This document shows positions 1 to 64,000 of a DNA stretch of 64,000 bases, piece after piece. This stretch comes from Phyllobates terribilis. Taxonomy: Eukaryota. The notes under the pieces are model-generated. The model did not search any database. It had not been told where the DNA came from and saw only the letters and a list, made by a program, of their open reading frames with translations. Location of the stretch: positions 206,336,001 to 206,400,000 of the forward strand of contig NW_027362772.1 of NCBI RefSeq assembly GCF_046119375.1, given 5' to 3'. Position 1 is the first letter of the stretch. Every line of letters begins with the position of its first letter. Made by a program: the position numbers and the translations under genes.

Positions 1-1408
1 GTTGATGATTATGGCTTACAGCCAATGAAAACACAAAAGTCATTATCTCAGTAAATTAGAATAATTAACAAAAAACACATTCCAAGGGTCCCGAAGCGTT
101 TAAAAAGGTCCCTTAGTCTGTTTCAATAGGCTCCACAATCATGGGAAAGACTTCTGACTTGACAGATGTCCAGAAGGCAGTCATTGACACACTCTACACA
201 AGGAGGGTAAGCCACAAATGGTCATTGCTAAAGAAGCTGGCTGTCCACAGAGTGCTGTATCCAAGCATATTAATGGAAAGTTGAGTGGAAGGAAAAAGTG
301 TGGTAGGAAAAAGGTGCACAAGCAACCGGGATAACCACAGCTTTGAAAGGATTGTTAAGAAAAGGCCATTCAAAAATTTGGGGGAGATTCACAAGGAGTG
401 GACTGCTGCTGGAGTCATTGCTTCAAGAGCCACCACACACAGACGTATCCAGGACATGGGCTACAAGTGTCGCATTTCTTGTGTCAAGCCACTCATGACC
501 AATAGACAACGCCAGAAGTGTCTTACCTGGGCCAAGGAGAAAAAGACATGGACTGTTGCTCAGTGGTCCAAGGTGTTGTTTTCAGAAAGTAAATTTGCAT
601 TTCATTTGGAAATCAAGGTCCCAGAGTCTGGAGGAAGAGTGGAGAGGCCACAATCCAAGCTGCTTGAGGCCTAGTGTAAAGTTTCCACAATCAGTGATGG
701 TTTGGGGAGCCATGTCATCTGCTGGTGTAGGTCCATTATGTTTTATTAAGACTAAAGTCAGTGCAGTGGTTTACCAGGAAATTTTAGAGCACTTCATGCT
801 TCCCTCTGCCCACAAGCTTTTTGGGGGTGGAAATTTCATTCTCCAGCAGGACTTGGCACCTGTCCACACTGCCAAAAGTACCAATACCTGGTTTACAAAC
901 AACAGTATTACTGTGCTTGATTGGCCAGCAAACTCGCATGACCTTAACCCCATAGAGAATCTATGGGGTATTGTCAAGAGGAAGATGAGAGACACCAGAC
1001 CCAACAATGCTGACGAGCTGAAGGCTGCTATCAAAGCAACCTGGGCTTCCATAACACCTCAGCAGTGCCACAGGCTGATCGCCTCCATGCCGCGCTGCAT
1101 TGATGCAGTAATTGATGCAAAAGGAGCCCCGACCAAGTATTGAGTGAATTTACTGAACATACATTTCAGTCGGACAACATTTTGGATTTTAAAAACATTT
1201 TTCAAGCTGGTGTTATAAAGTATTCTAATTTACTGAGAGAATGACTTTTGTGTTTTCATTGTTTGTAAACCATAATCATCAACATTAACAGAAATAACCA
1301 CTTGAAATAGATCACTCTGTCTATAATGACTCTATATAATATATGAATTTTGAAGAACTGAAATAAATTAACTTTTCAATGATATTCTAATTTTGTGAGA
1401 AGCACCTG
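1..1408 (+). mobile_element. Tc1-family DNA transposon of IR/DR type (left end extends upstream of the window)
   Basis: Bases 1-63 are the near-exact reverse complement of ~1221-1283 (long inverted repeats). The motif TATTCTAATTT occurs at both the inner (1221) and outer (1384) end of the right ITR. The element ends ...GAGAAGCACCTG at 1408. Confidence 0.9.
141..1143 (+). pseudogene. Tc1 transposase, DD34E, frameshifted
   Basis: Starts MGKTSDLTDVQKAVIDTL; HTH region (RATTHRRIQDMGY); VMVWGAM; QQDLAPVH...WPANSHDLNPIENLW with 34 residues between D and E; ends KGAPTKY*. Frameshifts near 195 and 585; the latter removes the first catalytic D (FS-ES). Confidence 0.92.
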
Positions 1409-3217
1409 TGTATGTATATACACAAATATAGATCATACAAAGAAGGCAGCACTCCAATACAAAATGCAAAGTTGAAAATGGCAATGTTTCAGTTCATAGA
1501 ACCTTTCTCAAGCCCAAAGGGCAATAAATGACACAATGTATAATATAAGACTATTGTTTTATGAATGACTAGTGTAAGTCACACATTGATACATAATGAT
1601 TAGAGATGGGTATATGAACATCATATTTTAGATATAAGTCCGGTGAAATACACACGGCCCTAATGAATTTGTTAACTTGGACTGACTCTACCAAGATGGC
1701 TAAAAGAATTAATCACCGATAACTGGAATCCCATTATGTGCGGAGGGATGAGACTCCCTCGTGTAATTTCCCTTTCCCAGTAACTGAATGGTAAAACATA
1801 CCATGTTAATAACTGCATTATGGAGGGTCCACAAGCATTTATTGTTTAGTAAATTTGTAAGGAAAGGGGTGGGAAGGCTGCTTCAGATGGGATGACGTCA
1901 GAGAGGTTACAGGGGTGAGGGCTATTCTTTGTAAGAATGGGGAGATCCATTTGGGGTTTTCTGTTTAAAATGAGTAAATGTCACTGAGAGACAATCTACA
2001 TAGTGTGCATGCACTGAGAGGCCATAGAATAGAATTTGGGAGGGGCGGCTGTACATCATCACCACCACCACTAAAATAGCCCCGCTTACATTCATGCTCA
2101 GCATCTCCCATACACACCCGCTAAGTGCAATGCACACCAGTTACACCAGCAGACATATATAACATTCAACATGCCAGGCTTAGGAATAACACTGACGCAC
2201 ATGTACTGCAGCCAGGGAGCTTTAATTGTTCAGAATGAGACCTTTGTAGATTTTACTAAATAAGGCAAAAGATCACGTCACCATCTTTCCCACCAAAGCT
2301 TTTGTATCAAGCTCAGCCATACAAATTCTAAGCAAACAGTACAGAAAGAATATACATGGAAGAGCCAGAGGCAAAGTGACTTATAGCTCGAGCACTTTCT
2401 CTTTAAGAGAACCCTTTGCAGCTCCTGATTGTTGTGGCAGAAAGCTTACAGTGATGCTGATAAAGTGATCCTGTAAGACTCAGGCTGGCCCCACACATTG
2501 TGCTTGTCCCCAGGTAATCCATCATCTCAGCCGCCCATTCACACCAGGAAAATTTACCCAGATAGAAACTTTGTTTGAAATTTCAGTTTCATTGTAGCAA
2601 AATAACTCTCTCCTCCTCTCCATAATGGGGCATTTAATTGTTACTGTTAACCCCTGCAAATTGAAGAATATTAGCGACACTTTACATATTTTGTTGCTGA
2701 TTGTTGTACTTTGTGGTTTGTCGGCTTCCATCATTTTGGTCATTTACATGCTGCGATTATGGTGAATGTGGGTCATTTATGATGGGATGATATCAGAAAA
2801 TGCTGGGTGAAAACTCAGCCTGGAGACCTCACCCAGTACTCGGCACTGCCATTACCGATATGCAAACACTAAAGCAATTTTACAGTTTTGAGTTTTAATG
2901 ATAAATTTGCAATTTTTTTTTCACGGTAATTTTTAGCGATCAGGACGATAATAAGCGGCACAAAGTTTCCAGCCCTAATAAAAGTCAATGGTCCCTCCAC
3001 GATCACAAGTACACAGTCGAACGCAGCTGCCCTCAGCCAATAACCATATACAATAACAATATATGCATGTAAAAAAAATATATATATATTTTGTATATAA
3101 ATATACACATATGACGGCAATATTACAAAGATATTCTGATAAGGGCAGTCAGTGGATGCACACATATGCACCATACATGCAGGACACATACACATAGGCA
3201 CCTCGCACGCCATTTAC

Positions 3218-3263
3218 CTCTCCAGCTGAGCAGGCACAGGGAGAGCAGGATCAGTATATCCAT
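3218..3263 (-). CDS. First coding exon of a host gene encoding a signal peptide (MDILILLSLCLLSWR+G); gene continues beyond the window start
   Basis: Minus strand reads ACCATGG (optimal Kozak), then a hydrophobic 15-codon leader, then AG|GTAAAT as a phase-1 donor. A 46-bp leader exon is typical of secreted and type I membrane proteins. The gene is not identified. Confidence 0.65.
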
Positions 3264-3400
3264 GGTCCTGTATGTCACTGTACACAGCAGCCTGCAGAAG
3301 CTGAAGAACACTGAGCAGAGACAGGCTGACGTCAGGTGGGAGAGGGAGGGTGGGAAGAGGGAGGGAGGGGGCGGACATACAGCACAGACCCCACCAGATA
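3264..3400 (-). promoter_or_regulatory. Probable 5'UTR/proximal promoter of the host gene
   Basis: Palindromic CRE TGACGTCA at 3327-3334, E-box CAGGTG at 3333-3338 and GC box GGGGCGG near 3368-3374, immediately upstream of the leader exon. A second TGACGTCA lies in intron 1 at 1893-1900. Confidence 0.45.
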
Positions 3401-4350
3401 CTAGCAGTCCTGACTACTGCAGCTCAGGGCTCCAGGTGGTGTGGCAGGGACTGGATATAGTACAGAGGGGGCTTTAAAGGTCACAATTTTGTGAACTTCT
3501 AGAGATGTTCAATCTATTTTTTCTGCAATTTTGCTGTCAACCTGGCATTTTAGCAAATATTTATTATACTACCGTATTGCGATGAATTTTGTTTTCCAGC
3601 CTTTAGATTATTATCATTGATGGTTTTCCGTTAATTGCACCAACATCTCTCCAGAAAACTGCTGCTACAATACACAATCCAATATTTTTAGTTTGTCTCG
3701 TATCAATAAATTCCATAAAAGTAGTAGGTAAATACACCATCAGCGCACTTATTTTTTGGCCTGGCATCAAGGAGGCAACGTTTTATTATTTGCACAAAAA
3801 AACTGTAGTAGTTGGACTTTAACTAACACATCAGGCCGCTGTGATATAAGCAGATTCCTATTACCCCTCCTTTTACAAATCACATTTCCCATGGTTGCTC
3901 TCTGGGTGCTGCCTGCAGAATTTTGACAGGTTATAGTTTTTTATGGTGCTGCTCTCTGTTATTACCAAGGGCTCGTTCACACCGATCCAGCTATCCATCT
4001 TTTTTTCCTATGTGGCATTAACACTGATGCAAGAAATTATCCCATAATTTGCTATGGGATCGTTCCCATTCATCTGGAGCATCAGTTGTCGACTTGGACC
4101 CTGTAAGGAGCTGGATCTTAAAAGAAACTTTTTACCAGGTTCTCCCAATATAAAGTATGGCCACCACCTTTACTAACTGTTTACAGCATTCTAGTATGCT
4201 GTATGTGAGTCCCCAATCCCCTCTGCATAGTAAAGAAAAAGACCTTTTATTATCAGATCGTACAGTCCGGTCCGATGGGTGTCTCTGGTCCTAATCGCCT
4301 CCTCTTTTTCCTCAATGGCCATCATTTTTTTCTGTTTCATGTGGATGATA

Positions 4351-5578
4351 TGTAGCACCCTGAGGATTCGGCTGCTACAGGAGTATTGCACCTCAAGCCA
4401 GAGGTGTGATATTCCACTCCCGGGTAAGGATGGAGTGTGGAACTGAGCTCGGTTAGCTGCATGCACTACATACATCCCATTTCCGAGGAGCAGACCGACG
4501 GTACTCCCACTTAGAAATGTGCAGGTACGACCGAGTCTGTTCCTGGCTGGAGTGGGAGGGGGGTGGAACATCCCATGTAGTGTAGGGGCAGATAGGGGGA
4601 GCAGCCTGGGTAAAGATAGGAGCTCATTGGGTGCTGGTCACCTGAGCTCACACATAGAGGGTGTATATAAGGTGGGCACCAACTAAGAACAGGGTCAGAT
4701 GCAGAGAACAAGTCAGATGCAGAGAACAGGTCAGTTGCAGAGAGGAAGTCAGAGAGCAGAGAAGAAAGACCCAGAGCGAGAGAGGAGAAGAGAGAGAGAG
4801 ACCCAGAGGGGGAAACAGCAGAAAAGGACTCCAAGATCCCAACTTAAATCCCCGGGTGAAGAGTCGGCGCAGGGTACCGGAACCCAAGCTGGTGGGGGGG
4901 CAAAACATACCCCAGCCAGAGACCGGAGACCGTGGGCAGCGTTTGCCACGGTCACCCACCACATCCACCCCGAAGGCACACCACATGAAGGGTCAGGGAA
5001 CCCAAGGCCAAGGGTGTCCCAACAGAAGGCCCGAGGGAGCTGGACCTAGGTGGATCACTGGTGGGGACGGCCAGAGAACGGGACAGAAGGAGAGCTCAGG
5101 GCCACGCTCCGGACTTGTTTGGGGGTTGGCTGGATCCAGGACCTGGTGGACGCAGCACGGCTCGGGTGGTCACTCGAAGCTGGAGTGACCAGTACAACAT
5201 CTGCAGTAAGTAAACACCCTTAACTGCACAACCCGACTCTGTCTTCATTGCCGTCTGCACTGCACCACCACAACCCCCATCCTCTGCACCTGTCCCCCCT
5301 GAGGCTATACCCCTCCCGTTGGGGGTTATCCCACCAAGCTGCGCACCCACCATCAGCCTCAGCGGACCCTGCTGCAGCGGCGGCCACAGTGACCGCATCA
5401 CAACGGGTGGCGTAGTCGACACAAAAGAACTCTTAATAACATCTGTAGGACTGCCACAATACAACTGAGTTTGACACCCTGGGCACGGACCGGGTCACAG
5501 CCACTCGGAAGACTACAACTCCCATCTGATCCGGCTCCGGATATTCCCCCTAAAGAATATGGCCCAGGGGGCGCGTCA
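4351..5578 (+). repeat. 5' LTR of element 1
   Basis: Direct repeat of 8097-9326 (offset 3746). TATA-like TATATAA at 4664-4670 and AGTAAA poly(A)-signal variant at 5209-5214. Confidence 0.93.
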
Positions 5579-5582
5579 ACTT

Positions 5583-5600
5583 TGGCGTAGTCGGCAGGAT
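5583..5600 (+). promoter_or_regulatory. Primer-binding site complementary to tRNA-Ser(AGA/UGA)
   Basis: TGGCGTAGTCGGCAGGAT is the reverse complement of the vertebrate tRNA-Ser 3' end ...ATCCTGCCGACTACGCCA (from memory). It lies 4 nt after the LTR end. Confidence 0.88.
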
Positions 5601-5837
5601 TACGTGCCCGCAACACCCGGGTACTGCGTGCCTGAAGAAAAGTGCAAGTTTACCTCAGAAAGAAGTCTCCCGCCGGTTCCGGAGGGTCCACGCCATCGGA
5701 CCCCATCACAGATCGTTTCCCGCCGATTGTTCGCCATTTCCAGCTTGTTCCCGCCATCTGCAGAGTTTCCCGCCACTGGGCGACGCTTCCCGCCAAATCC
5801 GAAGATTTCCCGCCTTGGAAGAGCAGCGGACGCCATT

Positions 5838-7613
5838 ATGGGCGTGCCAAAGGAGGGCAAGAGGCCGCCTCCCATCGTGGGCCAGGACAGAAAATGGCGC
5901 CAAAAGTGGAAACCGCCCCCACCAACAGAGACTGTGATGCTGGAGGTGTCTGTCAGCGTGAAAGAACTACCCCTGGAGCTGACAGTCACCGAGTTGCCCC
6001 GGGACCGCCCTCGAAGTGGGAGGAGACGAAAGAAAAGAACGAAGATGGGTGCCGCCTGGAGCAGTCTGGAGCGAGCGCACCCGGAGGCAAGAAGCCTGGA
6101 GAGGAGTCTGGAGAGAGCTTACCCGGAGATGGAGAGAAAGCAGAGCAGCACCGGCCCGCTGGCCAGGAGCCTGCTGGAAGAAGAGCAGAGCAGCACCGAC
6201 CCGTTGGTCAGGAGCCTGCTAGACACCACGACCCCACTAGGCCTAGTGGAGGTCCTTGCACAGCTCCCCCGAGACCGGGAGTGTGCACAGACTGCCCTGG
6301 AGGGCCTCGCACGGAGGATGGCCCGGGTACAGCGCGAGATATTGGCGGAATGGAGCCGGGAGATGGCCCAGCAAGCTGAGACCAGTCAACGGAGCACACT
6401 ACCCTGGAAGAGGAAACAGACCGCCTCTGAGGATGGCGCGGGAGGACCAAAGGCCGGAGACGGCGCCGAGAAGGGAGCCGGACGCAAGGAGGCAGGTAAA
6501 GGGGACGCCTATACCCCAAGCCGGGAAACCGCCCACCTGCCCCAGCTCCCCGTCGCAGAGCCCGAAAGTCCCCCTGCTGTGCCCGTAGCCGCCATGTCAC
6601 CGCTATGGACTAGGCCCCGACCGGAAGCCGCCGCAGCGACCCCTGTGACGTCACGCGCCTCGACCCGGAGCGTGACAAAGCAGGAAATACCACCAGCCTG
6701 GTCGCAAGGCCTAGTACCCCCGGGCGCCGCATCACCAACAGCGCCCCCTACCTCCGCGGAGCCTCCGGCCTGGTCGCAAGGCCAGGTAGCCCAGGGCGCC
6801 GCCGTATTAACGGTGCCCTTCACCTTCCAGGTGCCCCAGGCCTGGCCGCAAGGCCTGGGCAACCCGGGCGCCACCACCACCGCGCCCGCGCCCGTAAAAC
6901 CAAGGGTGCCACACCTGGGGGAGGACTTGTTCAGCCAGCTCACATGGCCGGACGGGCGGCCCTTCATCTGGCCCGAAGAATTCCATGAGCTGGAACGGCA
7001 GCAGAGACTAGGGCCCTTGTGTGAGCCCCTGATTCCGGCTCCGAAGCCCGTGGCACGGGTCTCGCCTCCTCTGGAAGAAGCCCAATTTGAGTGGGACCCC
7101 ACCGGAGAAGACCTAATGGGGTTCACTCAGGAAACCAGGGCAGCTGCAGCGGAGCGTGCTGAGTGTTGCCGACAGCAGCTCGAAGAGTTTGCGAGGGAGC
7201 GGAGAGAGAGGTGGGTCCGGGAACAACAGGCCCAAATAAGGAGCGCCGAGCAGAAGAGCCGAACCAGGAGGGACCCCCGTGCAGCGCACAGTCCCCGTAC
7301 CACCGGGACTGTAATAAAGTTTAACCTGCAGCATGGGTGGGGCTTCATCAGAGACAACAACACCCCCGGCGACGTCTTTGTCACGCGCAGAGACGTGGAG
7401 TCCCATCTGCCGGAGGGGCACAGAGGTCGTGACCTTTATATCGGGGACGAGGTCACCTTTACCCGGCACAAGTGTGCCAAAGGACCTTACGCCCTCCACG
7501 TACACCGCCTGACGGAGGAGGAGTTGCGGTGCGAGGAGGAGGAGCAAGAGGACCCGGACGGGTCTGAAGTTACAACCAGCTACAAGCAAAGAGCAGGAGG
7601 AAGACGCCGTTGA
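5838..7613 (+). CDS. ~591-aa protein: basic/helical N-terminus, Pro/Ala linker, EWDPTGEDLMGF motif with coiled coil, C-terminal cold-shock domain (~7302-7511)
   Basis: The frame is open from 5559 to 7613. TGTVIKFNLQHGWGFIRDNNTPGDVFVTRRDV...RDLYIGDEVTFTRHKCAKGPYALHVHRL matches the CspA/Y-box CSD pattern (RNP1 GxGFI, RNP2 DVFV, terminal KG-x-x-A-x-x-V). The start is placed at the ATG conserved in copy 2 (DAIM). Confidence 0.85.
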   Translation: MGVPKEGKRPPPIVGQDRKWRQKWKPPPPTETVMLEVSVSVKELPLELTVTELPRDRPRSGRRRKKRTKMGAAWSSLERAHPEARSLERSLERAYPEMERKQSSTGPLARSLLEEEQSSTDPLVRSLLDTTTPLGLVEVLAQLPRDRECAQTALEGLARRMARVQREILAEWSREMAQQAETSQRSTLPWKRKQTASEDGAGGPKAGDGAEKGAGRKEAGKGDAYTPSRETAHLPQLPVAEPESPPAVPVAAMSPLWTRPRPEAAAATPVTSRASTRSVTKQEIPPAWSQGLVPPGAASPTAPPTSAEPPAWSQGQVAQGAAVLTVPFTFQVPQAWPQGLGNPGATTTAPAPVKPRVPHLGEDLFSQLTWPDGRPFIWPEEFHELERQQRLGPLCEPLIPAPKPVARVSPPLEEAQFEWDPTGEDLMGFTQETRAAAAERAECCRQQLEEFARERRERWVREQQAQIRSAEQKSRTRRDPRAAHSPRTTGTVIKFNLQHGWGFIRDNNTPGDVFVTRRDVESHLPEGHRGRDLYIGDEVTFTRHKCAKGPYALHVHRLTEEELRCEEEEQEDPDGSEVTTSYKQRAGGRRR

Positions 7614-7736
7614 GTGCGGCAGAGCAGTAGATGTAAATAGTTACCCGACCGGGTACTAAAGAAACTGTTATTGCAAATATAGTCCCCGTTGGGACCAGCT
7701 GATGTGAACTGTTCACCCGTATACCCTTAATCCCAC

Positions 7737-7844
7737 AGGCTGAGGACTGTGAGCAGCCATTCCCTTTCCCTCCTTACCAGGCTGAGGACTGTGAGCAGCC
7801 ATTCCCTTTCCCTCCTTACCTGGCCAAGGACTGAGAGCGGCCAT
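7737..7844 (+). repeat. 3 tandem 42-bp units, each containing a GGCTG-N11-CAGCC-type hairpin
   Basis: GGCTGAGGACTGTGAGCAGCCAT twice plus GGCCAAGGACTGAGAGCGGCCAT; a homologous array is present in element 2. Confidence 0.8.
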
Positions 7845-8060
7845 ATCCCTGTATATAGTTGCGCTTCCTAAAGCGCCCCCTACTGGTTTTACAGGAAAAC
7901 CAGTTTTCCAGAGAGACTGTCGCACTGTACCCGGTCACACGTTGCACAGTGACCGGAGGAGGAGCCAGAGGCGACGAGAAAGTTTTATATATATAATGTT
8001 TTATATATTTTATATGTTTATGAAAAAAAATTTGTATGTTTTGGTGTTATTTATGTCTTA

Positions 8061-8096
8061 CAGCCCGAGGACGTGCTGTGATTTACCAGGGGGGAA
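8061..8096 (+). promoter_or_regulatory. Conserved pre-PPT block and polypurine tract
   Basis: CAGCCCGAGGACGTGCTGTGATTTACCAGGGGGGAA abuts the 3' LTR and is 35/36 identical to 43709-43744 in element 2. Confidence 0.85.
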
Positions 8097-9326
8097 TGTA
8101 GCACCCTGAGGATTCGGCTGCTACAGGAGTATTGCACCTCAAGCCAGAGGTGTGATATTCCACTCCCGGGTAAGGATGGAGTGTGGAACTGAGCTCGGTT
8201 AGCTGCATGCACTACATACATCCCATTTCCGAGGAGCAGACCGACGGTACTCCCACTTAGAAATGTGCAGGTACGACCGAGTCTGTTCCTGGCTGGAGTG
8301 GGAGGGGGGTGGAACATCCCATGTAGTGTAGGGGCAGATAGGGGGAGCAGCCTGGGTAAAGATAGGAGCTCATTGGGTGCTGGTCACCTGAGCTCACACA
8401 TAGAGGGTGTATATAAGGTGGGCACCAACTAAGAACAGGGTCAGATGCAGAGAACAAGTCAGATGCAGAGAACAGGTCAGTTGCAGAGAGGAAGTCAGAG
8501 AGCAGAGAAGAAAGACCCAGAGCGAGAGAGGAGAAGAGAGAGAGAGACCCAGAGGGGGAAACAGCAGAAAAGGACTCCAAGATCCCAACTTAAATCCCCG
8601 GGTGAAGAGTCGGCGCAGGGTACCGGAACCCAAGCTGGTGGGGGGGCAAAACATACCCCAGCCAGAGACCGGAGACCGTGGGCAGCGTTTGCCACGGTCA
8701 CCCACCACATCCACCCCGAAGGCACACCACATGAAGGGTCAGGGAACCCAAGGCCAAGGGTGTCCCAACAGAAGGCCCGAGGGAGCTGGACCTAGGTGGA
8801 TCACTGGTGGGGACGGCCAGAGAACGGGACAGAAGGAGAGCTCAGGGCCACGCTCCGGACTTGTTTGGGGGTTGGCTGGATCCAGGACCTGGTGGACGCA
8901 GCACGGCTCGGGTGGTCACTCGAAGCTGGAGTGACCAGTACAACATCTGCAGTAAGTAAACACCCTTAACTGCACAACCCGACTCTGTCTTCATTGCCGT
9001 CTGCACTGCACCACCACAACCCCCATCCTCTGCACCTGTCCCCTCTGAGGCTATACCCCTCCCGTTGGGGGTTATTCCACCAAGCTGCGCACCCACCATC
9101 AGCCTCAGCGGACCCTGCTGCAGCGGCGGCCACAGTGACCGCATCACAACGGGTGGCGTAGTCGACACAAAAGAACTCTTAATAACATCTGTAGGACTGC
9201 CACATAACACTGAGTTTGACGCCCTGGGCACGGGCCGGGTCACAGCCGCTCGGAGACTACAACCCCCCATCAGATCCGGTGCCGGGTATTCCCCTCAAAA
9301 AGGAATATGTCCCAGGGGGCGCGTCA
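8097..9326 (+). repeat. 3' LTR of element 1
   Basis: Near-identical to 4351-5578 except in the last ~125 bp. Confidence 0.93.
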
Positions 9327-10130
9327 GATACGTCCTACATTATCCACATAGTGTCCCCCAACTGCGTTCCTGTGCAGGTGCACGTCTCTCTGCCTTGCCA
9401 TGGGCAGAGCAAGGTACTGCAGTGCGCATTCGCTGGGAACGGCCACAGGGCGCTGGTAACCCAGAAGTAATGCCAGCACATGCGCACTACAATACTGCAC
9501 TCTGCCATAAGCAAGGCAGAAAGAAGTACGCCTGCGCAGCAGTGTGACGGGGGGACACTGTGTGGATGACGTAGGACTCATCATTCACATAAAGCAGGTC
9601 AGGAGGACGGTGATTGCAACGACAGAGGACGTGGCGGATCAAGATGCCTGCCAAACCGGACCATACTGTATGTAGATATAATTAAAGGTCTTTTTTTTGC
9701 TATGCAGAGGGGATTGAGGACATACATGCAGCTTACTAGAATGCTGTAAAAGAGTGGGTAAAGATGGTGGCCGTATTTTATATTGGAAAAACCTGGTCAC
9801 AGATCCCCTTTAAAGCCTGATGACACATGATGCCGTTTTGTGATCAGCTAAGATACAAATAAATTGATCCAGATGGCACAGAAAAATGTAAATATAGCCT
9901 CAAATCATTTCTGGGCTACTAAAGTTACCTGGTATGTCCTCCCCAGTTTATTACAGGCACATTACAGTACCCACTGTGGTAAAGCGACTTGCTCGGCTCT
10001 CACAGAGGCAGACACAGGACACACGTCTCGGGTTAGCTCCCTGCTGGTTTATTATATGGCATAGATTCCAGCAGCGTTCCACAAAAATAAACAAATCCTC
10101 TCTAGGATAAAGGGAAAACAAAAGATAAAG

Positions 10131-10613
10131 TATTTCTTGCATGTGTACCATCTTAGACCTCAGTTCACATTGCTTGGTTTTTTGTCTTGTTTGCATTCTG
10201 TGCAAATTAGGGGTGTGGCATCCCCCTTGATGAGCTGGTCAGTATATATGTAGCTTACCACGGGCTCAGGTGGTCTGATTTTGGGACCCGGTTCTATTTG
10301 TCTACCCTTTTATATGCATTACTTCAACTTTGATATACAGTAAGGTTTTTAATGTAGACAGTGAAGGACCGTCCCTATTAGGGTCACCTTGTCGCTGGTG
10401 GGACGGCTTGTATACTTTTTTTGATCAAAAATAGTTCACTAAGTACCCTATATTTCATATGCAACTTTGCTTTACATTTATATATAATGATGGTAGGGTA
10501 TGTGATATATTTTTTGTCTTTTGTAGGTTTTGTATCTTTTTGCTAGTGTGAACATGCTCTTATTTCTTGCATGTGTACCATCTTAGACCTCAGTTCATAT
10601 TGCTTGGTTTTTT
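10131..10613. repeat. ~54-bp direct repeats 430 bp apart
   Basis: TATTTCTTGCATGTGTACCATCTTAGACCTCAGTTCA(C/T)ATTGCTTGGTTTTTT at 10131 and 10561. Confidence 0.7.
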
Positions 10614-11559
10614 AAAAGATAAAGTATAACAGAGTCCATAAGCGAGCTAGGCTTTGCCCGCTCCGGGTAGCACAGAGAAGTCCCACCAAACACCAGTCCT
10701 TTGGTGTTGCTCTCTGGCTTCACCACACACAGCCTGGAGACTCCACTCTCCAGACCAGACTTGAGAAAAAAAAATAGTGACTGAACATTTAACATTGCTC
10801 AGCCACACCCTGAGGGGAGGTAGGGTGAATGATTTCCCACCCGATCTCTATGTCATTCACACCAAACCAATCCCATCAAAATGGTGATTAAACCCTCAAA
10901 CATATACCATGCTGGGGAAAGCTGTAGGTTGAGTTCACACAGGCTAGTAGCCATAGCAGTGACACATACCTCCCCTCATATATAACACCAGTGACCCTGT
11001 CACACCACGAAATCCCACCGATAGTATATCTGTCGCTGTGCAGGGCTGAGATCCCAACAGGGAAGGGAAGAAAAGTACATTCTAACAGATCATGGTGGTA
11101 TGGCATGGATCGCATGTAAACAGAACTCATAATACCAGAGTAAATGGATTTTTTGGGGGGTAATTTAGTCTCTGTTCACACGAGTATCATAGCTTATGTT
11201 TCCAACAGTAAACTCTGTCTCATAGTGGGTGCTCACTTCTATGACACCTACTCAGTAGGGGATATGTAAAAAGGATGTCTTACTAAAAGAACCCATGAAA
11301 GCGTCTAATATAAAGATCTGACATATAAAAACAATAAAATAAAAAAATCCCACAGAGAAATGAAAAAGGCTTTGTGCAGGATTGTAGAAAAAGATTGTAG
11401 CACTATTGTCCATGGGCCACATCTGATATTAAAACTTAGCACAAGTTACACGTTATCTCCACACACGTTATAACACTAGAGACAAGAGAGTGATGAGGGG
11501 TCAAAGCTAAAAACTAGATGACATGAATGGAGCACCAGGTCTTGTGGGGTGTTCCTGAT

Positions 11560-11670
11560 ATACAGTGGTTACAATATGCCCCTTCACACTGCAAAAACTG
11601 GAATGGTTGGAGGAACATGATATGCCGAAGGTTAAGGTGTTTCATTGGCCTCCAATTTCCCCAGATCTCA
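11560..11670 (+). pseudogene. Short Tc1 transposase remnant
   Basis: Translates to ...EWLEEHDMPKVKVFHWPPISPDL, resembling the Tc1 WPxxSPDLNPIE region. Confidence 0.55.
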
Positions 11671-12146
11671 AGTGATCGTAGGATGTGTGGTAAAACTCAA
11701 GTGAGAATCATGGAGGCTGCACCTTGCAAACATACTCAACCAAAGGCCATGTTCAGACGAGCGTATGCAAAATCATACATTTTTCATCCAGAAAAAAATA
11801 ACAATTTGTCATCTGTATGTAATCCGTGTGTACATTGTTGCGCGTCCGTACGGCATCCGTTTTTTACATGAAGAATTTAATAAATAATAAAAGGTCAGAT
11901 CTAGTCTCCTATCTTAATTATTGTAATGGATCTATGAAAAGCGCCTGGGACACGGCTCCGGGAATATGTTACGCCACTGATTTAGTCAGTAATCTGTGGT
12001 TGTCTTTTCCTCACTGGGATGTGACATACGGAGGAAGGAATCCATTGATCCGAGTAAATCACGGGATGTTCTGTGCTTTCTTAGCTGGTTATTCCATCCC
12101 TCCTTGTACACATTCACACTTATTTTGCCTTGTTCATTCTATCAAA

Positions 12147-12420
12147 GGAGTTGTCTCATCTTATTAAATTGGTAAAATTGCAAAGTGCCTGTTAAAACAA
12201 GCAGCTTTGTAATTTTCCCCTTACTAAAAATCGTCTCTGTCCTCAAGAATGGCGGGATTTTAATCCTGTAGGTTACAGCTCAACGCCGGGGTTATCGACC
12301 ACCTCCGAGGTGGCCGGTTTCTTAGACGAGGAGCTCATGCTTGCAAGCGGTTTGCTATACAGTTTGTAAGTGCTGCTCTGAAGCCGTCTGGATCCAGTGG
12401 TTCTGCCATCCACCAGCCTG
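12147..12420 (+). mobile_element. Old non-autonomous DNA transposon family; related copies at ~13430-13660 (-) and ~16235-16560 (+)
   Basis: Shared blocks GTAAAATTGCAAAGTGC..AAAACAAGCA..TAAAAATC..TCTGT..TCAAGAATG in three places, with an AAAGGAGTTG/TAAGGGGTT-type end resembling Kolobok/T2 MITEs. Confidence 0.45.
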
Positions 12421-15400
12421 AGCTGACAATCATTAAGACTGAACCTGGGAGACAGTAAAGTGGGGAGCTCCTATAGAAAGTGAGGCAACATTAAGGGAAT
12501 CTATGAAGACTCCTTTAAGGAAATTTTTCCTCTCTGACTGATCTTTCTGTCTTAAGGCTCCCAGACAAATAAGACAACTGCCAGCCAAAAAGATGAACGT
12601 TCCAGCATGAGTTATCTCTCCTGGCTCTCCCACACTTAGGAATGTTCTGCTGAGCAGAGTGTTCCTTTGCTGTTTTCCATAAGAAAGTCACTGCCAGACT
12701 CCCCTGGCAGCTGATTATCTTCTGCCAAACAAAAGGATTGGTCGTTAAAATGTCAACAGCTGAATCCTTCTCTCCCCTAACATCATCTGTTGGAGTGGGA
12801 AGACTTTGGAGACCCCCATGAACATTAGATAATCAAAATGTGTGGTATTGGACAACTTCGAATTTGCATGGGGGCCTTTAGACTGACACCAAAACTGATT
12901 AAAAAACACATCAGCTGACGTCAAGCTATTTCATCCTTTTCCTGATTTTCTTGGGGCATCTGACCAGGAGCCGGATAAAAAAAGTTATGATCCAGCAAAT
13001 GAACTTGTCCGGCACAACAACTGTTACACTGGAAAGGTGGGAAAGATTCTACTGAAAACAGTGGGACGCGTTCCTCCTTCAGTTTCCATCTAGCAGTTTG
13101 CTAAATTGATGAATGCAAGGCAGGGTCTAATTTATAACAAAGACGAGGTTAAATTAATGCTAACATTTCACACATCAATTAACTAAACTGATTCCTAGAT
13201 ATAATAAAGTAAATGTACATCTCTAGATTTATGTCAATGCCATATGATTTGTGTTTATTATGGGATTAAAGGCTTATTCTCATCTGTTGTTTTTCGGAGC
13301 GCACCACTCCCCATCTCCGAGCTTCCTGTTTGCCGACAGGTGGTGCACTGCTGATTGATGTACAGTTGGGACCACCTGCATGGTCGTGCCGCTGGCCTGA
13401 ACTGTGTGCAAGCAAACCATAGCCGGTTTTGCAACATCGAAGGAGCGCTGTTGGATGTAGCAATCCAGCCAGCCTTAGAGCAGCATTTACAAGCTCAATA
13501 GAAAAGAGCTTGTAAGCAGTATACTCCCTGCCCAGGAGACTGGCCGATAAGCTTTGCAACAAGCCGCATATAATAAGATTAAAAATCCCTCCATTCTTGA
13601 TATCGGAGAGGATTTTTAATATTGCAAAGTTGCTTGTTTTTCTTGACTGAAGTAACTCGTGCTTCCCACCATCTTTCTCTTTCACTAGTGCCGAGGCTCA
13701 GGCCCACTTACTATCTGTATAGCTTGTGCATTAACATGACCATTTTGCTGATATTATTTGGTGGTGCTGACGAGTTATTTTGTGGCTGCATCTCTTAGGA
13801 AGAATTAGTAAATGTTTCCCGCTACCCAACCCCCTCCTATTGCAGATTGTTCTGCACTGTCAGGCCATTAAATAACCACTCTCTTCTTCCAGTCTGTGCT
13901 TTTTCCAGCCAGGCGTCTTAGAAATATCTTTCTCAGTAAGGATTTTGTACTGTGCTAAAGGATGCAATGAGGTTCATGCGACAGTATCCATGTAGAACAT
14001 GACTGCACAATGACAAGCAGTGCAATATTACAGACTCAAGAAATATTGGGAAGTTATAAGCTGTCAGGGTTATGGAACGGGTTCAGTAAAGCACTTAGGA
14101 CACGGCTGATGGGGTCTGCGTCACTGCTCTGTGGGGTACCAAGGGAGAAGAATCAATACTTGTGATAGCGCCTGGGAGATCCAGTTATAGGAAGTTTCCA
14201 GCAATTACAGTAAGATTCCCTTAATATAGCAACAGTTTGCCTGAAAAACCAATGTGCACCCAAAATGGTCTGTGATATTTAGTCCAGTGATTAGTGAACA
14301 GGTTTATCTGGGACTTTAACACTGATGGCCTTGACGGGGCTTTCAAGCTTCAGAAAACCCCTTTCCCATGATTTCAGTTTGTATTAAACAAAACAAACTT
14401 TTGCCTTACCCAGCCTCCCTCGGTTTGGTGCTGAGCCTCTGCTCCCGCAGGGTTGAGCTGAGGGGTCATCGTACTGTGTGAGGAGCCATGATACTGTGTG
14501 AGAGTCTGTGGAGGCAATCATACTGTGTGGGAAGTTGTGGGGCTATCATCAGGGGTGTCCTGGCTTTCACCCTTTAATCCCTATACAGGGATTTGGAGTT
14601 ACACAGGGTCACTGAAGTCCTTGGAGTAGTCGCTAGCAGATGGGAGTCGGGTGGCCGGAATGGTCAAGTTACCAGTTCAGAACCAGTAGGGCAGACAAGC
14701 AACGAGATAGACATACAGAAAAATAGTCAAGAAAGGAACCGAGATCAGAATGGGAAAAACCACATGAGCTAAACTACAGATGTGACCCAGGGAAAACATA
14801 ACTATATCTGGCAACTCCCAGCAGTAAGCTGGGAGTTTAGTAGGGTGCGGTGCTGTCCCATTGTCCAAATAAAGGAGCTGATTACTCCAGCAACACACCC
14901 GCCCATACTGCCAGACTTGACAGGACTACAGGTCCCAGCCACCCTAGTCTCAGTGGTTGGTATGGTTGGAAGTCAGATTTTCATCACCTTTCGCCTACTG
15001 TGTCTGTGAACCTTTGTATATGAGGTTGTCTCACATAACTTAGCTCTTCATCTCACAACAGATCACTTATCAACCTGAAGGTGTAAATGAGGAAGATTTG
15101 TAGAAATTAAATCACACTGTGTGAACAGGTATCAAAGTCAGTACTAAGGAGAAGTGCAGGGGCTGCAAAAACAATCCAAACGTTTCTCTCATTTTCTAAA
15201 GAGCCTTCAAAAATATTAGAGTTTGAACCTCGAGCTCTCCGCCATTGTTCTCACGCAGTTTCTCCATAGTTACAAATCATTTCTCCGATGTCATAGCTAT
15301 ATATAAGACTATATTGCTCTCTCTAATCCTTCCCACTTCACTATTATTTCCAATCTTCTGCAAAGTCCATGACATTGTGCCAAAAGATAAATGTATTTCC

Positions 15401-18400
15401 CTGCACTAATGAACAATGTCCTTTTCTTTTGTGCTAATACATTCTTCTGGAAAATGTTGTTTGCTGATACAGGAGAGGAGAAAACAATATTTGTTCCCTG
15501 GCCTCAACTGTCCACAAGGTTACAATTAGCCGTCCACAAAATAACTTCTCCAGTCCCCAGTCAGCGCACAGTCTCACACCGACAATCCAGTTTGCATGAC
15601 TGCACAATTATCCCATTCCGTTTAGCCATTTATTTATTTTTTATTTATTTTTCTAGCTGTAAAAACAATAAAGATTCTTTAAAATGTCTTATCTAAACAG
15701 TAAAAAGCCGCCCCTTCCTTAACCACTGCTGGAAGTGAGTTATCCACTACACCTCCTTTAATCTCATTGTGCAGCAGTCTGTGTTGTACGCCTTTGTTGT
15801 TTTCCCGCTAAAGTCTTCGGGGTAATACTATATCCTTCCTGAGTTATTTTACCTTATTGTCAAGGAGCGATCCTCTATTTCAACCTTTAAAACAGAACCT
15901 TATAAGGAGCTAAAAGAAACAATGTAGCAGCCTAAAAGAAACAATATTTTGCGCTCCAGCACACACAAACTTCCTATGACATAATTTCTGAAATAATAGT
16001 ACTTATAGTAGTTTGCGGAAACCAACATTTGACACAGAATTTTTTTGCCATTATCAAGACTAAAACACACAAAATGTATTTTTTAACATCCAAAAATATG
16101 GAAATAACTATTTATCAACTAATACAGTGTATATTATTATTCATTTATGCTACAGTCTATGCAGATATATGGGGATCATTCAAAACTGTCTTTTAACTGA
16201 CATCTTTACTATTTCCAAATTATTTACAGCATTTAAGGGGTTATTTTTAATTCTGTTTTTAAATGGGTAAAATGGCAAAGTGCTGATAAAAACAAGCAAT
16301 GTTGCATACTCCTTGTTATTAAAAATCCTCTCTGTTCTCAAGAATGAAGGGAGTTATGATTTTCTGGTTTACTGCTCAGCACCTACATTAGCAGCCATTG
16401 CCGAACTTGCAGTGCTTACAAGCCCTTTCCAATAGAGCTTGTAAATGCTGATATAGAGCTGGTCAGACAGTTGATGGCTGATGCACACTCTTAGCTCTCA
16501 ATCCGGCCAATCAGAAGACAAGAGAGAACTGCTTCATTTTAAGGGTAATTCCTATGCTGCAGATTTTGTCACTGAAAGTTTGCAACTTATGGATTCATCA
16601 GAAAAAAAAACACTTTTTAGATGAATTAAACTGATTTTTGCATAAATTTTTGCAACAAAATCTGCAGTCTTTCTAGAATAGACATTTATTACCTATAAAC
16701 CCCACTGTGAAGATCGGAGGTTGTGGGTTCTAATAATCAACTAGGCAGGTTAACAATGTAACTATTTTTATTCTTTACATCCAAGGTCTTACAGCAATAC
16801 CGCTTAGATGGTCAAAATGCGATGTTCCCAATCCACAAGATCTCATCCTGGGATCGGTAGTTCTACTGCCCCCACACCAGGCGATACCCACTGTGTCCCA
16901 ACATTTGGTTGTCCCACAGCTGTTGCATCTCCCGCCAGTATAGTCTGCAGTCACAGCCCATGCTCCTCCAGTCGATGGATCCCACGACTGTAGCATGTGT
17001 ATCCAACTCCAGCCAGCAACAACAATCCTTAAGATGGTTCCTCACATCCAGACAATAGATATCATGACCTTAACATGCGTATCAAGCTCCAGCCAGCAAC
17101 AACCTCTCCATTTCCTCGTCAGTGTCCTAAATAACCCAGGCCGCCCCCCTGGAATTGAGCCTGGCCCTTGGGAAACAACCCCTCCAAGGCTAACTGTGCA
17201 TTGGTGGAGGTATTTTACTGAAGACGAGCCCCATCACCTGGGACTGAATGTGAGACCCCCCGTGGTGACAGCTCCACTAGGTCTACTATACCCATCCACA
17301 CAATGGGACTAGTGACTGGGAGAACAATGGCTTGAGGCCCCTGAGACACTAACAAGAATAATGGAATGATTGCTTTACCTGATTACCAATCTTGGATCTG
17401 GCCTTATGCATGCATAAGACCCAGCCCGCATGTCTTTCTCTGCTTAGTGTCACTGAATGGAAACATTGATTCCTGAGGTTGAACTGCAGAGTAAGCAAAT
17501 CTCTAATAAAACACAGCACTAAGATCTAAGTAACCGGTGCTTTGTGCTGGAGATCCCTTAGAGCCATGGATTCCGCTCTACGTCCATTGGTCCAATAGTC
17601 TTTAGAACAAGGACAGCTCCTCACAGACTTTGAATGAAGCAGTGCACATGGTTGTGCGACTTCATCTAACTTTTTCCTATTTGTGCAAAACTTCCACAAG
17701 ACTTCGGACCCTAGTTTAAGTGAGTGCTATTGGTCCTTTCACTGACACTACAAGCAATCAGATATTTTATCACCTATTCTGTTTATTCTGTCATTGTGGA
17801 TAAATGTCCTTTGTGGGAAAACCTAATGTGACGTCTAACATAATGACGTACATACTATGAAACCAATGAAAATATAGCTAACAAGCTTCTTCTTATAGAT
17901 AGGAGCTCTGCACAGAACTCTGCAGAGTATCACTAGACAGAGAACTGGCTGTGATTAAAAAAAAAGAAAGTTGAGGATTTAGTTTGAAAAATGCTGTGAA
18001 GCTGCTGCACTTTTCACCCTTTGCAGTAATAATTTAGTATTATTCCTCAAGTATTGTATTTAGAGATGAGCGTTGTTCGACTCGAACTGTTCGCCAATCT
18101 CAAATTCGAGCTGTTTTGGGCGGTGTTCGAGCCGTTCGGCGAACACGAACGATTTGAGAAAAATTCGGCTGTTCGAGGTTATGTTCGATAACTGTTCGTG
18201 CACCAAAATCATAACTGGATTTTTTCTCAGTAATGATGAAAATTAATGTTAATACGCAGTTTGAGTGTACAGCGGGGTGGGGGGAGGGGCAGGGGATGGA
18301 TCTCTGCAGGAACAATGAAGATCTCCATTTTTTTTTCTCTTTCCCGCATTTGCAGTGGGGAGGTGCAATCTGTCAGCCTATCAGCAGCGCACACACGGAG

Positions 18401-18976
18401 CGAAGTGCTTTTTTTCACACAAGCAAGGGCATGTGTCATTGGCAGTGTATGTCACATGTCCTTGCCCTATAAGACCAAGCCATTTTCCCCGTCGCCACCA
18501 TTTTCTCACTGCTGCAGCTTCGTGTTAGACGGCACCGCTGTTGCTGTGTGCGCTATACCTTGTTAATTTCAAGCCAATTTTCGCACAAATCTACAGATAG
18601 CTTGGGAGTAGAGAATAGTTGTGATTGCAGTCCTTTTAAGGACTAGGTTACAGCATTTCCTACGACTTTTATCAGGCAGGTCTGTGCTCTTAAATAGATA
18701 GATTGTGGGAGTAAAGACTAATTGTAATTGGAGTCCTTTTCAGGACTAGGTTACATCAGTTCCTATCAGTTTTTGCCAGGCAGGTCTGTGCCAGTGCTGT
18801 GCAAGTTTTTTTCACAGCATTTGGCTGAATCTAGCAAAGCTAATCCTTTTTGGCCTATTGCAGAGTGTGTTAGTCAGTGGAGTAGCCTATCTGTGTTGCA
18901 AGATATACCACCTGTGTATAGAATACCAATTTTTTTACTGCACCTAGTGAAGTAAAATCTTTTGGGCATAGCATCA

Positions 18977-21460
18977 TTCTATTAGTCCATCTATACTGAC
19001 CTCCATCAGGTTGCAAATTGAATATAATTTTTTTCTGCATCTAGCTCTGAAAAAATATTTGGCCTTCTAGCAGTGTGTGGGACTTGTTCTATTAGTCCAT
19101 CTATACTGACCTCCATCAGGTTGCAAATTAAAAATAATTTTTTGTCTGCATCTAGCTCTGAAAAAATATTTGGGCTTCTAGCAGTGTGTGGGACTTTCTC
19201 TATTAGTCCATCTACACTGACCTCCATCAGGTTGCAAATTAAAAATAATTTTTTGTCTGCATCTAGCTCTGAAAAAATATTTGGCCTTCTAGCAGTGTGT
19301 GGGACTTTCTCTATTAGTCCATCTATACTGACCTCCATCAGGTTGCAAACTGAATATATTTTTTTTCTGCATCTACCTCTGAAAAAATATTTGGGCTTCT
19401 AGCTGTGTGTGGGACTTGTTCTATTAGTCCATCTATACTGACCTCCATCAGGTTGCAAACTAAATATAATTTTTTTCTGCATCTAGCTCTGAAAAAATAT
19501 TTGGCCTTCTAGCAGTCTGTGGGACTTTCTCTATTAGTCCATCTATACTGACCTCCATCAGGTTGCAAATTAAAAATAATTTTTATCTGCATCTAGCTCT
19601 GAAAAAATATTTGGCCTTCTAGCAGTGTGTGGGACTTTCTCTATTAGTCCATCTATACTGACCTCCATCATATTGCAAATTAAAAATAATTTTTATCTGC
19701 ATCTACCTCTGAAAAAATATTTGGGCTTCTAGCTGTGTGTGGGACTTGTTCTATTAGTCCATCTATACTGACCTCCATCAGGTTGCAAACTGAATATAAT
19801 TTTTTTCTGCATCTAGCTCTGAAAAAATATTTGGCCTTCTAGCAGTGTGTGGGACTTTCTCTATTAGTCCATCTATACTGACCTCCATCAGGTTGCAAAT
19901 TAAAAATAATTTTTTGTCTGCATCTAGCTCTGAAAAAATATTTGGCCTTCTAGCTGTGTGTGGGACTTTCTCTATTAGTCCATCTATACTGACCTCCATC
20001 AGGCTGCAAATTAAAAATATTTTTTATCTGCATCTACCTCTGAAAAAATATTTGGCCTTCTAGCTGTGTGTGGGACTTGTTCTATTAGTCCATCTATACT
20101 GACCTCCATCAGGTTTCAAATTAAAAATAATTTTTATCTGCATCTACCTCTGAAAAATATTTGGCCTTCTAGCTGTGTGTGGGACTTTCTCTATTAGTCC
20201 ATCTATACTGACCTCCATCAGGCTGCAAATTAAAAATAATTTTTATCTGCATCTACCTCTGAAAAAATATTTGGCCTTCTAGCTGTGTGTGGGACTTGTT
20301 CTATTAGTCCATCTATACTGACCTCCATCAGGTTGCAAACTGAATATAATTTTTTTCTGCATCTAGCTCTGAAAAAATATTTGGCCTTCTAGCAGCGTGT
20401 GGGACTTTCTCTATTAGTTCATCTATACTGACCTCCATCAGGTTGCAAATTAAAAATAATTTATATCTGCATCTAGCTCTGAAAAAATATTTGGCCTTCT
20501 AGCAGTGTGTGGGACTTTATTAGTCCATCTATACTGACCTCCATCAGGTTGCAAATTAAAAATAATTTTTTGTCTGCATCTAGCTCTGAAAAAATATTTG
20601 GCCTTCTAGCAGTGTGTGGGACTTGTTCTATTAATCCATCTATACTGACCTCCATCAGGTTGCAAACTGAATATATTTTTTTTCTGCATCTACCTCTGAA
20701 AAAATATTGGGCTTCTAGCTGTGTGTGGGACTTGTTCTATTAATCGATCTATACAGACCTCCATCAGGTTGCAAACTGAATATAATTTTTTTCTGCATCT
20801 ACCTCTGAAAAAATATTTGGGCTTCTAGCGGTGTGTGGGACTTGTTCTATTAATCCATCTATACAGACCTCCATCAGGTTGCAAACTGAATATAATTTTT
20901 TTCTGCATCTACCTCTGAAAAAATATTTGGGCTTCTAGCTGTGTGTGGGACTTGTTCTATTAGTCCATCTATACTGACCTCCATCAGGTTGCAAACTGAA
21001 TATAATTTTTTTCTGCATCTAGCTCTGAAAAAATATTTGGCCTTCTAGCAGTGTGTGGGACTTTCTCTATTAGTCCATCTATACTGACCTCCATCAGGTT
21101 GCAAATTAAAAATATTTTTTTGTCTGCATCTAGCTCTGAAAAAATATTTGGCCTTCTAGCAGTGTGTGGGACTTTCTCTATTAGTCCATCTATACTGACC
21201 TCCATCAGGTTGCAAACTGAATATATTTTTTTTCTGCATCTACCTCTGAAAAAATATTTGGGCTTCTAGCTGTGTGTAGGACTTGTTCTATTAGTCCATC
21301 TATACTGACCTCCATCAGGTTGCAAACTGAATACAATTTTTTTCTGCATCTACCTCTGAAAAAATATTTGGGCTTCTAGCTGTGTGTGGGACTTGTTCTA
21401 TTAGTCCATCTATACTGACCTCCATCAGGTTGCAAATTGAATATAATTTTTTTCTGCATC
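18977..21460. repeat. Tandem array of ~22 copies of a 110-111-bp unit inside the hAT element
   Basis: ATTAGTCCATCTA recurs at 18981, 19091, 19202, 19313 and onward. Two variant classes (CAAATTAAAAATAAT versus CAAACTGAATAT) are interspersed. Confidence 0.95.
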
Positions 21461-21578
21461 TTACCCAGCCAATAGTTTTGGCCTAATACCACAGTTTGGC
21501 CACTCAGCTCTGCTCGGTTCCCATCCATTGTTTTTTTGTGAAAACAACTCCAGAGTTGTGAATTAGTTAACCACCAAA

Positions 21579-23276
21579 ATGAGTGGAAAAAGGCCTGCTG
21601 CTGGTGGAAAGGGTAATAGGCGTGTTGGGAAGGGGAAAAAAGGTTGTGTCCGTGGGGTAGGTGTTAAAGCAACAGTAACATCTGCAGAAGAAAGACCATC
21701 TTCCAGCCAAACTAAAATGTCTACTTCTTTTAGCGGACAATGTGATAAGATCCCTTTCTTACGGCCACGCCAATTGCTACAAATTCCAGATGAGGCACAA
21801 AAACAGCAGGTGCTTCAACGGATATCAAGTGCTCCTTTAAGTGGGCTCTCCTCCACATCAACTTCAACATCACAAATACTCCAGTCCTCAAAGGTGTCAC
21901 CCCAATCACACTTGCTTCCTCACAGCTCCCAAATCTCCAGCTGCCCGTCTGAGTATGAGGTAGAACAGATGGTTGAGTCTGCAGAGCTGTTTACTTATAC
22001 TATAGCCTGGGAATCAGAGGTCGACTCCAGCGCTTCTGTGAATCCAGACGAGGAAATGATCTGCACTGATGCCCAGAATCTTTATGAGTCGGATTCAGGA
22101 CCAGACGCAGAAGGTTCTGACCATAATGTAGACCCTCATTCCCAAACTGTAACTCCTGTTGGTGGAGACAATGAGGAAGACGATGATGAGACTCAAATAC
22201 CTGATTGGAGCGACAACTTTAGTTTTTTGTCAGGGCAGGAACAGGTTGGCTCTGAGGACGACGGGTGTGATAACGCACAGGGTTATGATGATGAGGTTGG
22301 AGATCCCACTTACTGTCAACCCACAGTCAGCCAAGAGATGAGGTCAGCAGAGGAGGTGGAGGAAGATGCAAGTGACGACGAGGTCAGGTTGCGCCTTCCT
22401 GGACAGAGACGTAGTACTGGAAGCACGTCAACAACTGCATCCTCAAACACAACTCTGCCTCTCACCACAAGTCGTGGTGGCTCTTCAGGTCGCATGGGTG
22501 CTAAGCCTTGCATAGCCTGGGCATTTTTTCAGATCGATAAAGATGACCCAACTCGTGTTATCTGTAACATTTGTCAGCAAAAGCTAAGTAGAGGCCAAAA
22601 AATACATAGTTTGAGTACTTCATGCATGAACCGGCACATGGACATGAAGCATAAGTTGCAGTGGGAAGCTCAGTGTGCTACAATGCGGCCTAGCCGGCAG
22701 GGCCAACCACCGTCTGCCATATCTTGTGCATCCGCGGCCTCTTCATCCTCTGTGACTGAGGGGACAGCAGTCACACCTGTTTTGGGGCGCAGACCTGCCA
22801 CCTCTTTACCCGCAACAGCCAGCGTGATTGGCAGGTCATCATTTTCTTTGGAGGTGGTAACACCAGCTGGTGTTGAGCGCTGTCCGACATCGATAGCACC
22901 ACCTTTGGATCAAGGCAACCTAACATGTCCGCCTGCATCTTCCTCACAGACCGGCAGTTTGCCGGGGACACCCTTATCAACCCCGTCTAAGCACAATAGC
23001 CAGCCCTCGGTCCCTCAGATGTGGACAAGTAAAAGACCATTTCCTCCTAGCCATGAGAAAGCTAAGAGGTTGAATTTCACCATCTGCAAGCTCTTGGCTA
23101 CAGAAATGCTGCCTTTCCGCCTGGTGGACACAGAGGATTTTCGAGACCTTATGTCCGTCGCAGTGCCCCAGTACCAGATGCCCAGTCGGCACTACTTCTC
23201 AAAGAAAGGTGTGCCTGCGCTCCACCAGCATGTCGCACACAACATCACCGCTTCTTTGAGAAACTCTGTGTGTGAC
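21579..23276 (+). pseudogene. hAT transposase, N-terminal half (acidic extension, BED zinc finger), truncated
   Basis: 566 open codons including AWAFF..VICNICQQ..RHMDMKH (BED) and EMLPFRLVDTEDFRDLM..YQMPSRHYFS. It stops at NSVCD and joins Tc1 sequence; the segment with the first catalytic Asp is missing. Confidence 0.9.
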
Positions 23277-23277
23277 A

Positions 23278-24338
23278 CTCCAAAGGTTCTGAATGGGGTA
23301 GAGGTCAGGGGAGCATGGGGGTCACACCATAAGTTTGTCACCTTTTATGCCCATATCAGCCAGAGATGCAGATGTTTTATGTGCAGCATGAGATGGTGCA
23401 TTATCATGCAAAAAAATGATCTTGCTGTGAAATACACGGTTCTTCTTCTTGAACCATGGCAGGAAGTGCTGTTTGAGAAAATCCACATACATTATGGAGT
23501 TCATCTTTAGCGCCTTCAGGGATCCTAAAGGGGCCGACAATCTCTCTCCCCATGATTCCAGCCCAAAACATTACTCCACCTCCTCCTTGTTGGCGCTGTA
23601 GCCGTGTTTGCGTGGGGTGTCCATCAACCAGCCATCCTCCACTCCATCCATCTGGACCATCGAGCGCTGCACGGCACTCATCCGTGAACAAAACAGTTTT
23701 GAAATCAGTCTTCATGTAATGTTTGGCCCACTGGAGCCGTTTCTGCTTGTGTGAAGTGGATAGAGGAGGTCGACAGGATGGCGTATGCACAGCTGCAAAC
23801 CTCTGAAGGACCCTGCATCTTGTTGTTCGGGGGACGTTGGAGGCACCAGCAGCTTCAAAAACTTGTCTGCTGCTATGACAAGGCTTTTTTGCCGCTGCTC
23901 TTTCAACCTGACGTAATTGCCTGTAGGAAAGAGTCCTCAATTTGCCCTTATCAGCACGCACACGTGTGTACTGTGAATCAGCTACATACTTCTTGATTGC
24001 CAAGACACTTCATCCTGATCATCGCACAATGTTGATTGTAGTCATGCCTTGACCTAAACACTCCACAATTTGTTGCTTCTCAGCAGCCGACACATCCTTT
24101 TTCTTTCCCATTTTGGCAGAAAATGTAGGCTGCTTAATAATGTGAGACAGCCTTCTTAAGTAGTCTTGCCTTTCATTGGACACACCTGCCAAACTAATTA
24201 GCACAGGTGTCTGCAATTGCTTACAGTGATATAAAGAGCCCTGACACACATCACCATCAATGAGTTTAACTGACAAACAAACAAATTCTTCCCTTATCAC
24301 TCCTAAACACTTTTTGCATAATAATTTGGAACACAGTG
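23278..24338 (-). mobile_element. Truncated DD37E (TRT-type) Tc1 element, copy 1
   Basis: End CACTGTGTTCCAAATTATTATGCAAA with flanking TA (24339-24340); MGKKKDVSAAEKQQIV; VLFTDEC; GVMFWAGI; FLHDNAPSH..SPDLYPIQ with 37 residues between D and the (E to Q) position; internal stops and frameshifts. Confidence 0.85.
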
Positions 24339-24410
24339 TACATGTGCTTTTCCACAAAACACCAGTGGTTCACGTAGTGAATCTTACAGTTCTAACTTGC
24401 CAACCGTGGT

Positions 24411-26110
24411 CTGTATGGAGTTGTTCAATAAAGGGCCCAAAATTAAGATAACATAGATGGGAGAGGTCTCTATGAATAGGAATTCCTAAGTATTTGATAC
24501 CCTGTGAGGGCCAGGCAAAGGGAAAGTTGGACTGGATGGAATCCTATATGGATTTGGGGAGGGAGACATCGAGGGCCTCAGACTTCGCTGCATTGATTTT
24601 AAAATTTGACCATGTAACAAAGTGATCTATTTCAGCCATAACAGCATGGATGGATATATGTGATTGAGTGATATATACTAGGACATCATCAGCAAATAGA
24701 GAGCACTTGTACTCGGTGCCTCCCACCTCAATCCACCTAATATTGGGGTTATGGCGAATTTATGAGAGCAGGTGCTCCGTCACTAGGATGTATAAGAGAG
24801 GGGACAGAGAACATCCCTGCCTTGTCCCATTGGTGATTGTGAAAGGTGATGAAAATGTTCTGACGCGCCCCCTGGGCCTTGGGACACCCGGAGCCGGACC
24901 CTTTTTGGTGGATGCTGGTGGTTGTAGTCTCCGTGGCGGCGACCCGGTTCGGTGGCTCAGGGCGGTCAAACCAGTGGCGGAACTATTTATGTGGTTTTGA
25001 TGTTTAAATGTCCGACTACGCCTCCCGTGGATTGCGGTCAGAGTGAACCGCCGCTCCAGGGCAGACCGCTGAGGCTGGTGTTGTGGGTGCAGCAGAGCGT
25101 AGCATAACTCCCCACGGGAGGAGTATAGCCTCAGGGCAGTGTATGCGGAGGATGGGGGTGATGGTGCAGGGCAGCAGCAGTAACGACACGGAGTCAGTGA
25201 TGCAGTCCAGGGCCTTTACTCACAGTTCTTATTATCCAGACCACGTCTGCAGGTAACGGCTGCCCACGTCGTACTGTGCTCACCAGGTGAGGGGCTCAGA
25301 CAACTCCCAGATAACTTTGGAGCGCTTCACAGGACCCCCTTTGTGTGTCCTTTGTCTGGCCTTTCTTACCAACCCTTCTGTCCGGCTGCCTCGGGCCTCC
25401 TCTTGGTAAACTTGGCGCCAGTTTCCCTGACTCTATATGGTGCCTTCCTAGCGGGTGTAGCGAGGGGCTGCGCCACATAAAATGTCACAGCCTCCTGTTT
25501 CTAGCTGAGGGTCGTTTCCTGCCTCCACTAGTTTCGGGGACCGGTCTCCCCCTTTGGCCTGACCCCTCCACGCAGGTGGATTCGGGCGTGCGGTGGCGAC
25601 TCGCCCGTCCGCACCCCTGGGATCCCTTCGTTCCTCGTTCCTGGAGCCTTCTCCGCTCCTCTTCCTTCCTTCTCCCTCTTCCAGGCCTGGGCCTCTGTTA
25701 CTAGGCCCGCCTCCGGAGCAGAGCTCATGCAGAGCCCCTGCTCCCTGCCACTTCTGCTCAGACTTCTCTGCACTGAACTAAGATGGTGCCCACCTTTTAT
25801 ACTCCCTTCTCAATGCACCCAGGAACTGCTTCCTCCCTGCTCCTGCACTACAGGGTTCCCCTTCCTCAGTGTTCCCTCCCCCCACTCCAGCCAGGGACAG
25901 GGACTGTCATGCCCATCTCAGGGGCATATTGGTCGCCCTGCCCCACGGCAATGTGGTGTAATGCATGCAGGTGTCGGGTCCTGATCCACACTACATCCTT
26001 ACCTGAGAGTGAGATATCACACCTCTGGGTGAGGTGCAATACCTCTGTAGCAACCGAGCCCTCAGGGTGCTACAGTTCCATTTATCTTCAGCCTAGGTGA
26101 CGTATTGCGA
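24411..26110 (-). mobile_element. L1/Tx1-clade LINE reverse-transcriptase fragment, split by a solo LTR
   Basis: Rejoining across 24861-26078 gives [55 protein letters not shown]. Confidence 0.85.
24861..26074 (-). mobile_element. Solo LTR of a third subfamily of the CSD-element family
   Basis: In element orientation it begins TGTAGCACCCTGAGG and ends GGCCCAGGGGGCGCGTCA, like the element 1 LTRs. 4-bp TSD GTTC (24857-24860 and 26075-26078); TATAAAAGGTGGGCACC and AGTAAA are conserved. Confidence 0.9.
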
Positions 26111-26488
26111 TACAGGGCCGTGATTTTGGCTATAAAAGGGTCCCCTAGACCCCTACCCCAAGCTTTTTAAGAGAATCATATATGGCGTGCCAGGAGACTC
26201 TATGGAATGCTTTCTCAGCATCCAACGAGAGTATCTAATTACAAATTTTTAACTGCATCTAGCCCAGGAAATACTTTGTGCCTAGTAGCAGTGTCTGCTA
26301 GTCAGCGGATTATCCCGGCTGTTAAGCAAGCTACACCACCTGTAGTTTGGACACTTAATTTTTTCAAAGGAAATGCTTCGGGACCACGGGATACTCAGTG
26401 AAGAGCATCAGGAGGCACCCCAAGGCATAGGGGCTGGGACTGGCAGTAGGATGCCTTGCGGTGGACAGCCGAGCTCGATCCTTATAAA

Positions 26489-26610
26489 AGCTTTTTAACT
26501 GCAGCAGCTTTAGTGGACGCTACTGGAGCTGGAATTACGCGGCTGCTGGCATGAGACTTGCCCTCCAATAGATCCTTGTAAATGGATTTAAAGTGTATTC
26601 ATTCAAATTA
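26489..26610 (-). pseudogene. 18S rRNA-derived fragment (~122 bp) embedded in the hAT 3' subterminal region
   Basis: Minus strand TAATTTGAATGAATACACTTTAAATCC..GGAGGGCAAGTCTCATGCCAGCAGCCGCGTAATTCCAGCTCCAGTAGCG..GCTGCAGTTAAAAAGCT aligns with the conserved SSU segment around GTGCCAGCAGCCGCGGTAA, roughly 85-90% by eye. Confidence 0.88.
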
Positions 26611-27116
26611 GAGAGACAATTTAAATTAAAAAGCTTAGAGCTGCCTCCACCACAGGGGGGCTCGCTCGACCCACCAGCGGACAGGCACCAGTATTGGGAG
26701 AGGGGGGCTGGCCGTCAGGGTTCACCGCGGCTCTGGCACAAACCCGGCGACGCGGAGGTGGCATGGGCAGGAGCGGACTGAACGTGTCGGCTTCTCACTT
26801 TTTGGATTTTAGAAGGGCATGACATGCCTATATCTGTGTCTCCCCTTCCTTTTACTCCTCCACCTCTTTTCTTTTCGCATGACTATATGTACTTGTCACT
26901 TTTCCATGTGTTAGTTGTGTCTTCTGAGCAGTTTGTCAGCTTTTGGACACCTTTGAAGGTGTTTTCTATGTGTTTCTATGTGTTTTTGTTTGCCTGCCAT
27001 TGGTTCTAACGGTGTTCGAAGGTGTTCGACGAACAGTTCGACGAACAGTTCGGCGAACACACGGGTGTTCGACGAACTGAACCGAACTCGAACACTACGG
27101 GGGTGGCTCAACACTA

Positions 27117-29071
27117 GTTACATGTCGCTGACTGGGCACTGGGTAACTATGGTGACAGCAGGACAACGGGCTGCTGTCCAAGTCTTGCCGTCCCCACGAG
27201 TTGTGCGTCAATCCTCTTTATGTCAAAGTTCCTCCACTGCTTCTGCCTCCTCAACCTCCTCTCGGTCTTCCACCTGCACCCAAAGCCTGTCTGGTCATGC
27301 CACAAGCTTTCTAACTGCGCAGAAGGGATCCTGCACACCTCCTTACTATGCTGGCAGTAGGGCTCAACGTCATCAGGCGGTTTTTACTTTGAAATGTCTG
27401 GGAAATGTGAGTCACACAGCTGAGGAGTTGTGGTCAGCTCTGGAGAACCAATTTCATGAATGGTTGTCTCCACTGGACCTGAAACCAGGGAAGGCCGTGT
27501 GCGACAATGCTGCAAACCTGGGTGCGGCCCTTCGCCGGGGCAATGTCACACACGTGCCTTGTATGGCTCACGTGTTGAACCTGGTTGTCCAGCAATTTTT
27601 AGCCCACTATCCCAGACTAGATGGCCTTCTGCAGAGGGCACGGTCGCTGTGTGCTCACTTCCGCCGTTCGCATCCCGCAGCTCAGCGACTTACATCTCTA
27701 CAGAAGTCGTTGGGCCTGCCACTTCACCGGCTAAAATGCGATGTGCCTACCCGGTGGAATTCAACTCTGCACATGTTGCAGCGACTGTGGCAGCACCGAC
27801 AAGCCCTGGTGCAATACGTTCTGACGTATAGCCTGGGCCAACGAGATCCAGAGGTGGGGCAAATCACGCTGGAGGAGTGTTCTCAGATCAGGGACCTATG
27901 CACCCTTCTGCACAGTTTTGAAATGGCGACGAAGATGTTTAGTGCTGACGATGCCATTATCAGCATGACTATTCCGGTGATTTACATGCTGGAGCACATG
28001 TTAAACAGAATTCGGAGTCAGGTGGTGGCACAAGAGGAGGTGGAGGAAGTAGAGGAGGAGGAGTTGTATGCGGAAGGGCTAACATCTGCAAGGTCCAGAC
28101 GGTCGGCAGCACCAAGGCGGCAGGCATGTGAGGGTGGGGGAGATGGTTTTACCAGGGCGCATGGTAGCAGCCAAACTAGTGAGGAAGGTGCAGGAGCCCA
28201 GGAAGAAGTGGAGGACGAACTGATGGAAGACTCATCTGATGAGGGAGACCTTGATCACATTTCTGTTGTGCGAGGTTGGGGGGAGAGGACAGAGGAAGGA
28301 AGCATGATTGTTACCTCGCCACCAACACAACAGGGACTTGGTGCTCCTGGATGCGCAACACACATGAGTGCCTTCTTGCTGCACTACCTGCAACATGACC
28401 CTCGAATTGTGAGAATTAGAAATAATCCTGACTACTGGGTTGCCACACTGTTAGATCCCCGGTACAAAAGTAAATTTGCAGAAATTATTCCTGCCATAGA
28501 AAGGGATGCACGCATGCAGGAGTATCAGCAGAGACTGTTGCAGAATCTTACATGTGCTTTTCCACAAAATACCAGTGGTGCACATAGTGAAACTCACAGT
28601 TCCAACTTGCCAACCGTGGGACCGTCAAGTGTTCAGCACTCAAACCGTAACAGAACCACAGTATCTGCTGGTAACATCAATTTTGCGGAATCATTTCACC
28701 ACTTTTTTAGCCCATCCTTTGCAAGGCCACAGGAGACAAGAAGTCTGACACATAGTCAACGCCTAGAGACGATGGTACAGGAGTATCTCCAAGTAAACAT
28801 TGAAGCCATGACTGTGTCACTGGACCCTTGCTCTTTTTGGGCTTCCAATCTGGATAAATGGCCGGAGCTAGCCACTTACGCCTTGGAGATCTTGTCATGC
28901 ACCGCAGCCAGCGTTCTGTCTGAACGTGTGTTCAGCGCTGCTGGTGGTGTGCTGACAGATAAGCGCACGCGGCTCTCCACTGATAATGTAGACAGACTCA
29001 CGTTCATAAAGATGAACAAATCATGGATCCGAAATGACTTTTCTACCCCTGTGTCATCCTGGGGAGAGTAA
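27117..29071 (+). pseudogene. hAT transposase, C-terminal half (catalytic core and hATC dimerisation domain)
   Basis: 650 open codons from YMSLTGHW, including VCDNAANL, PCMAHVLNL, CDVPTRWNSTLHML, LDPRYK and SERVFSAAG..RTRLSTDNV. Preceded directly by an internal hAT right TIR ending at 27116. Confidence 0.92.
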
Positions 29072-29109
29072 AAGCTTGATGATTGGTTAAAATCACCCTA
29101 CCAACCGTT

Positions 29110-29388
29110 TTAAGCTTTCAAATTACTAATCATGTTTATCTGTATCTTGGCTGGAAAATAATTTGGGCTTTGTAGCAGTGTGCAGCACTGATTCTATTAG
29201 GCCATCTATAATAAGCTCCACCAGATTTAAAATTACTAATCATGTTTATCTGTATCTTGACTGGAAAATAATTTGGGCTTTGTAGCAGTGTGCAGCACTG
29301 ATCCTATTAGGCCATCTATACTAAGCTTCACCAGATTTAAAATTAATAATAATTTTTAGCTGCATCTAGCCCGGAAAATAATTTTGGG
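29110..29388. repeat. ~2.5 copies of a 110-bp unit related to the upstream satellite
   Basis: TAATCATGTTTATC at 29127 and 29237. The shared blocks CTATTAG.CCATCTATA, TGCATCTAGC and ATTTGGGCTT..TAGCAGTGTG also occur in 18977-21460. Confidence 0.8.
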
Positions 29389-29506
29389 GCTCCGAGATGC
29401 GCAAGACACATAAGTGCCTTCTTGCTGCACTACCTGCAACATGACCCTCATATTGTCAGAATTCGAAGTAATCATGACTACTGGGTTGCCACACTCTTAG
29501 ATCCCC
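29389..29506 (+). pseudogene. Fragment of a second, paralogous hAT transposase
   Basis: Encodes ..LLHYLQHDPHIVRIRSNHDYWVATLLDP, paralogous to ~28350-28460. Its continuation (CATGTGCTTTTCCACAAAAC..CCAACCGTGG) resumes after the Tc1 TA site at 30883-30952 and 24341-24410. Confidence 0.75.
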
Positions 29507-30880
29507 CAAACTTTTCGATCAACCTTTTCATTTTAATAAAGACCAAAAAAATGGTCATTTTTGAAATTATAAGCATTAGCAGGTTATTAGAAACTGAAAT
29601 CAAACAGTTTTCAACTCAAAACTTTATTCTAGGTGATGTTACATTTTCACATAGGACCCCTTGTTCGAAAGGAGCTTCTGAACTCTCTCGTCCATTGAAT
29701 TTGTCAGGTTTTGAATGGTTTCTGCTTCAATTGTTTTGCATGAGGACAGAATACCCTCCCAGAGCTGTTGCTTAGATGTGAACTGCCTCCCGCCATCATA
29801 GACACTCCATTTGATGATGCTCCAGAGGTTCTGAATGGGGTAGAGGTCAGGGGAGCATGGGGGTCACACCATAAGTTTGTCCCCTTTTATGCCCATATCA
29901 GCCAGAGATGCAGATGTTTTATGTGCAGCATGAGATGGTGCATTATCATGCAAAAAAATGATCTTGCTGTGAAATACACGGTTCTTCTTCTTGAACCATG
30001 GCAGGAAGTGCTGTTTGAGAAAATCCACATACATTATGGAGTTCATCTTTAGCGCCTTCAGGGATCCTAAAGGGGCCGACAATCTCTCTCCCCATGATTC
30101 CAGCCCAAAACATTACTCCACCTCCTCCTTGTTGGCGCTGTAGCCGTGTTTGCGTGGGGTGTCCATCAACCAGCCATCCTCCACTCCATACATCTGGGCC
30201 ATCGAGCGCTGCACGGCACTCATCCGTGAACAAAACAGTTTTGAAATCAGTCTTCATGTAATGTTTGGCCCACTGGAGCCGTTTCTGCTTGTGTGAAGTG
30301 GATAGAGGAGGTCGACAGGATGGCGTATGCACAGCTGCAAACCTCTGAAGGACCCTGCATCTTGTTGTTCGGGGGACGTTGGAGGCACCAGCAGCTTCAA
30401 AAACTTGTCTGCTGCTATGACAAGGCTTTTTTGCCGCTGCTCTTTTAACCTGACGTAATTGCCTGTAGGAAAGAGTCCTCAATTTGCCCTTATCAGCACG
30501 CACACGTGTGTACTGTGAATCAGCTACATACTTCTTGATTGCCAAGACACTTCATCCTGATCATCGCACAATGTTGATTGTAGTCATGCCTTGACCTAAA
30601 CACTCCACAATTTGTTGCTTCTCAGCAGCCGACACGTCCTTTTTCTTTCCCATTTTGGCAGAAAATGTAGGCTGCTTAATAATGTGAGACAGCCTTCTTA
30701 AGTAGTCTTGCCTTTCATTGGACACACCTGCCAAACTAATTAGCACAGGTGTCTGCAATTGCTTACAGTGATATAAAGAGCCCTGACACACATCACCATC
30801 AATGAGTTTAACTGACAAACAAACAAATTCTTCCCTTATCACTCCTAAACACTTTTTGCATAATAATTTGGAACACAGTG
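29507..30880 (-). mobile_element. DD37E (TRT-type) Tc1 element, copy 2 (degraded CDS ~30653-29639; other TIR lost)
   Basis: Same as copy 1 at offset 6542, but extends to the C-terminus ..NKGSYVKM*. Confidence 0.85.
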
Positions 30881-30952
30881 TACATGTGCTTTTCCACAAA
30901 ACACCAGTGGTTCACGTAGTGAATCTTACAGTTCTAACTTGCCAACCGTGGT

Positions 30953-32652
30953 CTGTATGGAGTTGTTCAATAAAGGGCCCAAAATTAAGATAACATAGAT
31001 GGGAGAGGTCTCTATGAATAGGAATTCCTAAGTATTTGATACCCTGTGAGGGCCAGGCAAAGGGAAAGTTGGACTGGATGGAATCCTGTATGGATTTGGG
31101 GAGGGAGACATCGAGGGCCTCAGACGTCGCCGCATTGATTTTAAAATTTGACCATGTAACAAAATGATCTATTTCAGCCATAACAGCATGGATGGATATA
31201 TGTGATTGAGTGATATATACTAGGACATCATCAGCAAATAGAGAGCACTTGTACTAGGTGCCTCCCACCTCAATCCACCTAATATTGGGGTTATGGCGAA
31301 TTGATGAGAGCAGGTGCTCCGTCACTAGGATGTATAAGAGAGGGGACAGAGGACATCCCTGCCTTGTCCCATTGGTGATTGTGAAAGGTGATGAAAATGT
31401 TCTGATGCACCCCCTGGGCCTTGGGACACCCGGAGCCGGACCCTTTTTGGTGGATGCTGGTGGTTGTAGTCTTCGTGACGGCGACCCGGTTCCGTGGCTC
31501 AGGGTGGTCAAACCAGTGGCGGAACTATTTATGTGGTTTTGATGTTTAAATGTCAGACTACGCCACCCGTGGATTGCGGTCAGAGTGAACCGCCGCTGCA
31601 GGGCAGACCGCTGAGGCTGGTGTTATGGGTGCAGCAGAGCGTAGCATAACTCCCCACGGGAGGAGTATAGCCTCAGGGCAGTGTATGCGGAGGATGGGGG
31701 TGATGGTGCAGGGCAGCAGCAGTAACGACACGGAGTCAGTGATGCAGTCCAGGGCCTTTACTCACAGTTCTTATTATCCAGACCACGTCTGCAGGTAACG
31801 GCTGCCCACGTCGTACTGTGCTCACCAGGTGAGGGGCTCAGACAACTCTCAGATAACTTTGGAGCGCTTCACAGGACCCCCTTTGTGTGTCCTTTGTCTG
31901 GCCTTTCTTACCAACCCTTCTGTCCGGCTGCCTCGGGCCTCCTCTTGGTAAACTTGGCGCCAGTTTCCCTGACCCTATGTGGTGCCTTCCTAGCGGGTGT
32001 AGCGAGGGGCTGCGCCACATAAAATGTCACAGCCTCCGGTTTCTAGCTGAGGGTCGTTTCCTGCCTCCACTAGTTTCGGGGACCGGTCTCCCCCTTTGGC
32101 CTGACCCCTCCACGCAGGTGGATTCGGGCGTGCGGTGGCGACTCGCCCGTCCGCACCCCTGGGATCCCTTCATTCCTTGTTCCTGGAGCCTTCTCCGCTC
32201 CTCTTCCTTCCTTCTCCCTCTTCCAGGCCTGGGCCTCTGTTACTAGGCCCGCCTCCGGAGCAGAGCTCATGCAGAGCCCCTGCTCCCTGCCACTTCTGCT
32301 CAGACTTCTCTGCACTGAACTAAGATGGTGCCCACCTTTTATACTGCCTTCTCAAAGCACCCAGGAACTACTTCCTCCCTGCTCCTGCACTACAGGGTTC
32401 CCCTTCCTCAGTGTTCCCTCCCCCCACTCCAGCCAGGGACAGGGACTGTCGTGCCCATCTCAGAGGCATATTGGTCGCCCTGCCCCACGGCAATGTGGTG
32501 TAATGCATGCAGGTGTCGGGTCCTGATCCACACTCCATCCTTACCTGAGAGTGAGATATCACACCTCTGGGTGAGGTGCAATACCTCTGTAGCAAACGAG
32601 CCCTCAGGGTGCTACAGTTCCATTTATCTTCAGCCTAGGTGACGTATTGTGA
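30953..32652 (-). mobile_element. Duplicate L1 RT fragment
   Basis: Copy of 24411-26110 at offset 6542; [18 protein letters not shown]. Confidence 0.85.
31403..32616 (-). mobile_element. Duplicate solo LTR (same insertion site and TSD GTTC)
   Basis: Its flanks match those of 24861-26074, so it arose by segmental copying rather than independent insertion. Confidence 0.9.
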
Positions 32653-33030
32653 TACAGGGCCGTGATTTTGGCTATGAAAGGGTCACCTAGACCCCTACCC
32701 CAAGCTTTTTAAGAGAATCATATCTGGCGTGCCAGGAGACTCTATGGAATGCTTTCTCAGCATCCAACGAGAGTATCTAATTACAAATTTTTAACTGCAT
32801 CTAGCCCAGGAAATACTTTGTGCCTAGTAGCAGTGTCTGCTAGTCAGCGGATTATCCCGGCTGTTAAGCAAGCTACACCACCTGTAGTTTGGACACTTAA
32901 TTTTTTCAAAGGAAATGCTTCGGGACCACGGGATACTCAGTGAAGAGCATCAGGAGGCACCCCAAGGCATAGGGGCTGGGACTGGCAGTAGGATGCCTTG
33001 CGGTGGACAGCCGAGCTCGATCCTTATAAA

Positions 33031-33152
33031 AGCTTTTTAACTGCAGCAGCTTTAGTGGACGCTACTGGAGCTGGAATTACGCGGCTGCTGGCATGAGACT
33101 TGCCCTCCAATAGATCCTTGTAAATGGATTTAAAGTGTATTCATTCAAATTA
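33031..33152 (-). pseudogene. Second copy of the 18S rRNA-derived fragment
   Basis: Copy of 26489-26610 at offset 6542. Confidence 0.88.
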
Positions 33153-33787
33153 GAGAGACCATTTAAATTAAAAAGCTTAGAGCTGCCTCCACCACAGGGG
33201 GGCTCGCTCGACCCACCAGCGGACAGGCACCAGTATTGGGAGAGGGGGGCTGGCCGTCAGGGTTCACCGCGGCTCTGGCACAAACCCGGCGACACGGAGG
33301 TGGCACGGGCAGGAGCGGACTCAACGTGTCGGCTTCTCACTTTTTGGATTTTAGAAGGGCATGACATGCCTATATCTGTGTCTCCTCCTCCTTTTACTCC
33401 TCCACCTCTTTTATTTTCGCATGACTATATGTACTTGTCACTTTTCCATGTGTTAGTTGTGTCTTCTGAGCAGTTTGTCAGCTTTTGGACACCTTTGAAG
33501 GTGTTTTCTATGTGTTTCTATGTGTTTTTGTTTGCCTGCCATTGGTTTTAACGGTGTTCGAAGGTGTTCGACGAACAGTTCGACGAACAGTTTGGCGAAC
33601 ATACGGGTGTTTGACAAACCGAACCGAACTCGAACACTACGGGGGTGGCTCAACACTAATTGTGTTGTTATTAAATAACAATGCATCTTCAAGTTAGCAT
33701 TAAATATTTGCAAAAATCTAAATGAACTAAATATTTAAAGAGTCCCCTTATTTTAGTTTTTTTTATATTCTTGATATGTCTTTTTAA

Positions 33788-35055
33788 CCCTTTCACGCCA
33801 TGGCCATTTTCTGTTTTTTTGTTGTTGTTTTTTTTTTCATTTTTGTTTTTTTCCTCCCCTTGTTCCAAGAGCCATAACTTTTTTTATATTTCTGTCAATA
33901 TGGCCATATGAGGGCTTGTTTTTTACGGGACGAGTTGTATTTTTGAATGGTACCATTGGTTTTTCCATGTAGTGTACTGGAAAATAGGAAAAAAGATTCC
34001 AAGTGCTGTGAAATTGCAAAAAAATGCAATTCCAAAATTGTTTTTTGGGTTTTTATTTACCATGTTCACTGTATGGTAAAACTGATCTGGCAATGTGATT
34101 CCCCAGGTCAGTATGAGTTCGCAGATACCAAACATGTAGAGTTTATTTTTTATTTAAGTGGTGGGGGAAAAAATTCAGAAATTTGTATGAAAAAAAAGTT
34201 TTTGCATTTGTCACCATTTTCCGAGACCCGTAACTTTTCCATTTTTCGGTATCTGGGGCCGGGTGAGGGCTTATTTTTTGTGACTTCAGCTGATATTTTT
34301 ATTGATACCATTTTGGGGTAGATACAATGTTTTCATCGCCTCTTATTGCATTTTATTGCAATGTTGTGGCAGCCAAAAAAATTTAATTCTGTCGTTACGA
34401 TTTTTTTTCTTGTTGCGCTGTTTAGTGATCGGATTACTTTATTTTATATTTTGATAGATCGGAAATTTCTGAACCTGGTGATACCAAATATGCAAATTTT
34501 TATTATTGTTTTATTTTTAATGGGGCAAAAGGGGGTATTTGAACTTTTGTCCTTTTGTTTTTTTTTCTTTTAAAAAAAAAAAAAAAATCACTTTAAACTT
34601 TATTTAATATTCCCCTTAGGAGACTTGATGCTGCGATTGTGTAATCATCTGTGCTATACATAGCAGTGCATAAACACTATGTATAGCAGAAATTACGATC
34701 TCCTATGAACGCCGGCCATGTGCCGGCATTCAAAGGAGTATCGTAATGACAGGCACGGGGGTCTTCTGTAGACCCCAGCTTGCATGACAACCCATTGTCG
34801 CTGATGCAATCATGTGACAGAGCCAAAATTATGCGCATCCAATCGCTGTGTGTTACAACCCGCTGTTAGTGATTGACAGCAGGATTTAACTGGTTAATAG
34901 CTGCAGGTGAAGCTCTGATCTACCTGCAGCTGTTAAAGGCACATGATGGTTAATTAAATCAGCGGTCATGTGCAGGGAAAGATGCGGACTGAGCGTCAGA
35001 GCCTGTATCAAAGTCAAGGACATGAGATATGACTTAAATATGTGTTATGAAGGGG
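33788..35055. mobile_element. piggyBac-like non-autonomous element
   Basis: TTAA|CCCTTTCAC...TGAAGGGG|TTAA; AT-rich interior related to ~51400-52700. Confidence 0.75.
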
Positions 35056-35142
35056 TTAATGCAAAAATCCCCATTTTCTTCTCAGGTAAAGGACTTGTTC
35101 ACTACTGGACAACCCTTTTTTTAATGCCCTCATTGTGCTTAA

Positions 35143-35525
35143 AGGGGTGTTCTCAAGTTTAAAAATTATCCACTATCTGTGGGATAGGGGATAACTTTCC
35201 GTTCACTTGGGGTCCAACCACTGTTGCCCCCAGCGATCCCGCGTCTAAATGGCGCACAGGTCGATCATGTGCACTGCTACTCCATTCATTCTAGTAGGAG
35301 CGCCAAATATCAGCGGAGCGCTACTCTCTGCAATCTCCGGCACTCCCATTAAGAATGTATGGAGTCTGAGTGCACATGATCGACCTCCGCTCCACTCAGC
35401 CAGGGATCTTCAGAGTCCCGGTTCTTGGGATCAGTGGGGGCTAATGGCGGTCAGACCCCCAGCAATAGGAAAGTTATCCCTTATTCCGTAGATAAGGGAT
35501 AACTATTAAACTTGAGAAAACCCTT
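35143..35525. mobile_element. Kolobok/T2-type MITE
   Basis: TTAA flanks; TIRs AGGGGTGTTCTCAAGTTT and AAACTTGAGAAAACCCTT; palindromic interior. Confidence 0.75.
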
Positions 35526-37980
35526 TTAATCAAATAAAAAAGCATACTTACTTCCCTGACCAACACAGCTTCTCCAATCCGATCGCTGTGTGCCTTGGCA
35601 ATCTTGTGACATTGTTTATGTCCCGTGAGCGCTGCAGCCAGTCAGCAGCCCATCACTGAAGTACATTCTCTGACTCAGGAGCATGGGCAGCCAAAAGATA
35701 AGCCAAATTCACTAATAAATTCGGCACATTTTACTCCAGTGGACTCTGAATCAAAGCTGGGGTATACAATATGATGAATTTCCCCAAAGAGGTAGATTTG
35801 GTTTCCAAAATTTCAGCAATTGTCATCTGCAGAAACAATCCCACTCAGAGATCCGTAACTATTTTATTAGTCTCAGAAACTTCTGTAACAATTATGCTGC
35901 ATGTGAACAAACCCCCAAGAAAGCAAAGAAGAGCCCAAAACTTTTCCTAGAGCTGCTACTCGCATGACTCTGCTCCGGTAACACAGTAACAGCATTTGTA
36001 AAGAGGAAAATAAAAGTTCATCCAGTTCAGCATATTTTTTTGCCATACTGACCCAGAGAATAGCCCAAACCCATATTAGGAGAAAAGCCAAGTCTCCTCA
36101 TCTTAGGAAAAAATAGAAGAATAGAAGGGGTTCCTTCCCAACTCTACATATGGCAGTCAATAAGTCTGGATCAAGAATGCATTTCTAGCAGTCTAGTACC
36201 GTAACTTGTAATACTGTAACATTTCAGAAAGACATGCCGGCACCCATATGAATGAATTATGACAACTTCCTTTGGTCTCATTCAGAGCTCCGTTTTTCAT
36301 GTACACACTCTATCCTCGATTTTCACAGACAGAGCACATACCCAATATAGTCTATGGGGCTGTTCACATATGGGTATTCACTTGCGGATCGTTCACTCGT
36401 GCAAAAATCACAGAGACGTGTCCGATTTTTACAAGCATCACGGATGAAAGAGGCCAATAAAAGTCTATGGGTCCCTGAAAATCACAGACAACACACGGAT
36501 GGCGTCAGTGTACAGTCCGTGTGTCATCCACGATTACTATTGTAATGGATAGGAGAAGCTTTTAATATTTATCCATATGTTTAAATCACTGATGAAACCT
36601 CCGATCGTAAAAACTGACACTGACCAAACACTGATGAAACTCAGATCCAAAACATTGATGACACTTGGACCATTTTTTGCATACATGAACAAACATGGAT
36701 GTGTGAATGAAGGCTAAGGCAGAGAGGTTTCTTTGTATGATACAAAGAGAAGGACATCTGTATTGGAGCACGATCCCTTCCAGGCGGGGGTCACACAACC
36801 GTTTTTTCTCCATCTGAGAAAATCAGTACGATTATGCTAATCACACTCTGATCAGACCGCACTTGAATGTCATCCAAGGGCGGTTTAATTTTGTTTTTCT
36901 GTGGGCCCATAGAGTTGAATGGGCGAGTGCAATCTGATTATCAGATGCAAATAATGCAGGCTGTGATTTCTTCTAAAAAGAAAGCAAACACCAGCTCACC
37001 CGGACTCAGGTGTCCCGAAGCACAGAATAGACGGGGAACCACTCGCCAGCAAATTGCTGGAAAAAAAGGAGGAATTCCAGCTTCTGAAGTGCAGCAGACA
37101 AAACTTTATTCCATAAAAACAGATTCCATGGTTAAAACCAGGACTAGTGATATAGAGGGCGCAAATCTTTCAAAAGTTAAATTGAAGAAGGTAATAGTAG
37201 TCTAAAGTATTGTATACACTGTTTATTGCTATTTTCTAAAGACCAAATAAAAAGATATTGTTTAAAAAAAGAAGGTAATAGTAACAACTAAAAGAGACAA
37301 AAATAATAGCTTTTTATAGGAAATGATTACTTTACTCTGCAGGTAACTGTATTTACCACACAGAACATAAATAGTTTTATATTTATGTAATAATAAGCTT
37401 ATAACAGATAATCATTTCAGCTCTGTGAATCTTCCTCATCAATTAGCTATGGTTCATTGGCCAATCAGGCAAATAATAATAATAAGACTTGAAACAATAA
37501 GTCATAATCCATCTGCTGTCCCATCTAACAGAAACCTTCAGAGATGAAAAGCCCTGCCGGCATGTTATACACTGGAAGGAATTTTCCGTAACATGAGAAA
37601 AGAGAAATAATAAGAGTTAGGCGGCTTACACTGGCCGGCCTGGGCATTAAACAACCACCGATCGGCTACATGTGAGATGGTCGGCAGTCATGTAATAGCC
37701 TGTTTAGACAGGCCGACCGCACTTCCATGTGTAGAGAATGAGCGTTAATATGATTGTTCTGTGCACACAGAATATCATAGTACTCGGCAGCACGTTTTGT
37801 GTACAAAGGATGATGTGCTGCCAAAACTTAGCCTTTTTCTGCCAGCTTAAGAATCATTTCAAGGAACAAGCAAGTGTTTTGTTTGTTCGTCATCAGGTGA
37901 TCAGCAGCCACTGGCCAATAATTGGGAGCTATGAGAAGTCTAAGGATGCAATTTATCAGTCAGTGTAAATGCACCCTTAA

Positions 37981-38980
37981 AGGGGTGGTTCGATACCTAA
38001 AATGTCCTTTATTAATATCTATTTTGACACCCCAAGCAGTTTTGTAATTTGCTTTATTACACAATACCATACAATTTCTTCCTATCCTGTTAATCCCTAA
38101 ATGTGTTTTTTACTTCACTTCCTGTGAAGTTTTGTTTGAGCGTCTGAAATGAGGGAATAGCAAAAGGCAATGGTACTCACCAGCCAAGGTTTCAAGAAAA
38201 AATGCACACCAGGACATGAGGCGTCATCAGGAAGCTGAGGCTGCACTCACTTCTCTGCAGTGTCTCTTACCCATCCTGAAGCAGGACGTCACAAGGGGCG
38301 GCACTGTGGCCACTTACCAAAGTTTATTTCATCACCACCCTCTGAAGATGTCCTGGATCCAAGGTTATAGAAGCGGTGAGAGAAGTGACCGAGGCGCAAG
38401 CACTCTGCTTCAATCTCCGCCACAGCTTCTTACTGTTAAAGGAGACATCATCAGAGGGCGGTGATAGAAGCAGGGTGAGTGACAGCAGTGCCGCCCCCTG
38501 ATGACGATTCGTTTGAGGGCTGTGATAGTAGTTGTAGGTCAGCGCTGCTGTCACTTACCCTGCTTCTATCGCAGCCCCCTGATTATGTAAAACAGTTAGA
38601 AGCTGCGGCGGCGAAGTTAGAAGCAGAGTTCTGGCACCTCGGTCACTTCTCCCACAGCTTCTATCACCATGAATCCAGGTATTCAGAGGGCAATGATGAA
38701 AAAAACTTTAAGTAACTGCAGCGCTGACCCCTGATGACGTTCTGTTCCAGTAGGGGTATTAGATGCTGCAGGGAAGTGAGTACAGCCCAAGGCTACTGAT
38801 GACAGCTCGTTTGTGACTCCCCTCCAATGAAATACCACAGGAAGTGAAGTAAAAAAACACATTTAGGGTTTGGAGGATAGGGAGAAGTGTAGAGTATTTT
38901 ATAATAAAGTTAATTACAAAAGTGGTTAGGGTGTAAAAATAAATATTTATAAAGAACATATTAGGCATTGAACCAACCCT
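37981..38980. mobile_element. 1-kb foldback MITE, TTAA-flanked (Kolobok/T2-like)
   Basis: TTAA|AGGGGTGGTT...AACCAACCCT|TTAA. The arms are inverted along most of their length, e.g. ATGTGTTTTTTACTTCACTTCCTGTG versus CACAGGAAGTGAAGTAAAAAAACACAT, and AGAAGTGACCGAGG versus CCTCGGTCACTTCT. Confidence 0.8.
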
Positions 38981-40808
38981 TTAAACTTCTCATAGCAAGG
39001 ACATACTTCTTGTTACATCTTCCTCTAATAACTTTTAGTATTCCTAAAAAAAAGTAACACAACTGAAATCTGCTGAAGGCATGATAACTATTTAGCTCTG
39101 AAATAAGAATGTATAAATTTCACTTTGCAAACACATATCACAGAGACAGAAGTTATGGTATTCTGTACAACTGCACTTCACTAGCAGTGACCGTGATTAG
39201 GTTTAATTCAGTAGTGTTTGCAATGCAGGTTTGTACCCATAGCAAACACTGATAAGCAATATAACAAGTCAACCAGGTTTTTTTTGCGTGGGCCAATACA
39301 AACTGTTCAGTCCTCATACAAATATGGCCAGTCCGCAGACTGCCCTCATCACGTCCTCCTGTTGTGTATGTAAGGGGCACAGGGTGGTAGTAGTGGCGAG
39401 GGGCTTTTGTTCTCCCAAACCCTGGCCTCCCACAAAGAATAGATAATGTCCTGTCTGTCGTCTGGTTTGGGAGTATTGAACAAAGCTCTCGTTTTCACGT
39501 TTGTAACTGCAGTTCCTGCTTGTCCCACTGTCCTGGCTCTGCATGAGACCACACATTCATGCACAGACTCGATATTCATCTTTAACAATCCAACTTTACT
39601 TGATAACAAAGAATCCATGGCAGTTTCAGTACAGCACTTGTCTGTTTTTTTACAGCCTGAGCTTTCTCTCTCAATGCTGACCCCTCTGGTCTCCTAGATG
39701 CTCTTCCTGGCTCTGCATTCTCAATGCTTTTAGGCCCACTTTCCTGTTCTGGTTCCCCTCCTGCTCCCCTTGCTGGGAGATGTAACAGGCACTCGTGTCC
39801 ATACCTGATTCGGGCTGTAGGCCCCGGATTTTTATGGAGATACCACTGAACGTAGTGGCGGCTGTATGCATTCTGCTTTTCTTGAGTCCCATGCTTTCTG
39901 TACTGTTTGGCCCACTGGCCTATTCTGCCTTCTCCAAGTTCCCTCTCCAGCACAAGCTTATCGTTGCAATATTATACTCCACACTCTACATTCTATATCC
40001 CACTACCAGGAAATAAATACTCCCCTTTTTATAAACTTGCTACCCCTCTCATCTGGGAAATTCCCTAAACACAGTAACTATTAACCTTCCCCTTACTGTA
40101 TGTAACTAACAACTCATCTCCTAAACTACAGTGCCCCCCCCACTGTGCTTCCCAATCCTAATTGCAGCTATTTCCTTATCTTACTTTTATGTCTAAATTG
40201 TAGTTTTTACCCTAATCTGATTACAGTATCAAAACATGCATACGTATGTACATGGGTTATACACAATAAAACCGCTGTTAAAACATGCAAAACCGCACAC
40301 AGAGTATTAGACACATCATTGTACATAAACCATTATCAATGCATAAAACATTATTCAAATTTCCATAACCAAGTGTACCTGTTTTACTAGGAAGGGATGA
40401 AGGACATGAATCGACCCTGACATACATGTATACAGAGGATGATTCTTTTTTAGACAACATAAAAAGGTGCAATAAACATTTACTGATTCATTGGCAGATC
40501 GCTGCCCTGTTTACGGTGCCCAGTGATTGGGAACATTTATTTAATAGCCAATTATCAGCCAGTATAAAAAGGCCTATAAACATAGGCAAATAAGAGAGCT
40601 GCCGGCAAACTGAAGCACCGACCAAAATAATGCCATGTATGCTTATACTGGTTGGGTGTACATGTTTAATACCCTATACATATGGACTATAGTACGTATC
40701 TCCCTGCATACTAAACTTGTCAGACATATTGAAATCCATGGTCAGACTTTCCCTATACAAGTCATATCATTGCTAGGATCTGGCTATTATTATCTCCTAT
40801 TAGTGATG

Positions 40809-41303
40809 TGTAGCGCCCCGAGGGTTCGGTTGCTACAGGGGTATTGCACCTCAACCAGAGGTGTGATATTCCACTCCCGGGTAAGGATGGAGTATGGACC
40901 AGGGCTCAGTAGCTGCATACACACACTCACCCCATTTCCGGGGGACAGCTCGACGGTGCTCTCATTTAAATGCAGGCACAACTGACCATGTCCCTGGCTA
41001 GAGTTCGGAGGGGGGAGAGAACCCAGTGATGTAGGAGCAGAAGGGGATGGTTTCTGGAGCATAGGAAGGAGCTCATTGGGTGCAGGTCACCTGAGCTCAG
41101 ACACAGAGAGGCAGATAAAAGGTGGGAGCCATCTTTAGAGAGGGGTTCAGTACAGTGGAGAGGTGACAGGGAGCAGAGGCTCTGTAGGACTGCCACAGCA
41201 TTTGGTCTGACCACCCTGAGCCGCGGGATCGGGTTGCCACTACTACCCCCATCATCGCACTGAAGCCCGGTTCCGGGTGCCCCACGGCCCAGGGGGCGAG
41301 TCA
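40809..41303 (+). repeat. 5' LTR of element 2, carrying a 755-bp internal deletion
   Basis: Matches 43745-44125 and 44881-44994; the segment 44126-44880 is absent. Confidence 0.9.
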
Positions 41304-41307
41304 GCTT

Positions 41308-41325
41308 TGGCGTAGTCGGCAGGAT
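41308..41325 (+). promoter_or_regulatory. PBS, tRNA-Ser(AGA/UGA)
   Basis: TGGCGTAGTCGGCAGGAT, identical to the PBS of element 1. Confidence 0.88.
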
Positions 41326-41421
41326 TGTGACCAACCCAACACAAACGGGTATTGCATGCCTGAAAAGAGACTGTTTCACTGTATTGAAAATGGCGCCCGC
41401 CCCAGAAGAACAGACGCCATA

Positions 41422-42940
41422 ATGTGCGCGCCAAAAGATAACAAGAAGCCACCTCCCATCGTGGGCCAGGTCCCAGAATGGCGCCAAAGAAGGAGCCCAC
41501 CCCCAACAGCCATGAGTGCGGCTGTAGAGATGTCCATCAAGGTGGGGGGGCTGCCCCTGAGAGTGATTGTCAGCAGATTGCCCCAGGAGCACCCACAACA
41601 GGGGCGGAAAGAGAAGAAAACCGAGGGGCAGGGTGTGGTTTGGATCAGTCTCGCCAGACCACACCCGGAGATGGAGAGGAGCGTCAACTCCAGCACCCTG
41701 GCAAGCGGCCTGCTGCAGGCCGAGTCTCCATACAGCCTCACGGAGCTGTTGGCTCAGCTCCCCGCAGAAGACCCTGAGTTCTTGCGGACTGCGCTGGAGG
41801 AGCTGGACCGGAGGATGGTCCGAGCGCAGAAGGACGTCATCGCCGGGTGGAAAGAGGAGATGGCCCGGCGGGTCGCGACCCGGCAGCAAGAGACGCTGCC
41901 AGCACCCGGCGGCACGCCTGCCCCCGAGGACGGAGAGAGGAGACCGGAGGCAGAGAACAGCGCTGCCGCGGAGGCAGGTAAGGAAGACACCCCTGCCTCG
42001 GGTCCTGACACCGAAGGCTTACCCCTGGATCCCGCCGTGGAGCCAGAAGTCCTGGGAGCCGCTGCAGCTTCCACGCTCCCACCGCCGGTACGTAGGCCCC
42101 AAGCCGCGAACACCACTGTTGAACCACGCCCCACGTCGTGCCCCCTGACCCCGGAGGCGGTCGGAAGCAGCCCGCTCCAGGCCCGGTCGCAAGGCCTGAC
42201 CACCCCAGGCGCCTCCCAACCGGGTGTGCCCCCGGTCTAGAAACCACCACCCCTGGGCGCGGACCTGTATGCCCAACTGTCTGGTCCAGATGGAGAGCCA
42301 GTCCCCGTACCAGAGGGATGAGTGCACCCCAGTCTGCGGAAAAGCCTGCCCGCGGAGGCCGGAGCTCCTCTGCTTTCACTCCCACCTGACCCACGGCCTG
42401 TTGAAGTTCCCCAGCTCCCGGTGGAGGAGGTCCAATATGAGTGGGACCCGACAGGAGAGGACCTCATGGGGTTCTCGCAGGAGACACGGGCGACCGCAGC
42501 CCGCAGACGGGAGTTCTGTTACCGACAGGTGGCGCAGTTCGAGCGGGAGAAGCGGACACGGCGACAGAGGCAGGAACAGCTGCAGGCCCGAAGCGCGGAG
42601 CTGAAGATGCGCGTCCGGCAAGACCCCCAGGCTGCGCGCGGTCCCAGAATCATCGGGACCGTAGTCAAGTTCCAGCACGACCACGGACACGGATGTGTTC
42701 GTTACCCGGAGAGACGTGGAGAGCCACCTGCCGAAAGGCCACCCGGAACGGGATCTGTCTCCAGGAGACTTGATGTCCTACACCTGACACCGAGGCCTAA
42801 AAGGATGGTATGCCCTTCATGTCCAGAGGATAAGAGAGGAGCAGCACCCCGAACCAGAACCCGGATACCAAGAGGACCCGGACGGGTCTGAAGATCAGTA
42901 TGAGGAGGAGGGAGGAGCAACAGGAGGATACCACTACTAA
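41422..42940 (+). pseudogene. Disrupted homolog of the CSD ORF
   Basis: Collinear with 5838-7613 (PPPIVGQ, LAQLP..TALEEL.RRM, EWDPTGEDLMGF, GTVVKF, DVFVTRRDVESHLP, ALHV, QEDPDGSE). In-frame stops at 42238 and 42319, a frameshifting deletion through RNP1 near 42690, and a stop inside the CSD. Confidence 0.88.
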
Positions 42941-43037
42941 TGAGCAAGTGTGAGTAGTTACCCGACAGGGTACAAGGAACTGTTTTTGTTGCCCCCGTTG
43001 GGACTGTTGCCCGTTCGAAGCTAACCCCCAAGTCACC

Positions 43038-43173
43038 TGGCTGAGGACTGAGAGCAGCCATCCCTCTTCCCCACCTGGCTGAGGACTGAGAGCAGCCATC
43101 CCTCTTCCCCACCTGGCTGAGGACTGAGAGCGGCCATTCCCCTTTCCCATCCGGCCGAGAACTGGGAGCGGCC
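43038..43173 (+). repeat. 4 tandem ~38-bp hairpin units
   Basis: TGGCTG-N11-CAGCCA twice, TGGCTG-N11-CGGCCA, and CGGCCG-N11-CGGCCG. Confidence 0.8.
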
Positions 43174-43744
43174 GACCCCTATGGGTGGTTGCGCTTCTTG
43201 GAGCGCCCCCTATTGGTTTTATAAGGGTACTGCAGCGTCTACCTCTGGACAAAAGCTCATTTGGCGGGGCCGAAAATGTGGTCCAACTACCGGATCACCT
43301 ATGCCCTGCAGCCACGCCCAGGGCCTACGTTGGAAGTTTACGAGCGGGTCCCTCATGTTTGAAAGTTTGCTGAAGTTTTGCACCTTACTGAAAAAAAAAA
43401 ATGGACACCTGGTCGCAAGTTGCACAGTGGCCAGTGAAGAAGAGAATTTACTTAAAAAAATGTCTTACCTGAAAAGTTTTATATGCTGCTAAAAGAGTTA
43501 CATAATAGTGAAAATGTTGTTGGTAAAAGAAGTTCCGGTAATATTAAAAATGCCTTATAATGTCTAGTAAAGAAAAGTGTTGGAAAAGAGAAAGTGTTTC
43601 CCATAAAGGAAATTGCATAATGTCGGCCGTTTTCTAATGTAAAAAAAAAAAAAGTTTGAGAAAGTTTTGCATGTCTTGCATGTTTTTGAATTGTCTTTTG
43701 CTCTGTTCCAGCCCGAGGACGTGCTGTGGTTTACCAGGGGGGAA

Positions 43745-44994
43745 TGTAGCGCCCCGAGGGTTCGGTTGCTACAGGGGTATTGCACCTCAACCAGAGGTGT
43801 GAAATTCCACTCCCGGGTAATGATGGAGTATGGACCAGGGCTCAGTAGCTGCATACACACACTCACCCCATTTCCGGGGGACAGCTCGACGGTGCTCCCA
43901 TTTAAATGCAGGCACAACTGACCATGTCCCTGGCTGGAGTGGGGAGGGGGGAGAGAACTCAGTGATGTAGGAGCAGAAGGGGATGGTTTCTGGAGCATAG
44001 GAAGGAGCTCATTGGGTGCCGGTCACCTGAGCTCAGACACAGAGAGGCAGATAAAAGGTGGGAGCCATCTTTAGAGAGGGGTTCAGTACAGTGGAGAGGT
44101 GACAGGGAGCCGAGGCTTTGTAGGAGCTCTGCCCAGAAGGCAGGCCTGGAGAGAAGGCCGGGGCCAGAGAGGAGAAGAGGAGAAGGAAGGAAAGAGGAGA
44201 GACAGAGGAGTAGAAAGGCTCCAGAAACAAGAAGGCAGAAGGGACCCTAAGAGAGAGCAGAACGGACAGCAACGGTTGCAACCCGCGTTATATCGGGTGA
44301 AGGGTCAGGCTATAGAAAGGTACCGGATTCCCAAGTTGGTGGAGGTAAATTATCCCTCAGCCAAGAACCAGAGGTCGTGATCATCTATTGGTGCGACCCC
44401 CCGCCAAACCTGCTGGGAAGGCACCATATAGGATAGCGGGAAACGGGGGCCAACGTTTGCCCGCAAAGATCCGCGGTAGCTGGACAGAAGTTTGGTCACT
44501 GGTGGGGCACGAGAGGCCAGAGAAAGGACAGAAGGGAGTCCTGCGCCATACTCCTGAATTGCCTGGGGGTTGACCGAGCCCCTTACCTGGTGGACGCAGC
44601 ACGGCTTGGGCAGTCATTGCTGACAGAAGTGACATGGATAACAACTGTGAGTAAAAACCCTGGACTGCATCATTGGACTCTGAGTGATTTCTGCTGCGCC
44701 TGCACCATCACCCCCAGCATCCACCTACATTGCCCTGAGGCTACACTCTTCCCGGTTGGAGTTATCCTATCCCTGTGCTGCCCACCAACACCAGCCTCAG
44801 TGGTCTGCCTTGCAGCGGCGGTCATCCCTGACCGCAATCCACGGGTGGCGTAGTCGGACATTCATAACTCTACAAATAGACTGCCACAGCATTTGGTCTG
44901 ACCACCCTGAGCCGCGGGATCGGGTTGCCACTACTACCCCCATCATCGCACTGAAGCCCGGTTCTGGGTGCCCCACGGCCCAGGGGGCGAGTCA
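43745..44994 (+). repeat. 3' LTR of element 2 (1250 bp)
   Basis: Follows the PPT; contains GATAAAAGGTGGG, AGTAAA and a U5 TGGCGTAGTCGG; ends GGCCCAGGGGGCGAGTCA. Confidence 0.92.
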
Positions 44995-46159
44995 GATGAG
45001 CGAGCATGCTCATTACTCAAGATTTACAAGCATGCTCAGGTGTTTTCCTAGTATCTTCAGCGTGCTCAGGTGTTATGTTTTCATCACTCAGTGCTCACGA
45101 TTTGCGACTGTTTGACAGCTTTAAAACACGTGAGGAATGCCTGTTTCTTAGGCATTCCTCACATGTATTAAAGCTGTCAAACAGTAGCAAATCATGAGCA
45201 CTGAGTGATGAAAACATAACACAGAGCACCACTGAAGATACTCGGCGAGCACGCGAACATGCTCGCCGAAAGGGTTAACAGAACATACTCGCCCATCACT
45301 ATCTCCTATGTATGTATGGCCATCATTGCTGTCTCCCTATCAATTAATCTTTGGGTTGCCATGCACTGTAAATGAGTTGATATGTCCAAGAAAGGTAAAG
45401 GATCCAGCTGCCAGTATAAATAAAAAGCATAAAATTGTATTTAATCCATTAAAAAGTGAAAAAGTATACATACTTTGCAAAAGGTTGAAGTGAATACCCT
45501 CCATAAAACCCAATATGTTTATATGAAATACCAGGACTTAGAATGCTGTAGCGCTCGAAACACATTGGTTATATAATCCTTCCAAAGATCATAAATGATA
45601 AGTATACACTATACAGTGTTCGCACGTCAGGCACACATGGGAAGCACTTCAGATGTAATGTAATGTGCCAGTTCCTTCATGTACTCCTGTTGAAAAAAAA
45701 GAGAGATCTTCAGTTTACTTTGCATTTTCATTATGTTTCAGAAGAGTGGCCATAAATGAAGAAGGTGGCCTATTGGCTTATCCGAGCAGATCATTGCATA
45801 AAAACAAGTAGTAGAAGTTTCAATTAAAAACCGGTTTATTTCAATGTCTATTAAAAAATCAGCACGGCAGGATGGCAAGACATCTGTTTGACGTATTTCG
45901 ATTATTCGGTCTTAACCATACTTCATACCCTCCTCACAGATGTGTCACAGTACTATGTAGTAACAGCCTGCCCCTCGATGACAGTACGAGCATTACTATA
46001 TATGACGAGCCCCTTTTCAGCCACCCAAGTCTCCATTTAATTCCATCTCCAAATCTGACGTCGTAATTGTGAAGGGTTTGATTACAGTGATCATCTCCTT
46101 CTTTGTGTATTGCTTCCTAATAAATGTGCTCTATATTTTAAAGAAATGTTTAGTTCTAG

Positions 46160-46512
46160 TGTCGCTATGTTTCATGACCTTATGCACCAGTTCAGTAACC
46201 GGCACTACTCACACTGCTCATACCTTCCACGTGGAGCTCCGGAGACAGGTACAGATGGGACGGCTTCCCTCATCAGCAGGTACAACACCTCCTCAGGTAA
46301 AGTTTTTATTCACATAAGAGTAAAAGCATGGGTGCAGGGGAGCGGGTCTCCAGTCGGACCTCTCCCCGCTTGAATTCCATGCAATGTGTCCTGCTGTTCA
46401 GTCAAACCTGTAGTCATATCCATGCCGGACTTCATACCTCTGACAGACATTGCAGTCAGAAGATGCGTTGCGGAACCAAAGTGGCGCCAGGAAGAGTCAA
46501 ACACAGTGGTTG
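46160..46512 (+). CDS. Possible pair of small coding exons (46160-46296 and 46402-46512), product unknown
   Basis: Donor CAG|GTAAAG, 105-bp intron, acceptor CTGTTCAG|, 111-bp exon and donor TTG|GTAAGT. The phases join into an open frame (..ISRYNTSSVKPVVISMPDFIPLTDIAVRRCVAEPKWRQ..). No recognised homology. Confidence 0.25.
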
Positions 46513-48556
46513 GTAAGTATAGTACTAAGGTCAGTGAACTTAGATTAGTAACACCACTCCAGAGCTGAACTAAAAGAGAAAACCCACTGGAGTGGTGCAT
46601 TAAATGATAGTCCGCTACCTGATGTTAAGATCAATGTTAGATTGTCAGACTATCAGTATTTAGTCAGTATTTTCCGTCAGTATTTTATTAGCTAGAACCA
46701 AGAATGAAACAAACAGAGAAAAAGTATTATGGAAACACTTGCACATCTTCTGCATGACAAAGACTGGACTGATGGAAAGTTCTGATTGAAATTCTACCAT
46801 GTGAACGTGGTCTAAAGGAAATATTTCTGTACATTTGCAGAAGACATTACAAACATTGCTCTTTTTTGCTCCTTTATTCATAGAGACCCAATGTAGGTTC
46901 TGCCTGGAATCCACCTGAAAAAGTGTCCCGAAGAATGAGCATAGTGCACAGCAATGTAAAAACTACCCGACTCAGCTCATGCTCCATCTTATGTCACTTT
47001 TAACCACTTCACGGTTTGGAAACCCCGCCCATACTTCTGGCAGCTTCCGCTAGGATGCCACTCTGTATAATTCACAGTATAGAGTAATAGATGTCAGCGG
47101 AGCTGCTTCAGGAAAATGACCACCACCACGTTCCTAAAGCGGCTTAGACTTGGGAAACTCAGCGCCTGAGCCGGCGTCTAAAAGATGCTGTGTGCACGTA
47201 GTCTCAATGGTTACAATGTCATACTATGCAATATCGGCAACAACTTTTGAGTCCTTGATAAACCAATATCAGGCCACTGTTTAATGAAAAGTTAGTGATA
47301 ACTCAGAGGCGCAAAGTTTAAAGGCGTTATAGTGGACATAGTTTTGCTCGGGCAGCATGAATCTAAGTAAGCTGAGCATAAGTACTCAATATCAAGCAGC
47401 AGCTGCAAAAGCAAACAAGATTTTAGACCATTTTCAAGCCAATGACAAAAATGAAATATCAATCATGATTTTATGCTTATCATTGGCTTGAAAAAGGCTT
47501 TATGTGGAGGATTGTTACTTTTTGATAATGAAATAAATTGTGATTTTTTTCTTCATTATCTCTGTAAACTTGGACTTTCACTTCATTCTTATTTGCCTGC
47601 TGCAGTGTAAAATGTCACCCCAAGCTCAGTATAGAGGCTTATCAGTGGTATATGGGATTCACATCGCTAAATGCCTTACTCAAAGAGCGCCTTTACACCA
47701 TTCGAGAATATGTACAATTCATCAATTTCTCACTCACATGACTATTTGAAATATTGCACAAGATCTGTCTACATTTGGTAATTCCATGAAAATGATCATC
47801 TTAGTCAGACAGTTCTGAGTTGCGGCATCTAGGTCTGTATTTTCAGTTTCGCTGGCCGACCATCGGATAATTGCATTTATACACAGCAATAAGCAGATCT
47901 TATGATGGAAAATGTTAACATACTTGGAGATTTGTTTTCTCATTTACCTAAAGTGATTTATATTTATTCTAAGGATAGGCTGTCAATGTTAAAGTCCTAG
48001 ACAAGCCCTTTAAGTTGCATAATAATTCTGCACAATAATAGCTGCCCAATACGTCTGCACACAGACATATTCTCCAAAGAGAGACAAATCCTCACTTTTA
48101 CTTCCTTAAATATTCAGGTTTCAGATTTATTAATCTTTTGGAGTAACTGATAGCACTGGGGATGTTCAATAATAATAGTAATCATCAAGATACAAATTGC
48201 CTAATAATTGTGCACACAGTGTAGACAAGTTGACGGACACAGGGTCAGGAAACTACTCCCAAAGTGTTTGCTGCTTATGAAATAACTAAAATGTAGATCT
48301 TCTATCTGTCTTCTATTCTGGGAAACAAAAGGGTAAGACGTTTAGCTCAATACTAAGAATAATGAAGACTGTGATCATACACCGATGCAATGAGGGTTGA
48401 GTGCTTTTCATAGTCACCACTCATGCACACAAAGGTTATAAAAATGCCAGGAATGAATGCATGAACGTGAACCCTATCCTTATAAATAACCCCCACTTAG
48501 GATCCAATGTTTCTCTGTTTCCATTGGATAAAAAGATAAATCCATTATACTATTAA

Positions 48557-48963
48557 AGGGAATATGTCAGCAGGTTTTTGCTATGTAATCTGAGGGCAGC
48601 ATGAGGTAGGGACTGAGACCCTGATTCCAGAGATGTGTCACTTATTAGGCTGTGTGCTGTTGTTTCAATACAATGAGTGTTTTATCAGCAGGAGTTTATG
48701 ATTTCCTGGACTAGCTGCCCCTGTGCCTCCTGGTCCAACCACGCTTCCAGCACTGATTAGCAGCTCACTGTCAATAGAGAACTGCTAATCAGGGATGTAG
48801 GTGGGATTAGTTTCTGAGCTCTGCTACATGTTACATCTAAAAACTTTTGTGTCACATTTGTTGCACCCAGTAAACTAAGTGATACATCATTGGATTCAGC
48901 TTCTCTTTGCCTATATCAGGCTGCTCTCAGATGAGGTAGCAAAAACTTGCTGACAGATTCCCT
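48557..48963. mobile_element. Kolobok/T2-type MITE
   Basis: TTAA flanks; TIRs AGGGAATATGTCAGCAGGTTTTTGCTA and TAGCAAAAACTTGCTGACAGATTCCCT. Confidence 0.8.
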
Positions 48964-48967
48964 TTAA

Positions 48968-51900
48968 CCCCTTAGTGACCATGCCGATTTTGACTTTAAC
49001 GACCAGGCCAAATTTTTGAAATTTGACCAATGTCACTTTATGTGGTAATAACACTTCAATGGATCCAAGTGATTCTGAGATTTTTTTTTCATGACATATT
49101 GTACTTCATAATAGTGGTAAAATTTGTCCAATATGACTAGCGTTTATTTGTGAAAATATCGGAAATTTGGCGAAAATTTTACAAAATTTCACAATTTTTA
49201 AACTTTTAATTCTTATTCACTTAAATCAGAGAGATATGTCACACAAAATAGTTAATAAATAACATTTCCCACATGTCTACTTTACATCTGTATAATTTTT
49301 GAAACATAATTTTTTTTGTTAGGAAGTTAAAAGTTGATCAAAATTTACAAAACCATTTTTTTAGAGACCACATCACATATGAAGTGACTTTGAGGGGCCT
49401 ATATGAAAAAAAATACCCAAAAGTGACACCATTCTTAAAACTGCACCCCTCAAAGTCCTCAAAACCACATTCAAGAAGGTTATTAACCTTCAGGTGCTTC
49501 ACAGGAACTAAAGCAATGTGGAAGGAAAAAAATAAACATTTTACTTTTTTTCCCCAAAATTTAACTTTAGCCCCAAATTTTTTATTTTCACAAGCAAACA
49601 GGAGAAAATGGAACCCAAAATTTGTTGTGCAATTTCTCCCAAATGCGATGATTCCCCATATGTGGTCAAAAACTTCTGTTTGGGCACATGGCAGGGCTAG
49701 GAAAGGAAAGAGCGCTATTTTCTGAAATAGATTGTGAATGCCATGTAGCATTTGGAGAGCCCCTGACATGCGAAAACAGCAGAAGCTACCAGAAGTGACC
49801 CCATTTTGGAAACTAGACCCCTAAAGGAATTCATCTAAGAGTGTACTGAGCATTTTTAACCTACAGGTAATTCACAAAACTTTAAAAAATGCTAGATGGG
49901 AGAACAAAAAATGTATTTTTTTCCACTAAAATACTTTTTTAGCACCAAATTTATAATTTACATGAGGGGTAATAGGAGAAATTGGACAGCACAATTTGTT
50001 ATGCAATTTTTACCGAACACAGTGATACCCAATATGTGGTTGTATACTACTGTTTGAGCACACGGCAGGGATAGGATGAGATGAGTGCTACTTGATTTTA
50101 AGAACGCAGATTCTGTCTGAATAGATTGTGGGCTCCATTAGCTGAGCCCCTGAGGTGCAAAAACAACATAAACCCCCCAGGTGACCCCATATGGGAAACT
50201 TCACTGCCTAAGAATTCATCTAGGAGTGTAGTGAGTATTTTGAACCCATAGGTGCCTCACAGAATTTTCTAACATTGATACGTGTAAATATTACATTTTT
50301 GTGGTAAAAAAATTATTTTTTCTGTTTGCTGCAAATTTGTCAGGTACACAAGGGTTAATAGGTGAAACTGGACCCCATAATTTATTGCCCAATTTCTCCC
50401 AAATGTGGTGATGCCCCACATGTTGTCAGAAATTACTGTTAGGCCACACGTCAGGGCTGAGAAGGAAGGAGCGCTATTTGGCTTTTGGAGCACAGATTTT
50501 GCTAGAATGATTTGCGGGTGACATTTGCAGAGCAGAACAGCAGAAAACCCCCAGAAGTGACCCCATTGTAGAAATTTCACCTCTCAATGAATTCATCTAC
50601 AGCTGCAGTGACTATTTTGTAACAACCACGCCAGGCTTTATTCTGGAGAATTGCAAATATGCCAGTTTGGTGCCCATACATTGTGCCCCCATAAAGTATA
50701 GAGCCCCCATATATAGTATATTGTCCCCAGCTTGAGCTCCTGGCGATATACACCCCGTAAATTGTCTCTTTCTCCCCAATACATTAATGCCTAACATGTG
50801 GCCACTTACTGTGGTTTAGGCACTGTGGGGCTCAGAAGGAGGGGGAATTTGGATGCAACAGCACAGAATTTACTGGATTTTATTTGAGGGGGCAGGAGCC
50901 ATGTCGCTTTTCCAGAGTCTTTGTTCTACCAGTTACATGGGAACCCCCTATAGTTCCAGTGACGAACCTGAGTGGGAGCTGATTTATGTGGGATCATTTA
51001 GGGTTTTTATTGGTAACATTTTGGGGTACATAATATTTTTCGATCGCTTTCAGAATAAGGCTGGAATCACATTCTTGTGTTCTACGCTGAGCGCTTACGT
51101 CGGGGTTTCTGTGTAAATCCCACAAAAAGGTGATTCAGACGAAACCCCCAACAGAACCCCCCACCAAAATGAGGCAGATGGAGACACTTTGGAGTCTCTG
51201 GCGTCTGCTCAAGTGGTATCCATCTTTTTAGGCGCACACAGATCTGTGGTCACACACAGTTTTGTACTAAAAAGAAGCCTAAAATGATGGGACGCTGCTG
51301 GAACACAGACCAGTCCAAAGTGACTCCATCTGCCTCATGTGTGAGTGGTTGCGTCCGGGGCTTTGTCTGAATCGCGGTTTTGGGGAATCTACATGGAAAC
51401 CCCGACGTTAGCACTCAGCAGAGAGCGCAGGATAAATGGGAGTCGAGCCTTATTCCGATTTTTGGGAGGTAGAATGAACAAATACCAGAATAGTTCTTAT
51501 TTTTATTTTTGTGCGGTTCACCGTACAGTATAAATGATAAGGCGGATTTATTCTTCGGGTTGATGCGATCATAGCGATACATTACATATAGTAAAAATGC
51601 TTTTTTATAGAAAAGTAGTTTTTTTGTAGGCATATTCTGAGAGCTGTAAATATTTTTATCTTTTGGCAAACAGCTGAATGATGGCTTATTTTTTGCTGGA
51701 CGAGTTGCATATTTTTTTGACACCGTTTTAGGGCACATAATATTTTTTGATCGCTTTTGTATTCAGATTTTTCAGACAGAGTAAACAAAAAACAGCAATT
51801 CAGTTATTTTTTTCTATTTTTTGAGCCATTCACCATGCGGTAAAAGTGATAAGACCAATTTGTTTGTTGGGTCGGTACGATTACAGTGATACCAGATTTA

Positions 51901-52767
51901 TATAGTTTTTTATGCTTTGCTATTTTTACAGACTAAACACAATATTTTACAAAAATAAATTTGTGTTTGCATCGTCATATTCTGAGAGCAGCAACGTTTT
52001 TGTTGCTGAATTACCCATATTATGGCTTGTTTTCTTGCGGGATGGATTGGTGTTTTTATTTATATAATTTTTTTTTCACCTTTCACCTACGACTTTTTGA
52101 TCGCTTTTTATTTGCTTTTTTTGTAAATCAGTATGATGAAAAAGCGACATTTTTGTTGTGGTTTTTTTTTTTTCGCCGTTCGTCATATGGAATTAATAAC
52201 ACATTAGTTTTATACAGCGGGTCATTCCAGATGCAACTTTTCATGATTTGTGTGCATTTTTTTTTTTTACTTTTTTACATATTTTATTTTACCTATTTTA
52301 CTTTTTCACTAAGTCCCACTGTCGGACAAGTATAACTTTTATATTGATCTCTGGCCTCATACACTGCAGTACATGAGACTCTCAGTGAGTCACTGACTCA
52401 GCCTGTGAGACCCAGCTTGTAGCTGGATCTCACAGGCCACCGTACCCTGGGGTCATCACATGATCTCAGAGTACCATGGTAACCATCGGGACCCACAATT
52501 CTCTTTGCGGGAGTCCAATGGTTACTAAGGGGGTCTTGAGACCCCCTTGTAACAACTTAAATACCGTTATAGCGATTGACAGTGGTATTTAAGGGGCTAA
52601 TCTGCCCCAATCGGCTTTAAAACTGCCTGGGGCTGATACTGCAGGGTATCAGCTGTCATGTACAGCGGCGCTACACTGTTATTCCTCAGCGCTGTTAAAA
52701 AGCGGCGCTGAGGAATAAGGCCCCTTAACGACTGCCATTAAAAGGCGTGTCGGCGGTCGTTAAGGGG
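48968..52767. mobile_element. 3.8-kb piggyBac-like non-autonomous element with internal ~380-400-bp degenerate tandem repeats
   Basis: TTAA|CCCCTTAGTGACC...GGTCGTTAAGGGG|TTAA; GTGACCCCAT..GAAA..GAATTCATCTA recurs near 49795, 50180 and 50558; no transposase ORF. Confidence 0.75.
51059..51449. mobile_element. PIF/Harbinger-like palindromic MITE nested in the piggyBac-like element
   Basis: TAA and TTA flanks; TIRs GGCTGGAATCACATT versus GGCTCGACTCCCATT (reverse complement); inverted interior. Confidence 0.65.
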
Positions 52768-54030
52768 TTAAATAGTGCACTGTGCATCAAATGAAAGGGG
52801 CACATTGGAATCACTGCTGAAATAACAATAATCTTCATATTTTAGACATCCCAGTGTATAATTATTTAAGCATCGAGGTTCCAGTTTAACTGATATGATG
52901 TGAAAAACACTTGTTAGAAGGCAAAAGCCATTGCCTCTTTTGAAGTGTCAGTGTGAGCCTGCACACATGCTCCGTGTGAGTCACCAGCAGAACAGATGGA
53001 AAGTCGCATCTTTCTGTAAATGGATTACTATCCATGACTACAATGGTGAATGTTTATAATGACGAGAGATGATAAGCTCGGGAGATGAAAATGAAGGATA
53101 ACTACGGTAATGGAGGGTATGAAATGATGGAAATCAATCTGCACTAAAACGATACATATTCTTTAATAGTTTGTATAGCGCTCACATGTTCCATTGTGAA
53201 GTACATTATCACTCACATCGGTCTCAGTCCCCGCTGGGACTTACAACTAAAAGCTCCCCTATGTCAGTTACATACATTACATACTTACTTGCAAGAAAGA
53301 TTTCAATGTCGCCCGAGGTCCCAGAGGAAGCCCATACAGACATAGGGAGAACGTACAAACTTCCTGCAGATGCTGCCTTTGCTGGAAACAAACCCAGATC
53401 TCCAGTGCTGAAAGGCAACTGTGTAACCATTGTGTGTTGTAGTATTTGACGTGTATCAGTCCTTTCACGTAAAGTCTGCCTCATCTCCCGCCATCATCCA
53501 CAAAACTAGTTCAAAATGGTTTTGGTGCAAATACCAGTCTAATATATCCAGGAACGGTCCCAATTATTTTCATGTTCTCTAGCTTGCCAGACAATTTTTT
53601 TGAGTAAGCAGTTCCCCTTTATCAGTATTCTTCCAGCACCATATGTGCTGAAGTGTTCATCATTTACCCACATGCATTGAGCCTGCAATTGTCAAATAGC
53701 TTGCCTGTCCCAAACTGAAGACTCAATTCTCTGTTATAACAATCTATAAAGTCTTCATATAATAAATAATTTCTCCCCCTCCATAACATAAACTAGTAAA
53801 CAAAAAAACAAAAAAAGGGAGGTTAATCTCATAATAAAAGGTGTCATGTGGAATAACCTACAGGAATTATTCACCAGGAGAGAAACCAAAGACAAGGAGA
53901 AAATTATTTGTGATGTAACAATAATTTCTTTATTCAATATTTAAACAAAGATAATATATACATAGTGGACAATTTGCTAAAAGGATATAATGAGACTAAA
54001 GATCACCCCACTTGATTGTCTCTCAATATA

Positions 54031-54125
54031 CAGTGGGCAAAATAAGTATTTGACACACTGACAATTTTGCACGTTTTCCCACTTACAAAGAATGGAGAGG
54101 TCTGTCATTTTTATCGTAGGTACAC
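54031..54125 (+). mobile_element. Tc1 left-end remnant
   Basis: TA|CAGTGGGCAAAATAAGTATTTGACACACTG...; abuts Gypsy integrase sequence. Confidence 0.65.
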
Positions 54126-57100
54126 GAACCGCAGGTTCTTCGAGGACAACCAAACCATGCCACCCACAGTAAACAAAACCTCTTTACGTTTCCTGTCAAA
54201 ATACTTCTTGGACTTCTTGTTAGCCTCTTGAAGGTTGCAATGTACATTAGTCCAAACTCTCTCCAAATCACCGGAAAAATTCTCCTCCTCCGGCACCGCC
54301 GACCCCAATTTGGAGAACGAACCAAAAGACGGATGTCTCCCAGTACAACAAAAAAAAGAAGAACACCCAGCAGAGGAGGATGTATGATTATTAAGAGCAA
54401 ATTCTACGAGAGGCAGAAACTCAGACCACACCTCTTGATTGTCTGCCACAAAACAACGCAAAAACTGTTCTACATCCTGGTTCTTTCTTTCAGTCTGTCC
54501 ATTAGACTCAGGATGATAACCAGACGAAAATGACAAATGGACTCCCAACCTGTCACAAAAAGCACGCCAAAAGCGAGCCACAAACTGAGGTCTTCTATCA
54601 GAAACAATATCCGTGGGAACGCCATGGAGCTTGACAATCTCCTTAACAAACGCCTTAGCGTGCAGGGCAACTTAATGAATGGAACCAAATGACACATCTT
54701 ACTAAAACGGTCCACGACCACCCAGATGACAGTAAAACCCTCGGACACAGGAAGATCAGTAATAAAATCCATAGTGAGATGCGTCCAAGGCGCACTAGGA
54801 ACCTCTAGAGGACAAAGCAACCCCGCAGCAGGAGTATGTGAAGCCTTTGACCTAGCACACACCGTACATTGACGCACCCACTTGATGACTTCCTTCTGCC
54901 ATCCAGGCCACCAAAAACAGCGACTGATAAGTCTCTTAGGGTATGTGCACACGATGCAGAAATGAAGCAGAAAATTTCTGCATCATTTCTGCATCTCCCT
55001 GGCAAAAAAAACGCATGCAGATTGTGCATGCGTTTTTCCTGCAGAATACATGCGGATCCACATGCGGATTCACATGCGTTTCCGCATGCAGATTGACAAG
55101 CGCTTTCCAGGCGATTTTAGCATCACCTGGAAAGCGCTTGACAACTAGGTCACACTATATAAATCCATGCAAACAGCATGGATTTATATAGTGTGACCCG
55201 AGAGAGTGTATATACTTACCTCCGATGGCCCGCGCTGTCCTGCTTTACACTCCGTTCTCCCGGCTGCCGGCAACTTTGAATTGAAAGACCTGCCGACGTC
55301 AGCGTCACGTGACCCGTCACATGACTCTGACGTCAGCGCAGGTCCTACAACTCACTGCAAGTGCCGGGAACCAAGAAGGAGCGGTGCGCCGGCCGACAGA
55401 TGGTAAGTATATATATATTTTTTATTTTATTCTTGTTTTTACAGCTTTTTTAATGGTACCTGGGTGTGGATGAGACTCTCCTCTCCTCCACACCCGGGTA
55501 CCATCCGCGCATTAGAACGCGCCAATAACGCAAGTACAGATGCAGTCTTGCGGAATTGGCGCGTTCTAATGCAAGTCAATGGTGGCGAAAACGCCGCGTT
55601 TACGCAAAATTAAATGACATGCTGCGGATTTTTGAGCGCAGCGTTTACGCTGCGGAAAAATCCGCATCATGGGCACAGCACATGCGGATTTCAATTGGGG
55701 AACATTGCTTCCCTTCTACTATGCGTTTTTCATGCGTTTCCGCAACTGCAAAAACGCCGCGGAAACGCATGAAATACGCATCGTGTGAACTCAGCCTTAG
55801 TCTCCGAAATTCCTGGATGACCTGCCAACCGAGACTCATGACGCTCCACAAACAAATCTCTCCTAAAGGCTCTAGGCATGAACAACCTCCCATGGGGAGT
55901 GTTAGATGGAGCATCATCTTGAGCATTCAGAATCCCATTCTCCAAAACGGAGTCCAAAGCCGCCACCACAACTCCTTTCTGTAAAATGCTCTCCTCCTCA
56001 GCACCGACCGTAGGATAGAAGCTGCGAGATAAAGCATCGGCTTTAACATTCTTAGTACCAGGGATATAGGTAACAGAAAAATTAAACCGAGAAAAAAAAG
56101 TGCCCACCTAGTTTGACGGGCATTCAAGCGCTTGGCAGCATCCAGATAGATCAAATTCTTATGATCTGTGAAAACCTGAATAGGAAATCTAGCGCCTTCC
56201 AAAAAATGACGCCAATATTCAAACGCAAGTTTAATAGCCAGCAACTCCCGATTTCCAACATTATAATTCAGTTCGGTTTCCGAATTTTTTTTTCGAAAAA
56301 AAGGCACAAGGATGTACTCCATCCCTGTTCTCCTGAGACAAAACTGCTCCGACCCCCACCGATGAAGCATCGACCTCGACCAAAAAAGGCTTGGTCTCAT
56401 CAGGCTGCATAAGGATAGGGGCAGAACTGAACCTCTCTTTGAGATACTCAAACGCTTCAATGGCCTCAGTAGTCCACTGGGCCGTATTCGCACCTTTCCT
56501 GGTGAGATCGGTTAAAGGTTTAACAATTACAGAAAAATTCTTAATGAATTTCCTGTAATAATTGGCAAAACCCCAAAATCTCTGTATAAATTTCAAACCA
56601 ATAGGCCTAGGCCATTCCTGCACAGCCTGAACCTTCACAGGGTCCATCACAAAGCCCTCGCTGGAGACAATGTAGCCCAAAAAACAAATTTTCTGCTCAG
56701 CGAACTCACATTTCTCCAGCTTAGCAAAGAGTGAATTATCACTCAATAACTGCAAAACTTCACGTATACTCTGCCAATGGGACTCTAGATCTGGTGAATA
56801 AATCAGAATGTCATCCAAATACACAACCAGATTCTTACCAATCAAAGGTCTCAGGATGTCATTAATAAGGTTCTGAAAAAATGCAGGTGCATTGGTAAGA
56901 CCAAAAGGCATCACCAGATTCTCAAAATGACCTACCGGAGTGTTAAAAGCATTTTTCCATTCATCACCCTCCTTCACACGTAACAAATTGTATGCCCCCC
57001 GGAGATCAATTTTAGAGAACCACTTGGCTCTCACTAACTGGTTAAATAAGTCAGGAATTAACGGCAATGGGTAGGAATTGCGTACGATAATCTTATTAAT

Positions 57101-58007
57101 TTCACGAAAATCCAGACATGAACGTAAACCCCCGTCCTTTTTTTAACAAAGAAGAATCCAACTGCCACAGGCGACTTAAAAGGCCTAATGTGACCAGCAG
57201 CCAGGCTAGTCTCTATGTACTCCTCCAAGGCCTTTCTTTCAGGGATAGTCAGATTAAACAAGCCACTCTTGGGAAGAGTAGCTCCCGGACAAACTCAATG
57301 GCGCAATTATAATCCCTATGAGGAGGTAAAACTTGCGACTCCTCCTCCAAAAAAAACCCTCCAAAAATCTTGAATAGGTACCGGTAATTCCCCTTTTTCC
57401 ACAGCCGCAATGCGACCATTACAACATTTATCATAGCACTTCAGACTCCAAGACTTAATCACATTAGTAGACCAGTCCAACAAAGGATTGTGCAGTTTTA
57501 ACCAAGGCAATCCTAGAACAACTGGAGAGGGCAAATTATCCAAAACAACCAAGTCCAAAATTTCTTGGTGAACTCCATTGATAGTGAGGAGAAATGCAGC
57601 AGTCTTGTGAGTAATACATTTCAAAGGAGTGTTATCAATTGCAACCACATAAATAGGTGATGACAAAGGTTTGGATTTCAATTTAAGGTTTTCCAAAAAC
57701 CGTTTATCAATCACATTAATTGTTGAACCACAATCCACAAATACCTGAAATTCAATCAAATCTCCCTGCAGAGTAGAACTCCCAGAAAGAAATACTCCTG
57801 CAGAGCGTAAACAAGCTATACGGGTGTAACTGACCTTTTTTTTTTCTTTACTTAAACGACGCTCACAATACTTAATCAAATGGTCAGCTTTACCACAATA
57901 AAGACACAATCCCTCGGCGAATCTCCGGTCTCTTACCTGAGAGCGGAGTGACATCGCCCCAACCTCCATCGGTTCCCCGCTGTCAGAGCAGATTTTCTGG
58001 GGACTAG
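54126..58007 (-). mobile_element. pol: Degraded Ty3/Gypsy (sushi/Tf2-like) gag-pol, truncated at both ends
   Basis: EPMEVG; CCHC knuckle CLYCGKADHLIKYC (57865-57906); protease FVDCGST; RT PFGLTNAP and YLDDILIYS; RNase [10 protein letters not shown] and RELLAIK; integrase HESRLAGHPG, CTVC, MDFITDLP and YHPESNGQTER. Several frameshifts. Confidence 0.92.
54939..55796. mobile_element. PIF/Harbinger-like MITE inserted in the Gypsy integrase zinc finger
   Basis: TTA TSD (54936-54938 and 55797-55799); TIRs GGGTATGTGCACACG and CGTGTGAACTCAGCC. Removing it restores GHPGISETK|RLISRCFWWPG. Confidence 0.88.
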
Positions 58008-58954
58008 TGTGGCACCCCTGCGGGGGATTACCACAGGATCCATAGGTGCAGGGAGAGATGTACACTTGCGGACACACACCTTCCACCCCAGGTCTGAGGT
58101 GAGGAGTCAGTTTCCAGGGAGACAGCAAAAGCGGCAGTTAGTCTAGAGACGGGTGAAGGAGGAGGGAGAGACAGAGAGAGCTGTTGGCTGAGGACCAGTT
58201 AAGCCCTGAACTAGGAAACTGGACTGAGTTGTGAAGCGCCCTAGAGAGAGGGACTGAGGCTAGAAGGAGAAAGAAAGAGATAAAACTATTATCCCTTTAG
58301 CTCACCCGGACACCGCAGTCCGAGATTGCTATTAATTCAGGAATAGCATAGAAAACCCGGACCCATCAGGAGGATCTACTCCCCCTGAAGAAGAAGGGGA
58401 AAGAGTTGCCAAACTTGACCAAGTATAGGACCAGGGGCCCAGAAAGAGAATTGGTAGCCCCAAGGAAAGGTCCTCATTGTCAGTTGTGGAGAAGTACCGC
58501 AAAGAAAGTAAAAGGTGGCAGGTTCAGCTTAAGGCAGGACTGATCCCAAACAACGCACACATTGTTAGAGGAGGCCTCACAAATCTCCAGAGTGAATATC
58601 TCTACCTGTACCGAAAACCTGGTTACCCTCCTGAACTGTACCTGTTACCGGACATCAGTAAAAGAAAGGTACTGAAACAAAGACTTAATGTGTGTGTGTG
58701 CCTACTTTGACATTACTGCCTATAGCGTTCGTACAAGCCGTATGCCGATCACCTCAGTAACCATACACAACGCTGGTAACCGATTTTACCAGTTACCACA
58801 GGAGGCGTCAGGACACAATACTCCCATCATCCTCACCCCCATCCCTTTACTGACGGTCCAGGGCACGGAACCGGGAACCGACCAACCGTGATCCCCATAG
58901 AAGTAATCCATCCATCCCGGTATCCGAGTACCCCTACCCCTGTCGACTGACTCA
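58008..58954 (+). repeat. 5' LTR of the plus-strand Gypsy
   Basis: TGTGGCACCCC...GACTCA followed 3 nt later by the PBS; AGTAAA present. The TSD and partner LTR cannot be checked in this window. Confidence 0.7.
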
Positions 58955-58957
58955 GTT

Positions 58958-58975
58958 TGGCGTCACGAACAGGAT
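58958..58975 (+). promoter_or_regulatory. PBS complementary to tRNA-Ser(CGA)
   Basis: TGGCGTCACGAACAGGAT is the reverse complement of ...ATCCTGTTCGTGACGCCA, a vertebrate tRNA-Ser(CGA) 3' end (from memory). Confidence 0.82.
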
Positions 58976-59224
58976 ACTGGGCCCGGTAGAACTGGGTACT
59001 GTGTGCTTAAATTGGACTTTATTGAAAGTTTGTGTACTGTAAAAAAAAAAAAAGGCCGTCATTGCTGCGCCATAGAGAAATTAAACTGCGTCACAGAGCG
59101 GAGAGAGTCGCGGGGGCACGGCTAAAGGAGCGCGAGGATAGCCCCGCCGTTTTTTTTTAGAGTCACCGGTTACTGAAGGAGTTGATCGTAGCAGCTGGCA
59201 ATGGTTAACTAGGGGGGCACCGTC

Positions 59225-60181
59225 ATGAGTGAAACAGATGATGTCCGAGACCTTGAGGGAGGGGATGCCCAAGACGCAGCAGCAGCTGGTTCCTCAGCTG
59301 GTGAGGGAGCCGCAGCATCTGGAGGGATGGCACCGATAATGCCAATTGACTTGCCGTATGTACTGGGAGCCAAATGGTTACCGACGTATGAAGGTAAACC
59401 CGGTACCTTAGCAGCTTTTAAACGTAAAATGTGTGCGGTGCTGGACATGTATGCAATGACAGGAAAACAGCGAGCCTCTGTTGTGCAGGGACAATTAATA
59501 GGTGCAGCGGAGCTAGAAGCTGAGACTTGGAGCGATGCTGATGGAGACTCTATAGAAAATGTGTTTGATAAGCTCAGAGCTGCTTTTGAAAAACGCACAC
59601 AGTCTGAACTAAGGATGCTATTCTACCAATGCAAGCAGAGACCGCAAGATACCATCAGAGACTTTGCTCTACGTTTACAAGCGGCACTCCGGTCCATAAA
59701 ACAGGTAGATCCAGCAAGTGTGCAAGACGAAGATAAACTGCTTGCAGAACAGTTTATGAATGGGTTGAGATCAGACTTTCACCGTCAGCAGGTGCACATG
59801 TGGGTCCTAGATCATCCTTAAAGGACCGTGCTATAACTGTACTACGAGACCCATTACCTGCAAAACCTGCAATCCCATCCTGGCAGGTTAATACCTCTCA
59901 CATGAACTTAGAGCCTACCCCTAAAGACTCTGTAAAAGCGGTAGGACAAGCTGTCGTACCCGAATCTGCTGATGACCTACGTAATCAAGTGTTACAACTA
60001 ACCAAAAACATGGACTACGTGCTAAAACTCTTGCAAGCCAGGCCGGAGGCACAGCCACCAAGCAAAATCCAGTTAGCTGAATCCCCTGAGGATGTTCCGT
60101 GGATGAGGAGAAAGCTCATGTCGCCCGTGCAGGGGACCAACGCACCATTCCGACGCAGAGCCATGTCATTTAAACCCGTGA
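59225..60181 (+). pseudogene. gag: Gypsy gag (frameshifted), PNMA-like capsid plus degenerate Cys/His knuckle
   Basis: FYQCKQRPQDTIRDFALRLQ..EQFMNGL capsid-type motif. Frame changes near 59820 and 60117; ends CRPCRGPTHHSDAEPCHLNP*. Confidence 0.78.
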
Positions 60182-60212
60182 TTCCTGGGTCCCAGGGCCA
60201 ACCCCCAGGAAT
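60169..60212 (+). promoter_or_regulatory. -1 programmed ribosomal frameshift signal (gag to pol)
   Basis: Slippery heptamer T TTA AAC (60169-60175) in gag phase, a 5-nt spacer, then a 9-bp stem ATTCCTGGG/CCCAGGAAT. A -1 shift enters the protease frame. Confidence 0.7.
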
Positions 60213-63200
60213 AAAACGGCAGGGCCCATATGACTGGCGTAGTCGGTATGTGGGAGGCCGCCCGTACCTCAACATTATGCTAGAAGGAATCCCCACATCG
60301 GCCCTATAGGACACTGGGTCACAAGTCACCACCATCCCACATATCCTTTACAAGCAATTTTGGTCTGATGCTGATCTTAGCCCCCCAGACTCTAGTCTTG
60401 TCATTTTAGCAGCTAATGGTCAAGCACTGAATCAGGTGGGGTTTAGAGAAGTGACAATAAAGCTGGGGAGGGTGGAGTTGAGAGGCCAAGGGTTATGTGT
60501 GGTAGAAGATGACCCCAATAACAAATGTCCTTACATGGTGCTTGGTACTAATGTGATTGAAAACTGCCTTGAAGAAGTGATGTTTTTACTCTAACAGATT
60601 ACAGAGACTGCTGGCATTGGGCGGAGGAGAGTCCTTCAAAGAGAAATCCGTGCCTTAATTCACAAGCAACAGGTAAATCTGTCTGGGGGGGAGATTGGCA
60701 GTGCGCGGGTAACAGACCCGTTTCCCATTGTATTACCACCAAACAGTGAAATGATGATATGGTGTCGAGCAGCTATGGGTATCAGAAGAAAGGAATACCA
60801 GGCAATTGTAGAACCGATATATTCAGAGCATAGACCTACACTGCTGACAGCTAGAGGGGTGGTGGATGTACGCAGGGGAAGAGTACCAATCCGTGTGTTG
60901 AATTGTGGTGAGGAAGAAGTGAAACTACCCCGGTATGCTACTGTAGCAAAGCTGTACACTGTCAGTAATAACAACATACAGACACTAGAGCCCTTGCCCC
61001 CGTCAAGTCAGGCGGAGGACAACAACCCCAAGGGAAAGCTGGAGGAGTGGTGTCAGCAGTTGCACATAGGGACTGATGCCACTCCTGACCACCAGAAGCA
61101 AGGAGTTTACCGGGTGGTACAAGAGTTTAGCCAAGTATTCAGTAAGCATCCATTAGATTTTGGGAGGATAAAAGGGGTACACCATCACATATCCACAGGA
61201 GATCATCCCCCGATTAAAGTGAGACATTGACCCATCCCACCAAACCACTACCAGTGTGCTAAAGAGATGCTGCAGGACATGAAGGAGGCCGGGGTTATAA
61301 GAGATAGCTGTAGTCCCTGGGCGTCCCCCTTAGTCTTAGTCAGAAAAAAAGATGGCACTATAAGGATGTGTGTGGATTACAGGGAGGTCAATAAGATCAC
61401 TCACAAAGATGCTTACCCTTTACCCCGGATAGAGGAGTCTCTTGCTGCATTAAAGACTGCTAAGTATTTCTCCACATTAGATCTCACTAGTGGGTATTGG
61501 CAGGTCTCCGTTGCAGAAGAAGACCGGAAGAAAACAGCATTCACAACACCAATGGGACTATGCGAATTCAATAGCATGCCATTTGGGTTATGCAATGCAC
61601 CGGGGACGTTTCAGAGACTCATGGAGTGCTGCCTGGGACACCGGAATTTTGAGACGGTACTTTTATACCTGGATGACGTCATAGTGTATTCCAAAACCTA
61701 TGAAGAACATCTGGAACACCGGGTGGAGGTATTTACAGCTCTAACAAAGTATGGAATGAAGCTGAAACCATCTAAATGTTACCTGCTGAAGCCAAAAGTC
61801 CAATACCTAGGGCATGTGGTCAGCGCGGATGGCGTAGCACCAGATCCGGAAAAAGTGACAGCTATCCAGGACTGGCAGAGGCCGACCACCGTCAGAGAGG
61901 TACGTCAGTTCTTAGGTTTGGTTGGGTATTACAGAAGATTTATTAAGGGCTACACGAAGATGGCAGCTCCCCTACAAGATCTTCTGGTAGGCCAAGCTAA
62001 GAAGAGAAGGTCTTCAGAGCCACCGTTGGAATGGGGAAAGAAACAAGAAGACTCCTTCCAACAAATGAAACAGGCCCTGACCGGTGAGGAAATCTTGGCG
62101 TACCCAGATTATAACCTACCATTTGTCCTCTACACGGATGCAAGTAATGTAGGCCTGGGAGCAGTACTGTCCCAAATACCAGAAGGCAAGGAAAGGGTAA
62201 TTGCCTATGCCAGTAGAAGACTTCGACCTACCGAGAGGAACCCAGAAAATTACAGTTCCTTTAAGTTGGAGTTCCTGGCCTTGGTCTGGGCAGTCACGGA
62301 GAGGTTCAAGCATTACTTAGCAGCTTCAAAATTTACCATCTTTACGGACAACAATGCGCTAACACACTTGGATACTGCAAAGCTTGGTGCATTGGAGCAG
62401 CGCTGGATGGCCCGGCTATCGAACTACGACTTTACCATCAAGTACCGAACAGGCCATGGAAATGCAAACGCTGATGCCCTCTCCAGAAACCCTCAAGTAC
62501 ATTTGCAGGGGCTTGAAGAAGAAACAGATGACTTGGAGGAAATAGAACTTCCAGCTTTCTATAAAAGTAGAAAATGGAAAATGACAGACACCTATATCTA
62601 CCAGAACCGTCAGGATGTTGCACTAAACCCGCTGCCTCATTATGGATGGAAAGAAACCCAAGACAGCGATCCGGCAGTGAGCCTAGTGAAGAGGCTGGTA
62701 ATCCAACCGGATTCCAAAATTGAGAAGAATGCTCCCCCAGAGGCCCAATACCTGTGGAAAGAAAGAAGCAGGTTATTTATCTATAAAAACCAATTGTGCA
62801 GACGGTATATCAATCCAAGGACACATGAAATGGTATGGCAAGTTGTGGTTCAAAAAAAGAGACGTCCAAATGTTATTGGAAGCGTACCATAATGGAGCAG
62901 GACACTTTGGATGGAGAAAACTGGAAATACTGTTACGTGAGAGGTTTTATTGGATTGGCATGAGGTCTTCCATAGAAAAATGGAGTAAAAATTGTGGCCC
63001 ATGCTCATTAAGTAGAGGAGATCGTAACAACCAGAAAGCACCACTCCAGCCTATCATAACCAAACAGCCCTTGGAACTAGTAGCCTTGGATCATGTCAAA
63101 CTCACACCCAGTAGATCAGGCTATACTTATGCTCTTACCATGGTGGACCACTATTCCAGATTCCTAGTGGTAGCTCCTGTGAAGGATTTAACAGCTCATA

Positions 63201-64000
63201 CAGCAGCAAGAACCTTTCAAGCTTATTTCTGCAGGCCACATGGATATCCAGAACATCTATTGACAGATCAGGGTCCTGCCTTTGAAGCGGAAATATTTCA
63301 AGAGTTCTGTAGCTTGTATGGATGCAAGAAAATTCGTACCACGCCTTACCATCCCCAAACTAACGGAATGTGTGAAAAAATGAATCACGTGGTAATAGAA
63401 TTGCTGAAGACTCTACCCTTGGAAGACAGAAACAGATGGCCATAGAATTTACCAGATCTTATTGACATCTATAACAACATCCCAGTAAGCTCAACTAATT
63501 GTACCCCGGCATACTTGATGAGAGCGAGACCAGGAAAATTGCCAGTGGACTTTGAAATGAGCATTGTAGTTCCTGAAGAAGACCACTCAAGTGCAGATTG
63601 GGATACTAGAAGAACAGAACAATACAAGAAAATACAGGAGTGTGTTGAGAAAAATCTAGCAAAATCCAGAGAAAGACAAGAAACCAATTTTAATAGAAAC
63701 GCACAAGGAATCCCGTTAACCCCCGGAGAATTGGTTTTGAAAAGGAAAAAGAGACTTCATAAGCTAGATAATCAATGGGAAGAAGAACCATACACTGTAT
63801 TACCATCCAATTTTGACAACCAGAAAACCTGTCTAATCAGCAAGGATAACGGAAAAACAACAGCAACAGTGTCCCGAGACCACTTAAAGAAGTGTCCTCA
63901 ACCCTTACAACAAAAAGAATATATCCCTTGTCCCATACCAGAAGAAGAGACGCCAAGGACAATTAAGACAATCTTAGGAGAGTTACCCGCAGATTGGCCC
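60169..64000 (+). pseudogene. pol: Gypsy pol (PR, RT, RNase H, integrase) with stops and a frameshift
   Basis: AL*DTGSQVTTIP; WASPLVLVRKKDG, YPLPRIEE, YLDDVIVYS; YTDAS, ENYSSFKLEFLAL; HNGAGH..CGPC, ALDHV, LTDQGPAFE, YHPQTNGMCEKMN. Stops at 60307, 61228 and 63443. Confidence 0.93.

Follow-up and report, generated by a model that had tools for sequence, protein, structure and literature searches.

Poison-frog LTR retroelements with a selected cold-shock domain and their likely Gypsy/Ty3 helper

The genome of Phyllobates terribilis harbors a family of LTR retroelements whose single gene carries a cold-shock domain (CSD) and no other recognizable domain. We are almost certain that this family is non-autonomous and helper-dependent, and that its CSD is selected. 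The evidence comes from one structurally complete copy in a 64-kb stretch of DNA (hereafter, the window), from related copies sampled across the genome, and from a co-resident gag-pol family that shares the replication signals of the CSD elements.

The element and its relatives

The original prediction described a complete LTR unit with one intact ORF of about 591 aa, and both parts of this description held (Table 1). LTRs bounded by TG and CA, a 4-bp target-site duplication (TSD), a primer-binding site (PBS) and a polypurine tract (PPT) are all present. The two LTRs are 98.3% identical, and all of their 14 mismatches fall at LTR positions 948–1212, the first 947 positions being identical. That the differences are confined to the last 280 nt of the LTR suggests that two parents recombined, as opposed to divergence with age. 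The PBS, which we take to be of the tRNA-Ser type, follows the 5' LTR after a 4-nt spacer; its pattern was matched three times within the window, against 0.01 matches expected by chance.

Table 1. Features of the CSD element and of a related older element, in window coordinates
Feature	Position	Strand	Basis or remark
Left TSD, GATA	4347..4350	+	LTR/TSD comparison
5' LTR, TG...CA	4351..5578	+	LTR self-comparison
TATA-like TATATA and AGTAAA poly(A)-like signal within 5' LTR	4664; 5209	+	putative roles
U5-PBS-leader block	5273..5782	+	~72% identity with the gag-pol helper family; sole block common to both
In-frame ATG inside U5	5559..5561	+	frame open across the PBS into the ORF
PBS	5583..5600	+	pattern search; same as the helper's
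Single ORF, 591 aa	5838..7613	+	ORF translation
Conserved N-terminal helical segment	6201..6389	+	residues 122–184; pN/pS ~0.2–0.25; pLDDT ~60
Invariant WD-x(5)-LxGF-x(2)-E motif, then 47-residue helix	7092..7268	+	residues 419–477; pN/pS 0.17
CSD	7302..7505	+	residues 489–556; pN/pS 0.11
PPT, AGGGGGGAA	8088..8096	+	
3' LTR	8097..9326	+	LTR self-comparison
Right TSD, GATA	9327..9330	+	
Older element of the same superfamily (family B)	40809..44995	+	TSD GATG; same PBS at 41308; ORF broken

In the ORF, Pfam matched no gag, knuckle, PR, RT, RH or IN, PF00313 being the only profile above its cut-off; the gag and pol (PR-RT-RH-IN) of an autonomous Gypsy/Ty3 element are thus absent from 4351–9326, as had been claimed. 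The frame is also open from the U5 ATG, which would give a protein of 684 aa. The leader codons upstream of 5838 are close to neutral (pN/pS 0.88), so a peptide started in U5 is probably not selected, and we rejected the translated leader as a selected peptide on this ground. Since the first conserved block starts near residue 120, the real start codon may lie downstream of 5838. Four contigs of guessed RNA status cover the element stretch without a start, a strand or a supported splice joint and are evidence neither way. Rfam gave no match approaching its gathering score, either for the element or for the family B 3' UTR.

Elsewhere in the window, two related solo-LTR-like copies on the minus strand (24917–26079 and 31463–32621, ~68–74% identical to the LTR of the element) sit in a 6.5-kb duplicated block, and a 110-bp satellite array occupies 18941–21549. 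There are also ORFs that we take to be Tc1-like (697–1143) and hAT-like (21579–23510 and 26978–29071).

In the 10.57-Gb genome searched (G000), the C-terminal 150 aa of the ORF gave 40,985 first-look candidates, and all 150 of those scored were 97–99% identical; PF00313 gave 33,380 candidates. An exact pattern of LTR end plus PBS occurred 49,775 times, and its reversed control not once. We sampled the first 30 consecutive matches of this pattern on contig C1, all lying in one stretch, its first 4.9 Mb. Seventeen of these junctions belonged to the CSD family, 12 to gag-type elements, one to neither and none to both; the CSD family therefore outnumbers its likely helper in the sample. Applied to all junctions, this proportion suggests ~28,000 copies (binomial range 19,000–37,000, from a single 4.9-Mb stretch), which at ~4.9 kb per copy is roughly 1.3% of the 10.6-Gb genome, solo LTRs excluded. 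Thirteen of the 17 sampled family copies carried the CSD, eight of the 17 had a fully open ORF, and four lacked the CSD. The LTR pairs of most copies are 99–100% identical, which points to a recent burst, and no pol was found between the LTRs of 19 close copies. The family often forms tandem LTR-internal-LTR-internal-LTR arrays (L044, L047, L318–L320 and L329), one of them consisting of four units of deleted copies.

Natural copies form successive subfamilies, 35–86% identical across the aligned protein. Indexed protein searches returned P0002 and P0003 from P. terribilis and P0004 from Ranitomeya imitator, and RefSeq gene models with the family domain exist in three frog genera. An exhaustive profile search gave 668 protein matches at E ≤ 0.001. 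Among the 150 of them listed, seven had a single matched stretch, all named poison-frog proteins, and these added R. variabilis (three) and Anomaloglossus baeobatrachus (two). The remaining listed matches were multi-domain proteins whose scores build up over repeats; single-domain relatives of weaker score in other animals could thus rank below those listed. In one of the gene models, P0003 (706 aa), a DDE_Tnp_4 transposase is joined to yet another CSD subfamily, probably through a gene-prediction fusion.

The cold-shock domain and selection on the ORF

AlphaFold2, given an 18-sequence alignment, predicted the ORF protein to be mostly disordered (mean pLDDT 47). Its only confident parts are a helix at residues 431–477 and a five-stranded domain at 487–557, with a weaker helical segment at 122–184 and disorder in the remainder. 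The N-terminal model is of low confidence, the conserved ordered part there spanning only ~65 aa, and no capsid-sized fold was predicted. Neither Pfam, HHalign, a PDB profile search nor Foldseek found any likeness of the ORF to a capsid. HHalign of the family profile against the helper Gag gave a probability of 0.07%, and the 50 matches listed by Foldseek from a viral library included ones of the CSD/OB type and no retroviral Gag. A complex predicted from helper Gag residues 22–205 and ORF residues 408–568 scored 0.01, which is evidence neither way.

The identity of the C-terminal domain is clear. PF00313 matches it with an E value of 2.6e-8 (34.1 bits, cut-off 27) and matches 18 of 18 aligned family members. 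The pLDDT over the domain is mostly ~80, the five-stranded fold is of the OB type, and the Foldseek PDB matches listed for the ORF model are all cold-shock domains, the best having an rmsd of 1.4–1.9 Å to Csp and YBX structures. The original prediction had placed the CSD at the very C-terminus; the domain is there, but ~35 residues follow it. A longer, Y-box-like loop had also been proposed. The loop after RNP2 is indeed longer than that of CspA, but its sequence is family-specific (RRDVESHLxxGHxxRDL), and YBX and bacterial Csp score alike against the domain.

Aromatic residues at the RNP1 and RNP2 positions are invariant in all 18 members, as are the aromatics of GWGF and FV and several basic residues, and the protein is predicted to bind RNA. 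Two aromatic positions of YBX1 and CspA are altered in the family (the W before FN is K or R, and the H after VFV is T or N), so that the predicted nucleic-acid binding may be weaker or differ in specificity. With regard to the donor of the domain, YBX1 (E 1.3e-5) and CspA (2.9e-5) score the same for practical purposes, their order flipping with a wider profile and in Foldseek, which ranks bacterial Csps slightly ahead of YBX. These comparisons do not favor Y-box proteins over bacterial Csp as the putative donor. Against the family CSD profile, members score 55–143 bits, while the highest-scoring non-member of the proteins fetched reaches 36 and host CSDE1 retrocopy domains stay below 4. The ESM Atlas, queried with the homologue P0002, returned only generic CSD clusters with scores of at most 0.85, and scans of IMG/VR and of metagenomes gave one and two weak partial CSD-like matches, respectively. 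Two further sequences were seen: a processed CSD-gene copy broken by insertions (G000:C1:734437889–734449260, loci L171–L172), which we take to be CSDE1-like, and a decayed pseudogene (L161), presumably YBX-like. A search for host YBX genes with L161 as query returned L161 itself alone.

The ORF is under purifying selection in three protein blocks, which bears out the earlier claim of a maintained gene. Within 11 diverse copies of family A, to which the element at 4351–9326 belongs, pN/pS is 0.11 in the CSD, 0.17 in the preceding motif and helix and 0.25 in the N-terminal helix, while the linkers are at ~0.5–0.6; the pairwise counts behind these ratios are not independent, and the subfamilies recombine. 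Between families A and B, pS over the last 152 aa is 0.73 (saturated) and pN is 0.24, and a single-pair Fisher test gives p ~1e-23.

The likely helper and the copies lacking the domain

The gag-type elements of the sample have LTRs of ~1 kb and a 5.9-kb gag-pol internal region with no CSD. L106 carries a PNMA-like gag with a CCHC knuckle, as well as PR, RT, RH and IN in an open frame of 1,448 codons. These elements (e.g., L106 and L100) share with the CSD family the PBS, the LTR termini, a similar PPT and a block of ~72% identity that begins in U5 and ends ~200 nt beyond the PBS, whereas U3 and R show no detectable similarity. A 4-bp TSD flanks 34 of 38 family copies and 10 of 10 helper copies, and the TG-NNNN-CA flank bias is identical for both element types. 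The common PBS, U5/leader, TSD length and target preference make the gag-pol elements the likely helper, and judging by these sequence features they likely mobilize the CSD family. The CSD family has no pol of its own and shares cis signals and an integration signature with an autonomous Gypsy/Ty3 family, in support of the original prediction of a parasite of Gypsy particles.

If the CSD gene were an accessory ORF of a gag-pol parent, and the family merely a deleted autonomous element, gag-pol copies with the ORF should exist. The common U5/leader speaks for such an origin, as do two small chimeras that join a gag start to a CSD-element 3' end. However, none of the 12 sampled gag-pol copies carries the CSD ORF, and the family profile has no match in the six frames of sampled helpers. 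A second PBS type, Ser(CGA), occurs in 2,532 exact LTR-end-plus-PBS junctions, again in CSD-type and gag-type elements; 15 of the first 30 match the CSD-family profile only. Twenty Ser(CGA) loci fetched at length contained no gag-pol element with a CSD ORF in its own sequence, only one nested CSD copy (L245) and the two short chimeras, L248 and L259. An accessory-ORF origin is thus already disfavored in the P. terribilis genome, and we regard it as very improbable. The chimera in L259 (1506–3950) consists of a helper leader and gag start (90% identical to L260) joined to a CSD-element 3' end, and L248 likewise combines a helper-type leader and gag start with such an end. The L259 sequence is suggestive of mobilization by the helper; alternatively, it could have arisen by a nested insertion followed by a deletion.

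Two further observations concern the Ser(CGA)-type elements. A degenerate gag-pol Gypsy with this PBS, a nested insertion, LTRs of 96.8% identity and no CSD was seen at ~58140–64000 of the window and in L031, with a weak dUTPase-like match (E 0.19) between PR and RT. Older CSD subfamilies and some Ser(CGA) gag-pol elements have in common a conserved 3' UTR stretch of ~90 nt (window 43254–43340; L122, L149, L187, L244, L251 and L262); it is unmatched in family A and in Rfam. A drawing of it with a three-way junction and a pseudoknot pairs 96% of cells, with covariation not above that of shuffles, and the stretch is a candidate cis element for packaging or export.

Three sampled copies lack the module of motif, helix and CSD, each through a different deletion, and the three junctions occur genome-wide in 537, 131 and 31 copies (at most one mismatch). 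Given the microhomology at the first junction and the interspersion of its carriers with intact copies, this deletion may have arisen repeatedly. In contrast, the deletion of L292, a carrier of the second junction, recurs in 23 of its 29 nearest other copies, including the nearest 13, which indicates that this lineage multiplied without a CSD of its own. CSD-deleted copies with 99.3–100% identical LTRs form a cluster of their own. Deleted copies nevertheless make up the smaller part of the family (4 of 17 sampled), and every subfamily has retained the gene. Full trans action would let the deleted copies take over; since they stay a minority, a cis bias is needed, and the simplest reading is that the benefit of the CSD is quantitative, partly cis-biased and partly shared. 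An apparent selection signal in the truncated protein of the deleted copies was rejected, since a single outlier (L302) contributed 25 of the 31 singleton changes and intact copies share most of the variants. The mirror image of these derivatives was also seen, in an older multi-copy mini-family (L150, L163, L165 and L184–L204). Its different leader leads straight to an ATG at the CSD itself, so that the ORF (~100 aa) encodes the CSD only.

Possible roles of the protein and comparison with known systems

The reading to which we give about an even chance is that the CSD protein aids RNA stability or packaging and is also able to act in trans. In such a scenario, the LTR would drive a germline transcript, the helper Gag would package it through the common U5/PBS/leader, and the helper RT and IN would complete the cycle. 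The CSD protein would coat the element RNA, as host YB-1 does retroviral RNA, and so raise the share of it that survives and is packaged, while the long helix and the WD motif might oligomerize or recruit a partner. Host YB-1 stabilizes HIV RNA and supports MLV and MMTV production (PMC6040738). A quantitative, partly cis-biased benefit would keep the gene selected and yet leave it usable in trans by deleted copies, which would behave as cheaters.

It is rather unlikely, though worth serious consideration, that the protein instead acts in trans against host silencing or RNA decay, or modifies helper translation, to the benefit of every co-expressed copy; its retention would then rest, with similarly limited probability, on selection among source loci active together in one germ cell. 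The spread of CSD-less lineages fits such an antagonist, and the most conserved feature outside the CSD, a short W/D/F motif modeled with low confidence, is what one expects of a partner-binding motif. Gypsy RNA is, moreover, abundant in poison-frog ova (PMC6278860). Still, a pure public good is hard to maintain at pN/pS ~0.1 across successive subfamilies, and no host target has been identified.

The opposite extreme, an obligate cis nucleocapsid substitute or Gag-tethering adaptor that lets each RNA be packaged only with its own product, could appeal to the gag position of the ORF, to its openness in 8 of 17 sampled copies and to the strong selection. We consider this idea, part of the original prediction, largely refuted and its probability slight: the helper has a CCHC knuckle of its own, no capsid-sized fold is predicted, and the clustering of CSD-deleted copies with nearly identical LTRs shows that such lineages spread. 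It is likewise improbable, if a little less so, that conservation is due to a host-serving protein with a developmental or restriction role comparable to that of Bhikhari Gag. The zebrafish elements Bik-1/2 provide a precedent (PMC12067270), and gene models with the domain are annotated in three frog genera; selection acting between successive dispersed subfamilies, however, argues for selection at the level of the element.

Returning to an RNA-stabilizing or packaging aid, it is tempting to suppose a poison-frog system of three tiers: an autonomous Gypsy/Ty3 helper, a satellite in which an RNA-binding protein evolved by the satellite itself has taken the place of gag-pol, and CSD-less cheaters using that protein in trans. 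With this protein, possibly of non-host origin, the satellite would out-compete helper RNA for particles. We propose this view tentatively, as somewhat more doubtful than the role of the protein itself. If true, it would describe an LTR satellite whose defining feature is an RNA chaperone other than Gag, lasting across two frog families and responsible for more than 100 Mb added to one genome. The system might also serve as a natural test case for two questions, namely what lets a parasite RNA win packaging and how selection on a shared protein persists despite cheaters. Pol-based Ty3 surveys in frogs (e.g., PMC12822217) would not count the CSD family as coding. As in the original prediction, which knew of no description of such a family, our searches of open-literature listings gave no LTR/Gypsy/Ty3 family with a cold-shock domain; the word "cold" is absent from the main text of the frog TE papers checked.

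Among known proteins, the CSDs of YBX1/YBX2, CspA, CARHSP1, CSDE1 and LIN28 share with the family domain the fold and the RNP1/RNP2 positions, but at ~30–36% identity, and the family has its own loop and two changed aromatic positions. An element-encoded accessory protein that favors its own family is familiar from VANC of VANDAL elements, which acts against silencing; VANDAL, however, is a DNA transposon, and its protein binds DNA. TRIM and LARD elements resemble the CSD family in keeping LTRs, PBS and PPT and in using a helper, the CSD element being intermediate in size between the two classes. They are, however, non-coding or carry decaying remnants, with no maintained coding capacity, whereas the ORF of the CSD family is under purifying selection.

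The closest parallels are pol-less LTR elements with a single ORF, namely zebrafish Bhikhari (Bik-1/2) and chicken ENS-1 (PMC12067270), Xenopus 1A11 and Xretpos (PMC4585706) and plant TR-GAG (PMC13570524). Bhikhari, ENS-1, 1A11 and TR-GAG share with the CSD family the LTRs, the absence of pol, one long maintained ORF and dependence on a partner element. Where characterized there, the ORF of Bik-1/2, ENS-1, 1A11 and TR-GAG is Gag or Gag-like (PMC12067270, PMC4585706, PMC13570524), whereas that of the CSD family has no capsid similarity and the CSD as its sole domain, which sets it apart from gag-only elements, whose ORF encodes a capsid. Overall, non-autonomous LTR elements have hitherto been described as non-coding or gag-retaining, while the CSD family keeps an unrelated, selected domain of the RNA-binding type.

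What the first reader, a model, noticed from the sequence alone, without database searches (positions are those of the whole stretch)
7737..7844. Stem-loop array with compensatory changes downstream of the CSD ORF
Seen: the 3' untranslated tandem units of element 1 (3 copies) and element 2 (4 copies, 43038-43173) all contain a 5-6-bp stem around an 11-nt loop AG(G/A)ACTG(T/A/G)GAG. Stem variants are GGCTG/CAGCC, GGCTG/CGGCC (G-U wobble) and GGCCG/CGGCC (fully compensated); one unit (7822-7842) has a mismatch. Spacer length differs (42 versus 38 bp) while the hairpin is kept. Six of seven loops contain GGACT, which matches the m6A DRACH consensus. Inference: these are multimeric protein-binding sites, either for the element's own CSD protein (cis-recognition) or as a packaging/export signal.
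Basis: partly seen in the sequence, partly recalled or inferred. Interest (0 to 1): 0.72.

Follow-up and report, generated by a model that had tools for sequence, protein, structure and literature searches.

The report
Repeat array in frog retrotransposon tail
Two related jumping genes in what is probably a poison frog carry the same short repeat three or four times near their end; it may be a protein landing site on their RNA, but the base changes that seemed to prove a hairpin can arise from ordinary DNA decay.

Summary
The array is real: 7 units, 3 in element 1 and 4 in element 2, and no others in the window. They lie behind a cold-shock-domain (CSD) ORF in two LTR elements, 68-77% identical, that lack gag and pol. 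The closest protein relatives are from poison frogs. The hairpin claim is weak. There are 5 distinct cores, about two compensated events and two stem breaks. Every variable stem base sits in a CpG; CpG sites change about 5.5 times faster here, and double decay of a paired CpG looks fully compensated in 2 of 4 outcomes. In context the hairpins mostly form with probability 0-0.4, while four single-copy neighbours mostly reach 0.6-1.0. DRACH is not enriched. What holds up is sequence conservation (20 of 21 core bases), G-free C/U linkers, and a place in a conserved hairpin cassette between splice-like sites. Best reading (0.4): a multivalent protein-binding site on unspliced RNA, for export or packaging; if the CSD binds, the linkers are likelier than the loops. 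No further copies or RNA data were obtained. New variant of a known kind; interest 0.35.

The parts
4351..5578 (+). Element 1, 5' LTR (TG...CA); 4-bp target-site duplication at 4347-4350 and 9327-9330
   Evidence: the LTRs differ at 16 of 1226 columns
5583..5601 (+). Primer-binding site, identical in element 2 (41308-41326); tRNA-Ser type is recalled, not tested
5838..7613 (+). Single ORF of 591 aa: basic patch, proline-rich middle, predicted helix, C-terminal CSD; no Gag, RT or integrase match
   Evidence: 87% identical to a Phyllobates terribilis protein over residues 400-591
7302..7505 (+). Cold-shock domain (PF00313), closest to Y-box CSDs by sequence
   Evidence: E 3e-8
6493..6501 (+). 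Splice-donor-like site (CAG|GTAA), orthologous to 41975-41983 in element 2; splicing not shown
   Evidence: 2nd-best donor score in element 1, best in element 2, using a rough recalled matrix
7288..7312 (+). 8-bp hairpin inside the ORF, kept in element 2 (42638-42662) with one two-sided, CpG-type change
   Evidence: pairing probability 0.91-1.0
7550..7565 (+). 6-bp hairpin with a GGAC loop at the ORF end; identical in element 2 (42874-42889), synonymous sites included
7642..7655 (+). 5-bp hairpin with a GAC(C/A) loop; the only difference from element 2 (42959-42972) is in the loop
7682..7695 (+). 5-bp hairpin; one pair broken in element 2
7738..7758 (+). Array unit 1 (5-nt arm, 11-nt purine-rich loop, 5-nt arm)
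7759..7779 (+). Linker 1, 21 nt, no G, 18 pyrimidines
7780..7800 (+). Array unit 2, core identical to unit 1
7801..7821 (+). Linker 2, 21 nt, no G, 19 pyrimidines
7822..7842 (+). Array unit 3 (terminal): C-G at pair 4:18, A.C mismatch at the inner pair
7861..7876 (+). 6-bp hairpin kept in element 2 (43191-43206) with a U-G wobble
   Evidence: probability 0.6-0.99
7931..7956 (+). 8-bp hairpin kept in element 2 (43409-43434): one two-sided and two wobble changes, none breaking; the best-supported structure in the region
8058..8096 (+). Acceptor-like AG (8062-8063; 43710-43711 in element 2), small GAGGAC-loop hairpin and polypurine tract (8088-8096)
8097..9326 (+). Element 1, 3' LTR
40809..44994 (+). 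Element 2: same layout, 4-bp target-site duplication, 5' LTR with an internal deletion, ORF broken by stops and frameshifts including within the CSD
43038..43174 (+). Element 2 array: 4 units at a 38-bp period with 17-nt G-free linkers; two linkers match a DICE-like consensus except for its first base

Best explanation
The array is a repeated cis-acting protein-binding site on the full-length RNA of a non-autonomous Gypsy-type LTR element. It is one module of a cassette of about 550 nt of conserved blocks and small hairpins that runs from the end of the CSD ORF to the polypurine tract. Shown: the repeat, its conservation, the cassette and the element's anatomy. Inferred: (1) the element must borrow Gag-Pol, so its RNA must be selected in trans. 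(2) The cassette lies between a conserved donor-like and a conserved acceptor-like site, so it would mark unspliced RNA only, as export and packaging signals do. (3) Each unit offers a conserved purine 11-mer between weak, interchangeable arms and an unstructured C/U linker. The hairpin would be a minor form that a protein captures, not a stable fold. (4) The element's CSD protein is a candidate ligand, most likely on the linkers, and several copies would give avidity.
For: Majority cores differ at 1 of 21 bases between elements, against 67-77% identity in ORF and LTR (binomial P 0.003-0.02). In the aligned internal region, 22 of 2623 windows reach 20 of 21; the blocks that do are the PBS, the ORF start, the GGAC hairpin and array units 1-2. 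In the 3' region 6 of 11 element-1 hairpins stay intact in element 2, against 1 of 17 and 1 of 5 in the ORF and 3 of 17 in the LTR; broken pairs are 8 against 16.7 expected (P 0.005). All 5 linkers lack G despite changes in length. Splice-like sites are orthologous. The CSD folds as a normal OB barrel (pLDDT 77.9; best match CspA, E 4e-7) and occurs in all 5 frog relatives (two fall below Pfam's cut-off). Precedents: IAP RTE and MusD MTE export elements (PMC12786077 and PMC3362945 passages) and the Gypsy-encoded export protein CERV (PMC10309623 abstract).
Against: Only two elements could be compared. The share of changed pairs that keep pairing is not above the null (0.43 against 0.33, P 0.16). 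That null spreads changes evenly and counts three array units separately, so P 0.005 is generous. Array hairpins have pairing probability 0-0.04 with spans of 80 or more and up to 0.4 with span 40; they reach 0-0.33 in local folding (0.5 for one unit) and stay mostly low with linkers blocked. All stem changes are CpG-type. By alignment with YBX1, two residues of the usual binding face are replaced in the element's CSD (W to K before the first F, H to T after VFV), so its RNA binding may be altered. Element 1 has acceptor-like sites inside its array that element 2 lacks. There are no RNA, splicing or binding data.
Confidence: 0.4

Rival explanations
1. An ordinary tandem repeat with no function of its own. 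A short unit with two GGCC palindromes was duplicated by slippage or template switching in a common ancestor, homogenised within each element, and eroded by CpG decay, which mimics compensation.
For: All changes at the variable stem positions except one transversion (which breaks the outer pair in two units) are C>T or G>A in CpG context. Double decay gives perfect pairs in 2 of 4 outcomes and keeps pairing in 3 of 4. CpG sites differ at 22 of 359 positions against 53 of 4714 elsewhere in recent duplicates; this is inflated because CpG was scored in either copy. Folding z is about 0. Tandem arrays of unknown function are common in the 3' region of plant Gypsy elements (PMC11963269 passages).
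Against: The core is more conserved than the element around it. The linkers stay G-free through indels. The flanking single-copy hairpins are also conserved.
Confidence: 0.25
2. The C/U linkers are the working part: tandem sites for host poly(C)-binding proteins (PCBP, hnRNP K), as in DICE. They would stabilise the RNA and silence its translation, for example to store it in oocytes or move it towards packaging. The cores act as spacers.
For: Two element-2 linkers match the DICE consensus quoted in PMC1475749 except for its first base; only 2 other places in the 64 kb window do. DICE is a tandem 3' UTR repeat that silences translation (PMC9701828 passages). Gypsy RNA is abundant in poison-frog ova (PMC6278860 passages).
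Against: No linker matches the strict consensus. Element-1 linkers and the third element-2 linker do not match even the relaxed one. G-free C-rich runs of 17 nt or more occur 33 times in the window. The core is better conserved than the linker.
Confidence: 0.15
3. The repeat acts as DNA: multiple sites for a transcription factor or zinc-finger protein, with the GGCY/RGCC arms as a dyad.
For: Conservation covers loop and arms alike: 3 loop changes against 6 stem changes over the unit set. The minus strand keeps hairpins about as well as the plus strand. Element 1 has another motif array in its leader.
Against: The array lies among RNA-type signals (polypurine tract, splice-like sites, stable hairpins), far from the LTR promoter. 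No factor was identified.
Confidence: 0.1
4. The array is a dimerisation aid: interchangeable, partly self-complementary arms pair between units and between two RNA copies.
For: Predicted folds pair arms of different units. Both arms of the last element-2 unit are 6-nt palindromes.
Against: It does not explain the conserved loop. Any tandem inverted repeat behaves this way.
Confidence: 0.07
5. The array is a cluster of m6A sites displayed in loops.
For: All 7 loops hold a DRACH. m6A affects retrotransposon RNA (PMC12786077 passages).
Against: DRACH density is close to background, and the loops are mostly not predicted to be open.
Confidence: 0.03

Closest known systems
[quoted passage not shown]
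   Same: Family-specific tandem repeats between the coding region and the 3' LTR; variable copy number; extra ORFs with nucleic-acid-binding potential; function unknown; some elements non-autonomous.
   Different: Here the host is a vertebrate, the ORF is a sense-strand CSD ORF rather than antisense TRP28, there is no gag or pol, the array is short, and the unit is shared between subfamilies about 70% identical.
RNA transport elements RTE (IAP) and MTE (MusD) (PMC12786077, PMC3362945, passages)
   Same: Structured cis elements of LTR elements that let unspliced RNA leave the nucleus.
   Different: Those are single complex folds shown by experiment, in mouse endogenous retroviruses. No sequence likeness was tested beyond Rfam, which gave only 5 weak matches, none over the array.
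CERV of C. elegans Cer1 (PMC10309623, abstract and passages)
   Same: A Gypsy element with its own accessory protein, required to export unspliced genomic RNA.
   Different: CERV comes from a spliced mRNA of an element with gag and pol. The term 'cold shock' does not occur in the paper. No homology was tested.
DICE of 15-lipoxygenase mRNA (PMC1475749, PMC9701828, passages)
   Same: Tandem C/U-rich repeats in a 3' UTR.
   Different: DICE is a tenfold 19-nt repeat without the purine cores; only 2 of 5 linkers here come near its consensus.
Lin28 CSD on the pre-let-7 loop (PMC3424542, abstract and headings)
   Same: A CSD that engages a hairpin loop; one loop here ends in GGAG.
   Different: Specificity there comes from zinc knuckles, which this ORF lacks; its CSD is closer to YBX1 by sequence.

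Membership tests
Non-autonomous LTR retrotransposon | Two LTRs with TG...CA ends, target-site duplication, PBS and PPT | tested here: met
   in both elements
Non-autonomous LTR retrotransposon | No gag-pol of its own | tested here: met
   Only a CSD is found; no likeness to the neighbouring Gag (E 0.64)
Gypsy lineage | RT or integrase phylogeny | not testable with these tools
   The element has no RT. Indirect signs only: 4-bp duplication, similar LTR ends, and 27 of 37 bases shared behind the PBS with the Gypsy element at about 58009 (E 3.7)
Conserved RNA hairpin (covariation standard) | Covariation beyond relatedness and mutation bias | tested here: not met
   24 of 500 shuffles; changes are CpG-type; little power with 5 distinct cores
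Conserved RNA hairpin (covariation standard) | Fold favoured over shuffles and in context | tested here: not met
Conserved RNA hairpin (covariation standard) | Sequence conserved above background | tested here: met
   20 of 21, P 0.003-0.02, post hoc, two elements
Known Rfam family | Match at gathering score | tested here: not met
   5 weak matches in 4300-9400, all far below the gathering score and none over the array
RTE/MTE-type export element | Lies in RNA that retains an intron | tested here: inconclusive
   Orthologous splice-like sites only; no transcript data
RTE/MTE-type export element | Exports unspliced reporter RNA | not testable with these tools
   needs a cell assay
DICE/CURE element | Strict consensus match in tandem | tested here: not met
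   0 of 5 linkers match strictly; 2 of 5 match without the first base
DICE/CURE element | PCBP or hnRNP K binding and silencing | not testable with these tools
   needs a binding assay
m6A cluster | DRACH enrichment | tested here: not met
CSD response element | Intact CSD fold in the encoded protein | tested here: met
   two binding-face residues differ from YBX1
CSD response element | Specific binding of the CSD to the array | not testable with these tools
   no protein-RNA prediction was available

The most novel reading that the evidence does not exclude
Poison-frog LTR elements have captured a Y-box-type cold-shock domain and use it as a Rev/CERV-like factor. The protein would load on a repeated response element in the 3' region of the element's own unspliced RNA and steer it to export or to packaging by a helper Gypsy element. 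That would be an independently evolved protein and response-element pair in a vertebrate retrotransposon.
Probability: 0.15. Interest if true: 0.75.

Novelty: new variant of a known kind. Interest (0 to 1): 0.35.

Why it matters
Tandem arrays in the 3' region of Gypsy elements are common and their function is described as unknown (PMC11963269). Here a short, conserved array sits beside a small RNA-binding domain in a young element, so the question can be tested with one protein and a 140-nt RNA. If the CSD binds the array, it would show how a non-autonomous element marks its RNA for a helper's machinery, in genomes swollen by Gypsy elements (PMC6278860). The analysis also carries a general warning: stems rich in CpG in methylated genomes give compensation-like changes without selection.

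Tried and rejected
More copies were sought without success. No whole genome is held. The unit pattern gave 0 matches in viral contigs and the two-unit pattern 0 in metagenome contigs. The CSD alignment found no confirmed relative in metagenome contigs (262 pattern hits) or viral contigs (125 hits). Prokaryote, phage and plasmid collections were not searched. Sequencing runs: 20 of 24 listed rows hold part of the element, from 6 studies; no RNA holder listed. No reads or contigs were laid, so variation among copies and splicing remain unseen. Protein searches: 1 relative; none among longer proteins, which is weak evidence; 2; and 205 at E 0.001 or better, 150 listed, mostly multi-stretch hits. 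I looked up 9 of them: 5 are from dendrobatoid frogs, 3 carry no name and 1 is a CspA-family protein. The Atlas gave only generic CSD leads below 0.9. Rfam gave nothing over the array. ARAGORN found no tRNA. Earlier findings: four look-ups returned nothing. Rejected: m6A enrichment; the array as a conserved splice acceptor, since the AG is present in only 2 of 7 units; Gag origin of the ORF. GAC in hairpin loops of the 3' region, leaving out the array, is 3 of 10 in element 1 against about 7% elsewhere (P 0.03, post hoc) and is kept as a lead only. No complex prediction was run.

Full report
Setting. The array lies in element 1, an LTR element at 4351-9326 with TG...CA ends, a 4-bp target-site duplication, a 19-nt primer-binding site and a polypurine tract. 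Its LTRs differ at 16 of 1226 columns, so it is young. It holds one ORF of 591 aa whose only Pfam match is a C-terminal cold-shock domain; there is no likeness to the Gag of the Gypsy element at about 58009-64000. Element 2 (40809-44994) has the same layout, 67-69% identity in the ORF, 77% in the LTR and 79% in the aligned 3' region, and a broken ORF. The closest protein is 87% identical and comes from Phyllobates terribilis. Of 9 hits looked up, 5 are from Phyllobates, Ranitomeya and Anomaloglossus, so the host is probably a poison frog (inference). The Gypsy label rests on anatomy only, and the tRNA-Ser label is recalled.

Observation. Periods, loops, stem variants and 6 of 7 GGACT loops are correct.

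Is it a hairpin? The five units folded alone gave the proposed stem but were no more stable than their shuffles (z 0.03 to -1.09), and whole arrays fold otherwise. The all-hairpin fold lies 14-16 kcal/mol above the minimum. In the 3' region the stems form with probability 0-0.04 at spans of 80 or more, and up to 0.4 at span 40. In local folding they reach 0-0.33, and 0.5 for the last unit of element 2. The single-copy hairpins at 7288, 7550, 7861 and 7931 mostly reach 0.6-1.0; exceptions are 0.25-0.46 for the 7550 homologue and 0.37-0.38 for the 7931 homologue in some settings, and the hairpins at 7642 and 7682 range from 0.17 to 0.95. Blocking the linkers rescues only 1 of 7 units fully, because arms of different units pair with each other. 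These are predictions without protein.

Is it compensation? Two pairs show two-sided change. The inner one (4:18) is C-G in the terminal unit of both arrays, which most simply is one inherited event; the U-G unit may be an intermediate or a recombinant (inference). The outer one changes in one unit. Against these stand two breaks. The covariation score was reached by 24 of 500 shuffles, which the tool's own calibration does not treat as significant for related sequences. All five variable stem positions lie in CpG dinucleotides of the last element-2 unit, and all changes but one transversion are C>T or G>A. In a stem a CpG pairs with a CpG, so double decay gives perfect pairs in 2 of 4 outcomes and keeps pairing in 3 of 4. 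CpG sites differ at 22 of 359 positions against 53 of 4714 elsewhere in recent duplicates of this window, an estimate inflated by how CpG was scored. The two-sided changes in the hairpins at 7288 and 7931 are CpG-type too (read). Selection along the G-U route would give the same letters, so the data cannot separate the two; they simply do not show selection. CpG-type changes are only 0-26% of all substitutions in the larger comparisons, so decay is not overwhelming here.

What does stand. The majority cores differ at 1 of 21 bases, P 0.003-0.02 at background identity and 0.06 at 80%, chosen after the fact. The five linkers contain no G although their length differs. The array sits in a cassette: 6 of 11 element-1 hairpins in the 3' region stay intact in element 2, against 2 of 22 in the ORF and 3 of 17 in the LTR. 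Broken pairs are 8 against 16.7 expected (P 0.005), but the share of changed pairs that still pair is not above the null (P 0.16), 2 hairpins were dropped as unaligned, three of the intact ones are array units, and the minus strand scores similarly in one direction (5 of 11). The GGAC-loop hairpin at 7550 has no change over 8 codons, synonymous sites included. A donor-like site in mid-ORF and an acceptor-like site before the polypurine tract are orthologous in both elements; the matrix was rough and recalled, and the element-1 acceptor is not among its top six by pyrimidine count. If these sites are used, the cassette marks unspliced RNA only.

The protein. The CSD is predicted as a normal barrel (pLDDT 77.9) that matches CspA, YBX1/2 and Lin28 structures, and by sequence it is closest to YBX1. 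Two residues of the usual binding face are replaced (their role is partly recalled). Characterised CSDs bind single strands, prefer pyrimidines and have limited specificity (PMC7825780 passages; PMC3424542 abstract and headings). The linkers therefore fit better than the purine loops as CSD sites (inference).

Mechanism. Most likely (0.4) the array is a multivalent protein-binding site on the unspliced RNA that helps export or packaging by a helper element, with the CSD protein as candidate ligand. Rivals are a neutral repeat (0.25), a PCBP/hnRNP K element (0.15; 2 of 5 linkers come near the consensus quoted in PMC1475749), DNA-level sites (0.1), dimerisation (0.07) and m6A (0.03; DRACH density is near background).

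Comparison and novelty. [quoted passage not shown] Export elements are known for IAP and MusD (PMC12786077 and PMC3362945 passages), and an element-encoded export protein for Cer1 (PMC10309623 abstract and passages). The array works at best like these; it fails the covariation, Rfam and strict DICE tests. I found no paper on a CSD-encoding LTR element. 'Cold shock domain' with 'LTR retrotransposon' and 'gypsy' gave 2 papers, and with 'retrotransposon' and 'frog' 3. I read one passage of PMC13583293, which concerns a host gene, and judged the others from the listing. Searches were also judged from listings, apart from passages of PMC6278860. The library lacks most subscription journals and repeat databases, so this is weak evidence of novelty.

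Limits and verdict. No further copy was obtained and no reads were laid, so everything rests on two elements. The repeat is real and probably constrained, the compensation argument fails for now, and function is inferred. New variant of a known kind; interest 0.35. The boldest reading, a Rev-like CSD with its own response element, has probability 0.15 and would deserve 0.75.

Noticed in passing
window 5838-7613; proteins P0001, P0002, P0003, P0008, P0014: A CSD-bearing ORF as the only gene of an LTR element, with diverged relatives (39-46% in the CSD region) in several poison-frog genera. No paper on this was found. It may be more interesting than the array itself.
   Followed up: partly
window 7931-7956 and 43409-43434; 7288-7312 and 42638-42662: Two single-copy 8-bp hairpins keep all pairs between the elements and are predicted to form; they are better structure candidates than the array.
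   Followed up: partly
window 5666-5814: Six TTTCCCGCC-like motifs in the leader of element 1, absent from element 2; the likeness to E2F sites is recalled.
   Followed up: no
window 6690-6860 and 42178-42198: 72-bp repeats inside the ORF carry GGCC-armed hairpins, one at -18.4 kcal/mol; one is kept in element 2.
   Followed up: no
window 5408-5418, 9154-9164, 44846-44857, 25014-25022, 31556-31564: A partial copy of the primer-binding site lies inside the LTRs of all three subfamilies, about 140-170 nt before the LTR end; possibly a relic of an older LTR end.
   Followed up: no
window 24859-26074 and 31401-32616, minus strand: Solo LTRs of a third subfamily, both inside a 3.86-kb segmental duplication (23259-27119 and 29800-33661, 98.4% identical).
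   Followed up: no
window about 58009-64000: Gypsy element with PNMA-like gag, RT, RNase H and integrase, similar LTR ends and a different PBS. A relative could be the helper; its 3' region lies outside the window. A second Gypsy fragment lies on the minus strand at about 54100-58000.
   Followed up: partly
window 40809-41303: The 5' LTR of element 2 lacks about 750 bp relative to its 3' LTR.
   Followed up: no
window 18977-21461, 29116-29384, 21579-23510, 26978-29071: A 110-bp satellite (22.6 copies) beside hAT transposase pieces (zf-BED, dimerisation domain).
   Followed up: no
window 7738 and 7780: In element 1 the first two units follow pyrimidine tracts ending in AG and look like splice acceptors; element 2 lacks the AG.
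   Followed up: partly

What the first reader, a model, noticed from the sequence alone, without database searches (positions are those of the whole stretch)
41422..42940. A second divergent subfamily shows the CSD ORF is under purifying selection
Seen: in the 18-codon block EWDPTGEDLMGF(T/S)QETRA (7089-7142 versus 42439-42492), 8 codons differ synonymously and only 1 changes the amino acid. The order of motifs is conserved across the whole ORF, while the Pro/Ala linker and much of the LTR interior have diverged. The stops and frameshift in copy 2 look like post-insertion decay. Inference: the protein benefited the transmission of the elements that encode it, so it is not inert captured cargo. 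The EWDPTGEDLMGF-helix motif just upstream of the CSD is an unnamed conserved module.
Basis: partly seen in the sequence, partly recalled or inferred. Interest (0 to 1): 0.78.

Follow-up and report, generated by a model that had tools for sequence, protein, structure and literature searches.

The report
Hitchhiking retrotransposon keeps its cold-shock protein
A frog jumping element with about 20,000 copies has no replication genes of its own but keeps one extra gene, whose cold-shock-type domain is conserved as strictly as reverse transcriptase and likely helps the element's RNA get copied by a related, complete retrotransposon.

Summary
Confirmed and extended. The 18-codon block has 8 synonymous and 1 amino-acid difference. 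Both window elements belong to a family of LTR elements without gag or pol; a cold-shock-domain (CSD) motif occurs 22,915 times in the genome. Of 80 elements picked by position, 40 were of this type and 37 were gag-pol Ty3/gypsy elements with the same LTR end and primer site; LTR ends of the two types interleave in a tree. Codon likelihoods on real copies give dN/dS 0.085 for the CSD and 0.17 for the EWDP-helix, against 0.073 for helper RT, 0.97 for the in-frame 5' leader and above 2 for other frames. Four-fold sites there are near saturation, so an RNA element does not explain it. Private changes in old copies are neutral. Limits: selection is weak or unproven in the first 85 codons and the tail; CSD-less deletion copies exist but arise repeatedly. 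Likely mechanism: a cis-preferring RNA-binding accessory protein of a satellite retrotransposon. Expression and binding are untested. I found no description in ten paper searches.

The parts
40809..41303 (+). Element 2 5' LTR (TG...CA), with an internal deletion of about 755 nt relative to the 3' LTR; GATG target duplication at 40805-40808
   Evidence: 11 mismatches in 496 aligned bases
41069..41098 (+). Inverted repeat holding an ATTGG (CCAAT/Y-box-like) core upstream of the TATA-like site; second copy 44005-44034; ATTGG absent from the scanned U3 stretch of 23 of 23 gag-pol elements
41308..41325 (+). Primer-binding site, same as in the gag-pol helpers; tRNA-Ser identity is recalled, not confirmed
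   Evidence: check failed
41422..42940 (+). Decayed CSD ORF of element 2 (B lineage): stops at 42238, 42319, 42785; 29-nt gap at 42677|42678
42439..42492 (+). EWDPTGEDLMGF block, predicted unstructured linear motif leading into a 45-residue helix; dN/dS 0.096
42652..42829 (+). Cold-shock domain of element 2, broken by the gap and a stop
   Evidence: unbroken B-type copy scores PF00313 29.2 bits
43736..43744 (+). Polypurine tract
43745..44994 (+). Element 2 3' LTR; GATG target duplication at 44995-44998
4351..9326 (+). Element 1 (A lineage): LTRs 4351-5578 and 8097-9326, GATA target duplication, 15 mismatches in 1226 bases
5838..7613 (+). Unbroken 591-codon ORF of element 1: N-terminal part, helical domain (6228-6437), Pro/Ala linker, EWDP-helix (7074-7298), CSD (7299-7508), acidic tail
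   Evidence: (PF00313 34.1 bits, E 2.6e-8)
24859..26079 (-). Solo LTR of a third related lineage (about 69% to the element 2 LTR); duplicated at 31401-32621

Best explanation
This is a non-autonomous Ty3/gypsy-type LTR element with no gag or pol, whose single ORF ends in an EWDP motif, a long helix and a cold-shock domain under purifying selection as strong as on reverse transcriptase; it is likely copied by the Gag-Pol of co-resident gag-pol elements, and its protein likely binds and favours the RNA that encoded it. Shown: anatomy, copy number, shared LTR end and primer site, interleaved LTR ends, selection by domain, neutral decay after insertion. Predicted: CSD fold. Inferred: co-packaging with helper RNA; translation in germ-line cells; single-stranded nucleic-acid binding; a cis preference by which the new protein coats its own mRNA, in the way of a private Y-box protein (stabilising it, masking it or handing it to helper particles), with the EWDP motif and helix docking on a protein partner. 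A cis preference explains why lineages keep the gene although Gag-Pol works in trans.
For: No gag-pol in these elements, no CSD in 37 of 37 gag-pol elements. 42,034 exact LTR-end/primer-site junctions; first 80 by position: 40 CSD type, 37 gag-pol, 3 other; 22,915 CSD motif hits. U5 tree needs 9 label changes, one CSD clade rejected, p-AU 4e-51. 4-bp target duplications in 29 of 32 scored copies. dN/dS in 35 position-picked copies, broken ones included: CSD 0.085, EWDP-helix 0.166; other frames 2.3 and 3.8; helper RT 0.073, IN 0.090, Gag 0.14. In 36 unbroken copies: leader 0.97, helical 0.35, linker 0.57, CSD 0.094. Four-fold identity between lineages A and B: 0.32 in the CSD, 0.34 in the EWDP-helix. 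One CSD serine uses both TCN and AGC codons (24 and 7 of 32 copies). Stops are scattered: none shared by more than 3 of 37 B-type copies. The commonest CSD-less deletion sits on several subfamily backgrounds, each close to an unbroken copy, as expected if it arises anew between direct repeats and founds no lasting lineage. Model pLDDT above 90 over the CSD, TM 0.90 to CspA. The module survives in more distant lineages and in other poison frogs at 41-54% identity. Host YB-1 supports HIV RNA metabolism and virion output (PMC6040738, abstract seen).
Against: Copies without the module are not rare: 4 of 40 sampled, and two junction types occur at 274 and 61 sites; 9 of 10 examined copies of the second type fall in one subfamily, so short bursts without the CSD are possible and it is not strictly needed in cis. 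Two RNA-contact positions of YB-1/Csp differ: the beta-1 Trp is Lys and the RNP2 His is Thr or Asn (alignments; their role is recalled), so binding may be weaker or different. First 85 codons: internal dN/dS 0.80 (p=0.22), net A-B 0.87-1.2; tail net about 1. The copies recombine, which breaks the single-tree model, and the likelihood code is my own, checked only against the leader, the other frames and the helper genes. The 80-element sample comes from the first 17 Mb of one chromosome. dN/dS cannot tell cis from trans action or RNA from DNA binding.
Confidence: 0.55

Rival explanations
1. The protein is a trans-acting activator or anti-silencing factor: it binds the ATTGG-bearing inverted repeat in its own LTR (as DNA, or as RNA in the 3' U3) and raises transcription or shields transcripts from piRNA silencing, to the gain of kin that share the LTR.
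For: The ATTGG inverted repeat is kept in 25 or so of 29 LTR variants, one pair covaries through a G-U state (T-A 15, C-G 7, T-G 5), and ATTGG is missing from the scanned U3 of 23 of 23 helpers. CSD-less copies that keep the LTR exist in hundreds. Y-box proteins binding ATTGG boxes is recalled.
Against: A fully diffusible product should let defective copies win; instead selection matches RT and the main deletion is polyphyletic. ATTGG before a TATA box is also an ordinary NF-Y site (recalled), and one covarying pair is weak.
Confidence: 0.2
2. The protein is a competition factor: it binds helper RNA or Gag and shifts packaging or translation away from the helper toward the satellite RNA.
For: CSD elements equal or outnumber helpers (40 to 37) and are younger (32 of 37 versus 18 of 30 with LTR identity of 99% or more); fast module turnover with shared U5.
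Against: Nothing here points at helper RNA as the target; shorter RNA alone could give the advantage.
Confidence: 0.12
3. Selection comes from the host: a few source loci make a protein useful to the frog, and the copies are by-products.
For: Relatives are annotated as genes in three poison-frog genera; Xenopus pol-less LTR elements have embryonic expression and, for xretpos, a developmental effect (PMC4585706, passages).
Against: Many young lineages at scattered sites all show low internal-branch dN/dS, and each inserted copy decays neutrally. No single conserved locus was looked for.
Confidence: 0.08
4. The conservation is an artefact of an overlapping RNA element, of codon bias or of choosing good copies.
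For: True in part for the first 85 codons and the tail (four-fold identity 0.73 and 0.90). The first copy sets were chosen by protein score.
Against: In the EWDP-CSD module third positions are the most diverged; position-picked copies give the same values; leader control 0.97; no Rfam match in element 2.
Confidence: 0.02

Closest known systems
Non-autonomous LTR retrotransposons (TRIM, LARD; Cassandra, search listing)
   Same: LTRs, primer site and polypurine tract, no gag-pol, ends shared with an autonomous partner.
   Different: These are described as non-coding (bioRxiv 10.64898/2026.03.01.708851, abstract start); this family carries a 510-700 codon ORF with a domain under RT-level selection.
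TR-GAG elements and Xenopus 1a11 / xretpos (PMC4585706, passages)
   Same: Pol-less LTR elements with one long ORF; the Xenopus ones are from a frog.
   Different: 1a11 encodes a Gag-like protein and has tens of ORF copies; the paper has no 'cold' match. Here there is no zinc knuckle and no detected Gag similarity and about 20,000 copies. The Xenopus sequences were not compared directly.
Additional ORFs in LTR retrotransposons (PMC7264820, passages; PMC6338049, passages)
   Same: Conserved extra ORF thought to aid transposition.
   Different: Those sit beside gag-pol in one element; here the extra gene is on a separate element with its own U3, and neither text seen names a cold-shock domain (searched only).
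Y-box proteins (YBX1/2) and CspA
   Same: CSD fold, RNP1 motif, YB-1-length loop, Ala/Pro-rich stretch before the CSD.
   Different: About 32-36% identity; beta-1 Trp and RNP2 His replaced; no long charged C-terminal tail; new EWDP-helix in front. YB-1 and bacterial Csp score almost alike (33.4 and 31.5 bits), so the donor is not settled.
Satellite viruses such as hepatitis delta virus (recalled, no call)
   Same: Helper-dependent replicon that keeps one RNA-binding protein of its own.
   Different: This is an integrated retrotransposon that borrows capsid and enzymes; analogy only.

Membership tests
Autonomous Ty3/gypsy LTR retrotransposon | Paired TG...CA LTRs with 4-bp target duplication, primer site, polypurine tract | tested here: met
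Autonomous Ty3/gypsy LTR retrotransposon | gag and PR-RT-RH-IN pol inside the element | tested here: not met
   internal region 2.4-2.6 kb with one ORF; the partner elements have them
Non-autonomous LTR element (TRIM/LARD type) | Shares cis ends with an autonomous partner | tested here: met
   about 280-360 nt of U5 and about 60 nt after the primer site, up to 90% identical
Non-autonomous LTR element (TRIM/LARD type) | Internal region non-coding | tested here: not met
   28 of 40 sampled copies have an unbroken ORF
Non-autonomous LTR element (TRIM/LARD type) | Mobilised in trans by the partner's Gag-Pol | not testable with these tools
   inferred from shared ends and U5 exchange
TR-GAG / 1a11-type gag-only element | CCHC zinc knuckle or Gag Pfam domain in the ORF | tested here: not met
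   only CSD; no CCHC in the sequence; helper Gag does score PNMA, Retrotrans_gag and zf-CCHC weakly
TR-GAG / 1a11-type gag-only element | Capsid-like fold in the N-terminal helical part | tested here: inconclusive
   shallow profiles, low-confidence model
Cold-shock domain (PF00313) | Pfam score above the curated cut-off and five-stranded CSD fold | tested here: met
   34.1 bits against 27; TM 0.90, rmsd 1.8 to CspA; Z 11.1, rmsd 2.4, 80 aligned to CRHSP-24
Cold-shock domain (PF00313) | Binds single-stranded RNA or DNA | not testable with these tools
   RNP1 GWGF and VFV are invariant or nearly so in 24 sequences; two other contact residues differ
Y-box protein family (YBX1-3) | Near-identical CSD with beta-1 Trp and RNP2 His, followed by a long charged tail (definition recalled) | tested here: not met
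W-acidic kinesin-light-chain motif (LEWD type, PMC9365671 passages) | Hydrophobic-acidic-Trp-acidic motif that binds the KLC TPR domain | tested here: inconclusive
   FEWD/YEWD in lineages A and B; Trp and Asp nearly invariant but the residue before Trp varies; binding not testable

The most novel reading that the evidence does not exclude
A two-part retrotransposon system in poison frogs: a satellite LTR element that gave up gag and pol, took on a Y-box-like cold-shock domain, and uses it with a docking motif (possibly for kinesin) as a cis-acting RNA chaperone and germ-line delivery factor. It now matches its helper in number and helps drive genome gigantism.
Probability: 0.35. Interest if true: 0.88.

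Novelty: new variant of a known kind. Interest (0 to 1): 0.72.

Why it matters
Non-autonomous LTR elements are taken to be non-coding passengers, or to keep only gag. This family keeps a different, host-type RNA-binding domain at RT-level constraint across many lineages and about 20,000 copies (at about 5 kb each, near 100 Mb; my arithmetic). It shows that a trans-mobilised element can sustain selection on its own accessory gene. It gives a natural test of cis preference with built-in deletion variants. It may name part of the large 'unknown' LTR fraction of poison-frog genomes (66,046 such elements in bioRxiv 10.1101/2023.11.06.565769, passages), and it flags CSD 'genes' in frog annotations as possible transposon products.

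Tried and rejected
Expression: no RNA holder listed; contigs of four runs of uncertain type cover the element but say nothing on transcription or splicing. Complex of the EWDP-CSD module with helper Gag: no answer, 0.29 against a mark of 0.34, no evidence either way. N-terminal helical domain: no usable Atlas, Foldseek or VIA match, best Z 5.7 among generic helices. Atlas for the C-terminal module: only CSD clusters under 0.9. Viral fold library: phage and giant-virus CSDs only. Word-index protein searches gave only P0001, only the query itself, or nothing; the last covered 962-2745 residues only. The full HMMER search found close relatives only in poison frogs plus one unnamed protein; repeat-masked annotation means absence elsewhere is not shown. 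Indel frame test: 50 of 107 ORF events against 74 of 239 UTR events were multiples of three, but alignment artefacts in repeats make it unusable. Primer tRNA: 36 pattern hits, but the 4 loci examined gave no tRNA-Ser call. Pairwise A-B dS saturates in the module, so one search gives rough values only. Rows left out: duplicates and copies under 300 codons, one duplicate locus and one misaligned leader, copies under 70% occupancy; the distant lineages were not in the dN/dS sets. Earlier scan findings: none. Literature: ten searches; 'cold shock' has 0 hits in the main text of four frog genome or TE papers. No supplements, Repbase or Dfam were seen; the family may be listed there as an unclassified or Gypsy repeat.

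Full report
Observation. The two blocks translate as stated; 9 of 18 codons are the same, 8 differ synonymously and 1 changes Thr to Ser. Element 1 (4351-9326) and element 2 (40809-44994) each have TG...CA LTRs, a 4-bp target duplication, the same primer site and a polypurine tract. Element 1 has an unbroken 591-codon ORF with a C-terminal CSD (PF00313, 34.1 bits). Element 2 has three stops and a 29-nt gap. LTR pairs differ at 15 of 1226 and 11 of 496 bases: about 2 and 4 million years at the rate used in bioRxiv 10.1101/2023.11.06.565769 (passages), a rough figure.

Family. The genome is 10.6 Gb; the closest named protein is from Phyllobates terribilis (86%). The LTR-end/primer-site junction occurs 42,034 times, control 0. 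I fetched the first 80 by position: 40 are of the CSD type (internal region mostly 2.4-2.6 kb), 37 are Ty3/gypsy elements with gag (zinc knuckle included) and PR-RT-RH-IN, some truncated, and 3 are unclear. A profile of the module finds nothing in the 37 gag-pol internal regions. A degenerate CSD motif occurs 22,915 times, control 0, in line with half of 42,034. Of the 40, 28 have an unbroken ORF, 37 show a 3' LTR, 32 of those are at least 99% identical to the 5' LTR, and protein identity to element 1 runs from 53 to 96%. So nearly all difference between these copies arose in transposing lineages, not after insertion. Searches with two distant frog proteins brought up further lineages in LTR elements, several with another primer site, that keep the W-D, GxLxGF, helix and CSD layout.

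Helper link. The two types share only about 280-360 nt of U5 and about 60 nt behind the primer site, up to 90% identical; U3 and the sequence before the polypurine tract differ. In a tree of the last 300 LTR bases, 42 CSD and 37 gag-pol rows need 9 label changes (7 forced by strong branches), and one CSD clade is rejected (p-AU 4e-51). I read this as repeated template switching in shared particles; that step is inferred, and a few rows have interrupted LTRs.

Selection. With a codon model on 36 unbroken natural copies, dN/dS is 0.97 in the in-frame 5' leader (control), 0.62 in codons 1-86 (internal branches 0.80, not different from 1), 0.35 in the helical domain, 0.57 in the Pro/Ala linker, 0.27 in the LGEDL region, 0.175 in the EWDP-helix, 0.096 in the 18-codon block, 0.094 in the CSD and 0.45 in the tail. 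On 35 of 36 offered position-picked copies, broken ones included, the CSD gives 0.085 (internal 0.068) and the EWDP-helix 0.166; the same DNA in the other two sense frames gives 2.3 and 3.8; in 29 helpers RT gives 0.073, integrase 0.090 and Gag 0.14. Between lineages A and B, four-fold sites are 32% and 34% identical in the CSD and EWDP-helix but 73% and 90% in the N-terminal part and the tail. An overlapping RNA element is thus excluded for the module and is likely for the ends. In 26 old B-type copies private changes are neutral (102 synonymous, 254 nonsynonymous) while shared states are not (79 and 70). Stops are scattered over 31 positions in 37 copies, none in more than 3.

Against a strict need in cis. 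Four of 40 sampled copies have lost the module, each at a different junction. Two junctions occur at 274 and 61 sites. For the first, 10 examined copies differ on both flanks (median 0.905 and 0.878) and sit among unbroken copies of several subfamilies (5 changes), so it arises repeatedly between short direct repeats; a loss during reverse transcription would come after packaging and fits a cis role. For the second, 9 of 10 lie in one subfamily, so limited spread without the CSD is possible.

Protein. The model from 24 natural sequences has a low-confidence EWDP motif, a 45-residue helix and a confident CSD barrel that matches CspA (TM 0.90), YBX1/2, CRHSP-24 and LIN28. By sequence YB-1 leads bacterial Csp only slightly; the loop length is YB-1-like. 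GWGF and VFV are kept; the beta-1 Trp and RNP2 His are not. No Gag similarity was found. Relatives at 41-54% are uncharacterised proteins of Ranitomeya and Anomaloglossus; their DNA context could not be fetched. The FEWD/YEWD core resembles the kinesin-binding LEWD motif (PMC9365671, passages): a lead only.

Mechanism. Because Gag-Pol acts in trans, a gene on the satellite is kept only if it favours its own RNA or close kin. The simplest reading is a cis-preferring RNA-binding protein that stabilises or delivers its own genomic RNA to helper particles, as host YB-1 supports HIV RNA metabolism (PMC6040738, abstract); gypsy elements are highly expressed in poison-frog ova (PMC6278860, passages). 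I give this 0.55; an LTR-directed activator or anti-silencer 0.2; competition with the helper 0.12; host selection 0.08. That selection on the module is real I put above 0.95.

Novelty. It works like a satellite with its own nucleic-acid-binding protein. It fails membership of autonomous gypsy elements (no gag-pol), of non-coding TRIM/LARD (coding, selected), of gag-only elements (no Gag signature found) and of the YBX family. Ten paper searches and term searches in four frog genome or TE papers found no CSD-encoding LTR element; supplements and repeat libraries were not seen. Verdict: new variant of a known kind, interest 0.72.

Noticed in passing
window 41069-41098 and 44005-44034; same motif in both LTRs of element 1: U3 inverted repeat around an ATTGG core, one pair covarying through G-U; it also looks like a nuclear-receptor half-site pair (recalled). 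ATTGG absent from the scanned helper U3.
   Followed up: partly
window about 42945-42960 and 43695-43715: Splice-donor-like site just after the stop codon and an acceptor-like site just before the polypurine tract, in both lineages; a 3' UTR intron is possible.
   Followed up: no
window 43040-43170 and 7738-7850: Tandem repeats of about 40 nt in the 3' UTR kept at DNA level between lineages A and B (77%); candidate cis element.
   Followed up: no
window 5700-5820; L193 and L153 leaders: Repeated TTCCCGCCA units in the 5' leader of A-lineage and helper elements, mostly missing in lineage B; candidate packaging signal.
   Followed up: no
window 40846-44857 region: 5408, 9154, 44846: A second primer-site-like motif inside U5 of each LTR.
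   Followed up: no
G000 sample: Target sites are mostly G-NNNN-C, a weak palindromic preference.
   Followed up: no
window 58007-63445: A related gag-pol gypsy element (Gag about 43%, RT about 72% to the helpers) with the alternative primer site that distant CSD lineages use.
   Followed up: partly
window 23259-27119 and 29800-33661: 3.9-kb duplication (98.4%) of a Tc1-like element carrying a solo LTR of the third lineage, nested in a hAT-like transposase (family names by inspection).
   Followed up: no
window 18976-21484: Tandem array of a 110-bp unit, with related copies at 29113-29400.
   Followed up: no
P0078 / P0151: Unnamed proteins with a related but distinct CSD and another upstream helix; possibly a further element of this kind in another organism.
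   Followed up: partly
G000 C2:442.64 Mb, C13:92.93 Mb and others: Copies 3.6-3.8 kb apart, i.e. tandem elements sharing an LTR.
   Followed up: no
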